Assembly (NCBI GenBank): GCA_049719515.1
Contig: JBNARJ010000011.1
Span: forward strand, 816-64,815
DNA length: 64,000 nt
DNA from: Candidatus Saccharicenans sp.
GTDB lineage: Bacteria > Acidobacteriota > Aminicenantia > Aminicenantales > Saccharicenantaceae
Direction: 5' to 3'
In this document: positions 1 to 64,000 of the stretch, one piece after another
Layout: each line of letters begins with the position of its first letter
Numbering within the stretch: position 1 is the first letter of the stretch
Notes under the pieces: generated by a model
Databases searched by the model: none
What the model saw: the letters and a program-made list of their open reading frames with translations, nothing else
What the model was told of the DNA's origin: nothing
Made by a program: the position numbers and the translations under genes

Positions 1-705
1 TTAAATTTAATTTGTTTTGGCCAGGTTAAAAAAGATGGCCGCAATGAAGTAATAGTTAACTGGGATAAAGTTAAAGAAGCCGCCAAGCGCTATGAGACTC
101 ATCCTACTCCTGAGAATGCGCTTCTTATTTTAAGGCTCATCCCGGAAGAAAGGCCAACACTTGAGATAGGGAGTGACAAGGGGCTTCAATATCTTGTAGA
201 CAATCCAGTATTTGTGGAGCATGTAGTAGAAGGAGAAGAATATATTGCCGAAGTGGCTTTTAGGCTATATACATTCGTGTTACCGGGAGATACTTTAGAA
301 ATATTGGATATTTCACTTAGTGGAATGTTGGTGAAGAAACCAGAGCTATATCTAAAGTTACTGAAAAAGTATAAGCCCCGATTTCCTTCATATAAAGACT
401 ATCCATTGATAATGATAAAAAGTTCAGGAGAAGATATAATTAGCGATGAAGATATGATAAGAGAGCTATTAAGAAGAATTAAGGTATATCAAGAGAGAAT
501 AAAAGCCTTAGAAACAGTGCAAGACCCTGAATATCTTGAATTGCGAGATGAATGTATAAAGATATTAGAAGATCAAATTAGGGAATTGCAAGAACAAATA
601 AAGAAGCTTGATAAAAGCTTTAAAAGAAACAAAGACAAATCTTATATAAAAATTGTTAAAAAAGGATATAGCAGTTTATTGAAAACACCACACGGTGGAG
701 TTTAA
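1..705 (+). CDS. Hypothetical protein, 5'-partial (frame open to window start); AT-rich, C-terminal coiled-coil-like region
   Basis: Frame 1 has no stop from nt 1 to the ATG at 214, so the ORF most likely continues upstream of the window. GC content is much lower than in flanking genes. No recognisable motifs. Confidence 0.4.
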   Translation, partial: LNLICFGQVKKDGRNEVIVNWDKVKEAAKRYETHPTPENALLILRLIPEERPTLEIGSDKGLQYLVDNPVFVEHVVEGEEYIAEVAFRLYTFVLPGDTLEILDISLSGMLVKKPELYLKLLKKYKPRFPSYKDYPLIMIKSSGEDIISDEDMIRELLRRIKVYQERIKALETVQDPEYLELRDECIKILEDQIRELQEQIKKLDKSFKRNKDKSYIKIVKKGYSSLLKTPHGGV

Positions 706-787
706 CTGGGCGTTTAGTTTTAGAGTGATGACTTAAAATAATAGTTTGGGGAAATGAGGGAGAGAGCATCGATACTGGGGGGCAAAG

Positions 788-1288
788 ATGGTGGCTGAGT
801 ACCAGCCAGACAAAGTTAACCCCCAAAAAGGCAGATACTATTACTGTACCACCGACCAGATTGGCTCAACCCGCATCGTGACGGATGACCTGGGGAATGT
901 GGTCTATGGCGCTGCTCACGACCCCTGTGCGGGGATTAAGCAAACGAAGGAAGATATCCAGCAGAATTTGGATGATAGCTTAAACTCAGAACTCAAGATA
1001 AATGTCCTTAATTCAGATATTGAGCTTTCAGTAAATGGCAATCTAAGCAGCATCAAATTTTCCGGCAAGGAGCAGGACACCGAATCAGGCCTGTATTACT
1101 TTGGTGCCCGCTATTATGACCCCACCCTCTACCGCTTCCTCAGCCCCGACCCGGTGATCCCCACCGACAAGGCCCTCTACAACGCGCAGCGGTGGAACTT
1201 GTATGGGTATTGTTTGGGTAATCCTGTAAATCTTGGGGATATTAATGGTTTCGAGCCAATTAATATATTAGTCCAAAGGCTGCAGTAA
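788..1288 (+). pseudogene. Orphan RHS/YD-repeat 'RHS repeat-associated core' C-terminal fragment (truncated, no N-terminal repeats, very short tail)
   Basis: Translation contains YYYCTTDQIGSTRIVTDDLGNVV ... GLYYFGARYYDPTLYRFLSPDPV ... NLYGYCLGNPVN, the hallmark end of the RHS core. In-frame stops lie upstream at 734 and 755, so the N-terminal repeats are absent. Only 13 aa follow the core. Confidence 0.6.
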
Positions 1289-1382
1289 TTCTCTTCTGTG
1301 AACTTAACTGGCAAAAAGTTTTTTCCTTTTGTTTTATAAAATTTACAGGTCTCAAATCCCGAATTTTTGCCAGACAGATATA

Positions 1383-1880
1383 TTAGAAAAAGACAAAGAC
1401 CAGCAGCTCGGCCACCAGGGCGGGCCGTGGGCTTCCTTCAATTTCCATCGTATTTTCAATCTTAATCAGCCAGCGTCTGAAGCCTTTTCGTCTGATTTCC
1501 TTGAGCACGGCCCGGTTTCTGATACGGTCTCCAGGTCTGACCGGCGTAATAAACCTGATACGGTCCAGGCCATAATTAAAAAGCATTTTGACTTTAATTC
1601 TGGCCAGGGGCGATTGGGCCAGAAAATAGGGCAGAAGCGACAGCAGCAAAAAGCCGTGGGCGATGGTGCTCTTTAGCGGGCTTCTGGCCGCCTTTTCTGG
1701 GTCGACGTGAATCCACTGGTGGTCTTCAGTACAGTCGGCAAAAGCGTTAATCCTTTCCTGCGTCATCGTTAACCAGTCTGAGACACAAAATTCCTGGCCA
1801 AGCATTTTCTTAAGCTCCCTTGGCCTTATTTTTTTATCTTCCTTTTCTGAGATTGAGCTTGCCTGAATTTCTTCTGACAT
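1383..1880 (-). CDS. MaoC-like (hotdog fold) dehydratase
   Basis: 165 aa with MaoC/NodN-like motifs (HxD ... PLKSTIAHGFLLLSLL, GDRI). It is preferred over the antisense ORF 1329..1676. Confidence 0.55.
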   Translation of the reverse strand: MSEEIQASSISEKEDKKIRPRELKKMLGQEFCVSDWLTMTQERINAFADCTEDHQWIHVDPEKAARSPLKSTIAHGFLLLSLLPYFLAQSPLARIKVKMLFNYGLDRIRFITPVRPGDRIRNRAVLKEIRRKGFRRWLIKIENTMEIEGSPRPALVAELLVFVFF

Positions 1881-2305
1881 TTTCGCCTCCCGTGCTGGAT
1901 TTGGGCTCTACCTCAACCAAATAATTTTCGTGGTGATAAGGGCCCGGATAATATGCCCCTCAGATTTCTGAAATCATTTGAGCTTATTTCCATATCTTCC
2001 ATATTTTAGGGTAAATTAAATAATTCAACCTAAATAAAAAAATAACCGATATATATTTTTTTCTCAAGATTTTTGTAATTTCTTTTTTATGCTCAGAAGC
2101 ATGGCTAAAAAGAAGATAAATAACAGGCAGAAGAAGCTCTAATATCTCGATATTATTTTAAAATCCACTATTAAACGAGGAAAATTCAAGGCATTAAGTT
2201 TTAATAAGACCATGGCCGTTAATGCAGGCCCAGACTGAGGCCTGAAAATTCTGTGCGCTGTCAATATTTGTTAACCGGCCCACAAGCTCTTTCTATGGCT
2301 GTTAA

Positions 2306-5300
2306 TCAAGAAATTTCTTCCAGAAATTTTTCCTTGATTTCCTTAATTCGGGCTGCCAGCCTCTTGGCGCTTACCGGAAAAGCGGTTTTTATTTCCGGGG
2401 CAAATACTGAAATTTTTAACTCTTCAATCATCCACCGCAGCTCCACAAGCAATTTATCTTTTTCCGGATTGGAAGTCCGATTGGCCAGCTTAATCAGGTA
2501 TTCGTAATCGGCCAGGAATGGTTCCACCTGGGCGGCTTTAGCCCGGTCCTTTTCAGCGGAAAGCCGGGCTCTCTCAGCCCTCAACCCCAGCGCTTCCACC
2601 ATCCTCGGTAACCGGGTTAAAAATTCAAGAGGATAAATTTCCAGAAAATTCCTCGGCACGAGTTGTTCAAGTTCTTCTTTGAGCGTCTCGGGCAAGCTGG
2701 AACTTACCTTCATTTTCTTCCTGGTTTCTTCCATCTCCCGGATGATATTCCTGGTTTTGAGGTATTCCTCGAGAATTTCCTGCACGGCGGCAAAAACCTG
2801 ATGGCCTTTTTCAAAAAGCAGCTTTAAGGCTTTTTCCTGGATGAAAATCTGTAAATCCTCTCTCTTTCTAAAATTCTGCTGAAAAACTTCTCTTTTAATC
2901 CTGGCCATAATAGCCTGCTTAAAATTACTTTCTCCGCCAAAGAGAAGCATCAACGGTTTGACCGATTCGGGGAAAGAATAATTTCTCTGGATAAAGTTCA
3001 AGTCTTTTTCAAACTGCCTGGAGAGAAGCGCTTCAATCGCCTGGAGATGTGACTGCCTGGCCTGTTCTGGATTTTTGAAAAGCCTGACGGCTAACTTTCC
3101 TGCCTCTATGGATAAAGCCGGGTAACCTTTAAGAAAGTTATCTATGGCCACTTCTTCGGGAATCTCGGGAATTTCTTCGCTCCAGCTACTTAGCCCTTCT
3201 TTTTCCCATTTTTCCCGGGCTTCCTGCCAACCGGGCGATTCTTCTTCCGCCGGCCGTCTGACTTTCTGGCTGAGCATTTTTTTCAAAAACTCAAGGTCGC
3301 GTCCGCTCAGAATTTCCTGACCATTTTCGTCGACAATAGAAATGCGCATTTTTAGATAGCGCGGTATCTCCAGCTTGTCCCAGACTGCTTTGGGAATATC
3401 CAGCCCGAACTTGGTCTTTATCAATCCGGCGACGGCCTTAAAGAAAGAAATGCCTGAAGGTTTCAGCTCTTGAGCCAGCATTTCAGCCTTTTCTGAAACC
3501 GGCTGCAATAATTTTCTGTAATCTTTGGGCAGGGCTTTGATGATGGCTTCAATTTTTTCTTTTAGCATTCCCGGAACTGGCCAGGTCAGCAATTCCTCGG
3601 GCACGGCGGCAATTAAGCTTTTGGGAATGATGATGGTTACCCCGTCATCCTCTTCGCCCGGATTAAACCTGTACCTCAGCTTGTAGGTATGTCCGAGGAT
3701 TTTAACTTCATCCGGGTAAAGTTTTAAAACCTCGGGTTGGGGACACGTCAGATAAAGATTTTCCTCTTTAAATCGGAGGAAATCGTCGCTTCCGGCATTC
3801 TTTATTCGTCTCTCGAGGCCCTCAACGTTATAGATGCCTTCCAGCCTTCCCGAGTAGAAATCGAACAGATAACTATCAGGAACGAGGATATTTTTCTGGC
3901 GCAGTTTATCTTCGAGCGTCCGAACCTTCTCGACCAGCGCCCGGTTGTGTTCCAGGAAGGGGAAAGTTCGGTTGAGGCGAAAATTAATCAGAGCTTCTTC
4001 CACGAATATTTCGTGGGCAATTTTGGGGTCCTGCCGTCCAAAGGGAACATCGCGGCCGGAGATTATTGTCAGGTTGAAGGCGCTGACTCTTTCTTTTGCC
4101 CTCACCTCTCCGCGGTTGGGGTCCCAGTACGGGTCTTCGTATGAATAACGACAGAGGTGGGGTGCCAATTCCTCGACCCAGGCTGGGTTTATCCTGGCCG
4201 CCGTCCTCAGATACAGCCGGTTCGTGCGAACGAGCTCTGCCGCCACTACCCAGCTGGCCTGTTTTTTAAACAAAGCTGAGCCGGGCCAGAGCATGGCTTC
4301 ATGACCGCGGGCCACTTCATAAATGTTTTTCTCCCTGTGGGCAGCGATGTGGGAAATAAAGCCGGAAAGAATTGATTTGTGAATCGAGGTGTAGCGGTCA
4401 GCCGGGGCGGAGGGCTTTGTCTGGCCGCGGCCGGTTGAGAATTTTACTTTTTGTTCTTCCAGAATTTCTGCAATCTGGTCGCGCGTAAACTGCCATTCCC
4501 GAAGCCGGTTATAGGAAAGAAAATAATCGCGGGCAAATTTTTTCAACCCGGCACTGCCGGCTTCGCCCGAGGTGGCTTCTTTCATGGCCTGCCAGAGGTT
4601 GAGGAAAGTCAGAAAATCAGATTCGCTGTCCTGGAATACCGATTGTGCCCGGTCGGCATCAGCCGCTCGCTCCAGCGGTCGGAGTCTTGGGTCCTGAATG
4701 CTCAGGGCGGCCGCGATTATTATCATTTCTTCTAAGCAATCTCTCTTCTCTGCTTCCAGGAGCATCCTCGAAAGACGCGGGTCGAGCGGCAGGCGAGCCA
4801 TTCTTTTTCCGAGCGGGGTGAGCTTGTAACCGGCTTCAGTTTTTTCCACCGCGCCGAGTTCTACCAGCGTCCGGTAGCCGTCCTGGAGCCCGCGGCTTGA
4901 GGGCTGGTCGAGGAAAGGAAATTTTTGCGGCTCACCTAACTCGAGGTCAAGCATGCGCAGAATGACTTCGGCCAGGTTGCTGCGAAGGATTTCTGGCGGG
5001 GTATGGTCCGGACGGGCAAGGTAATCTTCCCTGGAATAAAGCCTGAGGCACAGGCCGGCGCTCACCCGACCGCACCTTCCCTTGCGCTGCTCGGCGCTCG
5101 CCTTAGAGATGGGCAGAATGGGCAGGCTGTGGATGCCCGAGGAAGGCTGGTACATCGAAAGACGGGCCAGCCCGGTATCCACCACATAACGGATGCCCGG
5201 AATGGTCAGCGATGTTTCCGCTACATTTGTAGCCACCACAATTTTACTCTGTCGCGTTTCGTAAATTTGCCTCTGCTGATGAGCTGGCAAACGGGCAAAA

Positions 5301-6334
5301 AGGGGCAGGATGACGGAGTTGTATTTTTTACCCTGGAGCTTCTGGCAGGTTTCCATGATGTCCTGTTCGGTCGGCATAAACACCAGGATATCTCCGGGCG
5401 GCTTTTCTTTTTTCAGATAATCCACGGCTTCCACCGCCAGGTCCACGTAGTCTGGTTCTTCTTTTTTCGAGCCGGTCCTGCTGCTTTCAAAATACATAAC
5501 TTCCACCGGGTAAAGCCGGCCGCTGACCTGGAAAACTGGCGGATGGATAAAAGCTTCGATAAACTTTTCCACTTCCAGCGTGGCTGAAGTAATAATCAGT
5601 TTAAGCTCCGGTCTTTTTTCCAGCAAGCGGCGGCAGAGCCCGATGAGAAAATCGATGTTGAGGCTTCGTTCGTGAGCTTCATCGATGATAATGGTATCGT
5701 ATTCTGTTAGCAGACGGTCACCCTGGGTTTCTGCCAGAAGCATTCCGTCAGTGAGGATTTTTATGTAAGAATCGGGTGAGGTGCGGTCCTGGAAGCGAAT
5801 CTTGTAGCCAACGGCCTGGCCGAGTGGCTGACGCAATTCCTCGGCAATTCTCATGGCAATGGTCATGGCGGCTAAGCGCCTGGGCTGGGTGCAGGCAATC
5901 TTCCCGGCCACACCCTGGCCGGCTTCCAGGCACATTTTAGGAAGCTGGGTGCTCTTACCGCAGCCGGTTTCGCCGGAAATGATCACCACGCGATTTTCCC
6001 TGATAGCCTGCACGATTTCCCGCCGGTGCCTGACAATGGGAAGTTCATAGGGGTAGGAAAGGGCTGGTTTTCGGCCTTGACGGGTTCTTTTTTCTTCAGC
6101 CGATTTTTCTAACTGCTGCTTCAGCCGCTTCAAGATGTTGACGGCTTTGGCCGGTTGGCGGCGTGGCAGGCTGGAACTGAGGAGCTGAACAAGTTTTTCC
6201 CGGATGCGGTATGAATCCCGGAGCATGGCTTCAGGCAGAAGTCTGGAGATTTCCTGGCGAAGGACCTGCAGCTGGCTGCGGTCCGGGGCTATGGCTTCTT
6301 TGCTTTCTTCTTTTTTAGTTCGGTCCGGGCCCAT
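2306..6334 (-). CDS. hrpA: ATP-dependent RNA helicase HrpA (DEAH-box)
   Basis: 1342 aa. Walker A GETGCGKSTQLP, a DEAH motif (IIIDEAHERS), and helicase C-terminal and HA2/OB-like regions. The size matches HrpA. Confidence 0.9.
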   Translation of the reverse strand: MGPDRTKKEESKEAIAPDRSQLQVLRQEISRLLPEAMLRDSYRIREKLVQLLSSSLPRRQPAKAVNILKRLKQQLEKSAEEKRTRQGRKPALSYPYELPIVRHRREIVQAIRENRVVIISGETGCGKSTQLPKMCLEAGQGVAGKIACTQPRRLAAMTIAMRIAEELRQPLGQAVGYKIRFQDRTSPDSYIKILTDGMLLAETQGDRLLTEYDTIIIDEAHERSLNIDFLIGLCRRLLEKRPELKLIITSATLEVEKFIEAFIHPPVFQVSGRLYPVEVMYFESSRTGSKKEEPDYVDLAVEAVDYLKKEKPPGDILVFMPTEQDIMETCQKLQGKKYNSVILPLFARLPAHQQRQIYETRQSKIVVATNVAETSLTIPGIRYVVDTGLARLSMYQPSSGIHSLPILPISKASAEQRKGRCGRVSAGLCLRLYSREDYLARPDHTPPEILRSNLAEVILRMLDLELGEPQKFPFLDQPSSRGLQDGYRTLVELGAVEKTEAGYKLTPLGKRMARLPLDPRLSRMLLEAEKRDCLEEMIIIAAALSIQDPRLRPLERAADADRAQSVFQDSESDFLTFLNLWQAMKEATSGEAGSAGLKKFARDYFLSYNRLREWQFTRDQIAEILEEQKVKFSTGRGQTKPSAPADRYTSIHKSILSGFISHIAAHREKNIYEVARGHEAMLWPGSALFKKQASWVVAAELVRTNRLYLRTAARINPAWVEELAPHLCRYSYEDPYWDPNRGEVRAKERVSAFNLTIISGRDVPFGRQDPKIAHEIFVEEALINFRLNRTFPFLEHNRALVEKVRTLEDKLRQKNILVPDSYLFDFYSGRLEGIYNVEGLERRIKNAGSDDFLRFKEENLYLTCPQPEVLKLYPDEVKILGHTYKLRYRFNPGEEDDGVTIIIPKSLIAAVPEELLTWPVPGMLKEKIEAIIKALPKDYRKLLQPVSEKAEMLAQELKPSGISFFKAVAGLIKTKFGLDIPKAVWDKLEIPRYLKMRISIVDENGQEILSGRDLEFLKKMLSQKVRRPAEEESPGWQEAREKWEKEGLSSWSEEIPEIPEEVAIDNFLKGYPALSIEAGKLAVRLFKNPEQARQSHLQAIEALLSRQFEKDLNFIQRNYSFPESVKPLMLLFGGESNFKQAIMARIKREVFQQNFRKREDLQIFIQEKALKLLFEKGHQVFAAVQEILEEYLKTRNIIREMEETRKKMKVSSSLPETLKEELEQLVPRNFLEIYPLEFLTRLPRMVEALGLRAERARLSAEKDRAKAAQVEPFLADYEYLIKLANRTSNPEKDKLLVELRWMIEELKISVFAPEIKTAFPVSAKRLAARIKEIKEKFLEEIS

Positions 6335-6536
6335 TTTACCGTGCCTTCCAGCAACTAAATTTTATCTTATTTTCTATTTAACCGATATAGAAAGAGACGG
6401 CAAGAATTGCCGGGGAAAAAATAAATCATCTTCGGCAGAAATCTGGAAAATGGTGAAAAACAGGTCTTGATGCGGTCTGCGCCGGGCAGACCTAAGCTCG
6501 TGGTCAGGGTGAGGTTTTAACTGAACAATTTTGTTG

Positions 6537-7439
6537 TCAATAAATGGTGGCGGCGCAGGCCCTGTCCACGCTCTGGACAAGTGCGGTGTCGCAATAATCG
6601 GCATAAGGATACATGATGGAATCGGTACAGTCGTTGTGGTCAAGACCTATGGCATGGCCGAATTCATGGGCGGCAATCACGCTCAGATAGAAGCCGCTGT
6701 TGCAGGCTGAGGTACAATTCCCGTCAAAGCTGAAGTATTTCCAGCCGTCGTAGAACATCATGTCGAATTCTATGATTTGTCCTGTTGTCCGGTTGTACCA
6801 GGTGTAGGTGACGGCGATGGTGCTGCCCCCCTTGGCCTTTCTGAAGAAAACTATGTTCTGATAATCCTGCCGCACCTTGGTCATGGAGGTGGTGCCGGCA
6901 ATTACCAGGTTGAACACGGGCTGCCAGCTGCCTGAACCGCGGTCGATCTCCGAGTAGGTGCAGGCGGAAGTCATGTCATTGCAATTCGGGTTGAGGTAGA
7001 AAGAAGTGGTGTTTTGTGGCCATTTGGCGAAGGTGGCACAGCATTCAGTTTGAGGCTTGGCTTCGGGTTTTATTTTTTCCTGTTTTATAAGTTTATAAAC
7101 GGCGTTCAGCTTTTTTAAGTACAGTCTGTGGACCTGGCCCTTCTTGAAAACCGGCGTATTGGAGACCCGCAGGCCCATCTCGCCGACCTCACCGCCTTCA
7201 ACTGAGAAAGAGATGAACTTCTCGGCCCGGCCCTTGAGCTCTTTGTCCACCCTGACGGTAACCCGGCTGAAGATCAGGTAATCACCGTACTCGTTGTAGT
7301 CGTAATAGCCTTCAACCCCGGTCACCTCTCCCACCAGGATATGGGTGGCTTCTTCTGAATCCCGAACTGTCCTGTCGGCCAGCCCGGGGAAGACCAGGAG
7401 AAAAACAAAGATAAATACCAGGATAGCCAGCTTTTTCAT
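6537..7439 (-). CDS. Secreted zinc metalloprotease, matrixin-like metzincin (M10-like)
   Basis: HEFGHAIGLDH (the HExxHxxGxxH metzincin zinc site) followed by SIMYP (Met-turn). The listed ORF (to 7493) opens on an in-frame upstream TTG; the ATG for M19 (MKKLAIL) has a strong SD (GGAAGGAGGG) and begins a signal peptide, so the start is placed at about 7439. Confidence 0.7.
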   Translation of the reverse strand: MKKLAILVFIFVFLLVFPGLADRTVRDSEEATHILVGEVTGVEGYYDYNEYGDYLIFSRVTVRVDKELKGRAEKFISFSVEGGEVGEMGLRVSNTPVFKKGQVHRLYLKKLNAVYKLIKQEKIKPEAKPQTECCATFAKWPQNTTSFYLNPNCNDMTSACTYSEIDRGSGSWQPVFNLVIAGTTSMTKVRQDYQNIVFFRKAKGGSTIAVTYTWYNRTTGQIIEFDMMFYDGWKYFSFDGNCTSACNSGFYLSVIAAHEFGHAIGLDHNDCTDSIMYPYADYCDTALVQSVDRACAATIY

Positions 7440-7520
7440 GGCGCTTCCCTCCTTCCTGATTTTTCTATATTCCAGGCCGCCCTGGAATGTCAAGTGAAAT
7501 AAATCTTCGGTAAGATTTAG

Positions 7521-8366
7521 CTATATCGGAATGGATTTGGCGCGCGGGTGAAGAATAGCCCGAAGGACGAGAGCCAGCAGAATTATGACCAGGCCGGCGA
7601 GGGCAGCTATCTCCACCACCCGGTCAGAGGCGGCGGTATCCTGGGTTCTCTTGTAAAGAATTCCGAAAAGGGCCCAAATAACCGTTAAGCCATAAAGCAG
7701 GTCCCTCTTCTTTAAGACGATGATGAGGGTCAAAATTAAAATCAGGGCCAGAACACCAACCGTCCAGAATTGCGGGCTGAGGCCAAACCCATTCCAGCCA
7801 TAGCGGACCAGAACGGCCGTCGTATTGGCCACGGTGGCCACGGAAATCCAGGCTAAGTAGATGCTGAATGGCAGCTTAGCCGGGAACTTATCCAATCTCT
7901 TTTCTTCGTATGGCCTCCGGTCGAGTTTTTGGTAAATAATTATCAGAAGAACCAGCAGCAAAACCATTATCGTTAAAGACCAGGCAAGTTGCTGAAAATG
8001 CCAGGCAAAAATCCAGCCGGCATTGGCCAGGCAGGTCAGAAAAAACAGCAGCCCGACTTTTTTAAAAGCCGGGAAAACTTCCTGTCCGGTAATGGCCTGC
8101 TTCAGCGAAAAGAAGACAAAAACTCCCAAAAGAATGTAGATCACTCCCCAGATGGAGAAAGTAAAGCCGGCCGGCACGAACAGGTTGGGGTATTTATCTG
8201 AAAGCTCGCCGGTAGTCAGATGGTTTAGGGGCAGAGCATTGGCCAGGTAGTTGATGGTCACCATAATCAAAAAGCCAACCAGGTTGAACCAGGCTAACCA
8301 GTTACCGGCTTTTTTCTTTCTTATCTCTGTTGGTTGCCCCCGTAAGAAAGCCTGCGTTCCTTCCAT
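7521..8366 (-). CDS. Polytopic integral membrane protein, Trp-rich (possibly TspO/MBR-related)
   Basis: 281 aa with around 7 predicted hydrophobic helices and many Trp residues. Only a weak resemblance to the TspO signature (PAGFTFSIWGVIYILLG). Confidence 0.35.
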   Translation of the reverse strand: MEGTQAFLRGQPTEIRKKKAGNWLAWFNLVGFLIMVTINYLANALPLNHLTTGELSDKYPNLFVPAGFTFSIWGVIYILLGVFVFFSLKQAITGQEVFPAFKKVGLLFFLTCLANAGWIFAWHFQQLAWSLTIMVLLLVLLIIIYQKLDRRPYEEKRLDKFPAKLPFSIYLAWISVATVANTTAVLVRYGWNGFGLSPQFWTVGVLALILILTLIIVLKKRDLLYGLTVIWALFGILYKRTQDTAASDRVVEIAALAGLVIILLALVLRAILHPRAKSIPI

Positions 8367-8481
8367 TTTGCCCTCCTAAAGGTTTTTGACCAAAATCTCA
8401 GGCCATAAGAAATTTTATTTTATTCTTTATTTTTTTAAAACAATTTGTTAGGCCGTCTGTCAGCTCAGCCCGCTTCCTTAA

Positions 8482-8522
8482 AAAAATCGGGACACACTAT
8501 ATTTTTCCTATTTTTTCTTGCC
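8482..8522 (+). repeat. Solo copy of dispersed intergenic repeat (core AAAAATCGGGACACACTATATTTTTCCTATTTTTT)
   Basis: Near-identical over about 38 bp to the 13465 copy. Intergenic. Confidence 0.6.
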
Positions 8523-8644
8523 ATCATTAGGTTGATATTAATACCGGACACCATTCATTTTCCCAAGGGGTCACTAATTCTTCGCTTTATCCAAATTATG
8601 CCCATTAATAAATATGAAGTTCATATTGGTAAACCAAGAATTGA

Positions 8645-9718
8645 TTATTTCTCATTTACAACGCAGCGGATAAGCTTCGGGTATACTTCTTGAGTGGCGA
8701 AATAGAGTTTTCCCTGGTAATCGCAGGCTTTTAGCTGGCCCGGAAGCTTCAGGTTTCCCACCTGTTTTCCGTTAAGAAAAAGGTCAGCCAGGCTTTCCTG
8801 GTTCTTGTATGAGTCAATATAAACAAGCAGGTGTTTTCCGGCGGGAAGAATTACTGCTGCGGTGGAAATAAAAGCCCGCCCCCTCCGGGTCAAAGGCTCG
8901 TAAATCTCACTGGAACCGGTCAGGGTGGACTCGAGCTTTTTATCCTTGAATACCAGGATTTCGTAACGGTAGGGATTAAAGACAAAAATCTGACCGTCTT
9001 TGGAAGCAGAAAAAAGCAATGGTGCCCCGAACATGGGCATCATCTTCATCGGTTCAAATTCCTTGGGAACAGCCAGCAGGTCACCGAAGGAGCCAAGAAC
9101 CTGACCTTCAGAATTGAAAACATGGAGAATCTTTCCCTCATTCGGACCTATGCCAATTATTTCCTCCCCGCCTGCCGACCTGATACAACTGATTTGAAAA
9201 CTGACCCTAAAAGTGCGCAGGTAATTTCCGGCTGCATCATAGATAATCATCTTCCGGTCGCCGTTGAGAAAAAGCTGGCCGGAGGCGGTTACCGCCATTC
9301 CGCTTATCTGGTTCAGTTCCTGCGGCCCCTGACCTTCTGGCACGTCGATTTTGCGCAGGAACTTTCCATTCTGGTCAAAAATTTTTACCTGCCGATTCTT
9401 GAAATCGACCACGTAGATATTCCCTCTGGCGTCTGTATCAACATAATTGATAGAACCAAACATTGGATTTTCGTCTCCGCTTTCCCCGCCTATGGTCAGC
9501 TCCGGAATTAATTTTAATGGGGGCTCGTCTTTATTCACGGAGGCCAGACCCGGTTTTATGGCCAGAAGAAATAATGACAGCAATAGCATCAGAAAAACAA
9601 GTGACGGGCAGAAGCCATAGCGGATGAAAGCAGTTCGGCCAGCCAGAGAAAAGGCATTTGGAGATTTTTGTGACCTAAAAATAGGGAAGTTTTCGGTTAG
9701 CCTTTTGTCCATGTTCAA
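8645..9718 (-). CDS. NHL-repeat (six-bladed beta-propeller) protein with N-terminal membrane anchor
   Basis: An N-terminal hydrophobic segment, then repeated G.IYVVD...V..FD..G blocks typical of NHL repeats. Confidence 0.55.
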   Translation of the reverse strand: MNMDKRLTENFPIFRSQKSPNAFSLAGRTAFIRYGFCPSLVFLMLLLSLFLLAIKPGLASVNKDEPPLKLIPELTIGGESGDENPMFGSINYVDTDARGNIYVVDFKNRQVKIFDQNGKFLRKIDVPEGQGPQELNQISGMAVTASGQLFLNGDRKMIIYDAAGNYLRTFRVSFQISCIRSAGGEEIIGIGPNEGKILHVFNSEGQVLGSFGDLLAVPKEFEPMKMMPMFGAPLLFSASKDGQIFVFNPYRYEILVFKDKKLESTLTGSSEIYEPLTRRGRAFISTAAVILPAGKHLLVYIDSYKNQESLADLFLNGKQVGNLKLPGQLKACDYQGKLYFATQEVYPKLIRCVVNEK

Positions 9719-10052
9719 CCCTCCCTCTGAAATTTTACTTAAATTTTAAATTAAAAGGCAAAAAATTGATTTTTATGGAAAGTAGCCGGCCCACCGGCTG
9801 ACAGAAGAAATCTTTTCTGCTATACTTTACCACCTGTTTAAAGAAATTGTGGCGATAAGGACAATACAGGAAAAAATACAGCAAACCTAAATTTCGCAAG
9901 ACCGTTTGGCTGTTGAAGCAAATCTCGACCACGGGTAAGAATCGGTTGTAATTTTTTGTTCAGCCAAAATCAAAATCTGCGGTAATCCTGAAAAAGAACA
10001 AAGCATCCCGGAAAGTCAAATTTAGCCAAGCCTTATCCCGGAGGAAAAGAAG

Positions 10053-11120
10053 ATGAAAATTGGGTTTATTGGCCTGCCAAAATCGGGCAAAACCACTCTG
10101 TTCAACGCCCTGACCGGCTCCTCGGCCGCCATCTCGGCGTTTTCTACTCAGCGGGTTGGGCCAAACCTGGCTTCGGTCAAAGTGGGCGATGAGCGAGTGG
10201 AAAAATTGGCGGCGATTTACAAGCCAAAACGGAAGGTTTACCCGACGATAGATATTGTTGACCTGGCCGGCCTTAATGAAGGAGACGGCCGGGCTGATGC
10301 TTTTTCCGGCGAGCTGATGAAACTTGCCCGGACGGTTGAGGCCCTGGCCATAGTCCTCAGGAATTTTAAGAGCGACCTCCAGGGTGCTCCACACCCGCTT
10401 GAAGATTTAAAAAAGATTGAAGAAGAACTGCTGCTGGCTGATTTAATCATCGCCGAACGAAGGCTGGAAAAGATTGCCAACAACACCAAAAAGGGGATTT
10501 TGACCCCGGCTCAGAAAATAGAAGAGCAGGCGCTGCGCTTGGTGGTGGAAGCCCTGAACAACGGTCAGCCGGCTCGCCTGCTTGAGCTTGACCAGAGCCA
10601 GGAACTGGCCATCCGCTGTTTTCAGTTCTTAACACGAAAACCGGCCATTGTCATCCTCAATTCAGATGAAGGCTCTTTTGGTAAGAATGAAGCCCTATTA
10701 CATGAAATAGGTCTGAATTACCGAGCGATAGAATTCGCCGGACAGTTTGAGCTTGAGCTGTCTCAGCTTGACGAGGAATCAGCCCGGGCCTTTATGGAAG
10801 ATATGGGTATAAAGGAATCGGCGCGAGACAGGTTGACGGCCCTGGCTTATGAAGCCCTCGGCTACATCAGCTTTTTCACCGTCGGAGAGGATGAGGTGAG
10901 AGCGTGGAATGTCAGGCGAGGCGCCACGGCGCTCGAGGCAGCTGGGACAATTCATACCGACCTGGCCCGTGGTTTTATTGCGGCCGAGTGTTTCCATTAC
11001 GACGACCTGATGGAAGCCGGCTCGGACCAGGCCGTGCGCAGCAACGGGCATTTCAAACTGGTGGGCAAGGATTACATCGTGCGCGACGGCGACATCCTGT
11101 CGATTCGCTTTAACGTCTGA
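10053..11120 (+). CDS. ychF: Ribosome-binding ATPase YchF (Obg-family GTPase with C-terminal TGS domain)
   Basis: MKIGFIGLPKSGKTTLFNALTG P-loop, 355 aa, and a C-terminal ...VRDGDILSIRFNV TGS-like end. There is an RBS-like GGAGGAAAAGAAG just upstream. Confidence 0.9.
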   Translation: MKIGFIGLPKSGKTTLFNALTGSSAAISAFSTQRVGPNLASVKVGDERVEKLAAIYKPKRKVYPTIDIVDLAGLNEGDGRADAFSGELMKLARTVEALAIVLRNFKSDLQGAPHPLEDLKKIEEELLLADLIIAERRLEKIANNTKKGILTPAQKIEEQALRLVVEALNNGQPARLLELDQSQELAIRCFQFLTRKPAIVILNSDEGSFGKNEALLHEIGLNYRAIEFAGQFELELSQLDEESARAFMEDMGIKESARDRLTALAYEALGYISFFTVGEDEVRAWNVRRGATALEAAGTIHTDLARGFIAAECFHYDDLMEAGSDQAVRSNGHFKLVGKDYIVRDGDILSIRFNV

Positions 11121-11245
11121 AAATTCGAAAATTCGGGACATAAGAAAATTCGGGACACATTATATTTTTCCGATTTTTTTAAGGTTCAGGGCGCGCGTTG
11201 AAAATTCGGGACACACTATAATTTTCCGATTTTTTAAGGTTCTGA
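11121..11245 (+). repeat. Tandem array (about 2.5 units, 55 bp period) of the same repeat family, starting at the ychF stop codon
   Basis: Units at 11146-11190 and 11201-11243 (GAAAATTCGGGACACAYTATAWTTTTCCGATTTTTTTAAGGTTC...) plus a partial unit at 11121-11145. A degenerate copy lies at 11317-11345. Confidence 0.6.
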
Positions 11246-11591
11246 GTGCACGGAAAATTATTACTATCAGTCCAGTTTGAACAAAAGTCAGCTATCATAT
11301 TGATAATAAATTAAATAAAATCGGGACATATTAAAACTTTTTGGTGAAGGTTTATAAAGTCCAAAAAATAGGTGTTTTATTGCTGATAAAACAGACAGGG
11401 TTAACATCGCTCTTTATTTTCCTCTTATCATTTTTCTTAACCATCAACATTAATTAATCGGCTTAAAAAAAATTCCTGGGATTAAATATTTCTTATTTTT
11501 CCCTATCTACCCGGTCTCAAATTAATGGCTAACGGCCAAAAATGGTGCTTTATTAAGCATTTTAGGGTAACATATATAAAAAGATAGGGCG

Positions 11592-11894
11592 ATGTTCAAA
11601 ATAGCATTATGGGTTTTATTAGTCGGGGGAGGTTTATTTGCTCTCGACCGTCTCTTTCTGTTCATGGAAAGCCGGGGCTGGATATACTATCGCCGGCGGA
11701 AACCAGGCTCGAGCGCCCTGAGCAATGCCTGCCTGGAGGTCCAGCAGCTGCTCGAACCCTCGAAAAAGCATATTGTGCAAATAAAGAAAGAGCAAAAGGT
11801 AGAAGCGAAAGAATCAGGCTCTCTAAATCAAGATGACCCGGCTCTGGAAAATCAGGAAAATTATGATAAAGATCGCCCCCAAAAATTATTATAA
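11592..11894 (+). CDS. Small hypothetical protein with N-terminal TM helix
   Basis: 100 aa ORF with a hydrophobic N-terminus and a charged C-terminus. No motif recognised. Confidence 0.3.
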   Translation: MFKIALWVLLVGGGLFALDRLFLFMESRGWIYYRRRKPGSSALSNACLEVQQLLEPSKKHIVQIKKEQKVEAKESGSLNQDDPALENQENYDKDRPQKLL

Positions 11895-12033
11895 CCGGCA
11901 GAAACTTAGCAGCTAAACTGAGATTGAGAGGAGCAAAAATTAGCTTCAATGAAAGTAAAAATTGATGGGTCTGTGTAAAAATGATTTAAATATTTTGCTT
12001 TAAAGATAAATATTTGTCAGGAAAGGAGAAAAA

Positions 12034-12663
12034 ATGAAAGAATCGATACTTATTCCGGATATGAAATTTGCCCGGCTGGCTTCTACTGAGCAGATAGAAA
12101 GAACGGTTCAGTCGCTGGAAAAAAATGGAATAAAAACTTATGTAGCCGAGAATGGGGAAGAAGCCAGAAAAAAACTCTGGGAATTAATTCCGCCGGGGGC
12201 AGAAGTTTTTACCGCCACGTCTGCCACGCTCGATGAATTGGGCATTCCAGCTGAAATAGAAACCCGTTATAACTCAGTTAGGGCCAGGCTGGCGAAAATG
12301 GACCCCAAAAGGGAAATGCGAGAGATGATCAAAATGGGCGCCGTGCCCGAATTTATGTTGGGAAGTGTCCATGCGGTGAGCGAGACGGGAAGCATAGTCA
12401 TAGGTTCGGCTACCGGGAGTCAGTTATCGGGATATGCGGCCGCAGCCAACAGAGTAATCTGGATTGTCGGAGCTCAAAAAATTGTGCCTACGCTGGAGGA
12501 TGGCCTTAGGCGTCTTTATGATTACTGCCTGCCGCTGGAAGATGCCCGCGCCCTTAAAGTTTACGGAGTCAATAGCAGTGTTAATAAAATCCTTATTATT
12601 CATAAAGAAACAACTCCCGGCCGAATTTCAATGATTATCGTAAAGGAAAAATTGGGTTTTTAA
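12034..12663 (+). CDS. LUD-domain protein (LutC/YkgG-like)
   Basis: 209 aa. The overall pattern resembles the LutC/DUF162 family. The upstream AGGAGA RBS is correctly spaced. Confidence 0.5.
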   Translation: MKESILIPDMKFARLASTEQIERTVQSLEKNGIKTYVAENGEEARKKLWELIPPGAEVFTATSATLDELGIPAEIETRYNSVRARLAKMDPKREMREMIKMGAVPEFMLGSVHAVSETGSIVIGSATGSQLSGYAAAANRVIWIVGAQKIVPTLEDGLRRLYDYCLPLEDARALKVYGVNSSVNKILIIHKETTPGRISMIIVKEKLGF

Positions 12664-12675
12664 AAAAGGAAAAAA

Positions 12676-13464
12676 ATGAAAATAGCCATTTTTTCTGATA
12701 TTCACGGAAACCTGTTTGCCCTGCAGGCGGTTTTGGAGGACTTTAAGAAACGCGGAGTGGATATGGCTATCTGCGGGGGTGACCTGGTCGGTTACGGAGC
12801 GCATCCCAACGAGGTCATCGACCTTCTTCGCCAGCATCATATCCCAACCATCATGGGCAACTATGACCAGGGAATCGGACACGACTCTGACGATTGCGGC
12901 TGTGCTTATCGCGATGAGCTGTCTAAAGCGCTGGGCAAACGCTCCATCGCCTGGACCAGGGAAAAGGTCACACCCGAAAATAAAGCTTACCTCCGTAACT
13001 TACCTGAAAGAATCAGCATGACGGTCAACGGCCGGAAAATTCTCATGGTGCACGGCAGTCCGCGCAGAATCAATGAGTACCTGTTTGAAGATCGGCCGCT
13101 GACTTCAGTAATCAGGCATTTTGAAAACGAAAAAGCGGACATCATCACCTGCGGGCACACCCACCTTCCTTATGTTCGCGAGATGATAGTTGAAGAAGGA
13201 CTGGAAACGGTAACCGGGCCAGACGGAAAGCCAGCCACCAGGATTAAGCCGGGCGGAAGATATATTCTGATAAACAGCGGAAGCGTCGGCAAGCCTAAAG
13301 ACGGAGACCCGCGAGCCGGCTATGCTCTCCTCGATTTCACGGACGGAAGCCTCAAGGTGGAAATTGTGCGCGTGCCTTATGATGTCGAGGCTGCCGCCCG
13401 GGCAGTCGAGCAGAGCGGTCTCCCGGTGGAATACGCGGCCATGCTTCGCCAGGCCACCGGCTGA
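12676..13464 (+). CDS. Metallophosphoesterase (calcineurin-like, YfcE/MPP family)
   Basis: Motifs DIHGN, GDLVGYG, GNYD, MVHGSP and CGHTHLP, in the order typical of metallophosphoesterases. Confidence 0.8.
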   Translation: MKIAIFSDIHGNLFALQAVLEDFKKRGVDMAICGGDLVGYGAHPNEVIDLLRQHHIPTIMGNYDQGIGHDSDDCGCAYRDELSKALGKRSIAWTREKVTPENKAYLRNLPERISMTVNGRKILMVHGSPRRINEYLFEDRPLTSVIRHFENEKADIITCGHTHLPYVREMIVEEGLETVTGPDGKPATRIKPGGRYILINSGSVGKPKDGDPRAGYALLDFTDGSLKVEIVRVPYDVEAAARAVEQSGLPVEYAAMLRQATG

Positions 13465-13530
13465 AAAATCGGGACACACTATATTTTTCCTATTTTTTTT
13501 CCCACTAAACCGGGACATACTTCATTTTCA
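13465..13530 (+). repeat. Solo copy of the same repeat starting immediately after a stop codon, plus a degenerate half-copy
   Basis: TGA|AAAATCGGGACACACTATATTTTTCCTATTTTTTTT at 13465-13500, then AACCGGGACATACTTCATTTTCAC at 13508-13530. Confidence 0.6.
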
Positions 13531-13792
13531 CTAAATTTCCCATTATGGCTGACCAGGTTTATCGGAAATTCTGAGATAAATTAGTGTGGCCACGCAGCAA
13601 TTTCTGTTTTCGCCCCGAAGTCTTAAACAGAAATGAATGTTCGAGCAACCTGCCGGATCGGTCATTCTCAATAAATCTCTTAAATCATCCATCCGGAGGA
13701 AATAAAATTCGCTCCTCGCTGTTGTTGCCTAATCCCATCTAAACAATTTTTGAAGGTTAAAAAAGAAAGAAAATTGCACAGTGATAGATCAC

Positions 13793-14320
13793 CTAATACC
13801 AGGGGTACTTTTTTCTCGGAGCACAGAAAGTCCCGGATACCGGACCCTTCAACACGACCACAAATTCAAGCGGCGGCTCATCTTCGGGCTGGTAAGGTCC
13901 TTTAACTGACATCCTGTAGATTCCAGGCTTAATGTTTAGGAGCTCAAAGTCCAGGTCAAAAAGGCAATGGCAATCGCAAAGGGAAGACGCTTCTTTTTCT
14001 TTTATCCTTATTTCTCCGGGAAGAATAACCAGGTCGGCAGAAATAGTTCCTGGACAACAATTGAAGGCGGCGTTAATATGCTTCAGCGTAAGCCTGCTCT
14101 GACCATCATAATAATATTCCAGGCATTCTTCGCTGGGCGGATGAATGGCTGCCTCCACTCCTTCCTGGCTGACCGGGAAGCTCTTACAGCCCGAGTATCT
14201 TATCAATCGGCCAGAAGCCGTCCCCATCTGAGAAGAACAGCTTATAAAGGACCACAGGAGTAGGCTGGTCACAGGAAATAAGGAAATCCACCATAACCTT
14301 CTCTTTAGTTTAGGTTTCAT
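13793..14320 (-). CDS. Hypothetical secreted protein or lipoprotein, Cys-rich
   Basis: An N-terminal signal peptide with a possible lipobox (FISCSS) and 8 Cys residues. Confidence 0.4.
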   Translation of the reverse strand: MKPKLKRRLWWISLFPVTSLLLWSFISCSSQMGTASGRLIRYSGCKSFPVSQEGVEAAIHPPSEECLEYYYDGQSRLTLKHINAAFNCCPGTISADLVILPGEIRIKEKEASSLCDCHCLFDLDFELLNIKPGIYRMSVKGPYQPEDEPPLEFVVVLKGPVSGTFCAPRKKYPWY

Positions 14321-14564
14321 CCTGATAACCTGGCTGTCTGCTTGCTTTTTGCCCTTTTAAAATATAGGTTTTGGAGCAGCGGATGTCAAAGCCAGATATA
14401 TTCTAAGCGTTAAGTCTGATGCTGGTTGAAAAACCGATTCCCCTGGTCAGGCAAAAAAATTATTAGATTTTGGGTTTCAGGCAAAGTCAGGAGGAAACCG
14501 GGTACCTTAAAGAACCTGTAATTCTTTATTTGAAAAAGAGACACCGGTAATTGGATAATATACT

Positions 14565-14915
14565 TTGATGACCAAAGATAGATGCGAGAAGAAGTTTCCT
14601 GATATTTCCACCGGTTCGCAGAAGAAACCTTCGATAATTGATGAACCGGTGGAGGTGCCGGTAGACGGTGTGCTGGACCTCCACACTTTTCAACCCAAAG
14701 AAGTCAAAGAGCTGGTTAATGATTACATCGAAGAATGCCTCAGGCGCGGCATTTATGACCTGCGCCTTATTCACGGCAAAGGAACCGGCACGCTAAAAGC
14801 CATTGTTCACAGCGTTCTTAAAAAACACCCGGCGGTGGCCAGCTTCAAGGATGCCGACCTCACCGCCGGCGGCTGGGGCGCCACCGAGGTAATCTTGAAA
14901 AAACGTGGTCTTTAA
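14565..14915 (+). CDS. Smr-domain protein
   Basis: VLDLHTF...LRLIHGKGTGTLKAIV matches the Smr (MutS2 C-terminal) LDLHG...HGKG signature. Confidence 0.7.
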   Translation: MMTKDRCEKKFPDISTGSQKKPSIIDEPVEVPVDGVLDLHTFQPKEVKELVNDYIEECLRRGIYDLRLIHGKGTGTLKAIVHSVLKKHPAVASFKDADLTAGGWGATEVILKKRGL

Positions 14916-15290
14916 AGTGCGGAGGCACAATTATTTCCATCAGCTTTTTAATTTGCCGTGGCACTTATATTTTTCAAAATTCAATATTATCGGACACAGG
15001 AGATAAGTTTGCTTGCAGATATATGTCTCTCCATCATCCAGGTATATTTATCTGCATCATGTCTTCATCTTTTTTTTAATCCGCTTAGCCGGTAATTTCT
15101 TCTCGGCCGTAAGGAATTATAGACCTCGAATACAGATATAACCCCTTTTTTCAATTATCTTTCTCTGACGAAATTCCTATTATTTCAGGCTACTTAAGGA
15201 AAGAGTTATCTCTAAAAAATTATCTCTCTAATAAATAAGATAAAATTTTTTTTCTTGTTTTGTTGGTTTCCGGCTTTTTAGCGTTTCAGT

Positions 15291-15779
15291 TTATTTGCGC
15301 TGGGCCAGTTCGCGGTCAATCATCAGCAAACCCTGTTTGTGGTCGCCGACCATCTCCAGTTTGGCCACGATTTCCTGAGCATTGGCTTCTTCTTCCACCT
15401 GCTCATTGACAAACCACTGCAGCATGGCGAAGGTGGCCCGGTCTTTTTCCGCTTCGGCCAAATCTACCAGCTCGTTAATCTTTCCGGTGATGTGCTGTTC
15501 GTGTTTCAACACGGCCTCAAAAGCATCTTTCGGCCCCTTCCAGGTCCTTTCTGGCTCTTTGATAGTTGTTAATCTGACCTGGCCCCCTCTTTCTATTAAG
15601 TATTTGTAGAATTTCTCAGCATGAGCCAGCTCTTCGTGGTACTGGACAAACAACCAGTTATGAAAACCCATCAGATTTTGCTCGGCAAAATAGCCGGCCA
15701 TTGACAGGTAAAGATAGGCGGAAAACATTTCCTCGTTAATCTGTTTGTTGATGGCTTCTTCCATCTTCTTGCTGATCAT
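15291..15779 (-). CDS. Non-heme ferritin
   Basis: 162 aa with the ferritin-like diiron ligand pattern (EE...YL, QYHEELAHAEKF, and EQ...E in helix C/D). The size is typical for Ftn. Confidence 0.85.
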   Translation of the reverse strand: MISKKMEEAINKQINEEMFSAYLYLSMAGYFAEQNLMGFHNWLFVQYHEELAHAEKFYKYLIERGGQVRLTTIKEPERTWKGPKDAFEAVLKHEQHITGKINELVDLAEAEKDRATFAMLQWFVNEQVEEEANAQEIVAKLEMVGDHKQGLLMIDRELAQRK

Positions 15780-16022
15780 ATTTACCTCCTTGCTTTATAA
15801 CATTATAGCCCTTGAAGCTCTGGCTGGCAATGGAGGAGTAAGGGGCCGGGCAGATGAAAAGGCACTTCCAAAATAGCCTGTTTATTCGTTGGTATTGAGC
15901 TTTTTCTTGAGATGAATAATTTTGGTTTATCCAGCATTTAAGCGGAAGCCAATCGCGACATAAAAAACAGCAGCGGGAGCTTGGTTAAATTAGTGATTGA
16001 AAGGTATTCGATGAAAGATCTT

Positions 16023-16056
16023 CAAAAAGATAAAAAGCAGGCTGTTCGGACAGCCC
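16023..16056 (-). terminator. Candidate rho-independent terminator downstream of lplA (minus strand)
   Basis: On the minus strand, GGGCTGTCCGAACAGCC forms a hairpin and is followed by TGCTTTTTATCTTTTT. Confidence 0.4.
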
Positions 16057-16145
16057 GGTTTAATATCGACCAGCAAAGGCCTCTCTTCTGATGGAGATAT
16101 TTTTTATGTTCCATCCCAGCCGCAGCGAAAAAATTGATTTTTAAC

Positions 16146-17243
16146 TTAACCCTGAGCGGTCAATTTCATGATGGCCGAAACCCAATCTTTAAGTTCGAGG
16201 CCGGGGCACCGCAGGCCAGTAATTTCAAGCGCCCGGGACACGCTTTCCGTAACACTATTTTCTTCAAGCGTAACACCCAGCAGGGCTCTTTCCAGCTCGG
16301 CCACCCCTTCTTTGGGCAGGGCGGTAAAATCCCCGGAAATCCAGACCGAGTCAAGGATTGGTTTTTCACCATCCATCTTAATCCTGGCCGTCAGCCTGAT
16401 CAGACCGCCCGGCGCTTTGTGGTCTACCTCGCGAACCTGAATGTCTTCATGGATCTTGATGGCCGGGCGGCGAAAAGAGCCTTTCTGGAAAATCAAGTCT
16501 TCACTCTGGAAGAGGCGGTCCAGCCTTTCTGCTTCGGATAGCTCGGCCGCCGTCAGCTGACTGAATTCCACTTCGCGGCCGGTAATTTCTCGAACCCTGG
16601 CCAAATAAATCTCTATTACTTTTTCTCTGGAGGGAACTTCTGGCAGAAGCTCCTTCATGGTGGTCATGTACTGCTCGAGGCTCTGGAAGACTTTATCCCT
16701 CATTTTTTCTGATGAGACGCGCAGCACCCGAGACATGGTTTTTTTGTCAAAATCGAACATAAAGCTTCCTACCAGAATTTCCGCCCGGCCGATTTGAGCG
16801 GCGCCCGTGCCGCCAATCTTTTTCCCGGCCACATGAATGTCGTTAATTGGCCGGTAAGAGGCTTCAATGCCCAGCTCTTTATAGGTCTGAATTATTGGCT
16901 CGACATAAAATCTGAATCTTTCCTCAAGCCGGTTGGGCAGGCTTTCCGGGTGAAAAATCCATTGGACAAAAAGCTGATTATGGTCAAGATACACCGCCCC
17001 GCCTCCGACTTCACGCCGATAAACGGGCAGCCCCGCCCGCCGGCAATAATCAAGGTCCACTTCCCGCTCAACTTCCTGGTGAAAACCAACGCAGACGTAA
17101 GGATTGGCCGGACTGACCAGGATGATGGTGTCCGGACTGTCCGGGCGGAAGGCATAGCCCACCGCATGGTAGCAGGTTTGCGACCTTACGGCCGGCACTT
17201 CGCCCAGGTTGATTACCCTGATTTTTTTCTTTCCACCCGTCAT
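16146..17243 (-). CDS. lplA: Lipoate-protein ligase (LplA-type, BPL/LPL catalytic domain plus C-terminal domain)
   Basis: 365 aa. An N-terminal BPL/LPL-like region (HAVGYAF...VCVGFHQE...RRAGLPVYRREVGGGAVY...) and a conserved Lys in VAGKKIGGTGAAQI. It is co-directional with the hydrogenase / sulfur-carrier cluster. Confidence 0.65.
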   Translation of the reverse strand: MTGGKKKIRVINLGEVPAVRSQTCYHAVGYAFRPDSPDTIILVSPANPYVCVGFHQEVEREVDLDYCRRAGLPVYRREVGGGAVYLDHNQLFVQWIFHPESLPNRLEERFRFYVEPIIQTYKELGIEASYRPINDIHVAGKKIGGTGAAQIGRAEILVGSFMFDFDKKTMSRVLRVSSEKMRDKVFQSLEQYMTTMKELLPEVPSREKVIEIYLARVREITGREVEFSQLTAAELSEAERLDRLFQSEDLIFQKGSFRRPAIKIHEDIQVREVDHKAPGGLIRLTARIKMDGEKPILDSVWISGDFTALPKEGVAELERALLGVTLEENSVTESVSRALEITGLRCPGLELKDWVSAIMKLTAQG

Positions 17244-17805
17244 CTTTTTCTATCCTTTAACCTCGGTTTAGTTTATTTTATTTTAATTCTTGTCCAAATA
17301 TCTTGCCAGATATAAATAACTCCCTCGTCTGACTGGCATGCAGATGGCCTTTACCTCTCAATTGAACGAACTTAATTAGTTGGCAGGCGGCCGCGAAAGC
17401 TTCTTGAATAAAGCGAGAAAAATAAAGAAATTCTCCAGTCAGCAACCGGGCTTCCTTTAGGTGGTTTCGTTTTCATTTTTTCTCTGGTTATTCAGGGCCT
17501 TTTGTGGAAACGATGCAGAAAATAATGTTCTCAAAGGGAAGACCTTGTTTTGTTGGTTGAGCCCGGATAGAGCGAACTGAACAACATCTGGTGAATCTCG
17601 ATTGAAATTCCTGTGGTTGATCACTTTAGTGACTAACTGCGTGGTTTGGGACTCCGCCAGTTGTTCTAATTACGCCGCCCACACACTGAGAAATGCCCGA
17701 CGAACCTTTTTGGAATCGATAATCTGATCAAATCCATCCCTGTTAATTTCAACTCCGCATTTAACAAGCCCGCTACAATTTTTCCTTTTTACCTGACAGA
17801 TATTC

Positions 17806-18294
17806 TCATCTGCCCGCTTCCTGTTCCAGCCATCTCGTCAAGACTTCCAGGCCTTTTCTGGCCATTTCCCGCACGGCCTTTTTCACTTCGGCACTGAGGC
17901 CGAGCCCCGTGCTGATGTCTTTTGGTTGAACGCCGATCAAATGAACCTGCTCCGGAAATTTTCCCCGGACCTTGGCCACGGCCAGAACTTCCTGGAAGCC
18001 GAGCTGGTGCCAGGAAATTCTCCCGCGGTAGAAAAGCTCGATTTCTTCATCTTTGTATTCCACCACGCGACCCGGTTCAGCCGCGCCGTCGACCGCATCC
18101 AGAATAAGCAGGTGAGTGGCCCCTTCCACATAGGGAAGCAAATCCATACCCAGCACCCCACCGTCAACCAGCTCTACCCTCGCTCTTATTTCCTCCGGAG
18201 CAATGTTTTCCAGCTCTTTCAGGGCATAGACGCCTGCTCCTTCATCATGGTTGAGGATGTTGCCCAGCCCGAGTATGACAATTCTCTTGGCCAT
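17806..18294 (-). CDS. [NiFe]-hydrogenase maturation endopeptidase (HybD/HyaD/HynD family)
   Basis: MAKRIVILGLGNILNHDEGAGVYA...DGGVLGMDLL...LLILDAVD is the classic HybD pattern. The ORF track opens earlier (18333), but MAKRIV at 18294 aligns with family N-termini. Confidence 0.85.
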   Translation of the reverse strand: MAKRIVILGLGNILNHDEGAGVYALKELENIAPEEIRARVELVDGGVLGMDLLPYVEGATHLLILDAVDGAAEPGRVVEYKDEEIELFYRGRISWHQLGFQEVLAVAKVRGKFPEQVHLIGVQPKDISTGLGLSAEVKKAVREMARKGLEVLTRWLEQEAGR

Positions 18295-18509
18295 TTCAGT
18301 TTCCATCTTCAGGCTCGGCGAAATCAAGGACATATGAAAAACTATTCATATATATTCAGGGCCTCGAACTTATCCATCATCTCTTGTTTTCTGCACTCCG
18401 CCGGCATACGCATCTAACCGCATCATGAATGAGCCAATTAGCAAGCTTCATCTCGCCTGGCAAAAATGCCGGCCGTCCTTTAACTTGGCATACCTATTTT
18501 CTCTCGGCC

Positions 18510-20249
18510 TCAGCGCACCACCAGGTTAAAGCCAGTTCCTACTTCACCGACTTTTTTCCCGCTGGTATCAATCAGATGCACCGCACAGGCCAGGCAGGGG
18601 TCGAAAGAGTGTATTGTCCGCAAAATTTCCAGCGGCTGTGCCGGGTCAGCCAGTTTAGTTCCCACGAGTGAAGCTTCATAGGCCCCGGGCTGATTCTTAT
18701 GGTCGCGGGGCGAAGCATTCCAGGTGGTTGGCACCACTACCTGGTAGTTTTTAATTTTTTTGTTCTCTATCACCACCCAGTGTCCCAGGGCGCCGCGGGG
18801 CGCTTCGGTGTAGCCGAAGCCCATGGCTTTTTTGGGCCAGGTTCGCGGTTCCCATTTTTCAGCATTGAAGGTGTCGGTGCGGCCGGCTTTTATTTCAGCC
18901 ACCAGTTCATCGAAAAATTTCTGCAGCAGGTCAACGATGACCTTGGTTTCGATGGCTCTGGCGGCCGTTCTGCCGAGGGTAGAAAATACAGCACTTACCG
19001 GGGCTTTGAGCTTTTCCAGCACCAGGTTTACCAGTTCGACGGTTTGTTTGTTGCCCGTGGCATAAAGAATCAGCACTCTGGCCAGCGGCCCGACTTCCAT
19101 CGGCAGCTCGTTCCAGCGGGGAGACTTCAGCCAGGAGTATTTACCCTCAACGTTGAGATACTCATAGGGCGGTCTGGGCCCGGTGTAATTGAAAACAGTC
19201 TCACCTTCCCAGGGGAACAGTCCCTCTCCGTCGCCCCTGCTGTACTTATACCAGCTATGGGTAACAAATTCTTTCATTTTCTGAGCATCTCTCGGGTCGG
19301 GAACAATCACATTCTTCAGGTCGCGGTTGATGATAACGCCGCTGGGGAAAATCAACCTGTCAATTTCGTTGAGCTGTCCTTCCGGAAATTCGCCCCAGGC
19401 CAGGAAGTTGCCCAGGCCTTCCCCGATTCCGGCATATTCCAGGTAAAAAGGTGCGATGGCCAGGAGGTCGGGCAGGTAAACCTGCTCCACAAAATCTTTC
19501 ATCCGTTTGATAGAATCGGCAATGACCGCCAGTTTTTCAGCATTTAGGGCCTGGTCGCTGTTCATATCAATGGGCAGCGGCACACCGCCAACCACGAAAT
19601 TGGGGTGCGGGTTTTTCCCGCCAAAGATGGTATGAATTTTCGTTACCTGCGACTGCCAGTCCAGGCACTCCAGGTAATGGGCCACACCCAGCAGGTTTAT
19701 TTCTGGCGGCAGCTTGTAAGCCGGATGTCCCCAGTAGCCGTTGCTGAAGAGTGAAAGCTGCCCGCTGTCCACTATGGCTTTTACCTTTTTTTGCACCTCG
19801 GCAAAATAGCCGGGTGAAGAGTTGGGCCAGGCGGAAAGACTCTGCTGTATTTCTGAAGTCTTTTTCGGGTCAGCCTTCAGGGCGCTGACCACATCGACAA
19901 AATCCAGCGCGTGCAGGATGTAAAAATGCATCACGTGGTCATGGATGAATTGCTGGGCGATAATCATGTTGCGCATCAGGTTGGCGGCTTTCGGGATGTT
20001 TATACCGAGTGCGTCTTCCACCGCCCTGATGGAAGCGATGGCGTGAACCGTGGTGCATACCCCGCAGATTCTCTGGGCAAAAGCCCAGGCATCACGCGGG
20101 TCGCGCTTTTTGAGAATATTCTCTATGCCCCTGACCATCGTCCCGGCGGAATAGGCTTCCGTGATGGTGTTGTTGCCATCCAGGGCGGCTTCAATTCTTA
20201 AATGTCCTTCGATTCGGGTTATCGGGTCTATAACTATTCTGTTAGCCAT
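18510..20249 (-). CDS. hynL: [NiFe]-hydrogenase large subunit (group 1, Isp-type context)
   Basis: An N-terminal RIEGHLRIE motif, CGVCTTVH, a C-terminal DPCLACAVH Ni-binding motif, then a roughly 20 aa extension (the HybD substrate). Start reassigned to MANRIVID at 20249, which has a GGAGGGGAAA SD. The track ORF begins 32 codons earlier. Confidence 0.9.
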   Translation of the reverse strand: MANRIVIDPITRIEGHLRIEAALDGNNTITEAYSAGTMVRGIENILKKRDPRDAWAFAQRICGVCTTVHAIASIRAVEDALGINIPKAANLMRNMIIAQQFIHDHVMHFYILHALDFVDVVSALKADPKKTSEIQQSLSAWPNSSPGYFAEVQKKVKAIVDSGQLSLFSNGYWGHPAYKLPPEINLLGVAHYLECLDWQSQVTKIHTIFGGKNPHPNFVVGGVPLPIDMNSDQALNAEKLAVIADSIKRMKDFVEQVYLPDLLAIAPFYLEYAGIGEGLGNFLAWGEFPEGQLNEIDRLIFPSGVIINRDLKNVIVPDPRDAQKMKEFVTHSWYKYSRGDGEGLFPWEGETVFNYTGPRPPYEYLNVEGKYSWLKSPRWNELPMEVGPLARVLILYATGNKQTVELVNLVLEKLKAPVSAVFSTLGRTAARAIETKVIVDLLQKFFDELVAEIKAGRTDTFNAEKWEPRTWPKKAMGFGYTEAPRGALGHWVVIENKKIKNYQVVVPTTWNASPRDHKNQPGAYEASLVGTKLADPAQPLEILRTIHSFDPCLACAVHLIDTSGKKVGEVGTGFNLVVR

Positions 20250-20265
20250 TTTTCCCCTCCTTTCC

Positions 20266-20586
20266 TCATTGATTGCGAAGCCATTCCAGGGCTTCTTGTT
20301 CGGTTTTGAACCAGCGCACTTCGTTGGCATAATAGCTGCGGTCAATCTCCAGGATTTTGGGGTCGATTTCGGCTCCGATGATGGCGGCTGTGGGCATGAT
20401 CGGCCTCATATGCTTGATATGCCGCAGGCACTCGGAAGGGTCGCTGCCGCTGAGGTCAATCAGCAGCTTGCCGTGGTATTCCCTGAAGAAAACTGTCAGA
20501 GCCTGAATATCTTCCGGAGTAAAAGTTCCCGTATGCCGGCACCTAAGAATACCTTTTTCTACCGGTGTTAAATTAAAGGAAGCCAT
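20266..20586 (-). CDS. Hypothetical 106 aa protein inserted between isp2 and hynL
   Basis: Tightly packed in the operon, with 16 bp to hynL and 15 bp from isp2. No Cys-rich or other recognisable motif. Confidence 0.5.
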   Translation of the reverse strand: MASFNLTPVEKGILRCRHTGTFTPEDIQALTVFFREYHGKLLIDLSGSDPSECLRHIKHMRPIMPTAAIIGAEIDPKILEIDRSYYANEVRWFKTEQEALEWLRNQ

Positions 20587-20601
20587 TTTGCCCTCCTTTC
20601 C

Positions 20602-21858
20602 TTAAACCAGAGCCTTGGAGACCAGTTCGGCCAGACCGTAGACTTTCACCTGGGAGTTAAAGTGAGCCAGGCTGTCCACGAATTGCAGGCGGCAGTTGCT
20701 GCAAACCATGCACACCGCCTCGGCCCGGATGTCCCGGAGCTGCTCCAGCTTCATCTTAAACACGGCATAGCGGTTGGCGTCTGCTTCCTTGATGGAAATT
20801 ACTCCGCCACCCCCGCCGCAGCACATCGACTGTTCTTTGTTTGGAGTCATCTCCCTGAAGCTCCTGGGAGCCAGCACCCGGAGCAGCTCTCGCGGTTGCC
20901 TGATGATTCCACCGCGGCGCTGGATTTTGCAGGAATCGTGGAAGGTGATGGTCTGGCCGTCAAAAGCCCCTTCTTTAATCTTAATTCGACCGGATTTCCA
21001 GAGCTCGTGGATGTATTCGCTGATATGCAGGATGTCCACTCCTTTGGGAACCTTCATGATATTCGGTGCGGTCCAGCGAAAAGCATCGTAGGCATGCCCG
21101 CATTCGCTGATGATAATCTTTTTCACCCCGAGTTCTTCCGCCGCTTTGAATACCCGGTACATAAATAGCTTGGTCAGTTCTTCGTCGGCTTCGAAGTAAC
21201 CAAAATTAACCACCTCACGCCCGGTAGAGCTGACCGTCCAGTTTTCGCCTGCTTTGTTTAAAATTTTGGCGATATGGGCCAGGTTGTCTGGGAATTTCAT
21301 CAGTTCAATGGAGGTGAAAACCATGAGCGTTTCCGCTCCGGCCCTGTCCACCGGAATGTCTACTTCCCATTCATCAGTTATCCAGTCAATCCGTTCGCGC
21401 CACATCTCATCGGTTACGCCGAGCGGGCTGCCGATGGTTTTCTGCTTTTCGGTGGCTTCGGCCAGGTCGCCGGGCACCACTCCGGCGGCGGCCATTCCGG
21501 CTCTAACCTCATGAATCAGCGGGCCGAGCTGGATACCCATCGGGCAGACATGAGCGCACTTGTTGCAGACGGTGCAGGCCTCGTAAACAATTTTGCTCCA
21601 GTGTTCCAGGTCTTTATCGGTGATTTTTTTCTCCAGACCCAGCGCCAGCTTCAGTTTTCCGGCCAGGGTGAAGCGCTGTTCGTAGGCCCGGCGCAGCGGT
21701 TCGAGCTTCCAGATTGGAGCGTACTCAGGATTGCCCAAAGCCTGGTAAAAGTGGCAGGCCTCGGCACAGATACCGCACCTGGTGCAGGCTTCCAGCTGGC
21801 CGGCCACCCAGCCGCCCGTTTCTTTCAGGTAAGTGTTTATGGCAGATTGAGTTTTCAT
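20602..21858 (-). CDS. isp2: HdrD/DsrK-like Fe-S protein (Isp2): two 4Fe-4S ferredoxin motifs plus CCG cysteine-rich domains
   Basis: CTRCGICAEAC and CTVCNKCAHVCP are 4Fe-4S motifs. C-terminal CCG-type motifs (MCCGGGGG...CMVCSNC, SECGHAYD...HDSCK). 418 aa and no signal peptide, so predicted cytoplasmic. Confidence 0.8.
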   Translation of the reverse strand: MKTQSAINTYLKETGGWVAGQLEACTRCGICAEACHFYQALGNPEYAPIWKLEPLRRAYEQRFTLAGKLKLALGLEKKITDKDLEHWSKIVYEACTVCNKCAHVCPMGIQLGPLIHEVRAGMAAAGVVPGDLAEATEKQKTIGSPLGVTDEMWRERIDWITDEWEVDIPVDRAGAETLMVFTSIELMKFPDNLAHIAKILNKAGENWTVSSTGREVVNFGYFEADEELTKLFMYRVFKAAEELGVKKIIISECGHAYDAFRWTAPNIMKVPKGVDILHISEYIHELWKSGRIKIKEGAFDGQTITFHDSCKIQRRGGIIRQPRELLRVLAPRSFREMTPNKEQSMCCGGGGGVISIKEADANRYAVFKMKLEQLRDIRAEAVCMVCSNCRLQFVDSLAHFNSQVKVYGLAELVSKALV

Positions 21859-21872
21859 TTTACGCCTCCTTT

Positions 21873-22550
21873 TCAGGGCATAACTGCCCGTTTCCCGGCC
21901 TGGGCTCCGTGGATCGTCTTGGAGAAGAAGTAGAACAGGAAGTGGGAAATGCGACTGAGCGGAATCCAGATTAAGAGCAGGCTGACTGAAATCAGGTGCA
22001 GGCTGAAAATAACTTCATAGCGGAACCAGAGATGGCGGGCCATGATGAAACCGGTAATCATCGGCAGGAAAACCATAAGCCAGTTAATCCAGACCGGCAG
22101 CCTGGTTAAGAGCTTTAGCACCGGGTGAGTCAGCCGGTTAATAAGGAGAACAATCATCGAAATAATCCCGACTGAGGAGAAGAAAGCCAGCACTGGCGTT
22201 GGTAATGATTTCCAGCCAAAACCGCACAGGCTTTTCCAGACGAGCACATGAGCCGTGCCAAAAGCCAGAATCAGGAACAGACTCAGGTGGAACAGCCCTC
22301 CGGCGATAAAAGTCAGCTCGTTGTTGCGGAAGGTGCGGCGCACCCAGGGGATGAAAGGCAGCACAATGAGGCCCTTCAGGTAATTCAGAATAACCCCCCA
22401 TAGCTTGCTTCCCTTATTTTTTGCCCGGTCTCGCTCCCAGCCCAGCAGGACAACCCGAACCAGCCGGTAGGTCATCCCCATGATGAAAATCATCATTGAC
22501 ACATGGAGGAGAGGACCGCGACTGAAATTCATTATTTCTGTCCAGTTCAT
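21873..22550 (-). CDS. isp1: NarI/HdrE/DsrM-like di-heme b-type cytochrome membrane subunit (Isp1)
   Basis: 225 aa with 5 predicted TM helices and conserved His in TM segments. The size and topology match the nitrate-reductase-gamma fold. It sits between the small subunit gene and isp2. Confidence 0.7.
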   Translation of the reverse strand: MNWTEIMNFSRGPLLHVSMMIFIMGMTYRLVRVVLLGWERDRAKNKGSKLWGVILNYLKGLIVLPFIPWVRRTFRNNELTFIAGGLFHLSLFLILAFGTAHVLVWKSLCGFGWKSLPTPVLAFFSSVGIISMIVLLINRLTHPVLKLLTRLPVWINWLMVFLPMITGFIMARHLWFRYEVIFSLHLISVSLLLIWIPLSRISHFLFYFFSKTIHGAQAGKRAVMP

Positions 22551-22551
22551 C

Positions 22552-23706
22552 TCAGCCCTCCTTCTTGCTTTCGTCTTGAGCGTCCCCGGCCGTTTTGGGC
22601 GTGGTGGCCGTATGATTTTTTTTAGCCCTTTTTTTCTTGACGGCGTTTATCCCGGCCAGAGCGGCGCCCACGGCCACACCGGCTCCAACCAGGGTGGCGG
22701 TTGAACCCTTATCCAGAATGATGGTCGGCGCCGATTGCCCCTGGTAAAAACCGCCCCCATCCCAGAAGTGCGGCTGGGAACAGCCCAGGCAGGGATGGCC
22801 TGACTGCACCGGATAAGACAAGCCGCGTTCCCACTTCAGAGCAGCGCACGCGTTGTAAGTGGTCGGTCCCTTGCAGCCAAGCTTGTAGAGGCAGTAGCCC
22901 TTTTTTGCCCCTTCATCATCGAAACTTTCCGCGAATTTACCGGCCTCATAAAACGGACGGCGCAGGCAGTGGTCGTGCACGGTGTTACCGTAGAACGGGA
23001 GTGGCCTTTTAAGCTCGTCGGTCTTCGGCAGTTCGCCCATGACGAGGAAATGAAGGATTGTTCCGGTGGTGACTTCGGGAATGGCCGGACAGCCGGGAAT
23101 GTTGACCACCGGCTTGTCCTTGATAAGCTCGGCCACCCCCACAGCCTTGGTGGGGTTAGGATAAGCAGCCGGTATCCCGCCAAAGCTGGCGCAATTTCCG
23201 GTGGCAATAACCGCTGCGGCCCCGGCGGCGGCTTCTTTAAGCAGGTCCAGGTTGCTCTTGCCGGCCACCGTGCAGTAGATGCCGTCATCGGCCAGAGTGG
23301 GGCTGCCCTCGATTACCAGGACATACTGGCCGTGATACTTTTTCATACATTCTTCTTTGGCTTTTTCAGCCTGAAATCCCGCCGCAGCCATCAGAGTTTC
23401 GTGGTATTCGATGGCAATGTCGTCCAGGACGAGCTTGCTCAACAGGGGAGAACTGGAACGGGAGATGGCTTCGCTGCAACCGGCACAATCCTGAAATTCA
23501 AGCCAGATAATCGGGAGTTTCGGCTTGGTGGTCAGGGCTTGAGCCACCACTTCGGCCGGTGTCGGATGAACCGTTTTGCCCAGGGCCTTTAACGGCGGGG
23601 CGGCCTCGAGGCCCATCATCGCGGCGATGGTGCCGCAGAGTTTCATGAAGTCCCGCCGGGAGAGCCCCTTTTCCCTCAGATGCTCATAAATCGTTTTTTC
23701 CTTCAT
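22552..23706 (-). CDS. hynS: [NiFe]-hydrogenase small subunit, Tat-exported, C-terminal membrane anchor
   Basis: Twin-arginine signal SRRDFMKLCG. Fe-S cluster ligands (CAGCSEA, GNCASFGGI, IPGCPA, HDHCLRR, LYKLGCKGP). A C-terminal hydrophobic helix followed by a basic tail. SD AAGGAGGG upstream. Confidence 0.9.
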   Translation of the reverse strand: MKEKTIYEHLREKGLSRRDFMKLCGTIAAMMGLEAAPPLKALGKTVHPTPAEVVAQALTTKPKLPIIWLEFQDCAGCSEAISRSSSPLLSKLVLDDIAIEYHETLMAAAGFQAEKAKEECMKKYHGQYVLVIEGSPTLADDGIYCTVAGKSNLDLLKEAAAGAAAVIATGNCASFGGIPAAYPNPTKAVGVAELIKDKPVVNIPGCPAIPEVTTGTILHFLVMGELPKTDELKRPLPFYGNTVHDHCLRRPFYEAGKFAESFDDEGAKKGYCLYKLGCKGPTTYNACAALKWERGLSYPVQSGHPCLGCSQPHFWDGGGFYQGQSAPTIILDKGSTATLVGAGVAVGAALAGINAVKKKRAKKNHTATTPKTAGDAQDESKKEG

Positions 23707-23801
23707 TTGCCCTCCTTGGCGAAGGAATTAAATTAATTTCGATTTACAAACTTTTTATTATGTATAGGGAATTAAGCGCGCCCATTTCTTTTGAAAAAAT
23801 A

Positions 23802-24248
23802 TCAGCCGCAGGAAATTCCGGCCGCTTCCAGCTTCTTTTCGTATTCAGCCAGGCCTTCAGCCCCTGTCAGAAGGGCTGATTTTTCTTCTTCCCATTTGGT
23901 GGCTTCCATCTCCACCACCCAGCCTTCGCCGTAGGGGTCAGTTATGACCAGGTTGGGGTCGGCTGTCAGCCTGTCATTTCCGGCCTTGACGATTCCGGTA
24001 ATGGGTGCCGGAACCGGGCCAACGTACTTGCTGCTTTCCAGGGTGGCCACGCTTTTTCCCTGCTGGACTTCCGTGCCGATGTTCTTGGCTCTGATGGTAA
24101 CGGCGTTCAGTTTTCCGCCGGCCAGCTTGCCGGCAATGGGAGTTAATCCTACCCGGAAAAGATTACCACCCAGGGGTTTGAGCCACAGGTGTTTTTCCGG
24201 GTAATAGTAAAGGTCTTCAGGCAGGTTGCATCCCCTAATTATAGCCAT
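23802..24248 (-). CDS. GcvH-like lipoyl-carrier protein (LbpA-like; not linked to gcvT/P)
   Basis: 148 aa. A glycine-cleavage H-protein fold motif with the lipoyl-Lys context TLESSKYVGPV (compare ESVKA). No other glycine-cleavage genes are nearby. Confidence 0.75.
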   Translation of the reverse strand: MAIIRGCNLPEDLYYYPEKHLWLKPLGGNLFRVGLTPIAGKLAGGKLNAVTIRAKNIGTEVQQGKSVATLESSKYVGPVPAPITGIVKAGNDRLTADPNLVITDPYGEGWVVEMEATKWEEEKSALLTGAEGLAEYEKKLEAAGISCG

Positions 24249-24285
24249 TTTTACCTCCTCTTACTTTTATTTAGAGACCGTATGT

Positions 24286-24654
24286 TCAGAATGTCAGGAC
24301 AGTCTTGCTTTCTTCGGCCATCTGCCACATGGAAGCCCCGCCCACCAGCCTGGCCTCGGGAATCAGGTCTTCCGGCTTCAGTCCGTGAAGCTCGAGTGAA
24401 GCGGTGCAGGCGGTCATTTTAACCCCCGCTTCCAGGGCTTCTCTCAGGAATTCGCCGACCGATTTGCCGCCTTCCTTGGGGAACACTGTATCGGCCACGC
24501 CTTTTTTTAGCAGGAGTGTCCCGTCAATGGTGAAAAACATGGTCACCTCATAGTCCATGGCTGTGGCCAGGGTGGCGAAGAAAAAGGGTGTGGCGCAGCG
24601 CCTGGGGGTATCAGGTCCGCTGGTCATGATGATTAAAATCTTGTCGTCGGCCAT
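24286..24654 (-). CDS. DsrE/DsrF-family sulfur-relay protein (small, DsrE2-like)
   Basis: 122 aa. DsrE-like fold pattern (ILIIMTSGP...), a conserved Cys in MTACTAS, and a C-terminal ...VLTF. Confidence 0.65.
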   Translation of the reverse strand: MADDKILIIMTSGPDTPRRCATPFFFATLATAMDYEVTMFFTIDGTLLLKKGVADTVFPKEGGKSVGEFLREALEAGVKMTACTASLELHGLKPEDLIPEARLVGGASMWQMAEESKTVLTF

Positions 24655-24664
24655 TTCTTCCTCC

Positions 24665-25141
24665 TTAAAAAGTCAGGGTGATGGCGTTCTGGCTGGCAAA
24701 CTCTAAGAAAGTGGCCGCCCCGCCGATTTCAACCCCGTCTATCAGGTCTTCCTTCTTGATACCCATAACATCCATGCTCATCTGGCAGGCAATAAGGCGG
24801 ACACCCATTTCCTTGGCCGTTTCCAGCAGCTCGCTGAGCTTCGGGACCTTGGCTTTTTTCATCCAGGAGTTCATCATCATGGTGGCCGCCGGGGTCATTC
24901 CGGGCAGCATGGCCAGGATGCTGGGCATTTTTACCGGCATGGCCGGATTGGCCAGGGGAGAGACTTTTAGCCTGTCGATTTTTCCCTTTTTCAGAATCTC
25001 AAGGCCGTAGAAGGTGAAAAAGATGGCCGCCTCCATGTCCATGGCCACGGCCGCGGTGGCCAGGATAAACGGCGGGTAGGCCAGGTCAAGCGAGCCGTGA
25101 AGGGCGATTATAGCTAATCTTTTAGCTGTCTGTTCGGGCAT
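24665..25141 (-). CDS. DsrE/DsrF-family sulfur-relay protein (larger, DsrE3-like)
   Basis: 158 aa. LAIIALHGSLD..., a conserved Cys in LIACQMS, and a C-terminal ...TLTF. GGAGG SD upstream. Confidence 0.65.
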   Translation of the reverse strand: MPEQTAKRLAIIALHGSLDLAYPPFILATAAVAMDMEAAIFFTFYGLEILKKGKIDRLKVSPLANPAMPVKMPSILAMLPGMTPAATMMMNSWMKKAKVPKLSELLETAKEMGVRLIACQMSMDVMGIKKEDLIDGVEIGGAATFLEFASQNAITLTF

Positions 25142-25160
25142 GATTTATCCTCCTTGCAGA

Positions 25161-25400
25161 TTATTTTGCTTTTCGTATGTAAAAAATGTACCTGTCACCG
25201 TCCTGCTCATGTTTCAGCAGCTCGTGACCGGTCTTGCTGACCCAGGCCTGGACATCGCTGACCGAGCCGGGGTCGGTGGCAATCATCTTCAGTATCTGTC
25301 CGACCTGCATCCCGTCGATGGCTTTTTTGGTCTTGATGATGGGCATGGGGCAGGACAGACCGCTGTTGTCTAAGGTTACATCAGGGATAAATTCTGACAT
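25161..25400 (-). CDS. tusA: TusA-family sulfurtransferase
   Basis: LDNSGLSCPMPIIKTKKAI contains the diagnostic CPxP motif. Start placed at MSEF (25400), which has an AAGGAGG SD. The track ORF opens at an upstream TTG (25406). Confidence 0.85.
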   Translation of the reverse strand: MSEFIPDVTLDNSGLSCPMPIIKTKKAIDGMQVGQILKMIATDPGSVSDVQAWVSKTGHELLKHEQDGDRYIFYIRKAK

Positions 25401-26166
25401 AGGCAACCTCCTTAATTTTTTTTATTTTTGGTTTGGCAAGAAATATTTATGGCCTGTCCAAATTTTTGTTTGGCCGGCCGAAGCGTCTTTAAGTTGACTT
25501 TTGATTTTTCAGGCTCAAAAGGAATTCGCCGTAAAAAGCAGTTCGGCGGGAAAAATGATGGAGTCTGTCCTGGTTTTCCCTGCCGGTTACCTGAAATGTA
25601 TTCGGGCGGATATGAAGTTGCGTATGAATTTAATGAAGAATTAGAGGAAGCGAAAGATTCAAAAGATGAATACAGAATAAAACGTTGGTGGACAGGTGAT
25701 TTAATCCGGTCAGAGCCTGTCGGCTGACTCCAAGCTTCTGAAATGAAAGCCTTTTCCCTCAGCCGTCCGCTCATGGCTTAATTATCCTATAATTCTTATA
25801 AGAATACAAGGAATTTTTTTATCTTTTTTCTGAACGAAAAGAATAGCCGCCGGACAGCCGATTTTCTTTCATCCCGATGTTAGCGCACCCTTTAATAACA
25901 GGTTAATTTTTAAGAAGCGAAATGTCAAGAAATAGATTTTTCAAGTGATTGGCAAAAGCCCCGGTTGAGGTTCTGGAGACAGGTTTTATTCAGATCAAGT
26001 CGGGTAAATTGGAGTTCAGACCCAAGAGAAGAAGTCGGAGGTCAAATTCCGCGTGGTTCAAAATGAAAGTGGTCTTTATCTTATAATCGAAGTTAAGAAG
26101 AGACAGGAATTAAAATCCGCAAATCATTTTTAATCAATAGGTTAATAAAATTAGTTGAAATTCATC

Positions 26167-26178
26167 TGCAAATTTGCA
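26167..26178 (+). promoter_or_regulatory. Perfect 12-bp palindrome TGCAAATTTGCA, candidate operator 40 bp upstream of the FadL-like gene
   Basis: Self-complementary. Located between the likely promoter region and the RBS. Confidence 0.3.
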
Positions 26179-26220
26179 TAATAGGGGAATCAGCTTTTAC
26201 TTATTCAAAGGAGGTTAAAA

Positions 26221-27564
26221 ATGAAGAAAACGGTATGGCTGTTAGTGCTCGTGCTGGCTCTGGCTTTGAGTGCTTCAGCCGGAGGAATCCTGACCAATAG
26301 TAACCAGAGTGCCGCTTATGTCAGACTTCTGGCCCGCCTTGCCTCCCTTGACGTTGATGCTGTCTATTACAACCCGGCTGGGCTGGTCAAATTGTCTGAC
26401 GGCTTCTACCTGTCTTTGTCCAATCAGTACATCAGTCAGGATAAAACCATCATCAACGGTTTTCCTCTGTTGAATTCCTCGGAATATGTGGGAGAGGTCA
26501 GGGTTCCTGTTTTCCCGGATTTGTATGCGGTTTACAAGAAAGGCAAAATGGCTTTTTCCTTTGGTTTTGGTCCGAATGCCGGTGGCGGTTCAGCCGATTT
26601 TAAAAAAGGGCTGCCCTCGTTTGAGATTCCATTTTCCACCCTGCCCATGCTTATCACCGACATGGACATCCCAACCACGGCCTACCAGCTTGATATGGCC
26701 TTTAAAGGAACGTCTGTTTTCTTCGGTTATCAGCTGAACTTTTCTTACGCCATAAGCGATGTTCTGTCGTTTGGCCTGGGCGGACGGCTTATCCAGGCCA
26801 AGAATGATTATGAAGGCCACATCAGCGATATCATGATCAATCCCCAGCACCCGCTTCTGAACCCGAGCGGCGGATTCATCAGTGCTTATGATTTTTTTAT
26901 GGCCGTCGGTCAGCCAGCTTATGCCGCTCTGGTGGCTGACAAAGAGGTGAAAGTAAAGCAGACCGGTTCTGGTTTTACTCCCATCCTCAGTCTGAACTAT
27001 ATGCCGAGCGAGGCCCTGGTGTTGAGCCTGCGCTATGAGTTCAAAACGAAGCTCGAACTTAAGAATAAAACTACGGTTGACGATACCGGTCTGTTCCCGG
27101 ACGGTTATACTTTCCGCAACGACCTTCCGGCCATACTGGCCGCCGGGCTGAGGTATTCTATTTTCCCGCAGATGCGGGCTCATTTCTCCTTCAGTTACTT
27201 TTTTGATAAGAACGCCAACTGGGAAGGCAGGGAAGAACTGGTCAACAGCAATTCATACGAAATGGCTCTGGGGCTCGAGTATGACCTGAGCAAAACCATT
27301 ACGGCCAGTGCCGGTTACCAGAAAACCAGCTACAGCCTGAGCGATGGCTTTCAGACTGACCTTGACCACGAACTCAGCTGCGACACAATCGGCGGTGGCT
27401 TCCGGTTCAAAGTTAACGACCGGCTTAATTTTGACCTCGGTGCTCTTTATGTTTTTTATAAAAAATACAACAAAACTGATCATTACGGTGATTTATTCAG
27501 CTATCCGGTAACCTTCAAGAGAACCACGTTTGACCTGTCGCTGGGGATAAATTACAGATTCTAA
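26221..27564 (+). CDS. FadL/OmpP1/TodX-family outer-membrane transport protein
   Basis: A signal peptide (MKKTVWLLVLVLALALSASA), amphipathic beta-strand periodicity, and a C-terminal ...GINYRF with terminal Phe. AAGGAGG RBS at 26208. Confidence 0.65.
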   Translation: MKKTVWLLVLVLALALSASAGGILTNSNQSAAYVRLLARLASLDVDAVYYNPAGLVKLSDGFYLSLSNQYISQDKTIINGFPLLNSSEYVGEVRVPVFPDLYAVYKKGKMAFSFGFGPNAGGGSADFKKGLPSFEIPFSTLPMLITDMDIPTTAYQLDMAFKGTSVFFGYQLNFSYAISDVLSFGLGGRLIQAKNDYEGHISDIMINPQHPLLNPSGGFISAYDFFMAVGQPAYAALVADKEVKVKQTGSGFTPILSLNYMPSEALVLSLRYEFKTKLELKNKTTVDDTGLFPDGYTFRNDLPAILAAGLRYSIFPQMRAHFSFSYFFDKNANWEGREELVNSNSYEMALGLEYDLSKTITASAGYQKTSYSLSDGFQTDLDHELSCDTIGGGFRFKVNDRLNFDLGALYVFYKKYNKTDHYGDLFSYPVTFKRTTFDLSLGINYRF

Positions 27565-27587
27565 CCCGGCGATATCATGGAAAATCA

Positions 27588-27637
27588 GTCCCGGCTGTCC
27601 GGTTAAGAAAATTACCCGGGCAGCCGGGATTTTTTAT
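27588..27637 (+). terminator. Rho-independent terminator (GC hairpin plus T-run) downstream of the FadL-like gene; may act bidirectionally with the convergent aspartokinase gene
   Basis: TCCCGGCTGTCCGG ... CCGGGCAGCCGGGA form an inverted repeat, followed by TTTTTTATTT. Confidence 0.55.
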
Positions 27638-27687
27638 TTAAGGCAATCTTAGCCGTACGCCGGCTGAGTTTAATACAGGGTCAAACT

Positions 27688-29169
27688 CTAAGCGGAAGAT
27701 AAAACAGTAACGTTATCATAAGTTTCTTTTCGGTTTGATTTTTGAGACTTTTCTGTTCCTTCGGCTCGAAAGTAGTCCCGATGAAGGGCCTGAACGGCCT
27801 TCAGGGCATCTTCATTTTTTACCAGCAGGTAGAGAGCCACTTCTGATGCGCCGCCGGAAAAAAATTCCAGGTTAATCTTTTCTCTGGCCAAGATAGAAAA
27901 TATCCGGCCGGCTATGCCCGGTCTTTTTTTGAGACCGGCCCCGACACAGGCAATCAGGGCCAGGTCGCTTTCTAAGATTATTTTTTTGATGGCCGGCTCA
28001 TTGAGCTTAAGAAGAAGCCTGTGAGCCGTTTCAGCTTCTGTCCGGTTGAGGATCAGGTTGATGCAGGTTTGCGAAGTTAAAACGCTCAGGATGTTAATTC
28101 CTTTTTCAGATAAGCGGCCGCCAAGCTGACCGATAATTCCGGGCTGGTAACCTACATTGGGGCCCTCAATGCGCAAAACGGAAATGTTTCTGTTAACTGA
28201 AAAACTTTTGATGATTTCCTTTGTCCTGACTGCTTTTTTGGTAATAGTTGTTCCGGCCACCTGGGGTTTATCAAAATTTCTGATTTCAAGAATTACCCGG
28301 CGGCTGGAAATAGGCTCAAAAGTTTTGGGGTGGAGGATTTTGGCCCCAAAATAGGAAAGCTCGGCCGCTTCTTTTTGACTGAGGGATGGGATTAACTTTG
28401 CTCCGGGAACGACATCCGGGTCGGCCGTCAGAAAGCCGGCCACATCTTTATAGGTGATCAGGAAATCTGCGCCTAAAGCCCTGGTCATCAAAGCCGCGCT
28501 GTAATCTGAACCATTACGACCGAGGAGGGCTATTTGCCCGTTTTCTGTGCAGCCAAAAAAGCCGGTAAATACAGGAACAAACAGGCCTCTTTCTATCTCT
28601 TTCAAAGTCCCGGCGAAATTTTTATCAAATTTTTCTATGTTGACTGTGGCTTCCTCACCTGGCCGGTCAACGATTAGCCCGATACGGTCGCTTTCATAGA
28701 CTCTGGCTTCCAAACCAATTTCTATCAGCGTCTCGGCTACCAGGAAAGCAGAAAGACGTTCTCCCTGACTCAGTACTCTGGCTTTCAGGCCAGGTCCGGT
28801 TTCACCAACCAGACTGATTCCTTTGAGGAGACGGTCGAGCCCGGCGAAGATTCCGGTAAGTTTTTCGGAAAGAAGCCCGAATCTTTTAAGCGACAGCAAT
28901 TCTGAAGCCAGAATTAAATGCTTCTGCTTAAGGTGATTGAGTATTCCCCGGAAATTTTTTTCCTGGCCCAAAGCCTGGTGGTAGGCCTCCAGAAGAAGGT
29001 CAGTTACTCCCTGCAGGGCTGAGACCACCACGGCTGCTCTCTCATTTTGTTCTTTGACAATCAACGCCGCTTTTCGAATCGAGGAACTATCTTTTAGGCA
29101 GCTTCCCCCGAATTTCAGGACGCTGACTATTTTATTTGGCGTTTTATTTTTTAAAGGTGTTCCGGACAT
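27688..29169 (-). CDS. Aspartate kinase (amino-acid kinase domain plus ACT domains)
   Basis: KFGGSCL...AAVVVSALQGVTDLL is the aspartokinase N-terminal signature. 493 aa. Immediately downstream of asd. Confidence 0.8.
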   Translation of the reverse strand: MSGTPLKNKTPNKIVSVLKFGGSCLKDSSSIRKAALIVKEQNERAAVVVSALQGVTDLLLEAYHQALGQEKNFRGILNHLKQKHLILASELLSLKRFGLLSEKLTGIFAGLDRLLKGISLVGETGPGLKARVLSQGERLSAFLVAETLIEIGLEARVYESDRIGLIVDRPGEEATVNIEKFDKNFAGTLKEIERGLFVPVFTGFFGCTENGQIALLGRNGSDYSAALMTRALGADFLITYKDVAGFLTADPDVVPGAKLIPSLSQKEAAELSYFGAKILHPKTFEPISSRRVILEIRNFDKPQVAGTTITKKAVRTKEIIKSFSVNRNISVLRIEGPNVGYQPGIIGQLGGRLSEKGINILSVLTSQTCINLILNRTEAETAHRLLLKLNEPAIKKIILESDLALIACVGAGLKKRPGIAGRIFSILAREKINLEFFSGGASEVALYLLVKNEDALKAVQALHRDYFRAEGTEKSQKSNRKETYDNVTVLSSA

Positions 29170-29183
29170 CTTTCACCTCCCGG

Positions 29184-30371
29184 TCAACTCAGGTATCCAA
29201 GAGCAACAGCCAGTTCGGCCGCCAAAAGGCAATTTCCCGCTGCACCGCGCATCAGGTTGTTGGTCAAAGCAAAATAGCGCAATGAATTGTCTGCTAACCG
29301 CCATCGCCCGGCAGAAACGGCCATTCCCCGGGCTGTCTTCGGCCTTCCGGCCCACAGGTCTAAGGCGGGCTGAGGACGATTTTCCTCATCCAGAGCAATC
29401 AGGGGCTGTTCCGGGGCAGAAGGCAGAGAATGGTGAGCCAGCCCGGGGAAGGTATTCATCTGATGGATTAATTCTTTAAGTTCTGGCACGTTCTGGAGTT
29501 CCACGCTGACCTCCAGCAGATGGCCAAACTTTACCGGCACCCGCACACAGGAGGCCAGCACCCGAACGGAATGGTTTATAATTTGGTTGTTATACAGGAA
29601 GCCCAGAACCTTGGCTGTTTCGCGCGCGATTTTCTGCTCTTCATCCTTGATATGCGGGATTAAGTTTTCGAAAATTTCAAGCGCCTGAAGCCCGGTGAAA
29701 CCGGCGCCAGAAATTGATTGAAAAGTGGTGACGCTCACGTTTTTAATTCCCCAGGTAAGAAGCGGTTTGAGTGTCAGGGCGAGGCCGGCCACGCAGCAGT
29801 TGCTGCCTGAAACAATAAAGCCACCATGTTTTTCCTTTTGCAGGTTAATAAGAGCAAGATGTTCCGGGTTGACTTCAGGTATGACCACCGGGACATCTTC
29901 CAGCATCCGGCAGGCCGAAGCATTGGTGAAAACAGCCAGCCGCTGGCTTCTTAAACCCGGCTCAAGATTGAGAGCAATAAAAGCAGGCAAAGCGCTAAAA
30001 ACCACCTGTATGTTTTCCTCCTTGAGCCTGGCCGGCAGGCTGGAGTTGACCGGCTCCAGCTTCATTTCCGAAACAGAGGAAGGAAGTGATGATGAAAGAG
30101 GGTAGGAACAGGAAGGGGAAAAAAGTTGTGGCCAGGCTAACTCCTTGAATTTTTTACTGGCGGTTTTTTCAGATGAAGCCAGGAAGGCCAGTTCGAAAAA
30201 AGGATGGTCAAGTAAAAGCCTGACAAAGTGCTGGCCGACCAGGCCCGTCGCACCGAGGACGGCGGCTCTTAATTTTTTGCCGTTTGTTAAGGCTCTCGCC
30301 CTGGAATTCAGGCCAGATGCTTCTAAATTTTCTTTTGGCTGTATGGCTTTGAATTTGTTCGTAGGTTTCAT
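29184..30371 (-). CDS. asd: Aspartate-semialdehyde dehydrogenase with about 40 aa N-terminal extension
   Basis: AVLGATGLVGQ Rossmann motif and the active-site GSNCCVAG (Cys). GGAGG SD 7 nt before the ATG at 30371. Confidence 0.8.
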   Translation of the reverse strand: MKPTNKFKAIQPKENLEASGLNSRARALTNGKKLRAAVLGATGLVGQHFVRLLLDHPFFELAFLASSEKTASKKFKELAWPQLFSPSCSYPLSSSLPSSVSEMKLEPVNSSLPARLKEENIQVVFSALPAFIALNLEPGLRSQRLAVFTNASACRMLEDVPVVIPEVNPEHLALINLQKEKHGGFIVSGSNCCVAGLALTLKPLLTWGIKNVSVTTFQSISGAGFTGLQALEIFENLIPHIKDEEQKIARETAKVLGFLYNNQIINHSVRVLASCVRVPVKFGHLLEVSVELQNVPELKELIHQMNTFPGLAHHSLPSAPEQPLIALDEENRPQPALDLWAGRPKTARGMAVSAGRWRLADNSLRYFALTNNLMRGAAGNCLLAAELAVALGYLS

Positions 30372-30632
30372 GTCAAACCTCCAGGTTTTTGCTGTGATGT
30401 ACGTCAGAGTGATACAGGCAAAGCAGACAGACTGCTGCCTTTTACTGGATTAGGGGGTCCCCGAATACCTGCCTTCCTCGGGAAGGCAAGCATTCGGGCT
30501 TCACATTATCATGCAGGGGAGATAATGGGAGGGTAGATAAAAAATATGGGGAAGAGTGCCGTTCAGGTGATGACTGCTTTTTGGAGCCAAAAACCCATTA
30601 TTCATTTTTGCTTTTCCTTATTTCCTCAAAAA

Positions 30633-30661
30633 AAATTAGCAGAATTGTTAGAACCTGTCAA
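30633..30661 (-). promoter_or_regulatory. Candidate sigma-70 promoter of the asd-aspartokinase operon (TTGACA-17-TAATTT) with about 250 nt structured leader
   Basis: The minus strand reads TTGACAggttctaacaattctgcTAATTT. It is followed by a leader containing two imperfect hairpins (30440-30500 region). Confidence 0.4.
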
Positions 30662-30692
30662 GAAAACGGCCGGAAATTGATGTTCGTTAATT

Positions 30693-31433
30693 TCATTTTT
30701 TAAAAAATTCTTTAATTCGCGGGTCATCTTTGATGGCGGCAAACTCAGGTTCTTTCTCTAAAAGTTCCCAGTTTTTAAAGCCATAGCGGCGGGCCTTTTC
30801 CAGGTTTTCCACTGTTTTATCAAGGTCATTGCGGCCGGCATACAGTCTGGCCAGGGCAAAATAAAGTTCAGGCAGAGCTGAACCCTTCATCGGCAGGCCG
30901 ACCACGGATTCAGCATGTTTTTCCAGAAAATCAGGTGCTAACTCCAGCGCCCGGCTGAGACAGCTTATTCCTTTTTCTTTTTCTCCGAGCTGGAAGTAAA
31001 CCGCGCCGAGACCATAATAGGCGCTGGCCAGGTCAGGGGCCAATTCTATGGCCTTTTCATAATAATCCCGGGCTTTTTGGTAAAGCTCCTTCATGGCATA
31101 AGTGCTGGCCAGGTTAAGGTATCCTGTGGCGTACTTGGGGTCGGTTTTAATGGCTTTAATAAAATAGGCTTCTGCCTGGTCATAATTACTCTCGCGGAAA
31201 TAGGACAGCCCGACCAGGTTGTAGGCTCTGGCTGACCTGGGGTTGATGGAAATGGCCTGGAACAGTTCTTGACGGGCCAGCGTATACTGCCCGCTTTGCA
31301 TGAAGCTTATAGCCCGGTTTAAGTGAAGATTATATTCTGAGGGAGAAACGGCTTTCTTTGCTGGCAAACAGGCCGAAAAAACAAGAAGCACAAATGAGAA
31401 AAGGATGATGATTTTTAATCTTTTGCTGAACAT
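30693..31433 (-). CDS. TPR-repeat lipoprotein
   Basis: A signal peptide with lipobox (FSAC) and multiple 34-aa TPR-like repeats (AxxYxxLGxxYxxxGxYxxAxxxY). Confidence 0.65.
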   Translation of the reverse strand: MFSKRLKIIILFSFVLLVFSACLPAKKAVSPSEYNLHLNRAISFMQSGQYTLARQELFQAISINPRSARAYNLVGLSYFRESNYDQAEAYFIKAIKTDPKYATGYLNLASTYAMKELYQKARDYYEKAIELAPDLASAYYGLGAVYFQLGEKEKGISCLSRALELAPDFLEKHAESVVGLPMKGSALPELYFALARLYAGRNDLDKTVENLEKARRYGFKNWELLEKEPEFAAIKDDPRIKEFFKK

Positions 31434-31648
31434 TTTATGCCTCCTGCCACAAATATATTTTATTTTTTTTATAAATTTACTGTCAAACGGGAGAGCCGCA
31501 ATTGAGGGAGCGGGGGTCAGGGTTTTTAAAATTATTTGATTTTAAGGTCTTAATGATTTTAGGCCAATTTAGATGATAGGAGGCATGAGAAAAAATTGAG
31601 ATTTGAAACAGTTCTCTTTGATTAAAATTCAACTATCTTTTAGCTGGA

Positions 31649-33301
31649 TTATTCTTCATCAAGCCTTAACGCCAGCCGGTAGAGACCAAATTTTTTTAGG
31701 TAAGGGGTGGCCCTGTATTTCTTGAGCCTTAGCTTGATTCGGTCAGTGGTTACCGGCGTGAAAGTTATTAACCTTTTATAACCGATGGTCGTTCCGGCGG
31801 CCATCTGTTCCCAGCTTCCGTTTTTCCAGACTTCCAGCGAAAATTCTTCCACTCTCTGCCCTTTGGAAATATCTTCCCTTAGTTCAGCACAATCAAAAGT
31901 AGCTTTTTCCCCCAGCCAGAATTCCACGCTGGCTTCTTCCTGGTTTTCAGCCGGAGCCCAACTGTCTTGCTCCTCATTGTTCACCAGCGAAGCGGCGGGA
32001 TGTTTTTTTTGTTCGCTGGAGGCGATGGCTCTGGCTTTTAGGGCGAAATCTTTCCTGAAAGTAAGGTCCAGGAGCTTTTTCCATTCTTTAAGCGACCGGG
32101 CATCATTTTCGTTTATCAGCCCGCGTCTGTCAGGCGGTATGTTCAGAAGCAGGACGGAATTTCTGCCCACCGATTGGAAGTATATTCTGAACAGGTCGGC
32201 CGGTGTTTTCACCTGGCTATCCTGGTCAGGATGATAGAACCAGCCGGGCCTGATGGATACATCCACCTCGGCCGGATACCAGAACAGAGCCCGCGCCTGC
32301 AGAATCTTTTGGCGGCTCCCCAGGTCTTCTCCCATCAGATTTTGTGGCACGAAAACTTTTTCCAGGCTCAGAACCTTTTTTTGCAGGGCGCTCAGGGAAG
32401 TTGCGGGCAAGCTTAAAGGAAGAACACTCCATTCTGTTTCCCGGGCCAGCCCGTTTTCGTTACCCACCCACCTGACGTCCGGACCCATAATGGCTATAAC
32501 CGCGGCCGGCTGAAGCTTTCGGACAAGCTGGTAGTAAGAATTCCAATCATATTCTTGCCGCCGTCCGTTCGGGCCTTCTCCGCAATAGCCATCGAACCAG
32601 ACTTCAGCCACGGGGCCGTATTCAGTGAGCAGTTCTCTGAGCTGGCGGCGGAAAAATTCATTGTAGGCTTCTGTACCGTAGCTTTTTTCGTGTCTGTCCC
32701 AGGGTGAAAGGTAAAAGCCAAACTCCAGCCCTTCTTCCCGACAGGCTCGTGCCACATCCCGCACCACATCTCCGTGCCCGTTCAGCCATTTGCTTTTTTT
32801 GACTGAAAAATCGGTCGTTCCGGTGGGCCACAGGCAGAAACCATCATGGTGCTTGGCCGTTAAGATGACTGTTTTAAACCCGGCTTCTTTTAAAATTCTG
32901 GTCCACTGCCTCGGGTTGAAGGAAGTCGGGTGGAAAACATCCGGGGATTCAGTGCCCAGGCCGAGTTCTCGGTTTGTAAAAGTGTTCAGCCCAAAATGAA
33001 TAAAAGCCATCAGCTCTTTCTGCTGCCAGGCCATCTGTCGCTGGTCAGGAATTACATGAGCTGCTTTGAATATGATGGTCTGTTCGTCATCTTCTGGGTC
33101 AATAAATTGAATCCGGTGGGGCTGGACGGGATCTTTTAACACTCGGTCAGAAGCGGGGACAGACTTTTTATGGCAGGAAAAAAGGAAAAAGGTCAGAAAA
33201 AGAAAGATAATAGACGCGAATAATAAATTTATCCGTAAACGCCTATCAAAAAACCTCATTTTCTCCTTAGTTTCGAGACGTGTCATTTTTGACCAGGCCA
33301 T
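31649..33301 (-). CDS. Alpha-L-fucosidase (GH29) with C-terminal F5/8-type C (discoidin-like) domain
   Basis: ILTAKHHDGFCLWPT is the GH29 signature. An N-terminal signal or anchor. The C-terminal beta-sandwich region resembles the typical GH29 accessory domain. Confidence 0.8.
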   Translation of the reverse strand: MAWSKMTRLETKEKMRFFDRRLRINLLFASIIFLFLTFFLFSCHKKSVPASDRVLKDPVQPHRIQFIDPEDDEQTIIFKAAHVIPDQRQMAWQQKELMAFIHFGLNTFTNRELGLGTESPDVFHPTSFNPRQWTRILKEAGFKTVILTAKHHDGFCLWPTGTTDFSVKKSKWLNGHGDVVRDVARACREEGLEFGFYLSPWDRHEKSYGTEAYNEFFRRQLRELLTEYGPVAEVWFDGYCGEGPNGRRQEYDWNSYYQLVRKLQPAAVIAIMGPDVRWVGNENGLARETEWSVLPLSLPATSLSALQKKVLSLEKVFVPQNLMGEDLGSRQKILQARALFWYPAEVDVSIRPGWFYHPDQDSQVKTPADLFRIYFQSVGRNSVLLLNIPPDRRGLINENDARSLKEWKKLLDLTFRKDFALKARAIASSEQKKHPAASLVNNEEQDSWAPAENQEEASVEFWLGEKATFDCAELREDISKGQRVEEFSLEVWKNGSWEQMAAGTTIGYKRLITFTPVTTDRIKLRLKKYRATPYLKKFGLYRLALRLDEE

Positions 33302-33346
33302 AAACCTTTTTCTTCCTGTTGTTCTGTTTTTTTTGCGCTGACTTAT

Positions 33347-34891
33347 TTACCAGAAAATCAGGTAGAGCGTGATGGTGATGATAATGATGGCGGCACACAG
33401 GTATTTGAGGATTGGCGTTGAACTCATGTCAAAACCTTCCAGTACGGGCAGCACCTTGGGTTCCTTAAGGGGCTTCAACAGGGTAATGATGGCCATCACC
33501 AGCACCAAAACCAGAAAATTTATGGCGATGCGATTGAGAAAAGCCACCTGGCCAAACTGCCATTTAAGAAAACCATAAACAGGGACTGATAAAACAAGAG
33601 ATGTAACCCCGGCTGCCGGCGGAGTTTTCTTGATAAACAGGCCAAAAACAAAAGCAGCCAGAACTCCAGGAGAGACAAAGCCCTGGAATTCCTGGATGTA
33701 GTTAAAAATTCCTTTAAACCGGGGGTCTCCCAGGTGCGGGGCCAGCAGGCAAACGGCTAACACAAAAATGACGGTAGCCACCCTTCCTATTTTTATTAAA
33801 GATTCCTGGCTGGCCTTTGGGTTGAGGTGCCTTTTGTAAATGTCCATGGTCAGGATGGTGGACACCGAATTCAGCAGTGAGCCAAGGGTGCTGATGACCG
33901 CTCCGGCGATGGCGGCCAGAATGAATCCTTTAAGCCCCGGGCCGACCAGGTTCTTAATAAGCAGCGGATAGGCCTGGTCGGTCGTATGACCGGGAGCCAG
34001 AAGTTGATCCTTGTAGAGCTGATAAGAGATGATGCCGGGGATTATGATGATAAACGGGATGAGCAGTTTGAGAAAGGCGGCAAACATGATGCCTAACTGC
34101 CCCTGTTTCAGACTTTTGGCCGCCAGCGTCCGCTGGGTGATAAATTGGTTTAATCCCCAGTAATAAAAATTAGGAATCCACAGACCGACCACGAGGGTGG
34201 TCCAGGGAATGACCGGATGGTCAGCGGGCAAAATCATGTGAAGCTTATCCTGGTTGGCGGCAAAGAAAGCTCCTACCCCGCCGACGGCTTTGAAGCCGAG
34301 AATCATGGTCACCACACCCCCAAAAATCAAAGCCGACCCCTGAAAAAGGTCAGCCCAGGCTACGGCTTTGAGTCCGCCCCACGTGGTGTAGATGGCAGCG
34401 ATGATGCCTATTAGCCAGACCGCTTTAACCAGGTCAAAGTCAAATATCGTATGAAGGGCAAGTGCTCCCGTGTAAACCACTGCCGCGATGCTCACCAGGG
34501 TATACATCAGTACCATGTAAAGGGCCATGATAAATCTGGCAGCCGGGTTGTAGCGGTATTCGAGGAATTCTGGAATGGTATAAATTCCACTGCGCAGGAA
34601 TTTCGGCAGAAAAAACAGGGCCACAAACACGAGAGTTATGGCAGCCATCCATTCGTAGCTGGCCACCGCCATTCCGGCCAGGCCGGCTGCCTGTCCGGAC
34701 ATGCCGACAAAATGTTCAGTGGAAATGTTGGCGGCAATCAGGGAAAATCCAATTAGCGGCCAAACCAGGCCACGGCCGGCCAGGAAAAAATCGGTGCCGG
34801 TCCTTTCTTTTCTGCTTTTATACATGCTTACAGAAACCACGACGGCAAAGAAAAGCACAAAGATGGTTAAATCAAGCCAGTGCAGTTCCAT
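33347..34891 (-). CDS. Sodium:solute symporter (SSS family)
   Basis: 514 aa with around 13-14 TM helices and the N-terminal pattern typical of SSS (LAGR...S..ST.HFVG.SG). Adjacent to the fucosidase. Confidence 0.75.
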   Translation of the reverse strand: MELHWLDLTIFVLFFAVVVSVSMYKSRKERTGTDFFLAGRGLVWPLIGFSLIAANISTEHFVGMSGQAAGLAGMAVASYEWMAAITLVFVALFFLPKFLRSGIYTIPEFLEYRYNPAARFIMALYMVLMYTLVSIAAVVYTGALALHTIFDFDLVKAVWLIGIIAAIYTTWGGLKAVAWADLFQGSALIFGGVVTMILGFKAVGGVGAFFAANQDKLHMILPADHPVIPWTTLVVGLWIPNFYYWGLNQFITQRTLAAKSLKQGQLGIMFAAFLKLLIPFIIIIPGIISYQLYKDQLLAPGHTTDQAYPLLIKNLVGPGLKGFILAAIAGAVISTLGSLLNSVSTILTMDIYKRHLNPKASQESLIKIGRVATVIFVLAVCLLAPHLGDPRFKGIFNYIQEFQGFVSPGVLAAFVFGLFIKKTPPAAGVTSLVLSVPVYGFLKWQFGQVAFLNRIAINFLVLVLVMAIITLLKPLKEPKVLPVLEGFDMSSTPILKYLCAAIIIITITLYLIFW

Positions 34892-35213
34892 CGCTCACTC
34901 CTTGATTTGGTCTTCATGATAAAAAATTTTTCATAAACAATTTAACAGGATTTCAGCATATTTAAAAGTTAAACAAACGTCAATCTAATAAATAAACCGG
35001 TCATTGGAGAAGGGAAAATTCATGAAATACATGAAGAAGATAGGAGTTCTTCAGAGTTTTTGGAGAGAAAGAGACAGAAAATAATACATTCAAAAAATAG
35101 TCCCTGTCAGGGCGAGGGCCGGTGAGAAGTGCCGGCTGGAAAATATCTGGCAGAGGTATAAATAAAAACAGACTTACCCGAATAAATTTGCCGTTCGGCC
35201 GGAATTATCAACC

Positions 35214-36248
35214 TCAAAAAACAAAGGCAGCTTTTAAAACGCCGTCCAGCCTGTCGGCCGCCGTGGTGAAGGCCAGCTGTCCTTCTGCGAGAGAGAACCT
35301 GTGCGTGAGCAGCCATGAAACATCAACCTGCTTTTCGTGTATGGCTTTCAAAGCAATTTCCAGGCATCGATTCTGTCTTCTTGAATTAATGATGGTGATT
35401 TCTTTTCTCCTGAGCTTGCTTATACGGTAAGAAATTCTTTCGGGCAGGGGAATGCCCACCTGAATTATTTTTCCGCCAGGCTTCACTAATTCCACAGCCT
35501 GGTCGATGGCCTCCTGGTCTCCGCTGACTTCAAACACCACTTCCAGACCTAAGGGTTGGCGGGTTGATATTTCTTTTACCACGTCTTCTTCTTCGACGTT
35601 GGCGGCCCAGCTCGCTCCGGCTTTGAGGGCGGCCTGAACTCGCGCCTGGGACCTGTCGGTAGCATAAATGGAGGGAAACCCGTGGGCTTTTAACCAGAGT
35701 ATCAATGAAAGACCGATTGGCCCGGTACCCAGGACTCCTATTTTATCCCGGCTTTCCGGTTTGGCCAGGTTAAAGGCATGGATGGCAATGGACAGGGGTT
35801 CGGCCAGCATGGCCAGTTCAGGGGAGAAGCTTTCGGGCAATTTAAAAAGGTTTTTTTCGGGCATGACGAAATACTCGGCAAAGCAGCCATCCAGTTCACC
35901 CGGATGACCGAGAAATTTAATCTTCCGGCAGGTGTTAAACCGGCCAGCAAGACACTGGTCGCATTTACCGCAGGAGATGGATGGTTCCACAGCTACCAGG
36001 TCGCCCGGGCTCAAGGCTTTAACTTCTGGCCCGACCTTGACCACTTCAGCCGAACACTCATGACCAACCAGGCAGGGATAGGGAATAAGCTCACCGCCGA
36101 CACTTTCAGAAATAAAATAATGGAGGTCGCTTCCGCAGATGCCGGCCACCCTGGTTTTTAGCAGGACCTGGTCCGGTTCTGAAAGTTCAGGTATCGGCAT
36201 TTCTCTGATTTCGGCCTGCCTCAAACCGGTTAAGTACAGAGCTTTCAT
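35214..36248 (-). CDS. Zn-dependent medium-chain alcohol/polyol dehydrogenase (sorbitol/threonine dehydrogenase-like)
   Basis: GICGSDLHY, GHECSAEV (catalytic Zn), the structural Zn Cys cluster CGKCDQC and GxGxxG (GTGPIGL). Confidence 0.8.
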   Translation of the reverse strand: MKALYLTGLRQAEIREMPIPELSEPDQVLLKTRVAGICGSDLHYFISESVGGELIPYPCLVGHECSAEVVKVGPEVKALSPGDLVAVEPSISCGKCDQCLAGRFNTCRKIKFLGHPGELDGCFAEYFVMPEKNLFKLPESFSPELAMLAEPLSIAIHAFNLAKPESRDKIGVLGTGPIGLSLILWLKAHGFPSIYATDRSQARVQAALKAGASWAANVEEEDVVKEISTRQPLGLEVVFEVSGDQEAIDQAVELVKPGGKIIQVGIPLPERISYRISKLRRKEITIINSRRQNRCLEIALKAIHEKQVDVSWLLTHRFSLAEGQLAFTTAADRLDGVLKAAFVF

Positions 36249-36422
36249 TTGCTTTTCCTTTTTTGCTTTTTCTGTTTTTCTTTTATTATATTAATAAGGT
36301 CGTAAAGATGTTAAGTCAACCTTTAAGAGTAAGATTCGCAAAAATAGCTTTAATTTGAAACAAAATTTTTATATGTTATTTGATGTTACTTGTAGTCTGA
36401 ATTAAAGAGTTCAGGAGAACTG

Positions 36423-37256
36423 ATGTTTTCGAAGAAAATTCATATTCACCCTTACCTTTATATTCCATTTGTCCTCGGGCTTACCTGGGGAACGTGGCTG
36501 CTGGCCATAGCCACCGGCCAGGGAGTGGAAAACCCGGCCGTGAAAATCCTGTTAATTGCCGGGCTTCTTTCACCCGCCCTGGTTGCCCTGGCTTTTATTC
36601 TACTGGGGGAAGATGCTGAGTATCACTGGGATTACTGGAGAAGAGTGTTTGACCCGACCCTGATCGGCAAACAGGGCTTCCGGATGATTTTCTTTTTGCC
36701 TTTTATTATTACCGTTGTTTCTATCTTTGCCTCATTAATTTTTGGCGGTCAGCTGCACCAGCTGAAACTTATTCCCCAGGTGCGGGCCCATATTCCATCC
36801 ATCCTTTTTTTTATTTTTTACAACCTTTTTGTCGGACCTTTTCCAGAAGAGCTTGGCTGGCGTGGTTACTGGCTGGATAAACTGTCTCACCAGCTTTCAG
36901 GTTTGAAGGCCAGCCTGCTGGTTGGCCTGGTCTGGGCCCTCTGGCATTTGCCGCTTTTTCTGGTAAGGGGTTACATACTTCAGGCCCGTTCTTCCCACCC
37001 GCTTCTGGTCATACTTTATTTTATTGAGCTCTTTCCCAAATCGGTGATTTTTACCTACCTGTTTTTCAAAAACCGGAGAAGCACCCTGGCGGCGATACTT
37101 TTCCACTTCATGATAAACTTTGTCAATCAATTATTCGAACTGAACGTCATCACTGTCGGAATCGAGACTTTTCTTTACGTGGCCGTGGCGGTATATCTGG
37201 TCAGAAAAAATAAAGGGATATTTAGCGAAGCAGAAGCTACTGGCTCAGCTCAGTAG
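36423..37256 (+). CDS. CPBP-family intramembrane metalloprotease (CAAX protease / Abi-like)
   Basis: EELGWRGY and VWALWH match the CPBP EExxxR and FxxxH motifs, and there are multiple TM helices. Confidence 0.75.
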   Translation: MFSKKIHIHPYLYIPFVLGLTWGTWLLAIATGQGVENPAVKILLIAGLLSPALVALAFILLGEDAEYHWDYWRRVFDPTLIGKQGFRMIFFLPFIITVVSIFASLIFGGQLHQLKLIPQVRAHIPSILFFIFYNLFVGPFPEELGWRGYWLDKLSHQLSGLKASLLVGLVWALWHLPLFLVRGYILQARSSHPLLVILYFIELFPKSVIFTYLFFKNRRSTLAAILFHFMINFVNQLFELNVITVGIETFLYVAVAVYLVRKNKGIFSEAEATGSAQ

Positions 37257-37596
37257 TTTGGGGGTAGCTGATGAGGAACATGGAGCCAGCCTGAATTATG
37301 ATGAAAATAACAAAGGCCAGCAGCAAAATGCCAAAAATGATGAACAGGACTGATTTTAAATTCGAGACTTTTTCTGCAATACCCTGAGGGAAGAAAATAT
37401 CAAAACCCATTTTGCCCAGCATGATGATCAGGATGGTCAGCCCAAAAAAGAGCCTGTAGACAAGAATTTTGGCCTGGGCGTAATCAGACTGCTCTATTCT
37501 AAGAAATGGATAAAGGAGCCAAAAGGCGGTCAAAAAAGCCAGCACCCCAACCCAGTGCTTTCGCAATTCCTTGGAAAGTGCTTCTAATGCCCTCAT
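37237..37596 (-). CDS. Small hypothetical membrane protein
   Basis: 119 aa with 3 hydrophobic helices. Overlaps the CPBP gene end by 20 nt. Weak support. Confidence 0.3.
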   Translation of the reverse strand: MRALEALSKELRKHWVGVLAFLTAFWLLYPFLRIEQSDYAQAKILVYRLFFGLTILIIMLGKMGFDIFFPQGIAEKVSNLKSVLFIIFGILLLAFVIFIIIQAGSMFLISYPQTTELSQ

Positions 37597-37866
37597 TTTC
37601 TGCTTACATTTTACCTTAATTTTCGTTTTTTAATCAAACTTTATCCTGCCTTCCTTTAATTTTTGAGCCATCTGCCTCTGTGCGGTTTTCAAAAAATAAA
37701 TCCCTTGTTTGCCATAGTTCTGCTTTATCTGACGAAATAAAAATATTTTTATTCCCAAAAAATTAATTTGAAAAAACATTAAAAAACTTTAAAATTCGCT
37801 TGCATATTGGTATATATTGGTATAAAATGGACTACGAAAATATATAAATTTCTAACGAGGTATATT

Positions 37867-38856
37867 ATGGATATAAAATTAAGCATCGAAAAGAATAGCC
37901 CGGTTCCAGCCTACAGGCAGATCATCAGGCAGATAACCTCGATGATCCGCGATGGGTCAATTAAGCCTGGAGATAAGCTGCCCACTGAAAGGGAGCTTGC
38001 CCAGCAATTACAGATAGCCAGGGGGACGGTTAAAAAGGCTTATGAACTGATGGTTAAAGAAGGCCTGATTGAGACCACTCAGGGCCGGGGAACTTTTGTT
38101 TCGGCGAGGCAGGATATTATTCCCAGCGGCCGCAAGGAAAAAGCCATGAAAATGATAGACGGTCTGATTGATGAATTGCGAAGGCTAAATTTTTCTTACC
38201 AGGAAATAAGAACTTTTGTGGAAGTGGCTTTAATCCAGCGGGAAGAAAAATTGGAGAATTTCAATGTGGCTATCATAGATTGCAACCCGGAAAGTTTGGC
38301 TATTTTTGAAAGACAGCTCACTTTTCTCAAGCACGTCCGGGTTTCCAGATTTCTTCTGGACGAAGTTGTGGCCGACCCGCAGGCTGAACGAAGGCTTGAA
38401 CCTTTTGACTTAATCCTGACCACCAGCACCCACTACAGCGAACTATTGGGTAAAATCGCCAGGCTTAAGGACAGATTGATTCAGGTAGCTGTGTCCCCCA
38501 GCCAGGAAACCATAATCGAGATGGCTAGCTTGAGCCCCATTCAGAGGCTGGGTGTGGTTTGCGAGAGCCAGAATTTCCTGGCCAGAGTGGTAGATAGAAT
38601 AAAAGAGATGGGCCTGGCCACCGGTCAGATTCCTTATTTGTTTTTTAAGGACGAAGAAAACCTGCCCGAGTTTTTGGAAAAGGTTGATGTGGTTTTTGTT
38701 CCGCCAGGTTATCAGCTCCAGAGAAAGAAAGAAAACCTGGCCGCCGTTCAAAATTTTACTCAAAGAGGGGGTAAGGTCATCGTTTTTGACTACCAGATCG
38801 AAAGAGGTTCATTACTTTATGTGGAAGAAAGAATCAGCCAGCTTTTGAACCCTTGA
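37867..38856 (+). CDS. GntR-family transcriptional regulator with large C-terminal effector domain
   Basis: An N-terminal winged HTH (PGDKLPTERELAQQLQIARGTVKKAYELMVKEGLI). Start moved to MDIKLS (37867; GAGG RBS) rather than the track start 37807. Confidence 0.7.
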   Translation: MDIKLSIEKNSPVPAYRQIIRQITSMIRDGSIKPGDKLPTERELAQQLQIARGTVKKAYELMVKEGLIETTQGRGTFVSARQDIIPSGRKEKAMKMIDGLIDELRRLNFSYQEIRTFVEVALIQREEKLENFNVAIIDCNPESLAIFERQLTFLKHVRVSRFLLDEVVADPQAERRLEPFDLILTTSTHYSELLGKIARLKDRLIQVAVSPSQETIIEMASLSPIQRLGVVCESQNFLARVVDRIKEMGLATGQIPYLFFKDEENLPEFLEKVDVVFVPPGYQLQRKKENLAAVQNFTQRGGKVIVFDYQIERGSLLYVEERISQLLNP

Positions 38857-38910
38857 ATTTAAGCCAGTTTCACGCGGTCTTCAGTCATTTAAGTAACTAA
38901 GGAAAGGTTT

Positions 38911-39429
38911 ATGAGCAGTAAAGCAGGAGAAGTAAAAATGGAAAAAGACACTATCATCCTTGGAGTGATAGGAGCCGATTGCCATTCGGTGGGCAATAAA
39001 ATTCTGGAATTGTTTTTTAGCTCTGAGGGTTTTAGGGTGGTTAACCTGGGAGTAATGGTTTCTCAACAGGAGTTTATCAACGCGGCCATTGAGACCAATG
39101 CCAAAGCCATCCTGGTTTCCTCTCTGTATGGTCATGGGGAAATTGATTGCCAGGGGTTCCGCGAGTTGTGTCTGGAGAAAGGGCTGGACCCGATAATCCT
39201 TTATGTGGGCGGAAACCTGGTGGTGGGGAAAACGCCTTTTTCGGTGGTGGAAGAAAAATTTAAGAAGATGGGCTTTGACCGTGTCTTCCCGCCTGATGTG
39301 GACCTGAAGAAGGTGGCTGAACTGCTCAGGCAGGATATCAGGGAAAAATTCGGTCAGTTGGCTTCCGACAATAAAAGCCAGCTTCTCACTGAAGAAAAAA
39401 CCGATGGCGGTCAGCCGAACAGGCCTTGA
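38911..39429 (+). CDS. glmS: Glutamate mutase sigma (S) subunit, B12-binding (alternative start at 38938 MEKDTI...)
   Basis: GVIGADCHSVGNKIL carries the DxHxxG cobalamin-binding motif and matches GlmS/MamA N-termini. About 160 aa. Confidence 0.85.
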   Translation: MSSKAGEVKMEKDTIILGVIGADCHSVGNKILELFFSSEGFRVVNLGVMVSQQEFINAAIETNAKAILVSSLYGHGEIDCQGFRELCLEKGLDPIILYVGGNLVVGKTPFSVVEEKFKKMGFDRVFPPDVDLKKVAELLRQDIREKFGQLASDNKSQLLTEEKTDGGQPNRP

Positions 39430-40835
39430 ACATGAAGACCATAATCAGTATTGACATAGGTTCTACCTGGACAAAGGGCGGAATTTTTGTCCTGGAAAAT
39501 TCGGCACTCAAACTGAAGAAAAAAGTGGTGTTGCCCACCACGCAATCCAACCTTGTCCTGGGTTTTTCCGAAGTGCTGTCCGCTCTCCTGGAAAAGGAAA
39601 AATCCACGCCTTTAGAGATGTTATCCGGCTCGGCCGAATTATTTTTTTCTTCTTCAGCTAAGGGCGGGTTGAGAATCTCAGCCATCGGTCTTGTTCCGGA
39701 CCTGACTCTCCAGTTGGCCAGATTGGCCGCCATGTCGGCCGGGGGCAAGGTCATTCAGAGTTTTTCTTTTGCCCTGACCAGGAGCGACGTAAAAGAGCTG
39801 GAAAAGCAGCGGCCGGATATCATCCTGTTCAGCGGGGGAACCGATGGCGGAAACAGCAAGTACATCCTGGAAAATGCTCTGAAGCTTAAAGCCTCAGAGA
39901 TTTCCTGTCCCATAGTGTACGCCGGCAACCGGGCGGTGGCTGACGAGGTGGCGGATATTCTCCGCGAAAAAGAAGTCATCATCACGGAAAACCTGATGCC
40001 AGAAATAGGTCAGGTTAATATCGAACCCGTGCGGGAAAAAATACGTGAAATTTTCCTCAAGCGAATTGTCAGCGGACGCGGGCTAACGCAAATCGTAGAA
40101 AATTTTGGTACCCAGCCCAAACCAACGCCGCTGGCCGTCTATGAATTGATTTCGGCCATTCCCGCCCACCATCCTGAATGGTCAGATCTGGCTGCTATTG
40201 ATATTGGCGGGGCGACCACTGATTTTTATTCCAACACTGAATCTTATCTGGAAACCGACTCGGTCATTCTCAAGGGAGTTCGTGAACCGAGAGTTAAAAG
40301 AACGGTTGAAGGCGACCTGGGCCTGAGAGTTTCAGCCCATTCACTTTATGACACGGCGCGGGATTATTTAGAAGGTCGGCTGAAAGAACTTGGGCTTAAG
40401 ATGGAAAAGCTGGAAGAATACGTTGACAGGATTGCCAGGACGACTGAATACCTGCCCAGGACCGAGGAAGAAATTCTTTTTGACCGTTTGCTGGCTGAAG
40501 CCTGTGTGTATTTTTCTGCTCTAAGACACATCGGTGGCTGGAAAGAAACTTTTACTCCGCAGGGGAAGGTCTATGTGCAGACCGGAAAAGACCTCAGGCG
40601 AGTTAAAGCCATTATTGGCAGCGGCGGTTATCTTTCACAGGAAAGGTCAGCTGAAGTAATGCAACGGCCGCTGGAAAAACTTAAATTTTACGGGGATGAA
40701 AGAAAACTCACGCCGGAAAAACCTGAATTCTACCGTGACCGAGATTATCTTTTTCCTCTGCTTGGCAACCTGGTTGAGAAATATCCAAAAGAAGCGGCTT
40801 CCGCCGCCTTGGCTTCTTTAGAAAAATTATCATGA
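39426..40835 (+). CDS. glmL: Glutamate mutase accessory protein GlmL/MutL
   Basis: 469 aa, lying between the S and E subunit genes as in clostridial glm operons. An N-terminal IDIGSTWTKG actin/ASKHA-like motif. ATGA overlap with glmS. Confidence 0.7.
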   Translation: MNMKTIISIDIGSTWTKGGIFVLENSALKLKKKVVLPTTQSNLVLGFSEVLSALLEKEKSTPLEMLSGSAELFFSSSAKGGLRISAIGLVPDLTLQLARLAAMSAGGKVIQSFSFALTRSDVKELEKQRPDIILFSGGTDGGNSKYILENALKLKASEISCPIVYAGNRAVADEVADILREKEVIITENLMPEIGQVNIEPVREKIREIFLKRIVSGRGLTQIVENFGTQPKPTPLAVYELISAIPAHHPEWSDLAAIDIGGATTDFYSNTESYLETDSVILKGVREPRVKRTVEGDLGLRVSAHSLYDTARDYLEGRLKELGLKMEKLEEYVDRIARTTEYLPRTEEEILFDRLLAEACVYFSALRHIGGWKETFTPQGKVYVQTGKDLRRVKAIIGSGGYLSQERSAEVMQRPLEKLKFYGDERKLTPEKPEFYRDRDYLFPLLGNLVEKYPKEAASAALASLEKLS

Positions 40836-40847
40836 GAGGTTAGGAAG

Positions 40848-42296
40848 ATGATTAAGAACCAAAAAATAGACCTTAAAGAATTCCTGGAAATCAGAAAAGA
40901 AGTTTTGCAAACCTGGCCTACCGGCCAGAATGTTTCAATTGAAGAAGGAATAAGATACCACCGGACGATTCCGGAAGAAAAGAATTTCTCGTTAGCCATG
41001 CTCCGGGCGAAAAAGAGTCGAAAAACCCTTCTTCAGCCAAGAGCCGGTGTGGCACTGATTGATGACCACATCAAGCTGCTGCGCTACTTAGAAACAGAAG
41101 GACAGGCTGACCTTCTGCCGACGACTATTGACGCCTATACCAGACAAAACAGGTATGAAGAGGCAGAAAAAGGTATTGAAAAATCAAAGCAAGCCGGCAC
41201 CTCCATGCTCAACGGGTTCCCGGCGGTCAATTATGGTGTCGAAGGCTGCCGGAGGGTGGTGGAAAGCGTCATCCGTCCAGTTCAGGTCAGGCACGGCACG
41301 CCGGATGCCCGGCTGCTGGCCGAGATAACCCTGGCGGCCGGTTTTACCAGCTTTGAAGGTGGCGGCATCTCTTACAACATTCCTTATGCCAAGCGAGTTC
41401 CGGTGGAGAAATCTCTTAGAGACTGGCAGTATGTCGACCGTTTGGTCGGTATATATGAAGAAAACGGAGTAAGAATAAACCGAGAGCCATTCGGACCTCT
41501 TACCGGCACTTTGGTGCCGCCGTGCATTTCTATCGCGGTGGGAATCATAGAGGGGCTGTTGGCAATTAAACAGGGGGTAAAGTCAATTACCTTGGGATAC
41601 GGGCAGGGCGGCAACATCATTCAGGATGTGGCCGCCATTGCTGCCCTTCGAGAGCTGGCTGAAGAATATTTTCGCCAGGAAGGCTATGATGACATTGAAC
41701 TAACCACTGTCTTTCACCAGTGGATGGGCGGTTTCCCGGAGGATGAAGCCAAAGCCTTTTCGGTAATTGCCCTGGGAGCCATCGTGGCCAAACTTTCGGG
41801 CGCAGAAAAAGTTATCGTCAAGTCGCCGCATGAAGCCATGGGTATTCCGACCAAAGAAGCCAATGCCCAGGGGCTGCGAGCCACCCGCCAGGCTATCAGC
41901 ATGGTAGAAGACCAGGTGATTTTTAAGCCCGAAGACCTTAAAACCGAAGTCGACTTAATAAAGGAAGAGGTCCGTTGTCTGATGAATAAAGTTTACGAAC
42001 TCGGCCATGGTGATGTGGCCGCAGGCACAGTGGCTGCTTTTGAAGCGGGTGTGCTGGACATTCCTTTTGCGCCTTCCATCTACAACCACGGGAAAATAAT
42101 CCCGATGCGTGATAACGAAGGCTTTATCAGGATTTTCAGCAAAGGGAATTTGCCGCTCAGCGAGGAAATCATGGCTTACCATCGGCAGAGGCTGCAGGAA
42201 AGAGCCAGAGCGGAAGGGCGGGCTATCAGCTTTGAGATGGTCACTGACGATATTTATGCCATCAGCAAAGGAAAATTAGTTGGGAGGCCCAGATGA
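40848..42296 (+). CDS. glmE: Glutamate mutase epsilon (E) subunit (methylaspartate mutase)
   Basis: 482 aa. The size and TIM-barrel-like pattern match GlmE. Its position follows glmL. Confidence 0.8.
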
Positions 42297-43546
42297 AAAT
42301 AAAAAGAGTTCTGTTTGTTCCTGGGAAATCGGCTTTCTTTTTTGATGACCAGAAAGCCATTAAAAAAGGAGCCAGGCCGAACGGTTTTGTCTACGAGGGC
42401 AAAGCCGTGACCAAAGGGTTTGAAAGGATCAGAATAGCCGGTGAAAGCATTTCCGTCATCCTGGAGCTGGAAGACGGACAATTGGCCGTGGGTGATTGCG
42501 CCGCTGTGCAGTATTCCGGGGTTGGTGGCCGTGACCCGCTTTTTCTGGCCGAACACTACCTGCCCTTCATGGAAAGGCACCTCAAACCACTGCTTGAGGG
42601 GCTGGAAGTAACTTCCTTCCGTCAGCTGGCTGACCGCTTTGAAAACATGAAATTTGAGGGAAAGAGGCTTCATACGGCCATCAGATACGGTTTATCGCAG
42701 GCTCTGCTGGACGCCCGGGCTAAAGCCGAAAAAAAGCTTAAGACGGAAGTCATCTGCGAAGAATATAACCTGCCGATTATCCCCGAGCGGATAAAAATTT
42801 TCGGGCAGTCCGGGGATGACCGTTACACCAATGCGGATAAGATGATCCTCAAACAGGTCGATGCTCTGCCTCACGCGCTGATCAACAACGTTGAGGACAA
42901 GCTGGGTCGCCAGGGAGAAAAATTGAGAGAATACATTCGCTGGCTGGTTGCCCGGATAATCAAGCTGAGAACCAGAGAAGATTATCGGCCTGATATTCAT
43001 ATTGATGTCTATGGAACAATAGGCCTCATATTTGATGGAGACACGGAACGGGTGGCGGATTATCTGGCTTCCCTGGAAAAAGAAGCGGACGGGTTTAATC
43101 TCTACATAGAAGGCCCGGTCGATATGGAAGAAAAATACCGGCAGATGGAAGCCCTGGCCAGGATTACCAGGAAGCTGGAATCGATGGGGTCGAGGGTAAA
43201 AGTGGTGGCTGACGAACACTGCAATACTCTGGAAGATATCAAGGAATTTACCGATGCCCGGGCCTGCCACATGATTCAGATAAAAACGCCCGACCTGGGT
43301 GGCATTCAGAATGTGGCGGAAGCCAATCTCTACTGTAAAGCTCATGGAATAGAAGCCTATCAGGGCGGTACCTGCAATGAAACTGACATTTCAGCCCAGG
43401 CCTGCGTGCACGTGGCCATGGCCACCAGACCGGACCGCATGCTGGCCAAACCGGGGATGGGCTTTGACGAAGGTTTCATGATTGTGAATAATGAAATGGA
43501 ACGAATCATCCGGGTGCTGAAGATGAAATACGCGGAGAATAAATAA
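42293..43546 (+). CDS. mal: 3-Methylaspartate ammonia-lyase (beta-methylaspartase, enolase superfamily)
   Basis: 417 aa. An N-terminal [20 protein letters not shown]...-type beginning and enolase-superfamily layout. ATGA overlap with glmE. Confidence 0.8.
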
Positions 43547-44929
43547 ATGAAAAAAGCCAGTCAGAAAAAAATAAAACTTCCACCCTTTAAAATTCTTTCG
43601 ACCACGGCCATCCTGGGCTACGGCTTCCCGGAGAGCTCTTTTCGCCGCGGCCTGAGCCGGAAGCCAGATTTAATCGCGGCGGATGCTGGCTCGACCGACC
43701 CGGGACCGTATTATCTCGGAGCCGGGAAATCCTTTACCAACCGCACCGCGGTTAAAAGAGATTTGCGGCTGATGATAAAGGCCGGGGTAGAAAAAAATAT
43801 CCCGGTTATCATCGGTACGGCGGGCGGTTCAGGGGCCAGGCCACACCTGGAATGGTGTTTGGAAATTGTGCGAGAAATTGCCAGAGAAGAAAAGCTTCAT
43901 TTCAAACTGGGTATTGCCCATGCCGATGTGGATAAAAAGACCGTAAAAGAGGCTCTCAAGAAAGGGAACATCAAACCGCTGCCCTTCGTGCCCGAGCTCA
44001 CGCCAGAAGTTGTTGACCAGAGTGAAAACATCGTGGCCCAAATGGGGGTGGAGCCGTTCATCAAGTTGCTGGAACAGGGTTGCCAGGTCATTGTGGCCGG
44101 TCGGTCTTATGACCCGGCTGTTTTTGCCGCTCTGCCCATTGCCCGCGGTTATGACTCCGGGCTGGCACTTCACCTGGGAAAGATTCTGGAATGCGCGGCC
44201 ATCGCCGCCACTCCAGGTTCCGGTTCTGATTGCGCTCTGGGGATTCTGGAAGAAGATTCTTTTGTCTTGGAAGCCCTTTCCCCGGAAAGAAAATTCACCC
44301 CACAATCAGCGGCCGCTCATACCCTTTATGAGAAATCAGACCCTTACGAGCTTCCTGGCCCGGGTGGCGTCATAAACTTAAGAGAATGCAGCTTTGAGGA
44401 TATAGGCCATGGCCGGGTTCGGGTCAGGGGGAGCAGGTTCATTCCGACTGAACAGTACTGGGTTAAACTCGAAGGGGTCAGGCTCATCGGCCACAGGTCA
44501 ATCAGCGTGGCTGGAGTTCGTGACCCAATCATGATTTCAAAGATTGATGAAATTTTGAAAGCGGTGGAAGCCAGGTCCAGAGAAATAATGGGGCAGGAAG
44601 CCGAGCAGGGCCGGATATTTTTCCACGTTTACGGAAAAAACGGGGTGATGGGGCAGCTGGAGCCGGTTAAGAAGATTCAGTCGCATGAACTTGGCCTGGT
44701 GATTGAGGCCATCGCCCCCACCCAGGAAGCGGCCGATGCTTTGCTGGCTGTGACCCGTTCGGCTCTTTTACATTACGGATATGAAGGACGGATAGCTACG
44801 GCCGGCAACCTGGCCTTTCCTTTTTCGCCTTCCGATGTGGCCATGGGCAAAGTATTTGAGTTTTCAATCTATCACCTCATGAAGCTTGAAGACCCGGCCC
44901 TGTTTAAAACTGAAGTGGAAAAAATTTAG
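43547..44929 (+). CDS. DUF1446 (AtuA-like) family protein, tentative
   Basis: 460 aa. Assigned by recall of the AtuA-like N-terminal region. It is followed by a small ORF that resembles the DUF4387 partner. Not verified by search. Confidence 0.4.
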   Translation: MKKASQKKIKLPPFKILSTTAILGYGFPESSFRRGLSRKPDLIAADAGSTDPGPYYLGAGKSFTNRTAVKRDLRLMIKAGVEKNIPVIIGTAGGSGARPHLEWCLEIVREIAREEKLHFKLGIAHADVDKKTVKEALKKGNIKPLPFVPELTPEVVDQSENIVAQMGVEPFIKLLEQGCQVIVAGRSYDPAVFAALPIARGYDSGLALHLGKILECAAIAATPGSGSDCALGILEEDSFVLEALSPERKFTPQSAAAHTLYEKSDPYELPGPGGVINLRECSFEDIGHGRVRVRGSRFIPTEQYWVKLEGVRLIGHRSISVAGVRDPIMISKIDEILKAVEARSREIMGQEAEQGRIFFHVYGKNGVMGQLEPVKKIQSHELGLVIEAIAPTQEAADALLAVTRSALLHYGYEGRIATAGNLAFPFSPSDVAMGKVFEFSIYHLMKLEDPALFKTEVEKI

Positions 44930-44939
44930 GGGGACATAG

Positions 44940-45287
44940 ATGGCCCAAACAAAAAGAAAAATCAGTAAAGTTAGTAAAAAAAGAAGTATCCTGGAAGTGG
45001 CCAGGGTTATCCGTTCAAAAAACTCTGGACCTTTTGAGCTGACTCTTGATATCATGTTCAAGGACAAGAAATATTTTGATTACTTCCGTAAGAAAAAGGT
45101 CATTACGGCCAAAAAGATAGCCAGGCTCTACGGGATTCCGGAAACCGAGGTGCTTAAGATTGTTTACTTTGAACCGAGCCAGGCCATCAAAGTGACCATA
45201 AAAAGGAAAATACCATCGGGCTCACCCGGCGACACGGATATTTACGGAGCTCAGCAGCATGCGCCTTTGCTGGACCTGACCTTTTAA
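44940..45287 (+). CDS. DUF4387-like small protein (partner of DUF1446), tentative
   Basis: 115 aa. GPFELTLDIMFKD ... YGAQQHAPL pattern as recalled for DUF4387. Combined length with the preceding ORF is about that of fused AtuA proteins. Confidence 0.4.
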   Translation: MAQTKRKISKVSKKRSILEVARVIRSKNSGPFELTLDIMFKDKKYFDYFRKKKVITAKKIARLYGIPETEVLKIVYFEPSQAIKVTIKRKIPSGSPGDTDIYGAQQHAPLLDLTF

Positions 45288-45312
45288 GCCCCGGCGGGCT
45301 TGAGGATAGATA

Positions 45313-46263
45313 ATGGACCCAAAGCAGCTGTCCAGAATTGACACGCTGATTTATGCCGTTTATTACGCGCCCCGCGGACGCTACCGTCTGTATATGGTGG
45401 CCAGTGAAATCGCGCGGCGGTATCTTACGCCCACCGATTATCTGATAGGTATCATAGGGGAAGAAGGAGCCGGCAAATCAACCCTGATTCGTGGCCTTTT
45501 CCCCGGGCTGGAGTTGACCAATGAGGATGAGGGAGTAAACGTCCGGCGGGCACCAATATATTCTTTTTCGCCGGATGATTATTTTTCTGGCCACACTTTT
45601 CACATTGATGTCAGGCACGAGCTGGCCTTTACGCAAAAGTACAAGATTAGGGAAGCAATCAGACGCGCCATAGAGCACAAGCGTCGGGTGGTGGTAGAAC
45701 ATTTTGACCTGATTTATGATGTGCTGGGCTGCAATGCCCAGGTGTTGATTGGCATCGGGGAAGAAATCATCGTGGCCCGGCCGACCGTGTTTGGCCCTTT
45801 TCCCGAGAACATAAAAACAATTGTGGATAGAACCATCAAGTACCGCCTGATGGCGCATTCGGCCGAGGATATAACCACCTATATCCTGGAAAGAGATTAT
45901 CAATACCGTTCTTCGTCGCCTCTGATTCACTCCGATATCAGGCATGGCTTTGTCATAAATTTCAGCGAAAGGCCGGATATCGACCTGGATGAACTCGAAG
46001 AAAAAGTGAAGAAAATCATTGCCGCAGACTTGCCGATAGTCAGCGTGCCCGGTGAAGACGCCATTAAAGTAGGAGACATCAAAATTTACTGCACGGGGCC
46101 GAGGACGCATGTGGACCGCACCGGACAGATAGAGAATTTTCGGCTGCTGAAAGAGTTCAGGCTGAATCCGCTGACCAATGAATTCATGCTCATCGGCATG
46201 GTCGGCCAGAAAACCATCGCCGGTTTTGAGGATATCATCGAGTACATGGACATCGAAGACTGA
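45313..46263 (+). CDS. Hypothetical P-loop NTPase / kinase-like protein
   Basis: Walker A-like IGIIGEEGAGKSTLI. No G-protein G4 (NKxD) motif, so not a MeaB-type chaperone. Confidence 0.4.
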   Translation: MDPKQLSRIDTLIYAVYYAPRGRYRLYMVASEIARRYLTPTDYLIGIIGEEGAGKSTLIRGLFPGLELTNEDEGVNVRRAPIYSFSPDDYFSGHTFHIDVRHELAFTQKYKIREAIRRAIEHKRRVVVEHFDLIYDVLGCNAQVLIGIGEEIIVARPTVFGPFPENIKTIVDRTIKYRLMAHSAEDITTYILERDYQYRSSSPLIHSDIRHGFVINFSERPDIDLDELEEKVKKIIAADLPIVSVPGEDAIKVGDIKIYCTGPRTHVDRTGQIENFRLLKEFRLNPLTNEFMLIGMVGQKTIAGFEDIIEYMDIED

Positions 46264-46289
46264 ATCTTAATTTAGGGGGAGAAGAAACC

Positions 46290-47888
46290 ATGAGATTTAA
46301 ATACGTCCCGCTTTTGCCCAGAGAAAAGCAAAAAATCAGTTACGAAAAATTGACTGACCAGTTTGTAAAAGAAATAAAATGGCGCGGCCGGACCTTCCTC
46401 GAAGTAAAACCCGAGGGGCTGCGGCTTCTGGCCAGAGAAGCTTTGGCCCGGGTAAACTTCTATTTTAGAACTTCTCACCTTGAAAACCTGGCCTCGATTA
46501 TAGACGACCCGGAGGCCTCAGAAAACGATAAGTACGTGGCGGCCATGCTAATAAAAAATGCCATAATTTCGGCTGAAGGGCAGCTGCCGCTCTGCCAGGA
46601 TACGGGTACGGCCAACATCATCGGTTACAAGGGAGAAAATGTGCTGACCGGAGTTGATGATGTTAAATACCTGAGCTGGGGAGTTTTTGACGCCTATACC
46701 GGTCTGAACCTCAGAGCCTCCCAGAATGCACCGCTTTCCATGCTGGAGGAAAAAAATACCGGAAACAACCTGCCGGCTCAGGTGGAGATTTTCAGCACGA
46801 AAGGCAATGAATATCACTTTTACATCATGGCCAAGGGCGGGGGCTCTTCCAACAAGACGGCTCTTTACCAGGAGAACAAATCTCTGTTAAAAGACGATAA
46901 AACGCTGTATGAATTTTTGAAGGACAGGATAAAAGCCATCGGGGTGGCTGCCTGCCCGCCTTACCGGATTGCCGTGGTGGTTGGCGGTCTCTCGCCGGAA
47001 ATGAACCTCAAGACGGTGAAGCTGGCTTCGGCCGGTTTTCTTGACGGCCTGGTCACCAGGCCAACCGGTGAACCGCACGGGTACCGTGATTTGGAGTGGG
47101 AAAAGAAAGTGATGAAAATTGCCAGAGAAACAGGTCTGGGCGCGCAGTTTGGTGGAGTGGCCCTGGCGGTAGAAGCAAGAGTGATCAGGCTTCCCAGGCA
47201 TGGAGGGTCTCTGCCGGTGGGTATTGGGGTAAGCTGCAACGCTGATAGAAACATAAGGGCAAAAATAAACCGGTATGGTCTTTTCCTCGAAAAGCTCGAC
47301 CGGAACCCAAAGCGCTTCCTGGAAAAGGTGGAAAGCTTGAAGCTGGAAAAGGTGCCGGAGGTCGATTTGGACCAGGGCCTGGAGGGGCTGGTGGAGGAGC
47401 TTTCTAAATATCCGGTCGGCAGCCGGGTGAGCCTCACCGGGACGCTGATCGTGGCGCGGGATATGGCTCATCTGAGGTTGAAGAAAATGCTTGATGAGGG
47501 CAGGCCGCTGCCTGAGTACTTTAAAAAATATGCTGTTTATTATGCCGGGCCGGCCAGGGCACCAAAGGGCCTGCCCACCGGAAGTTTTGGGCCGACTTCA
47601 GCTCAGAGAATGGATAATTACGTTGAAGAATTCATGAAGGCCGGGGCTTCAAGAGTAATGCTGGCCAAGGGCAATCGGTCGGAGAAAGTGGTTGAGGCCT
47701 GCCGAAGGTATCGTGGCTTTTACCTGGGCACCATTGGAGGAGCAGCCGCCCTGGTGGCCAAGGAGCACATAATTTCCAGTGAGCTTCTTGATTTTGCCGA
47801 TTTGGGTATGGAAGCCATCAGGAAAATTGTGGTGAAAAACCTGCCGGCTTTTATCATTATTGATGATAAAGGGAATAAGCTGTATTAG
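46290..47888 (+). CDS. Class I (Fe-S) fumarate hydratase family, fused alpha-beta form; candidate mesaconase
   Basis: CQDTGTA motif of the Fe-S hydro-lyase alpha domain and a C-terminal beta-domain in one 532 aa polypeptide. It closes the methylaspartate operon. Confidence 0.75.
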   Translation: MRFKYVPLLPREKQKISYEKLTDQFVKEIKWRGRTFLEVKPEGLRLLAREALARVNFYFRTSHLENLASIIDDPEASENDKYVAAMLIKNAIISAEGQLPLCQDTGTANIIGYKGENVLTGVDDVKYLSWGVFDAYTGLNLRASQNAPLSMLEEKNTGNNLPAQVEIFSTKGNEYHFYIMAKGGGSSNKTALYQENKSLLKDDKTLYEFLKDRIKAIGVAACPPYRIAVVVGGLSPEMNLKTVKLASAGFLDGLVTRPTGEPHGYRDLEWEKKVMKIARETGLGAQFGGVALAVEARVIRLPRHGGSLPVGIGVSCNADRNIRAKINRYGLFLEKLDRNPKRFLEKVESLKLEKVPEVDLDQGLEGLVEELSKYPVGSRVSLTGTLIVARDMAHLRLKKMLDEGRPLPEYFKKYAVYYAGPARAPKGLPTGSFGPTSAQRMDNYVEEFMKAGASRVMLAKGNRSEKVVEACRRYRGFYLGTIGGAAALVAKEHIISSELLDFADLGMEAIRKIVVKNLPAFIIIDDKGNKLY

Positions 47889-47993
47889 TCAGGATGCTTC
47901 GGGCTGGTAAAAGAACTTCAGCTGATTAAATTGGGGGAAAAATCTCCGGACGCCTTCGACCATGTGAGGCTTTGTATTAAAATCAATTTAATA

Positions 47994-48033
47994 TTGTAAT
48001 GAGTATAAAATTGTAATTATTATAAAGTGTAAT
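47994..48033 (+). promoter_or_regulatory. Three direct TGTAAT repeats (spacing 17 and 16 bp), candidate activator sites upstream of a sigma-54 promoter
   Basis: TTGTAAT at 47994 and 48011, GTGTAAT at 48027, and a fourth copy at 48112. The segment is AT-rich. Confidence 0.3.
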
Positions 48034-48321
48034 TTAATATCGTTTGGACTGTTTTTTCCTGGAAATTGCTTTTGCCGGATGGTTTGGCTTTTTAACATTT
48101 GTGACAAAATATTGTAATGGAAATATGGTTATAAAGCCGGCGGACAGGGTTTGATTTTCGCGGCGCTATCCTGAAACTTTATGCCCTCAAACAGGACGTT
48201 TGGTAATGCGGCTGCCCGAGCTTTTCCTGGTTAATTGCTCATTTTAAGGACAGGTGTGCTGATAAAAGGACGTTCGGGCAGGTTTTCTTTTTGACCACAG
48301 GACAAGAAATAATGTTTGACT

Positions 48322-48338
48322 CTGGCACGAATTATGCT
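48322..48338 (+). promoter_or_regulatory. Candidate sigma-54 (-24/-12) promoter
   Basis: TGGCACGaattaTGCT matches TGGCACG-N4-TTGCW, with GG and GC 10 nt apart as in the consensus. It lies about 27 nt upstream of the MRKPP start codon, after an SD (GTGAGGAG). Confidence 0.45.
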
Positions 48339-48364
48339 TAATGTTGATAGTGAGGAGATTAAAT

Positions 48365-50413
48365 ATGCGCAAACCGCCAGTTTACCTGCTTTTGTTAATT
48401 TCCCTGACTTTTGTGACCATCGTGGCTGCGGCGGCCGGGGAAAAACACTATATTTTGTCCGGAGGAGAAAGAGATTTCTATTTCGCTCATATAAGTTATC
48501 TGCCGGCTGACCTTGGGAGCAAAAACCCGGAGGTCTTGAGAAGCGGGATAGCAGGAGCCGAGGAAGTACAGCTTAATCTTCCTCTTGTCCCGGGCGATGT
48601 TCTCGTCACCTACGACCGTCCGTGTGAAGTTCAATTTGACTCGGGAACGATAGTTAGGCTGGATGTTGATTCCAGGTTGAAAATAGAAACCGTCCTGGCT
48701 CAGACCTTAAGTTCTGAGGAAAAACTTTCCAGTCTTTTTCTGGAAAAGGGGCGGCTGTATTTGATGTATACAGCCTACAATTCATGGGAAATTTTTCAGC
48801 TGGTAACACCCGCGGCCGCCCTGAAGATGAAAAATCATACCGTTCTGGTGGTGGCCCAGGATGAACCGGGTCCGACTAAGATAGCCGTTCTTCAGGGGAG
48901 TGCCAAGGTTCTTTTTGGCCCGGACGAGAAAAACCTCAGGACCCAGGCTTTAAAAAAAGGCCAGAACTTGATTATCAGCGGAGCTTCTCAAACAGAAAAA
49001 GTTTCTGTCATCAGCGAGTTCGGTGAGTTTGTGGCCTGGAATGAAAAGATAAACAGGGAATTTGTGGAGCTCCATAAAGGCCTGACTCCACTCCCCAAAC
49101 CAGTTCAAAAATTGCCCTCAGCTGTTTTTTACTTTGCTCAGTATTATGGCAACAAATACGGAGAGTGGCTGTGGGATGACCTCTATGGTTATGTCTGGCG
49201 GCCTTTTTACAATGATATCTATCCCTGGGGCAACTGGTCCCCTTATTTTTATGGTCGCTGGTCTTATGTAAACGGAGAGCTTTTCTGGGTGCCGGAGGAG
49301 CCGTGGGGCTGGGTGCCTTATCATTTGGGAATCTGGCAGTGGGACAAGAAGCTCGGCTGGGTTTGGATACCGGGTTCGGTTTTTGCCCCGGCTTGGGTTG
49401 ACTGGTGTTTTTATTACGGTTACTTCAGCTGGCGGCCCTGGACGCTGAGTGATTTCCTGTTTTATGCCTATTACGGTCTGGGAACCGGTGATTATTACTG
49501 GAACAATTACTGGACAGGCTGGTCGACCGGTTCCTATTTTGCCGGAAACCAGATGAATAATTTCCTCAAAAAGGTCAGCAAGGACCAGCTCAAGAAGAGA
49601 AGCAGTGTGATTCCTTCAGAATTCAGGCAAGTATTGAATACCATGGCGCAGGCCGTAGAAAAGAATGACAGGACAGTGCTGGAAAGAATAGAGGGTAAAT
49701 CCCCGGCGGTGATAATTAGAAGGGAAGATATAGCCAGGACAGACCTCAGGTCGAGGATGATTACCTCTCCGGATAAAATTCAGGAACAGTTGAAAAATCA
49801 ACCTTCCGCTCCTTCAGCGGTTAAAGAAATTGCCGGTACAGGGTCTGCCAAAAACCCGGCCGAGGAGTTTTTAAAATGGCGGCAGGCCCAAGCCGTTTCT
49901 GAGAATAATGCCGGGGAAGCTGTTCGCCGAGTGGTAGCAGTGATGGACCGGAAACAGGTCCAGAGTCAGAGAAGCGCTGCTAATTTTCCTTCTCCAAGGA
50001 ATAATCCGGCAGAATATCTTAATGCCCCGGAAGCCAGGCGGGCCGAAAATGCCCGCAAGGCCGGCGGACCCGTTTTTAATCAGAGGCTCAGGTTCCGCGA
50101 CTGGAACCCTGATGTCCGGGTGGCCAGAGAAGCGGGTTTCAGCCTGGTGTATGATAGCTCTCGGAATGCCATTGTGGTTCCTGAACTGGGGGTAAGTTCG
50201 CGGGAAGCAAAAGAATGGAGGGTGAGGCTGACGCCCTCGGGTCTAATTCAGCATGTGCCTTCAGGTTGGGCGGATAACAGCAGCAGTTATATTTCATCTG
50301 ATTCTTCCTCCCCAGTGCCAACGGTTTCTCCCAAGACGATGTCTTCCGGCAGCTCAAATTCTGGACACAGCAGCGGTGGCAATTCCTCCAATGCCGGACG
50401 AGAAAAACACTGA
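48365..50413 (+). CDS. Secreted protein: FecR-like domain plus Trp/Tyr/Gly-rich repeat region plus Ser-rich C-terminal tail
   Basis: A signal peptide after MRKPP (start moved from 48341 to the second Met, which has an SD). A central region with more than 20 Trp (WGWVPYHLGIWQWDKKLGWVWIPG...). A Ser/Gly-rich tail. Confidence 0.5.
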   Translation: MRKPPVYLLLLISLTFVTIVAAAAGEKHYILSGGERDFYFAHISYLPADLGSKNPEVLRSGIAGAEEVQLNLPLVPGDVLVTYDRPCEVQFDSGTIVRLDVDSRLKIETVLAQTLSSEEKLSSLFLEKGRLYLMYTAYNSWEIFQLVTPAAALKMKNHTVLVVAQDEPGPTKIAVLQGSAKVLFGPDEKNLRTQALKKGQNLIISGASQTEKVSVISEFGEFVAWNEKINREFVELHKGLTPLPKPVQKLPSAVFYFAQYYGNKYGEWLWDDLYGYVWRPFYNDIYPWGNWSPYFYGRWSYVNGELFWVPEEPWGWVPYHLGIWQWDKKLGWVWIPGSVFAPAWVDWCFYYGYFSWRPWTLSDFLFYAYYGLGTGDYYWNNYWTGWSTGSYFAGNQMNNFLKKVSKDQLKKRSSVIPSEFRQVLNTMAQAVEKNDRTVLERIEGKSPAVIIRREDIARTDLRSRMITSPDKIQEQLKNQPSAPSAVKEIAGTGSAKNPAEEFLKWRQAQAVSENNAGEAVRRVVAVMDRKQVQSQRSAANFPSPRNNPAEYLNAPEARRAENARKAGGPVFNQRLRFRDWNPDVRVAREAGFSLVYDSSRNAIVVPELGVSSREAKEWRVRLTPSGLIQHVPSGWADNSSSYISSDSSSPVPTVSPKTMSSGSSNSGHSSGGNSSNAGREKH

Positions 50414-50491
50414 TGGAAATCTTCAAACCTGTTTGCTAAAATTCATTCGACTGGTTTTATTATCCAGGTCTGGTATTGAAAAGGAGGGCCC

Positions 50492-51373
50492 ATGCGTTCT
50501 GGTTTTGTGGCTGTGGTTGGTAAACCCAATTCCGGAAAATCAACTCTACTCAACGCTCTGACCGGGCAGAAGGTCAGCATTGTCTCTGAGAAGCCTCAGA
50601 CCACCAGGTTTAAAATAAGAGGGGTGGTCAACCGTCCGGAAGGACAGATTGTTTTTGTTGATACGCCAGGTTTTCACAAACCAAAAGATGCCCTGGGCGA
50701 ATACCTGAATTCTCAGGTTACAGGTACCTTGAGAGAAGTTGACCTGATACTTTTTCTGGCTGATAGCTCGCGAGAGCTCACGGAGGAGGACCGCCTGCTG
50801 ATGGAGGAAATAAAAAAAGCGCAGGCACCCTGCTTCCTGGTGGTCACCAAAAAAGACCTGGCCACGCCCGAAACGGTGTCTAAAACAGAACAGGAAGTGG
50901 CCCGGCTTTTACCCTGCAAAGAATCGGTGGTCATTTCCGCGGTTACCGGAGAAGGTCTGGACCTTCTTTTAGAAAAGATTTTCTCCTATTTGCCAGAAGG
51001 GCCTGCTCTTTATCCGGAGGATATGGTAACGGATTATCCGCTTAGCCTTCAGGCGGCGGAGATAATCAGAGAAAAGGTGCTTATGAACCTTCATCAGGAA
51101 GTGCCACATTCAGTGGCGGTGCAGGTCATCAAAATTGAGGAAAAACCAGAAAAGAACCTCTTGGCCATTCAGGCCGAGATATACGTTGAGAAAGATTCTC
51201 AGAAAAAAATTGTCATCGGCCGGGAAGGTTCAATGATTAAAAAAATCGGCACTCTCGCCAGAGAAGAACTTGAGCATATCACGGGGAAAAAAATATTCCT
51301 TGAACTTTATGTCAAAGTAAAAGAGAAGTGGAGGGATAAAGAATCATTTGTAAAAAAGCTTTATCTTTCTTAG
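50492..51373 (+). CDS. era: GTPase Era (with C-terminal KH domain)
   Basis: GKPNSGKSTLLNAL (G1), DTPG (G3), TKKD (G4) and a C-terminal KH region. AAGGAGGG RBS. Confidence 0.9.
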   Translation: MRSGFVAVVGKPNSGKSTLLNALTGQKVSIVSEKPQTTRFKIRGVVNRPEGQIVFVDTPGFHKPKDALGEYLNSQVTGTLREVDLILFLADSSRELTEEDRLLMEEIKKAQAPCFLVVTKKDLATPETVSKTEQEVARLLPCKESVVISAVTGEGLDLLLEKIFSYLPEGPALYPEDMVTDYPLSLQAAEIIREKVLMNLHQEVPHSVAVQVIKIEEKPEKNLLAIQAEIYVEKDSQKKIVIGREGSMIKKIGTLAREELEHITGKKIFLELYVKVKEKWRDKESFVKKLYLS

Positions 51374-51572
51374 CCTATTTAAAAATTTAAAAGACGGAAG
51401 GTCTGATATATCAGATATCAGAAAAAGTTATCTAAAAAAAATGGCTCCCATCAGCCCTTTTTGCTTTTCCCCTTTGTCAGAACACATGATTAGGATGACG
51501 AAATTTATTTTTGCAGAAAAAATTTGCAAATTTTTGGGTGTTCAATTAAGGTTAAAGGCCGAACAGTAATGT

Positions 51573-53948
51573 TTAATATGCCAGTTTTTTGTTTCGCGTT
51601 GGGCGGTAACTCCAGCCTTCTCCGTCCCAGAATCTTATTTTTTCTTTAAGAATTCTGAGTTCAGTAAGAGCCTGAGGGGGCAAAATCCCCTGAACCATGA
51701 ACTCTTTGATTTTCTCTATGGTCATGTCAGTCGGGCGGGAAAAAAGCGGTTGAAGATGGTAATCAAAATTATATATAATTTCATAAGGATTTTCCTTTGA
51801 AAATTCAGTCACGGACGCCTCTATCTTTTTATCTGTTCTGAGCAATTCAAGCTGACGGGTGTAATTTCTTAAGGCCATAACCTGGTTTAAGGTGGTTCGA
51901 GGGAACAGGATATAATATTCCTGTGTTCCGGGCGGGAGGCCTTGAAACTGGAATTCCGGGTTGCCGCTGGAGGGGGAGCATCCTTCGACCTTTCGGGGGT
52001 CAAGCACCAGCAGGCAGGCGCACTGGAAATCATTGTTGGTTCCGCCGAGGATAATTTCATTCCAGCCATCTTCGTCAATATCCTCGACCAGGCAGGCATC
52101 TCGGTTGAGATGACCGGCCTGCCAGTATTCTCCAATTATCCGTCCTGATGAGTTTAGAAGGGTGATTTGAACCGGATACCAGGTCGCATGGTTGGCCACC
52201 ACCAGGATGAATTTTTCCTCTGAGTTATTTTTGAGCTTCCAGATGCCCAGGTTCCGCACAATGTAGTTGTTGGAGAATTCGTCATTCAGTGTTTTAATCC
52301 TTTTACCCGGCTCAAATGACCAGCGCAGCTGACCATTTGGCTCAAAAAGTAATATTTCGGAAGTTCGCTTCTCCTGCTCTTTATAGTTTACGCCCACCAG
52401 TATTTCTTTTTTTCCGTCTCCTTCAAGGTCCATCAATTTCTGGGTCAGGCTTTCTGTTTCGGCTGAGCTTTTAAGCTGGTAGGCCCAGAGGACTTCTTTT
52501 TTTTCACCTATGGCCAGGAGTTTGTCATGATGCAGCTCCATGGCCACCACCGGCCTGGATGTCTTGAATGGAAAATAATTAGACCGGCTGCCAAACATGA
52601 ATAAAAAGAACAGACCGGTCAAAAACAGGACTGAAAAAAATGTTTTGGCCACGAGCTTTCTTTTAGTCTTTATAAGCCAGATTATTTTGGAAGTGGAGTT
52701 TCTCTGGATTAAACGCTCATCTTCGATAATGTCCATCAGACTTTTTGCCCCGATGAGCTCCAGCCGGCGGTGGGTGTGCCCGGTCAGAAACTGATAAAGA
52801 ATGAGACTGGCTTCCTTCATGTTTTCTTCAGGTATAACTAAGTAACGAATCCCTGAGTAAAAAGCTGCTTTAATCTTCATCTCCAGGCTTTCTGGTTCGA
52901 TGCGCAAAACCTGGCCATTCAGGTCGACCCGACCGGTAAAAGCTGCCTGCCGGCTTATCGATAAAGAGTGTGGTGCTTTGAAAGTCCTGAGCTTTTGAGC
53001 GAGGGCCAGCAGGGTGACCGGCAGCCCGAGGCTCTGCCCGGGATAAATGAACTTTTTATCAGGAAAAGAAAAAATTATAAAAAATGGGGGAAGTTCCAGC
53101 CTGAAGGCCCTGTGAAGGACATAATCGGCGGCTTCGAGACCGTCAGCTAAGGAGGCAGAAAGTGCTTCCTCCAAAGAAGACATCAAATTAGAAAACTTAA
53201 AGATGTTTTGACCGTCGGCCACCGCCATTTTTCGGCCATGAGCTGAAAGGGAAATGATTCTGGCTTTTTCCGGAGGGGAAAAAGTTTCTCTTTTTTCGAT
53301 CAGTGAACAGTAGAGGCTGTCTGAGGAAAAACCGCGGTACTTCTCCCATTTTTCAAAGATAAAATCTTTATCAGCCAGGATTTCTTCAGGCAATCCGGCT
53401 GAATTAAAAAATTCAACACACATTTCCAGGTTGGATAGCCGGGTGTTTTTGATCCTGAGAATCTGCTCGTAAGATAACGGACAAACAGCCGTCAGCAGGT
53501 CCTTAGCTTCTGGCACCGGGCCGCCTTTTAGCAGCCTGTTTTTAAAAACAAGGGCCTGACAGGCGCGGTCGAGTTCTCCCAAATAAAAATATTGAAGAGC
53601 CAGATAAAAGAGCAGGTTGGTCAGCCCCTCTCGGATGAGATTTTGGTCGAGCTTATCGGGGAATTTTCGGTAGAAATTGACTGCAGACTCAAAAATCGTC
53701 AGCAATTCATCTGGTGGAACAGATTCTGGCTGCATGCTGGCCAGCAGATAGAAAAACACGCCAGCGTACTGAAGATAAAATGAATAGACCAGGTCTTCGT
53801 TTAATCCTCTGGTTTCGTTTATGAACTGACAGATGACACGGACGCGGGAGGCGTCATCGGCCGCCAGAGTTATTTCGGATATGCTTCTGCGAAATAATTC
53901 CTCCAGTTGCAGGGGAGAAAGCTCGGGCGAGGAAGATGTGTTATCCAT
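51573..53948 (-). CDS. Large membrane protein: N-terminal unknown domain, Lon-like (S16) Ser-Lys protease domain, single TM helix, C-terminal periplasmic FG-GAP/beta-propeller-like domain
   Basis: PGQSLGLPVTLLAL...AAFTGRVDLNGQVLRIEPESLEMKIKAAFYSGIRYLVIPEEN aligns with Lon GPSAG...[28 protein letters not shown].EN, with the catalytic Ser and Lys conserved. The TM helix is FFSVLFLTGLFFLFMFG. The C-terminal region has DIDEDGWNEIILGG, which is FG-GAP-like. Confidence 0.55.
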   Translation of the reverse strand: MDNTSSSPELSPLQLEELFRRSISEITLAADDASRVRVICQFINETRGLNEDLVYSFYLQYAGVFFYLLASMQPESVPPDELLTIFESAVNFYRKFPDKLDQNLIREGLTNLLFYLALQYFYLGELDRACQALVFKNRLLKGGPVPEAKDLLTAVCPLSYEQILRIKNTRLSNLEMCVEFFNSAGLPEEILADKDFIFEKWEKYRGFSSDSLYCSLIEKRETFSPPEKARIISLSAHGRKMAVADGQNIFKFSNLMSSLEEALSASLADGLEAADYVLHRAFRLELPPFFIIFSFPDKKFIYPGQSLGLPVTLLALAQKLRTFKAPHSLSISRQAAFTGRVDLNGQVLRIEPESLEMKIKAAFYSGIRYLVIPEENMKEASLILYQFLTGHTHRRLELIGAKSLMDIIEDERLIQRNSTSKIIWLIKTKRKLVAKTFFSVLFLTGLFFLFMFGSRSNYFPFKTSRPVVAMELHHDKLLAIGEKKEVLWAYQLKSSAETESLTQKLMDLEGDGKKEILVGVNYKEQEKRTSEILLFEPNGQLRWSFEPGKRIKTLNDEFSNNYIVRNLGIWKLKNNSEEKFILVVANHATWYPVQITLLNSSGRIIGEYWQAGHLNRDACLVEDIDEDGWNEIILGGTNNDFQCACLLVLDPRKVEGCSPSSGNPEFQFQGLPPGTQEYYILFPRTTLNQVMALRNYTRQLELLRTDKKIEASVTEFSKENPYEIIYNFDYHLQPLFSRPTDMTIEKIKEFMVQGILPPQALTELRILKEKIRFWDGEGWSYRPTRNKKLAY

Positions 53949-54636
53949 AGATGTTAATTTGAACCTTCTCAGAATTTATGAACCTGGCCGGAACCTCAAA
54001 AAGGGCCATATTTTTAAAGGACGTGGCTATCAGGGGTTCTTCCCCCTCTTTAACCAAAACCATTTTTTTCAGTTTCAGTGCGGAGTTTGGGTTCAGGAAC
54101 TTGACCTTGATGGTCAGGTCTCGTTCCTGGCTGAATATTTCAACTTCGAGGGCTGATTCTTTAAAGCTTTCTATGCACCAGGCCTGTTTGAGAAAGGCAG
54201 TTTGCTTTGTTTCGGGCGGAGAGAATTCAAAAATGGCTGCCGGGGGCATGAGCTTTATTGACGGATTAGATAATTCCAGGTCCTCAAGCGAAACCAGCCC
54301 GTGAGAATCGGTCAGGTAGCACCGGGCTTGGTCCCTGGGGCAGATAAACACATACTGGTAACCGGATTTTTCTCGATGCAACAGGTGAGCCTGCAGCTGA
54401 TGATGGATCGGATCATTTATGATTCTTAAAAGATACTGTCCGTCAGATGAAGCCAGCGAGATCTTTTCTGAGTAATAATCGGCCGCAGATAAATGACTGA
54501 ATCCTATCAGGTTGGGAAAAGGAGGAGTTTCAGACCTGACTTTATGCAGGCAAACATTGAACAGAGGCGGTCCCTCAGTTTTATTTTCTCCACAACAAGA
54601 AATTATTTTTTCAATTAATTCTTTCCTGGTTTTCAT
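53941..54636 (-). CDS. Hypothetical protein (middle gene of three-gene operon)
   Basis: 231 aa. Translationally coupled to neighbours (8 nt and 4 nt overlaps). No motif recognised. Confidence 0.45.
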   Translation of the reverse strand: MKTRKELIEKIISCCGENKTEGPPLFNVCLHKVRSETPPFPNLIGFSHLSAADYYSEKISLASSDGQYLLRIINDPIHHQLQAHLLHREKSGYQYVFICPRDQARCYLTDSHGLVSLEDLELSNPSIKLMPPAAIFEFSPPETKQTAFLKQAWCIESFKESALEVEIFSQERDLTIKVKFLNPNSALKLKKMVLVKEGEEPLIATSFKNMALFEVPARFINSEKVQINIYG

Positions 54637-55679
54637 TTACCCGCCTGTGCACACTGATAGTTGATTTGTTCCAACTTTTGTTTCAAGAATTCCCTTGAAT
54701 TTTTTACCAGGTATTCAAAAATCATTCTCTTGTTCTGCCGGTAGTCGTCAGGAGTAATTTCTGGAAGATGACGTTTAAGGTAATTATAGAGAGATTTTTC
54801 CTGGCCACCGTCCTGCCAATCTCGGAAGAGGTCATTAAGAGCCAGCAGCCAGGCTTCCTTTTCTTTGTGGTTTATTCTTTTCTTCTGGACGTATTTTCCG
54901 ACCAGCCGTTTGTTATAATTCATAAGTTCTTCAAACCACTGCTGTAAATTTTTGTTGACATCGTAAACCGGGTATCTGTCCGGCGAATAAAAAGCGGCTC
55001 CGGCTTCGACCATTAGATAATATTTCTGTACGGAAACAAAAAGGTCATAAATCCCGGAAAGTGACATTTCTAAGCCGGCGCCATTATTTTCGAGTATTTC
55101 AGCCAGCCGTCGGAAAAATTTGGGAATCTGTAACCCGCCCAGCCGGTTTTTTAGACATAGGCTCAGCAAACCATCTATCTCATTTGAATAAATTACCGAG
55201 GGCTCGCCTTTCGGCCGGAAGGTTATTTGTGGATTGTTGGACCTGTTCTTTATCTTGAACTGGCTGGTCTTTTTCAAAGCGTAAAGGATTTCTCTTTTTA
55301 TTTTATTTCTTTCCGGTGTTATTTCATTGCTCAGGAAATAGTAGGTTTGTTTCAGTCTGCGTAAAAGTACGCTTCGCAGATAACGCTGGAAGTCCTCTTC
55401 ATTTGAGGCCAGAAATTTTTCCACTGTTTTCCAGTCAAACAGGCGTTCCAGCACCGGGTATCTCCCCTTACTGTTCTTGATGAACAGATTGGAGATGGCC
55501 AGATAGGCGATGTCCCTTGGCTCGTAATTGGCCAGGTACAGATGATACCCCCGATTTTTCTTGATAACGGGAAGTAACTCGTCAACCATGGCTGTAATCA
55601 GGTCTCGCAGGTCTTTTTCCGAATACTGATTGTTAATGACCAGAAGTAGCTTGAGCAAAAGGTTTTTCTGGAGGGCCAT
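54633..55679 (-). CDS. Hypothetical protein (first gene of three-gene operon), faint sigma-70 region-2-like segment
   Basis: 348 aa. DIAYLAISNLFIKNSK is reminiscent of sigma region 2.2-2.3, but this is weak. No HTH was recognised with confidence. Confidence 0.4.
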   Translation of the reverse strand: MALQKNLLLKLLLVINNQYSEKDLRDLITAMVDELLPVIKKNRGYHLYLANYEPRDIAYLAISNLFIKNSKGRYPVLERLFDWKTVEKFLASNEEDFQRYLRSVLLRRLKQTYYFLSNEITPERNKIKREILYALKKTSQFKIKNRSNNPQITFRPKGEPSVIYSNEIDGLLSLCLKNRLGGLQIPKFFRRLAEILENNGAGLEMSLSGIYDLFVSVQKYYLMVEAGAAFYSPDRYPVYDVNKNLQQWFEELMNYNKRLVGKYVQKKRINHKEKEAWLLALNDLFRDWQDGGQEKSLYNYLKRHLPEITPDDYRQNKRMIFEYLVKNSREFLKQKLEQINYQCAQAGK

Positions 55680-55893
55680 GTCAGTTTTCTCTGATCATCG
55701 TCATTTTTGCTATTAGTTTATCAAAAAAAACGCGGCCTTTGTCAACAGCATTAACTTTTTGTCAAAATTATTTGGATTTTTGCCTGTCTATTGAGTATAA
55801 TCAGTATGCAGGTAGGTTAACCTGGGGAGGGTTGACTTATTTGCCTTTTTTAGCTAATATTTTAAATCATTTTTAAGAGAGAGATGGCACAAA

Positions 55894-56160
55894 ATGATTA
55901 AATTACGTCTGATGAGATTCGGAGCAAAGAAAAAGCCCTCTTACCGGGTTGTGGCTATTGATTCCCGCAGAGCCAGACAGAGCAAGACTCTGGACACGGT
56001 TGGGTATTATAACCCGAGAACTGAACCGCTTGATTTTAAACTGGATATGGAAAAGGTTAATTACTGGCTGAGCAAGGGAGCCAAACCTTCGGAAACCGTT
56101 AGTTCACTGATAAATAGAGCAGTAAAGGGACAAAAATCAACCCAAGATTCTAAGTCTTAA
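55894..56160 (+). CDS. rpsP: 30S ribosomal protein S16
   Basis: [29 protein letters not shown]... is a canonical S16 N-terminus. Confidence 0.9.
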
Positions 56161-56171
56161 AGGAGGTTACT

Positions 56172-56408
56172 GTGAAAGAACTGGTTGAAATGATTGCCAA
56201 GTCTCTGGTTGACAATCCGGACAAGGTTCAGGTTTCCCAGCTTGAAGGGGAACAGACCACCATCCTGGAACTGAAGGTGGCACCTGAGGATCTGGGAAAG
56301 GTGATCGGAAAGCAGGGCCGTACAGCTCGTGCCATCCGGGTTATCCTGGGTGCAGCCGGCATGAAAATGAAACGGAGATTCAACCTGGAAATCATTGAGA
56401 AAGGTTGA
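56172..56408 (+). CDS. KH-domain RNA-binding protein (YlqC-like)
   Basis: [19 protein letters not shown] contains the GxxG KH motif. Its conserved position between rpsP and rimM. Confidence 0.8.
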
Positions 56409-56916
56409 GCTGGTAGCTGTCGGCCGGGTAATCCGGAGCGAAGGGAAGGATGGCACTCTTAAGATAAAATTACATGACTGGATAAAAAGAGAGCCATTCT
56501 TCAAAAAAGTCTATTTCGAAAAAGAAGGAGAGTTAAGGGAATACGAGGTTGAGCGATTCAGCCTCGTCCGAAACTCTCCTTTTTTAAAATTAAGAGGGGT
56601 TGAGGATCAAAGAAGGGCGGAGGAGTTAAGAGGGCGCGAGATACTTATTTCCAGAGAAGAATTTCCCCCTCTGGAAGCTGGAACCTATTACGACTTTGAG
56701 CTGCTGGGCTGCCGGGTGGAAACGGTGGACGGTCAGCTGGTGGGGCAGGTAGTCGAACTGCTAACTTATGGAGCCAATACCCTGTTAGTGGTTGAGGCTG
56801 GCTGGAAGCGGGTGGAAATACCTCTGGTAAATTCCATCTGCCGGGAGATAGATGTGAAGCGCGGGTTGATAAAAACCGACCTGCCGGAAGGGTTACTGGA
56901 TTTGAATGAGGTTTGA
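56395..56916 (+). CDS. rimM: 16S rRNA processing protein RimM
   Basis: An N-terminal [17 protein letters not shown] pattern, a PRC-barrel C-terminal region, and synteny with trmD. Confidence 0.8.
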
Positions 56917-57643
56917 TATAATAACCATCTTCCCGAGGATGTTCGACAGCCTGTTCTCGGCTGGAGTGGTGAAGAAAGCTGCAGAAAAGGGAATTCTCGA
57001 AATTAAAGTTCATGACCTGAGAGATTACACGACGGACAAACACAGGCAGGTTGATGACAGGCCATACGGAGGACTTGAAGGAATGGTTTTGAAACCGGAG
57101 CCAATTTTTCGGGCGGTGGAAGCTATCCGCCAGCCAGAAGGCTCACTGGTCTGTCTTCTTTCGCCTCAGGGAGAAGTGCTGAATACCAGGCTGGCTGAGC
57201 AATTGGCAGGTTACCGGCAACTGGTCCTGATATGTGGCAGGTACGAAGGAGTGGATGAGAGAGTAATTGAACATCTGGTTGACAGAGAAATCTCTATCGG
57301 AGATTACATCTTGACCGGCGGAGAGCTGGCCGCCGCGGTGGTGGTTGATGCTGTTTCCCGGTTTGTGCCGGGCGTGGTCGGGAAGGAAGGCTCGGTCGCA
57401 CGGGAGTCTTTTAAGGATGGGCTGCTGGATTTTCCCCAGTACACCAGGCCAAGAGATTTTCGCGGGTATAAAGTTCCTTCCGTTTTATTTTCAGGCGACC
57501 ACCAGAAAATAGCTCGCTGGCGGTTAAAAAAAGCGCTGGAAAAAACTCTGGTCAGAAGACCGGATTTATTAAAATCAAGGCAGCTTTCCTCAGAAGAGGA
57601 AGAGCTCCTCGAGGAAATTAAGAAAGAAAGGAAAGAGTCATGA
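56906..57643 (+). CDS. trmD: tRNA (guanine37-N1)-methyltransferase TrmD
   Basis: [10 protein letters not shown]..., [10 protein letters not shown], and the typical SPOUT TrmD order. Confidence 0.9.
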
Positions 57644-57987
57644 GTAACTTAATTAGAGCTGTTGAGGAAAAGCATATCAGACAGGATATAGAACCTTTTC
57701 GGGTGGGTGACACGGTTAAGGTTCACGTGTTGATCAAAGAAGGCGATAAGGAACGCATTCAGATTTTCAAAGGCGATGTCATTGCCAAGAGGGGCTCCGG
57801 CCTGGGGGCCACCTTCACCGTGCGCAAGATTTCCTACGGTATCGGCGTGGAAAGAATCTTTCCGCTGCATTCAAAAGTGGTAAAAAAGGTGGAAGTCGTC
57901 AGGCATGGCAAAGTCCGGCGGGCCAAGCTTTATTATTTGCGGCAGCTAAAAGGCAAAGCGGCTAAACTCAGAGAAGAGCAGCAGTAA
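57640..57987 (+). CDS. rplS: 50S ribosomal protein L19
   Basis: [11 protein letters not shown]...[14 protein letters not shown]...FTVRKIS is canonical L19. Confidence 0.9.
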
Positions 57988-58095
57988 AATTTGGTGCGGG
58001 GCTAATTATCAAAATCCTTTGATTTAACTCATCAGGTGGTGGTTCCTCTATTTTTTTCTCGACGCCCGACTGATTTTTAGGTAAAATAACAGCAA

Positions 58096-58734
58096 ATGAT
58101 GGGTGTCGAAACCGAAAAAAAACTGATTAACGAGGGGTACCGTTTCATAGCCGGGTTGGATGAGGCAGGAAGGGGATGTCTTCTGGGGCCGGTGGTGGCC
58201 GCGGCGGTCGTGTTCGACCCGGATTTCTACCTTAATAAAATGCCTTCCTGGACCCAGGAAGTGGCTGATTCCAAGCTTCTTTCTCCGACTAAAAGGAGAG
58301 TGCTGGCTGACCTCATTCTAAAAGAAGTGGCAGACTTTAGCCTTGGCTACGCTACCAGCCAGGAAATAGACAGGATGAATATTTACTGGGCGAGTCAACT
58401 GGCCATGAAAAGAGCCATCCAGGGGCTTGGCTGCTCTCCAGATATAATTTTGGTTGACGGCTATCAAATAAAAGATATAGATTATTTGCAGAGAGGCATT
58501 CCGCAAGGAGACAGGCATGTGTTTTGTATTGCCGCTGCCTCAATCATAGCCAAGGTTTTTAGGGATGAGCTGATGCATGCCCTTGATACCGTGTTTCCTG
58601 AATACGAGCTGGGAAAAAATAAAGGTTATGGAACAGAAGGTCATTATCAGGCGCTGGAAAAATTCGGGCCCTGTGTTTTGCACCGAAAAACCTTTAAGTT
58701 AAACCGGGAGCGGTGGCTTATAGAAACAGAGTAA
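58096..58734 (+). CDS. rnhB: Ribonuclease HII
   Basis: GLDEAGRGCLLGPVVAAAVV carries the DEAGRG active-site motif. Confidence 0.9.
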   Translation: MMGVETEKKLINEGYRFIAGLDEAGRGCLLGPVVAAAVVFDPDFYLNKMPSWTQEVADSKLLSPTKRRVLADLILKEVADFSLGYATSQEIDRMNIYWASQLAMKRAIQGLGCSPDIILVDGYQIKDIDYLQRGIPQGDRHVFCIAAASIIAKVFRDELMHALDTVFPEYELGKNKGYGTEGHYQALEKFGPCVLHRKTFKLNRERWLIETE

Positions 58735-58735
58735 G

Positions 58736-60895
58736 ATGAACGGAAAGATAGACCGGCTGAAAATAATTGAACAGGCGGAGAAGTATGTTCGCTTGGGCAA
58801 GCTGAAAGAAGCCATCCAGGAATATGAAAAACTTATCGAAGATGACCCCAGCGATGTCAGCATAAATAATATCGTTGGCGACCTTTACGTCAGGCTTGGC
58901 CAGTATGAAAGAGCCATCAAAGCCTTTGAAAGGGTGGCTAACGAGTACGAGAAAAAAAGCCTTTATTCCCAGGCTCTGGCCATTTTGAAGAAGATATGCC
59001 GTCTTAATCCTGCCAACCACAGCTATTTCGTCAAGATGGCTGACCTGTCGGCCAGGCAGGGCTTCGTGGCCGATGCCAAGCAAGAATACTTGAGACTGGC
59101 TGAGAAATTCCTTCGGGAAAAGAGAGTGGATGAAGCTATTTCAATGTACGAAAAGGTGGTCAAGCTCGACCGGGAGGACTTCAACATCCGCATGCAGCTG
59201 GCTGCTCTTTACAAACTTGATGGCCGGACGGACAAGGCGGTTGAGGAACTGCTCGAAGCTGTTAATTACAAGTTAAGTCAGGGCCAGCTGGACGAAGCAG
59301 AGAAGTTTCTGCGGGAAATCAAAAAGCTTAATCCGCAAGAGGCCAGGGCTGATTTGAAGCTGGCTCAGGTGCTGAGGCTTAAGGGCCAGGGGGACAAAGC
59401 CATTGAGCTGGTTGAATCTGTGCTTCAAAGAGATGCTGATGACCTGGAGGCCATGAACCTTCTGGGCACTCTTTATTATGAAGAAGGCCGGCTGGAAGCG
59501 GCCAAGAACATGTTTATTAAAATCCTGAATACTTATCCGAACAACGTCAATGCCCGGTACCGCCTCGGAAGAATTCAGCTGGCTGAAGGGGATGTCGGCC
59601 GGGCTTATGAATACTTTGAGCCGCTGGTGGAAACTTATCTGAAGAAAAAGAGGGAAGAAAAGGCCATTGGACTTCTGGGATTAATACTCTCCGTCCGCAG
59701 AGATTACCTGCCCGCTATGGAAAAATTGGCGGAAATCCTGCGGGAGAAAAAAGACCTGGCTCGACTGGAATTGATTGACCGGGCCATCATTGAAGAGCTC
59801 AAGAAAGTTGGTGAAAAATCAAAAATGCTTTCTTACTATGCGGAATTGGTAAAGCTCAGACCCTCGGACCAGGAGCTGGCTCATGAATACCGCGAGCTTA
59901 AGAAAGAATTGAAAATTTCGGAAGAGGAAATACAGCTGGATACCTGGGCTCCTTCGCCTGAAGAAGAGGAAGAAATCCAGGCTGGCCTGGCTCAGGCGGA
60001 AGTTTACCAGAAAGAAGGTCTGATTAGACTTGCCCGCCGGGTGATAGAAGGTCTTCTTTTAAAATTTCCGAATGATTCGCTGCTTAAGGAGAGGCTGGAA
60101 GAGCTTGACCGAATAAAACCAACTTACTCGGATGAAGAGTTAATCAAAAAAGTAGAAAAAACAACGGTCATAGAAACTCAGGTCATCAGACCAACCAGGG
60201 GAAAGGCGGAAGCGGAAAAAGAGGCTAAGAAAAAAACTGCCTTCCAGCTCCAGGAACAGGTTCTCAGCGAGGACAAGATTAACCCGATAGACATATTTGC
60301 CGACACGGGCATCGTTCCCATCATCAGCTCGGACGGCCGGGAAAAGAAGTTCTACGACCTGCAGGACGTCATTCACAGTGAATTGACGATGCTGAACGCC
60401 GTTTTCCTCCGTCAGAAAAAAGGCGTGACCACGCAGTTTGAGAAAGAATTGTCATCGATTGTGGCTGATTTCAAAAAGGGAATCCGGGATAAGATTCCAG
60501 AAGAAGATTACCAGATTCACCTGCAGCTCGGCCTGGCTTTTATGGAGCAGAATTTAATCGACGAGGCGATTGAAGAATTTAACCTGGCTTCCCGGGACAA
60601 GAATTTAACGCTTGAGTGTTTAACTCTCATCAGCCACTGCCACAGGTTGAAAGGAAACCTGGAAGAGGCTGAACACTGGCTCAACCGGGCCATCAAGCTG
60701 GTGGCTCCGGGGACTGACCAGTATTTTGCCTTGATGTTTGACCTGGGGTTGATTTACGAAAAGGCCGGAGAGATAGATAAGGCTCTCAACATTTATCGGG
60801 AAATTCAGTCCTGGAATCCAAACTACCGCAGCGTGAGCGAAAAAATAAGCCGGCTCTCGAGCATAAACGGAACTTCCGGGGCGCCGGTCAGTTAA
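58736..60895 (+). CDS. Large TPR-repeat protein
   Basis: 719 aa with many 34-aa TPR units throughout. Starts 2 nt after the rnhB stop. Confidence 0.65.
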   Translation: MNGKIDRLKIIEQAEKYVRLGKLKEAIQEYEKLIEDDPSDVSINNIVGDLYVRLGQYERAIKAFERVANEYEKKSLYSQALAILKKICRLNPANHSYFVKMADLSARQGFVADAKQEYLRLAEKFLREKRVDEAISMYEKVVKLDREDFNIRMQLAALYKLDGRTDKAVEELLEAVNYKLSQGQLDEAEKFLREIKKLNPQEARADLKLAQVLRLKGQGDKAIELVESVLQRDADDLEAMNLLGTLYYEEGRLEAAKNMFIKILNTYPNNVNARYRLGRIQLAEGDVGRAYEYFEPLVETYLKKKREEKAIGLLGLILSVRRDYLPAMEKLAEILREKKDLARLELIDRAIIEELKKVGEKSKMLSYYAELVKLRPSDQELAHEYRELKKELKISEEEIQLDTWAPSPEEEEEIQAGLAQAEVYQKEGLIRLARRVIEGLLLKFPNDSLLKERLEELDRIKPTYSDEELIKKVEKTTVIETQVIRPTRGKAEAEKEAKKKTAFQLQEQVLSEDKINPIDIFADTGIVPIISSDGREKKFYDLQDVIHSELTMLNAVFLRQKKGVTTQFEKELSSIVADFKKGIRDKIPEEDYQIHLQLGLAFMEQNLIDEAIEEFNLASRDKNLTLECLTLISHCHRLKGNLEEAEHWLNRAIKLVAPGTDQYFALMFDLGLIYEKAGEIDKALNIYREIQSWNPNYRSVSEKISRLSSINGTSGAPVS

Positions 60896-61149
60896 TCCGA
60901 ACCCTTTTTTTCTTTCATTTGACAGACTCCAATTCAGTTTAATTTTACCTGTGGCCAGAGGAGGGCAGCGGCCGGCAGTTTAAATAATTGTTTTCAGCCA
61001 AACACAGTTTTTTCCACTCAAACCACAGTCGGTATGGTTGAAAACCCCCTGGAGTAGGAAAGCACTTTCGCCAGAAGCTAAGACATGAAGGAAAGCTTCC
61101 AACTCTCTTTTATTCTTTTATTTTTATAGAGGTTAGCCGTTTTCCGGGA

Positions 61150-62328
61150 TTAAAAAGCGGTTATCAGGCCCAGTCCCAGTCGGAAATGAGCACCCTGTTC
61201 CCCCTTGAAAACGTAGGTGCCTTCAATCGTGGCTCTTATATTTCTCCTTAGCAGATATCCATAATGTAGGCCAAATGAAGAGTAGCGCAATTCCGGCTGG
61301 TCGGAATCAACCCAGTTCAGCAGGGCGGTTGTGTACCAGCGGGAATCGTCTCCTTTTGGCATGAAAATTAATTCAGCAAAACCACCCCTCGTTTTAATTT
61401 TCTCCGGAGTCAGAACCCAGAAAAACGGGTTGTCGTCCCTTCTTTCGATATACTGAAGATTGAGTTCGAGCCTGGGAATACCCCAGGTGAAATCGGCGCC
61501 CAGCATCCAGAGATTATCATCAGCCTGACCCTGTCTTTCCCGACCCAGGTAACCGAAAGCACCCAGGCGGATTGATTCACTCAGGTCCTGAGAAACCCGC
61601 AGCAGAAAATTCTTGTATTTATCATAATCAAAAGTGTCCTGGTCATCAGCCGGTCGAAGCCCAAGACCGTTGATCACTTCAAGGCACAGGTCTGGCCCGT
61701 TGCGGAAGCTGTAAGTGAACATCAGCCCTCGGTCATAAGTCAGGTCGGCATGAGCTAACCCGACTTTTGTGCTGTAAATCTTGTAATCTTCGTACATCAG
61801 GCGCAGCTCGCGTTTGAACAGCGGGTCGGAGACCTGGAACTGACCGACAATAATATCAAATTCTTGATTAAAAAGGTTATTGAACATGAGAAAGGCGTCT
61901 TCCAGGCCGGCCACCTCGCCTTTTTCCGTGAAGAAAAAGTAGAAGTAGTAAGAAACGTGTTTGGTTATTTCACCGCCGGACAGCAGCTTGATCAGAAAGG
62001 GAGCGGCAAAGTCCAGTTTTTTGTTGTTACTGTTGTTCAAGGAAAGAAAACCTTCAAAGCGAATGGCTATCGGCAGTTCGCGCAGCAGGGAAAGCAGACT
62101 GTCCCCGGTGTCGATGTTGTAGCGGGGAGTTTCCTTATCTTTGATCACATAACCGTTGTTCATAAAGTCATCGCCATAGGGTTTAAGCTTGGGAAAAGGT
62201 GTGTGGCAGACCTTGCAGCTCATGCTGTACTTGCGGGCGAAAGCCGGGATGGAAAGAGCCTCAGAAGTCAGGACAGCCAGCAGCACTAAAGACAGGATGA
62301 TGATTTTATAATTTTTTCCCATCGCCAC
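61150..62328 (-). CDS. Cyc2-like fused monoheme cytochrome c / outer-membrane beta-barrel (porin-cytochrome)
   Basis: A signal peptide, then a single CKVCH heme-binding motif about 12 aa into the mature protein. The remaining roughly 340 aa have alternating beta-strand character and end in ...GLGLITAF (terminal Phe, OMP signature). Confidence 0.55.
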   Translation of the reverse strand: MAMGKNYKIIILSLVLLAVLTSEALSIPAFARKYSMSCKVCHTPFPKLKPYGDDFMNNGYVIKDKETPRYNIDTGDSLLSLLRELPIAIRFEGFLSLNNSNNKKLDFAAPFLIKLLSGGEITKHVSYYFYFFFTEKGEVAGLEDAFLMFNNLFNQEFDIIVGQFQVSDPLFKRELRLMYEDYKIYSTKVGLAHADLTYDRGLMFTYSFRNGPDLCLEVINGLGLRPADDQDTFDYDKYKNFLLRVSQDLSESIRLGAFGYLGRERQGQADDNLWMLGADFTWGIPRLELNLQYIERRDDNPFFWVLTPEKIKTRGGFAELIFMPKGDDSRWYTTALLNWVDSDQPELRYSSFGLHYGYLLRRNIRATIEGTYVFKGEQGAHFRLGLGLITAF

Positions 62329-62360
62329 CTCCAGTCTGAGCAGTTAATTTATAAAATTAT

Positions 62361-63734
62361 TCAATCGACTATCTTGATGGTGGTGGAATGCCGGTTGACT
62401 TCAATTATTTCTGATTCATCCGGCGGGACACCCAGGAAATCAGCCACCGGTTTGACCAGTTTCTGATAATTAAGGACAGCCGTGACGGTGAGCGGACCGG
62501 GTGGCAGATCTTCAGGGAGCTGAAAAGTGCAGGTTTCAATCTTTGTTTCCCGGGGACCGATTCGGTAATCAACGCCGAGCGATTTGGTGTTCCACTGCTG
62601 GATGGTCATCCGGCCCTGGGGGTCAAAGTAAGCCATGCGGAAGATGCGGTCGCCAACCGGCAGGCCGTCACGCTGAACCCCCTTAAAATTCGGGTCACCC
62701 AGAGCAATACCCATATCCTGGTAAGCCAGGGTGTCAGCCGCGATGGTGTATTCTTCTCCTTCAAAGCCTTTTTTATCAACCGGCAGGTGATAGACTTTTC
62801 CTTTAGCATCAACCGCTTCAACGTGCATCCAGACAATGCGGTCTTCCACTGACCCGGTCGGAAACTTGTGGCCGGTTTTCTGGTTAAAAAGCACAATGGT
62901 GAATCTGACCCGGTCGCCGGGCGCAGCTTCGTTAACATCAGGATGAACCCGTAATTCAATGGTACCTTTAATCTTGCCCGGGTCGTGCGCCCCGTGGAAA
63001 AGGTGCTGTCGCACGTCGGGATAGGTGTTGCCCATGGAAGCGCTCTTGCCCGGGGCATAGGTCATGTGGCAGTCATGGCATTTTACACCCTGCCTGGCGT
63101 AAGGACCTTCTTTCCACTCCAGGTGGGTGGATTTTACCCACACACCGTAGGGGCTTTTTTCGTTGTGGCAGGTGCCGCAGAATTCAGCCGTGCTGAGGAA
63201 TTCAGATTTAACCATGTTGTGTTCGGGCGAAATTTTCCCTTCCCGCGGCCCGTACTTGTTCTTGCCCGGCTCGGAAATCCAGTTGAAATTGTGAGGCACA
63301 TCGCCGGCAAAACCGGTCACCGTGTGGCAAACTTCGCAGGAAACCGATTCGTTGGCCCGGCTGCCCTTGGCCGGAAGGGGTGGCGGCACATCGCCGGCCA
63401 GGAAGGCAATCGGCGTATGGCAGCCGTTGCAGCCGGCTTTTACTCCGGCCACTACCGGGTCTTTCTCCGCCTGGGGAACAGCCAGCTTGAAATATTCAAT
63501 TTCGTCCCAGTGGTGGGTGTAGGCCTGGGACATCATCGCCTGTTTCCATTGCTGATAGATATCATTGTGGCATTGCAGGCCGCAGAAGGTTGGTGTCTGA
63601 TAATCGCTGTATTTTCTCGTGCCAAGGGCCTCGTCTCCGGCTTTCTGCAGGCTGGACGATGTGACAAAACCGAGAGAAATCGCAGCCGAGATAATAAAAA
63701 TGATTAAAATGAATGTGCCCGCGCGGTTCATCAT
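62361..63734 (-). CDS. Multiheme c-type cytochrome (five CxxCH), N-terminal membrane or signal anchor, C-terminal beta-rich domain
   Basis: CGLQCH, CNGCH, CEVCH, CGTCH and CHDCH. An N-terminal hydrophobic segment (FILIIFIISAAISLGF). 32 bp upstream of the Cyc2-like gene on the same strand. Confidence 0.7.
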   Translation of the reverse strand: MMNRAGTFILIIFIISAAISLGFVTSSSLQKAGDEALGTRKYSDYQTPTFCGLQCHNDIYQQWKQAMMSQAYTHHWDEIEYFKLAVPQAEKDPVVAGVKAGCNGCHTPIAFLAGDVPPPLPAKGSRANESVSCEVCHTVTGFAGDVPHNFNWISEPGKNKYGPREGKISPEHNMVKSEFLSTAEFCGTCHNEKSPYGVWVKSTHLEWKEGPYARQGVKCHDCHMTYAPGKSASMGNTYPDVRQHLFHGAHDPGKIKGTIELRVHPDVNEAAPGDRVRFTIVLFNQKTGHKFPTGSVEDRIVWMHVEAVDAKGKVYHLPVDKKGFEGEEYTIAADTLAYQDMGIALGDPNFKGVQRDGLPVGDRIFRMAYFDPQGRMTIQQWNTKSLGVDYRIGPRETKIETCTFQLPEDLPPGPLTVTAVLNYQKLVKPVADFLGVPPDESEIIEVNRHSTTIKIVD

Positions 63735-64000
63735 CCCTCCTTGCCACCACTTTTATCATATGGCAATTTTTATTGCAAGCTTTTTTCAGCCCGGGATAAG
63801 AATTAAATAAGGAAGTTAAGAAGAAACCCGCCGATAGACAGGGCAGGGGGCTTAAGGTTTTTTGAAAGGTTAACAGTTTTTCTTTTTTTTGCCCGGAGAG
63901 AATTTTTGAGCTTAACAGAGTTTTGAAAAATTTTAAGAGCCGGTTGGGATATAAAAATTCAAACTCGGAGCTCTTCGAGATTCCTGCCAGCGGGGAAGCA

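Follow-up and report, generated by a model that had tools for sequence, protein, structure and literature searches.

Two adjacent genes on the minus strand of the window (the whole stretch of 64,000 nucleotides that was analysed) encode a predicted multihaem cytochrome, ORF A, and, 38 nt downstream of it, a fused cytochrome-porin, ORF B. Their features are listed below in order of position.

61150..62322, minus strand: ORF B, Cyc2-family fused monohaem cytochrome-porin, 390 aa plus stop codon
61153..62070, minus strand: predicted 16-strand outer-membrane β-barrel of ORF B, residues 85–390, ending in Phe (AlphaFold2 and Foldseek)
62185..62253, minus strand: Cyc2 signature of ORF B, S24-I-P-A-F-A-R-K-Y32, C36-K-V-C-H40 haem site and P44-K-L46 (matching the motifs of Keffer et al., 2021)
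62251..62322, minus strand: signal peptide of ORF B, residues 1–24, predicted cleavage after A22-L23-S24 (by inspection)
62328..62332, minus strand: GGAGG ribosome-binding site 5 nt upstream of the ORF B ATG (read directly), overlapping GTG 62328
62361..63734, minus strand: ORF A, predicted periplasmic pentahaem c-type cytochrome of the PHC/low-potential c552 family (open reading frame and profile match to 5ze8)
62364..62972, minus strand: C-terminal β-rich Ig-like domain of ORF A, residues ~255–457 (aligned to the C-terminal part of 5ze8)
62985..63584, minus strand: haem domain of ORF A, residues 51–250, with five haem motifs (invariant columns in 32 and 20 cross-phylum homologues)
63567..63584, minus strand: haem 1 site of ORF A, the non-canonical CX3CH C51-GLQ-C55-H56
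63648..63734, minus strand: signal peptide of ORF A, residues ~1–29, predicted to be cleavable (from aligned homologues)

In all six frames of the 64 kb, a CXXCH motif occurs in no frame of 70 codons or more other than ORF A and ORF B; this, together with the invariance of the haem motif in 64 aligned homologues, argues that the observation is not due to chance. The original prediction had the location of the porin gene right, with a cytochrome gene immediately upstream on the same strand, but started the frame at GTG 62328. Translation probably begins at ATG 62322, because the GGAGG overlaps the GTG and homologues are called at 390 aa. ORF A has 457 aa counted from its first ATG; the second ATG (63731) may be the start instead, giving 456 aa and matching the 456-aa homologues. 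A scan for promoters and terminators gave matches not above chance, an Rfam search returned no match, and relatives share little of the sequence that precedes ORF A. The idea that more cytochromes might lie beyond the window end was not borne out: none were found there, and on a closely related contig, whose ORF A homologue is 94% identical, the next gene upstream is a divergent GFO/IDH/MocA oxidoreductase.

The N-terminus of ORF B consists, by inspection, of MGKNYK, a 12-residue hydrophobic core and A-L-S, with a predicted cut before I25, in agreement with the signal peptide originally proposed. At position 24, 26 of 26 aligned homologues have Ala, Ser or Gly (mostly Ala, here Ser); this residue is the counterpart of the initial ‘A’ in the published motif AXPXFAR. 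The sole CXXCH, C36-K-V-C-H40, lies outside the signal peptide, and C36 is residue 12 of the predicted mature protein, as had been anticipated; the complete motif string reads SIPAFARKY-SMS-CKVCH-TPF-PKL. In an alignment of 64 family members P26, C36, C39, H40 and P44 are invariant and L46 is at least 90% conserved. Apart from the His of the CXXCH, the family has no conserved His or Met, which leaves no conserved candidate for the sixth haem ligand. The protein ends in ITAF, with the terminal Phe that the original prediction described.

By the published definition (Keffer et al., 2021; PMC8406198), a Cyc2 protein has the sequence AXPXFAR[Q/K][T/Y] before CXXCH, said to be unique to Cyc2, PXL four residues past CXXCH, 365 aa or more and a barrel resembling OprO/OprP; FeGenie sets the length at 375 aa. 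ORF B has the signal peptide (by eye), the single N-terminal CXXCH, AXPXFAR[Q/K][T/Y], PXL, a length of 390 aa and a predicted 16-strand OprO/OprP-like porin barrel, features it has in common with Acidithiobacillus ferrooxidans Cyc2, Cyc2PV-1 and Leptospirillum Cyt572. As a surrogate for the FeGenie Cyc2 HMM thresholds, the ORF B profile was compared by hhalign with Cyc2-motif proteins from a Mariprofundus MAG, Nitrospira and Acidobacteria (probability 100%, E 2.6e-45, 337 columns). No model in Pfam or NCBIfam matches ORF B, and a sequence search of the PDB gave nothing meaningful.

AlphaFold2, run with 64 sequences, predicts 16 β strands for ORF B (pLDDT 90.4, pTM 0.86), superseding an earlier model from 26 close homologues (pLDDT 61). 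Foldseek places the model among the 16-strand porins OmpU, OprP, OprO and OmpF (E ~1e-12 to 1e-10); OprP (2o4v, E 4.7e-12) and OprO (4rjw, E 4.4e-11) are also the published templates for the Mariprofundus ferrooxydans PV-1 Cyc2. By a crude tally, too coarse for conclusions on ion selectivity, the barrel strands turn 16 acidic and 12 basic residues towards the lumen. The β-barrel of the original prediction is thus recovered in the model, and neither outcome that was named as refuting that prediction was seen, since the CXXCH also lies outside the signal peptide. Since motifs, length and predicted barrel fold all agree with the published definition, ORF B is, as judged by sequence and model, a true member of the Cyc2 family, beyond being merely Cyc2-like.

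ORF A has five haem sites, four CXXCH and one CX3CH, all invariant across 32 homologues. The original prediction had five CxxCH; the number stands, but the haem 1 site is CX3CH, a form kept in homologues from Aminicenantes and Ignavibacteria, whereas the same column is CXXCH in those from Bacteroidales, Caldithrix and Thermoanaerobaculia. Candidate distal haem ligands in the haem domain are H74, H172, H244 and H250, all invariant; across phyla exactly five non-motif His are invariant in ORF A, which suffices for five bis-His haems. No conserved Cys lies outside the haem motifs of ORF A (most homologues have F, Y or L in place of C402), and the gene has no in-frame TGA and no Sec. The Ig-like domain carries the invariant motif K286-x-G-H289-K-x-P-x-G-S.

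A search of the PDB with the ORF A profile identifies cytochrome c552 (5ze8; E 8.5e-12) in three stretches over the haem and Ig-like domains; residues 165–309 and 380–442 align to 208–334 and 371–429 of 5ze8, and GHKFPTG of ORF A matches PHAMPTG. At sequence level ORF A thus carries an Ig-like β-sandwich homologous to that of 5ze8, and by its profile it is a full-length homologue of this low-potential pentahaem cytochrome. With the wider PHC family (Thermochromatium tepidum c552, ExtKL/MccSep, Gsu2801 and the cable-bacteria sPHC/lPHC) it has in common a periplasmic signal peptide and five c-haem sites followed by an Ig-like domain, and with c552 a GHxxPTG-type motif in the C-terminal domain. 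It differs from c552 in the CX3CH at haem 1 of its lineage and in lacking some 40 residues between haems 3 and 4, and from MccSep in lacking the Sec/Cys pair. The ORF A gene also shares its operon with a Cyc2 gene.

The upstream protein had been described as membrane-anchored, which we now doubt, because its homologues have what look like cleavable signal peptides and its closest solved relative, the T. tepidum c552, is reportedly a water-soluble protein. By eye, the homologues show canonical AXA-type cleavage sites right before a conserved KAGDxALG block (for example ...LPLTVQA|QNQ and ...VQVHA|QEAP). From these comparisons ORF A is probably soluble in the periplasm, without a membrane anchor.

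Public annotation places ORF A in the NapC/NirT family (MGB9835976.1), which looks like an over-annotation from a local haem-motif match: residues 177–227, about 50 residues around haems 4–5, match PF03264 (E 2e-8), as in NapC/NirT/CymA. NapC/NirT proteins are tetrahaem, of ~200 aa with an uncleaved anchor, whereas ORF A has five haems, 457 aa and a large C-terminal β domain, and the N-termini of its homologues look cleavable. A NapC/NirT quinol dehydrogenase was rejected on this architecture and on scores far under threshold (TIGR02161, 13.5 with a cut-off of 310.6; TIGR03153, 19.4 with a cut-off of 134.2). Matches of ORF A to Pfam C554/NNT/C7 models are weak, as are those to TIGR03507, TIGR03508 and PF22113, which lie below cut-offs.

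Loci with the K-Y variant of the Cyc2 motif were sampled over species-level genomes with the degenerate DNA pattern FARKY...C..CH. This gave at least 120 loci from many phyla, and all 120 carry the Cyc2 motif. Average-linkage clustering on identity sets apart, among the matches listed, 40 complete proteins as a subfamily: they share at least 44% identity with ORF B, and the next best protein 34% or less. The subfamily is compact (~365 mature residues), and its identity to other Cyc2-motif proteins is 19–34% among the matches listed. In 36 of these 40 listed members an ORF A homologue lies directly upstream, with gaps mostly of 0–100 nt; at the 38 listed loci that carry ORF A, it and ORF B are the only conserved genes. 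Carriers among the matches listed belong to Aminicenantes, Ignavibacteria, Bacteroidales, Marinilabilia and Caldithrix (Calditrichota). Other Cyc2 clades among the matches listed have different neighbours (a dihaem cytochrome downstream in 20 loci, a monohaem one in 10), so the adjacent cytochrome looks like an exchangeable redox partner. In the known Cyc2 pathways the partner is, for example, Cyc1, listed as a periplasmic cytochrome c4 (PMC7914226), unlike the upstream low-potential-type pentahaem cytochrome found here.

The pairing extends across phyla, which argues for a functional module. The best 120 of 2784 ORF A homologues are 75–95% identical. Identity across phyla is 57–89% for ORF A compared with 44–70% for ORF B; conservation this unusual could mean that ORF A is more than a simple carrier, perhaps an enzyme or an obligate oligomer. 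Cyc2 homologues in Aminicenantes have already been reported through FeGenie; the fixed pairing of a Cyc2 subtype with a pentahaem cytochrome appears to be undescribed. Our literature searches found nothing on Saccharicenans cytochromes or on Cyc2 with a pentahaem partner, and likewise nothing on Melioribacter respiratory omics, nor anything for these taxa in the supplements of Keffer et al. (2021).

With moderate confidence we read ORF A and ORF B as a two-gene cassette, complete in itself, for electron transfer across the outer membrane, much as the original prediction of a candidate outer-membrane/periplasm conduit had it; homology suggests a metal or extracellular redox function. ORF B would be exported and its signal peptide cut after Ser24, and a single haem c would be attached at C36/C39 with H40 as the proximal ligand. 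Residues 85–390 would form a 16-strand porin barrel in the outer membrane, with the haem segment of 60 residues at or in its periplasmic mouth. ORF A would reside in the periplasm, probably as a soluble protein with five haems, probably all bis-His, and a C-terminal Ig-like domain; it may dock on the periplasmic face of Cyc2 and so link the Cyc2 haem to periplasmic or inner-membrane redox enzymes, the two-gene cassette itself containing no inner-membrane component. The extracellular reactant would be small and soluble enough for a 16-strand pore and, by analogy with characterised Cyc2 proteins, may be an Fe2+/Fe3+ species. A Tat-exported Isp-type [NiFe] hydrogenase, also encoded in the 64-kb window, might supply low-potential electrons in the periplasm; at 38 kb from the cassette its link is circumstantial.

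The cassette follows the same logic as porin-cytochrome complexes (MtrAB/MtoAB/PioAB, Geobacter Omb-Oma-Omc and ExtHIJKL), in which electrons cross the outer membrane and a barrel gene adjoins that of a periplasmic multihaem cytochrome. The barrels of those complexes, however, have more strands and no haem of their own, and in Mtr/Mto/Pio a decahaem cytochrome is threaded through a barrel of 26 strands, whereas the 16-strand barrel of ORF B is too narrow for a multihaem protein and has its own haem site, and the partner has five haems. An MtrAB-like complex was rejected on the size of the barrel and its haem site; the DmsE/MtrA model TIGR03508 scores 11.8 on ORF A, with a cut-off of 192.

As to direction, we lean towards outward flow, which would provide an outlet for an anaerobe, because the partner is of a low-potential type and no cassette-carrying lineage is a known Fe(II) oxidiser. 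Flow in the opposite sense would make the pair a classical Cyc2 iron oxidase: Fe2+ would enter the pore and be oxidised by the ORF B haem, and ORF A would pass the electrons inward, where a terminal reductase or oxidase would take them up, whether to gain energy or to detoxify iron. We regard this as rather unlikely. Bis-His haems are usually low in potential, ORF A has five invariant candidate distal His, and a low-potential carrier would be uphill from a Cyc2 haem at about +200 mV. The relative of ORF A is called low-potential in the title of its description (Chen et al., 2019). Furthermore, no oxidase or nitrate reductase is found in the 64-kb window or adjoining the cassette, the subfamily is only ~20% identical to a Mariprofundus Cyc2-motif protein, and its members, unlike known Cyc2 proteins, come from anaerobic or fermentative lineages for which iron oxidation is not known. 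On the other hand, three Cyc2 proteins, one per phylogenetic cluster, have been tested biochemically and all oxidise Fe(II) (Keffer et al., 2021; PMC8406198), which argues against outward flow, and Aminicenantes have been proposed as iron oxidisers from their cyc2 (PMC7005843, PMC7914226). It is possible, and we suggest tentatively, that this compact Cyc2 subfamily runs ‘in reverse’, as an outer-membrane electron outlet onto soluble extracellular acceptors. Just as tentatively, the acceptors might be chelated Fe(III), humic quinones or polysulfide, and the users anaerobic fermenters and facultative respirers.

The strong conservation of ORF A over its whole length would also suit a catalytic periplasmic reductase like MccSep/ExtKL, with ORF B as the channel for its substrate, e.g. 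polysulfide, whose route over the outer membrane to MccSep is unexplained in the literature. ORF A has the pentahaem cap and Ig-like domain architecture of MccSep/ExtKL, its match to NCBIfam ExtKL is weak but significant (E 2.5e-12), and Geobacter extKL clusters with a porin gene. However, the match to the ExtKL model (NF040886) reaches 46.1 bits against a cut-off of 250, and the Sec/Cys in the Ig-like domain and the Cys distal ligand on haem 2 that mark MccSep/ExtKL are missing from ORF A. A polysulfide reductase of the MccSep type was therefore rejected for want of the catalytic Cys and Sec. The five invariant distal His moreover leave no obvious open haem site, and a catalytic role for ORF A would leave the invariant haem site on the porin unexplained, so that we consider a reductase improbable. 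That ORF B is an ordinary porin whose CXXCH holds no haem and whose cytochrome neighbour is incidental would fit its lack of Pfam and NCBIfam matches and its NCBI name, but is very improbable given a CXXCH and flanking motif invariant in 64 homologues and present in at least 120 loci, a cytochrome neighbour in 36 of the 40 subfamily members among the matches listed, and haem binding by this motif in the M. ferrooxydans PV-1 Cyc2 (PMC8406198).

No marker gene for microbial iron oxidation is used more widely than Cyc2, and its role in organisms that do not oxidise iron is acknowledged to be open (Keffer et al., 2021, PMC8406198; FeGenie). Here one well-delimited Cyc2 subfamily travels as a two-gene cassette with a low-potential-type pentahaem cytochrome through several phyla of mostly anaerobic heterotrophs, and the pairing yields a testable hypothesis on both the partner of Cyc2 and the direction of electron flow, for which a Marinilabilia salmonicolor isolate and possibly the cultured Ignavibacterium album offer handles. 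Two public annotations are corrected, ‘hypothetical protein’ for ORF B (NCBI) and ‘NapC/NirT family’ for ORF A. If the subfamily does run ‘in reverse’, calls of ‘iron oxidation’ triggered by cyc2 in surveys of anoxic metagenomes would be mis-assigned for this clade, and automatic calls of this kind for Aminicenantes and their relatives may be wrong.

ORF A, the pentahaem cytochrome gene, and ORF B, the predicted Cyc2-type monohaem cytochrome-porin gene, form a two-gene cassette.

62361-63734, minus strand: ORF A, reading frame, head to tail with ORF B
61150-62328, minus strand: ORF B, reading frame as listed, with a GTG start

A GGAGG at 62328-62332 overlaps the listed GTG of ORF B and lies 5 nt ahead of an ATG at 62322. 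Because of this placement and because ORF B homologues are annotated at 390 aa, the start is taken as 62322, with an intergenic gap of 38 nt. For ORF A the second ATG (63731) is a possible start, since its close homologues have 456 aa. A convergent TPR gene downstream of ORF B ends at 60895, and the final 266 nt of the window, upstream of ORF A, are non-coding. In all six frames of the 64 kb, no reading frame of 70 or more codons contains a CXXCH apart from ORF A and ORF B. The original prediction had suggested looking for further cytochromes past the window end; on a related 1.25-Mb contig, where the ORF A homologue is 94% identical, no additional cytochrome is found within 10 kb to either side of the cassette, and the gene that follows upstream of ORF A encodes a GFO/IDH/MocA oxidoreductase and is divergent. 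Identical copies of both proteins are deposited at NCBI from MAGs of Candidatus Saccharicenans sp. (Aminicenantota). The ORF A protein is named ‘NapC/NirT family cytochrome c’ (MGB9835976.1) and the ORF B protein ‘hypothetical protein’ (MGB9835977.1), although the latter carries the published Cyc2 motif; both annotations look inadequate.

ORF B has no sequence match in Pfam, NCBIfam or the PDB. Its family is large, with more than 5000 matches in a database clustered at 90% identity; a profile search finds 2562 clusters (50% identity) at E ≤ 1e-3 and 610 at ≤ 1e-10. Every full-length member has an aromatic C-terminus and, in its N-terminal part, the block (A/S)-x-P-x-F-A-R-(K/R/Q)-(Y/H)-x3-C-x-x-C-H-x3-P-x-L. 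Cyc2 proteins are defined by AXPXFAR[Q/K][T/Y], ‘unique to Cyc2’, ahead of a single CXXCH, a PXL motif four residues past the CXXCH, a length of at least 365 aa and a 16-strand porin like OprO and OprP (Keffer et al. 2021, PMC8406198). ORF B reads S24-IPAFARKY-SMS-C36KVCH40-TPF-P44KL46 and has 390 aa. Its AlphaFold2 model, built with 64 diverse homologues (pLDDT 90.4, pTM 0.86), has 16 strands, so the all-beta barrel originally proposed holds up; a Foldseek search of the PDB matches it to 16-strand porins, OprP (2o4v) and OprO (4rjw) among them, with E of about 1e-11 to 1e-12. Signal-peptide cleavage is predicted after A-L-S24, which places the haem motif outside the signal peptide and makes C36 residue 12 of the mature protein, the position first estimated. 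A profile of the ORF B subfamily matches one of Cyc2-motif proteins from Mariprofundus, Nitrospira, Acidobacteria and others with 100% probability (E 2.6e-45, 337 columns), and the homology therefore spans the barrel, beyond the motif alone. Motif, length and modelled fold place ORF B within the Cyc2 family.

ORF A was described at first as a membrane-anchored protein with five CxxCH motifs. Five haem motifs are indeed present, but only four are CXXCH; the fifth is a CX3CH (C51-GLQ-C55-H56). The anchor is probably wrong, since the N-termini of the homologues look like ordinary cleavable signal peptides. The CX3CH at haem 1 (window 63567-63584, residues 51-56) is kept in homologues from Aminicenantes and Ignavibacteria, and the aligned site is CXXCH in those from Bacteroidales, Caldithrix and Thermoanaerobaculia. 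Because of this conservation and the CXXCH at the aligned position elsewhere we regard it as a genuine haem site whose spacing deviates from the usual one, which by alignment is a lineage-specific one-residue insertion within the haem-attachment motif.

A cross-phylum ORF A profile matches the low-potential pentahaem cytochrome c552 of Thermochromatium tepidum (5ze8) with E 8.5e-12. This relative of ORF A is reported to be water-soluble. The ‘PHC’ family groups c552 with ExtKL/MccSep, Gsu2801 and the pentahaem cytochromes of cable bacteria (PMC11976967), and at the level of sequence ORF A belongs to this PHC/c552 family. ExtKL/MccSep reduces polysulfide and for this activity requires both a Sec and a Cys that ligates haem (bioRxiv 10.1101/2025.11.18.688581). 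Unlike it, ORF A has neither residue, its sole extra Cys being variable, and its score with the ExtKL model, 46 bits, falls short of the cut-off of 250; an MccSep identity was rejected. Exactly five non-motif histidines (H74, H172, H244, H250 and H289) are invariant in 32 homologues from several phyla. These would suit five bis-His haems and suggest that ORF A carries electrons and is not an open-site enzyme. The NapC/NirT name is based on a 50-residue local match and was rejected, and ORF A is not an Mtr-type protein.

One genome per GTDB species was scanned with a DNA pattern for FARKY-x3-C-x2-CH, giving at least 120 loci, every one of which encodes the Cyc2 motif. These loci come from Acidobacteriota, Gemmatimonadota, Bacteroidota, Ignavibacteriota, Nitrospirota, Zetaproteobacteria, Planctomycetota and Myxococcota, among others. 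When 95 complete proteins (ORF B of the window and 94 from these loci) were compared, 40 among the matches listed formed a tight group at least 44% identical to ORF B; outside the group, identity to ORF B among the matches listed does not exceed 34%, with the Mariprofundus protein at 20%. Among the matches listed, 36 of these 40 have an ORF A homologue directly upstream on the same strand. At paired loci the homologues match with E < 1e-100 (full-length copies) and the gap to the Cyc2 gene is usually 0-100 nt. The other four (among the matches listed), from Gemmatimonadota and Longimicrobiales, have a small monohaem gene downstream instead. No other gene family is conserved over the 38 ORF A-bearing loci among the at least 120. 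Carriers of the cassette include the isolate Marinilabilia salmonicolor, an Ignavibacterium album MAG, Melioribacteraceae, Caldithrix, Kapabacteria and Thermoanaerobaculia.

At 73 of the at least 120 loci the Cyc2 gene has a same-strand c-type cytochrome gene no more than 150 nt away; among the matches listed it is pentahaem and upstream in 38, dihaem and downstream in 20, monohaem and downstream in 10 and of another arrangement in five. From these counts, Cyc2 genes typically accompany a clade-specific periplasmic cytochrome partner. The downstream dihaem gene (~210-330 aa) directly follows Cyc2 in Acidobacteriaceae, Nitrospira and others (Gemmatimonadales, a Chloroflexi MAG), and the downstream monohaem gene has ~130-155 aa in Gemmatimonadota and Longimicrobiales. 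At a few loci in Bacteroidota, Krumholzibacteriia and Phycisphaerae MAGs a dihaem gene of ~350-370 aa lies upstream. Scan loci with such other partners include L003, L006, L007, L009, L014 and L016.

The window also encodes an Isp-type [NiFe] hydrogenase (order hynS-isp1-isp2-hynL; operon 17806-23706, minus strand) that is Tat-exported and periplasm-facing.

22552-23706, minus strand: hydrogenase small subunit, Tat signal (SRRDFMK) and C-terminal anchor
21873-22550, minus strand: polytopic membrane protein, 225 aa, no Pfam match
20602-21858, minus strand: CCG/4Fe-4S HdrD-like protein
18510-20345, minus strand: hydrogenase large subunit
17806-18333, minus strand: HycI-type protease

Hydrogenases of this type are tied to sulfur metabolism in other bacteria. 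The operon is flanked (23802-25141 and 16146-17243, minus strand) by genes for a GcvH-like lipoyl carrier, two DsrE/DsrF-like sulfur-relay proteins and a lipoate-protein ligase, a set reminiscent of sulfur-oxidising sHdr/LbpA accessory sets, whose presence in a fermenter would be unexpected. The hydrogenase, 38 kb from the cassette, could supply low-potential electrons to the periplasm. Three further regions were noted.

37807-47888, plus strand: complete-looking methylaspartate pathway cluster for glutamate fermentation (GntR regulator, B12-binding small subunit, MutL, glutamate mutase E, methylaspartate ammonia-lyase, AtuA-like protein and a class I fumarate-hydratase-like protein, probably the mesaconase)
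48341-50413, plus strand: 690-aa protein with FecR and DUF6600 domains
51573-55679, minus strand: three successive ORFs of 791, 231 and 348 aa

A Pfam scan of the 791- and 348-aa ORFs gave no match. By length and position the three resemble ORFs of 787, 232 and 343 aa on a closely related contig (L001, 18040-21371), which have no Pfam match on record.

The analysis establishes family membership, modelled fold and conserved operon structure for the cassette. By analogy with the characterised Cyc2 proteins, ORF B probably acts as a haem-bearing outer-membrane pore whose single haem would exchange electrons with a small soluble species entering the 16-strand barrel; in Cyc2PV-1 this species is Fe2+ (+208 mV). 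ORF A would be its periplasmic partner, linking this haem with further redox proteins of the periplasm or inner membrane, a role suggested by synteny and by homology to a soluble pentahaem cytochrome. We lean towards outward electron flow because ORF A, with its five invariant distal His, resembles the low-potential c552, and because the carrier lineages ferment anaerobically or are known to reduce Fe(III), and none of them is known as a demonstrated Fe(II) oxidiser. FeGenie also argues for this direction, listing cluster 3 Cyc2, encoded by iron reducers, as ‘possible iron reduction’, although cluster 3 may not be that of ORF B. Against outward flow, all Cyc2 proteins assayed to date oxidise Fe(II) (Keffer et al. 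2021, PMC8406198) and the cassette has no inner-membrane component.

The presence of cyc2 in Aminicenantes is not new, since homologues were reported earlier via FeGenie and iron oxidation was proposed (PMC7005843; PMC7914226). A limited literature search found no description of the compact Cyc2 subfamily as delimited here, nor of its near-obligate, cross-phylum pairing with a PHC-type pentahaem cytochrome. The cassette offers a testable handle on the role of Cyc2 outside iron oxidisers, and calls for caution with automatic ‘iron oxidation’ calls in metagenomes from anoxic habitats.
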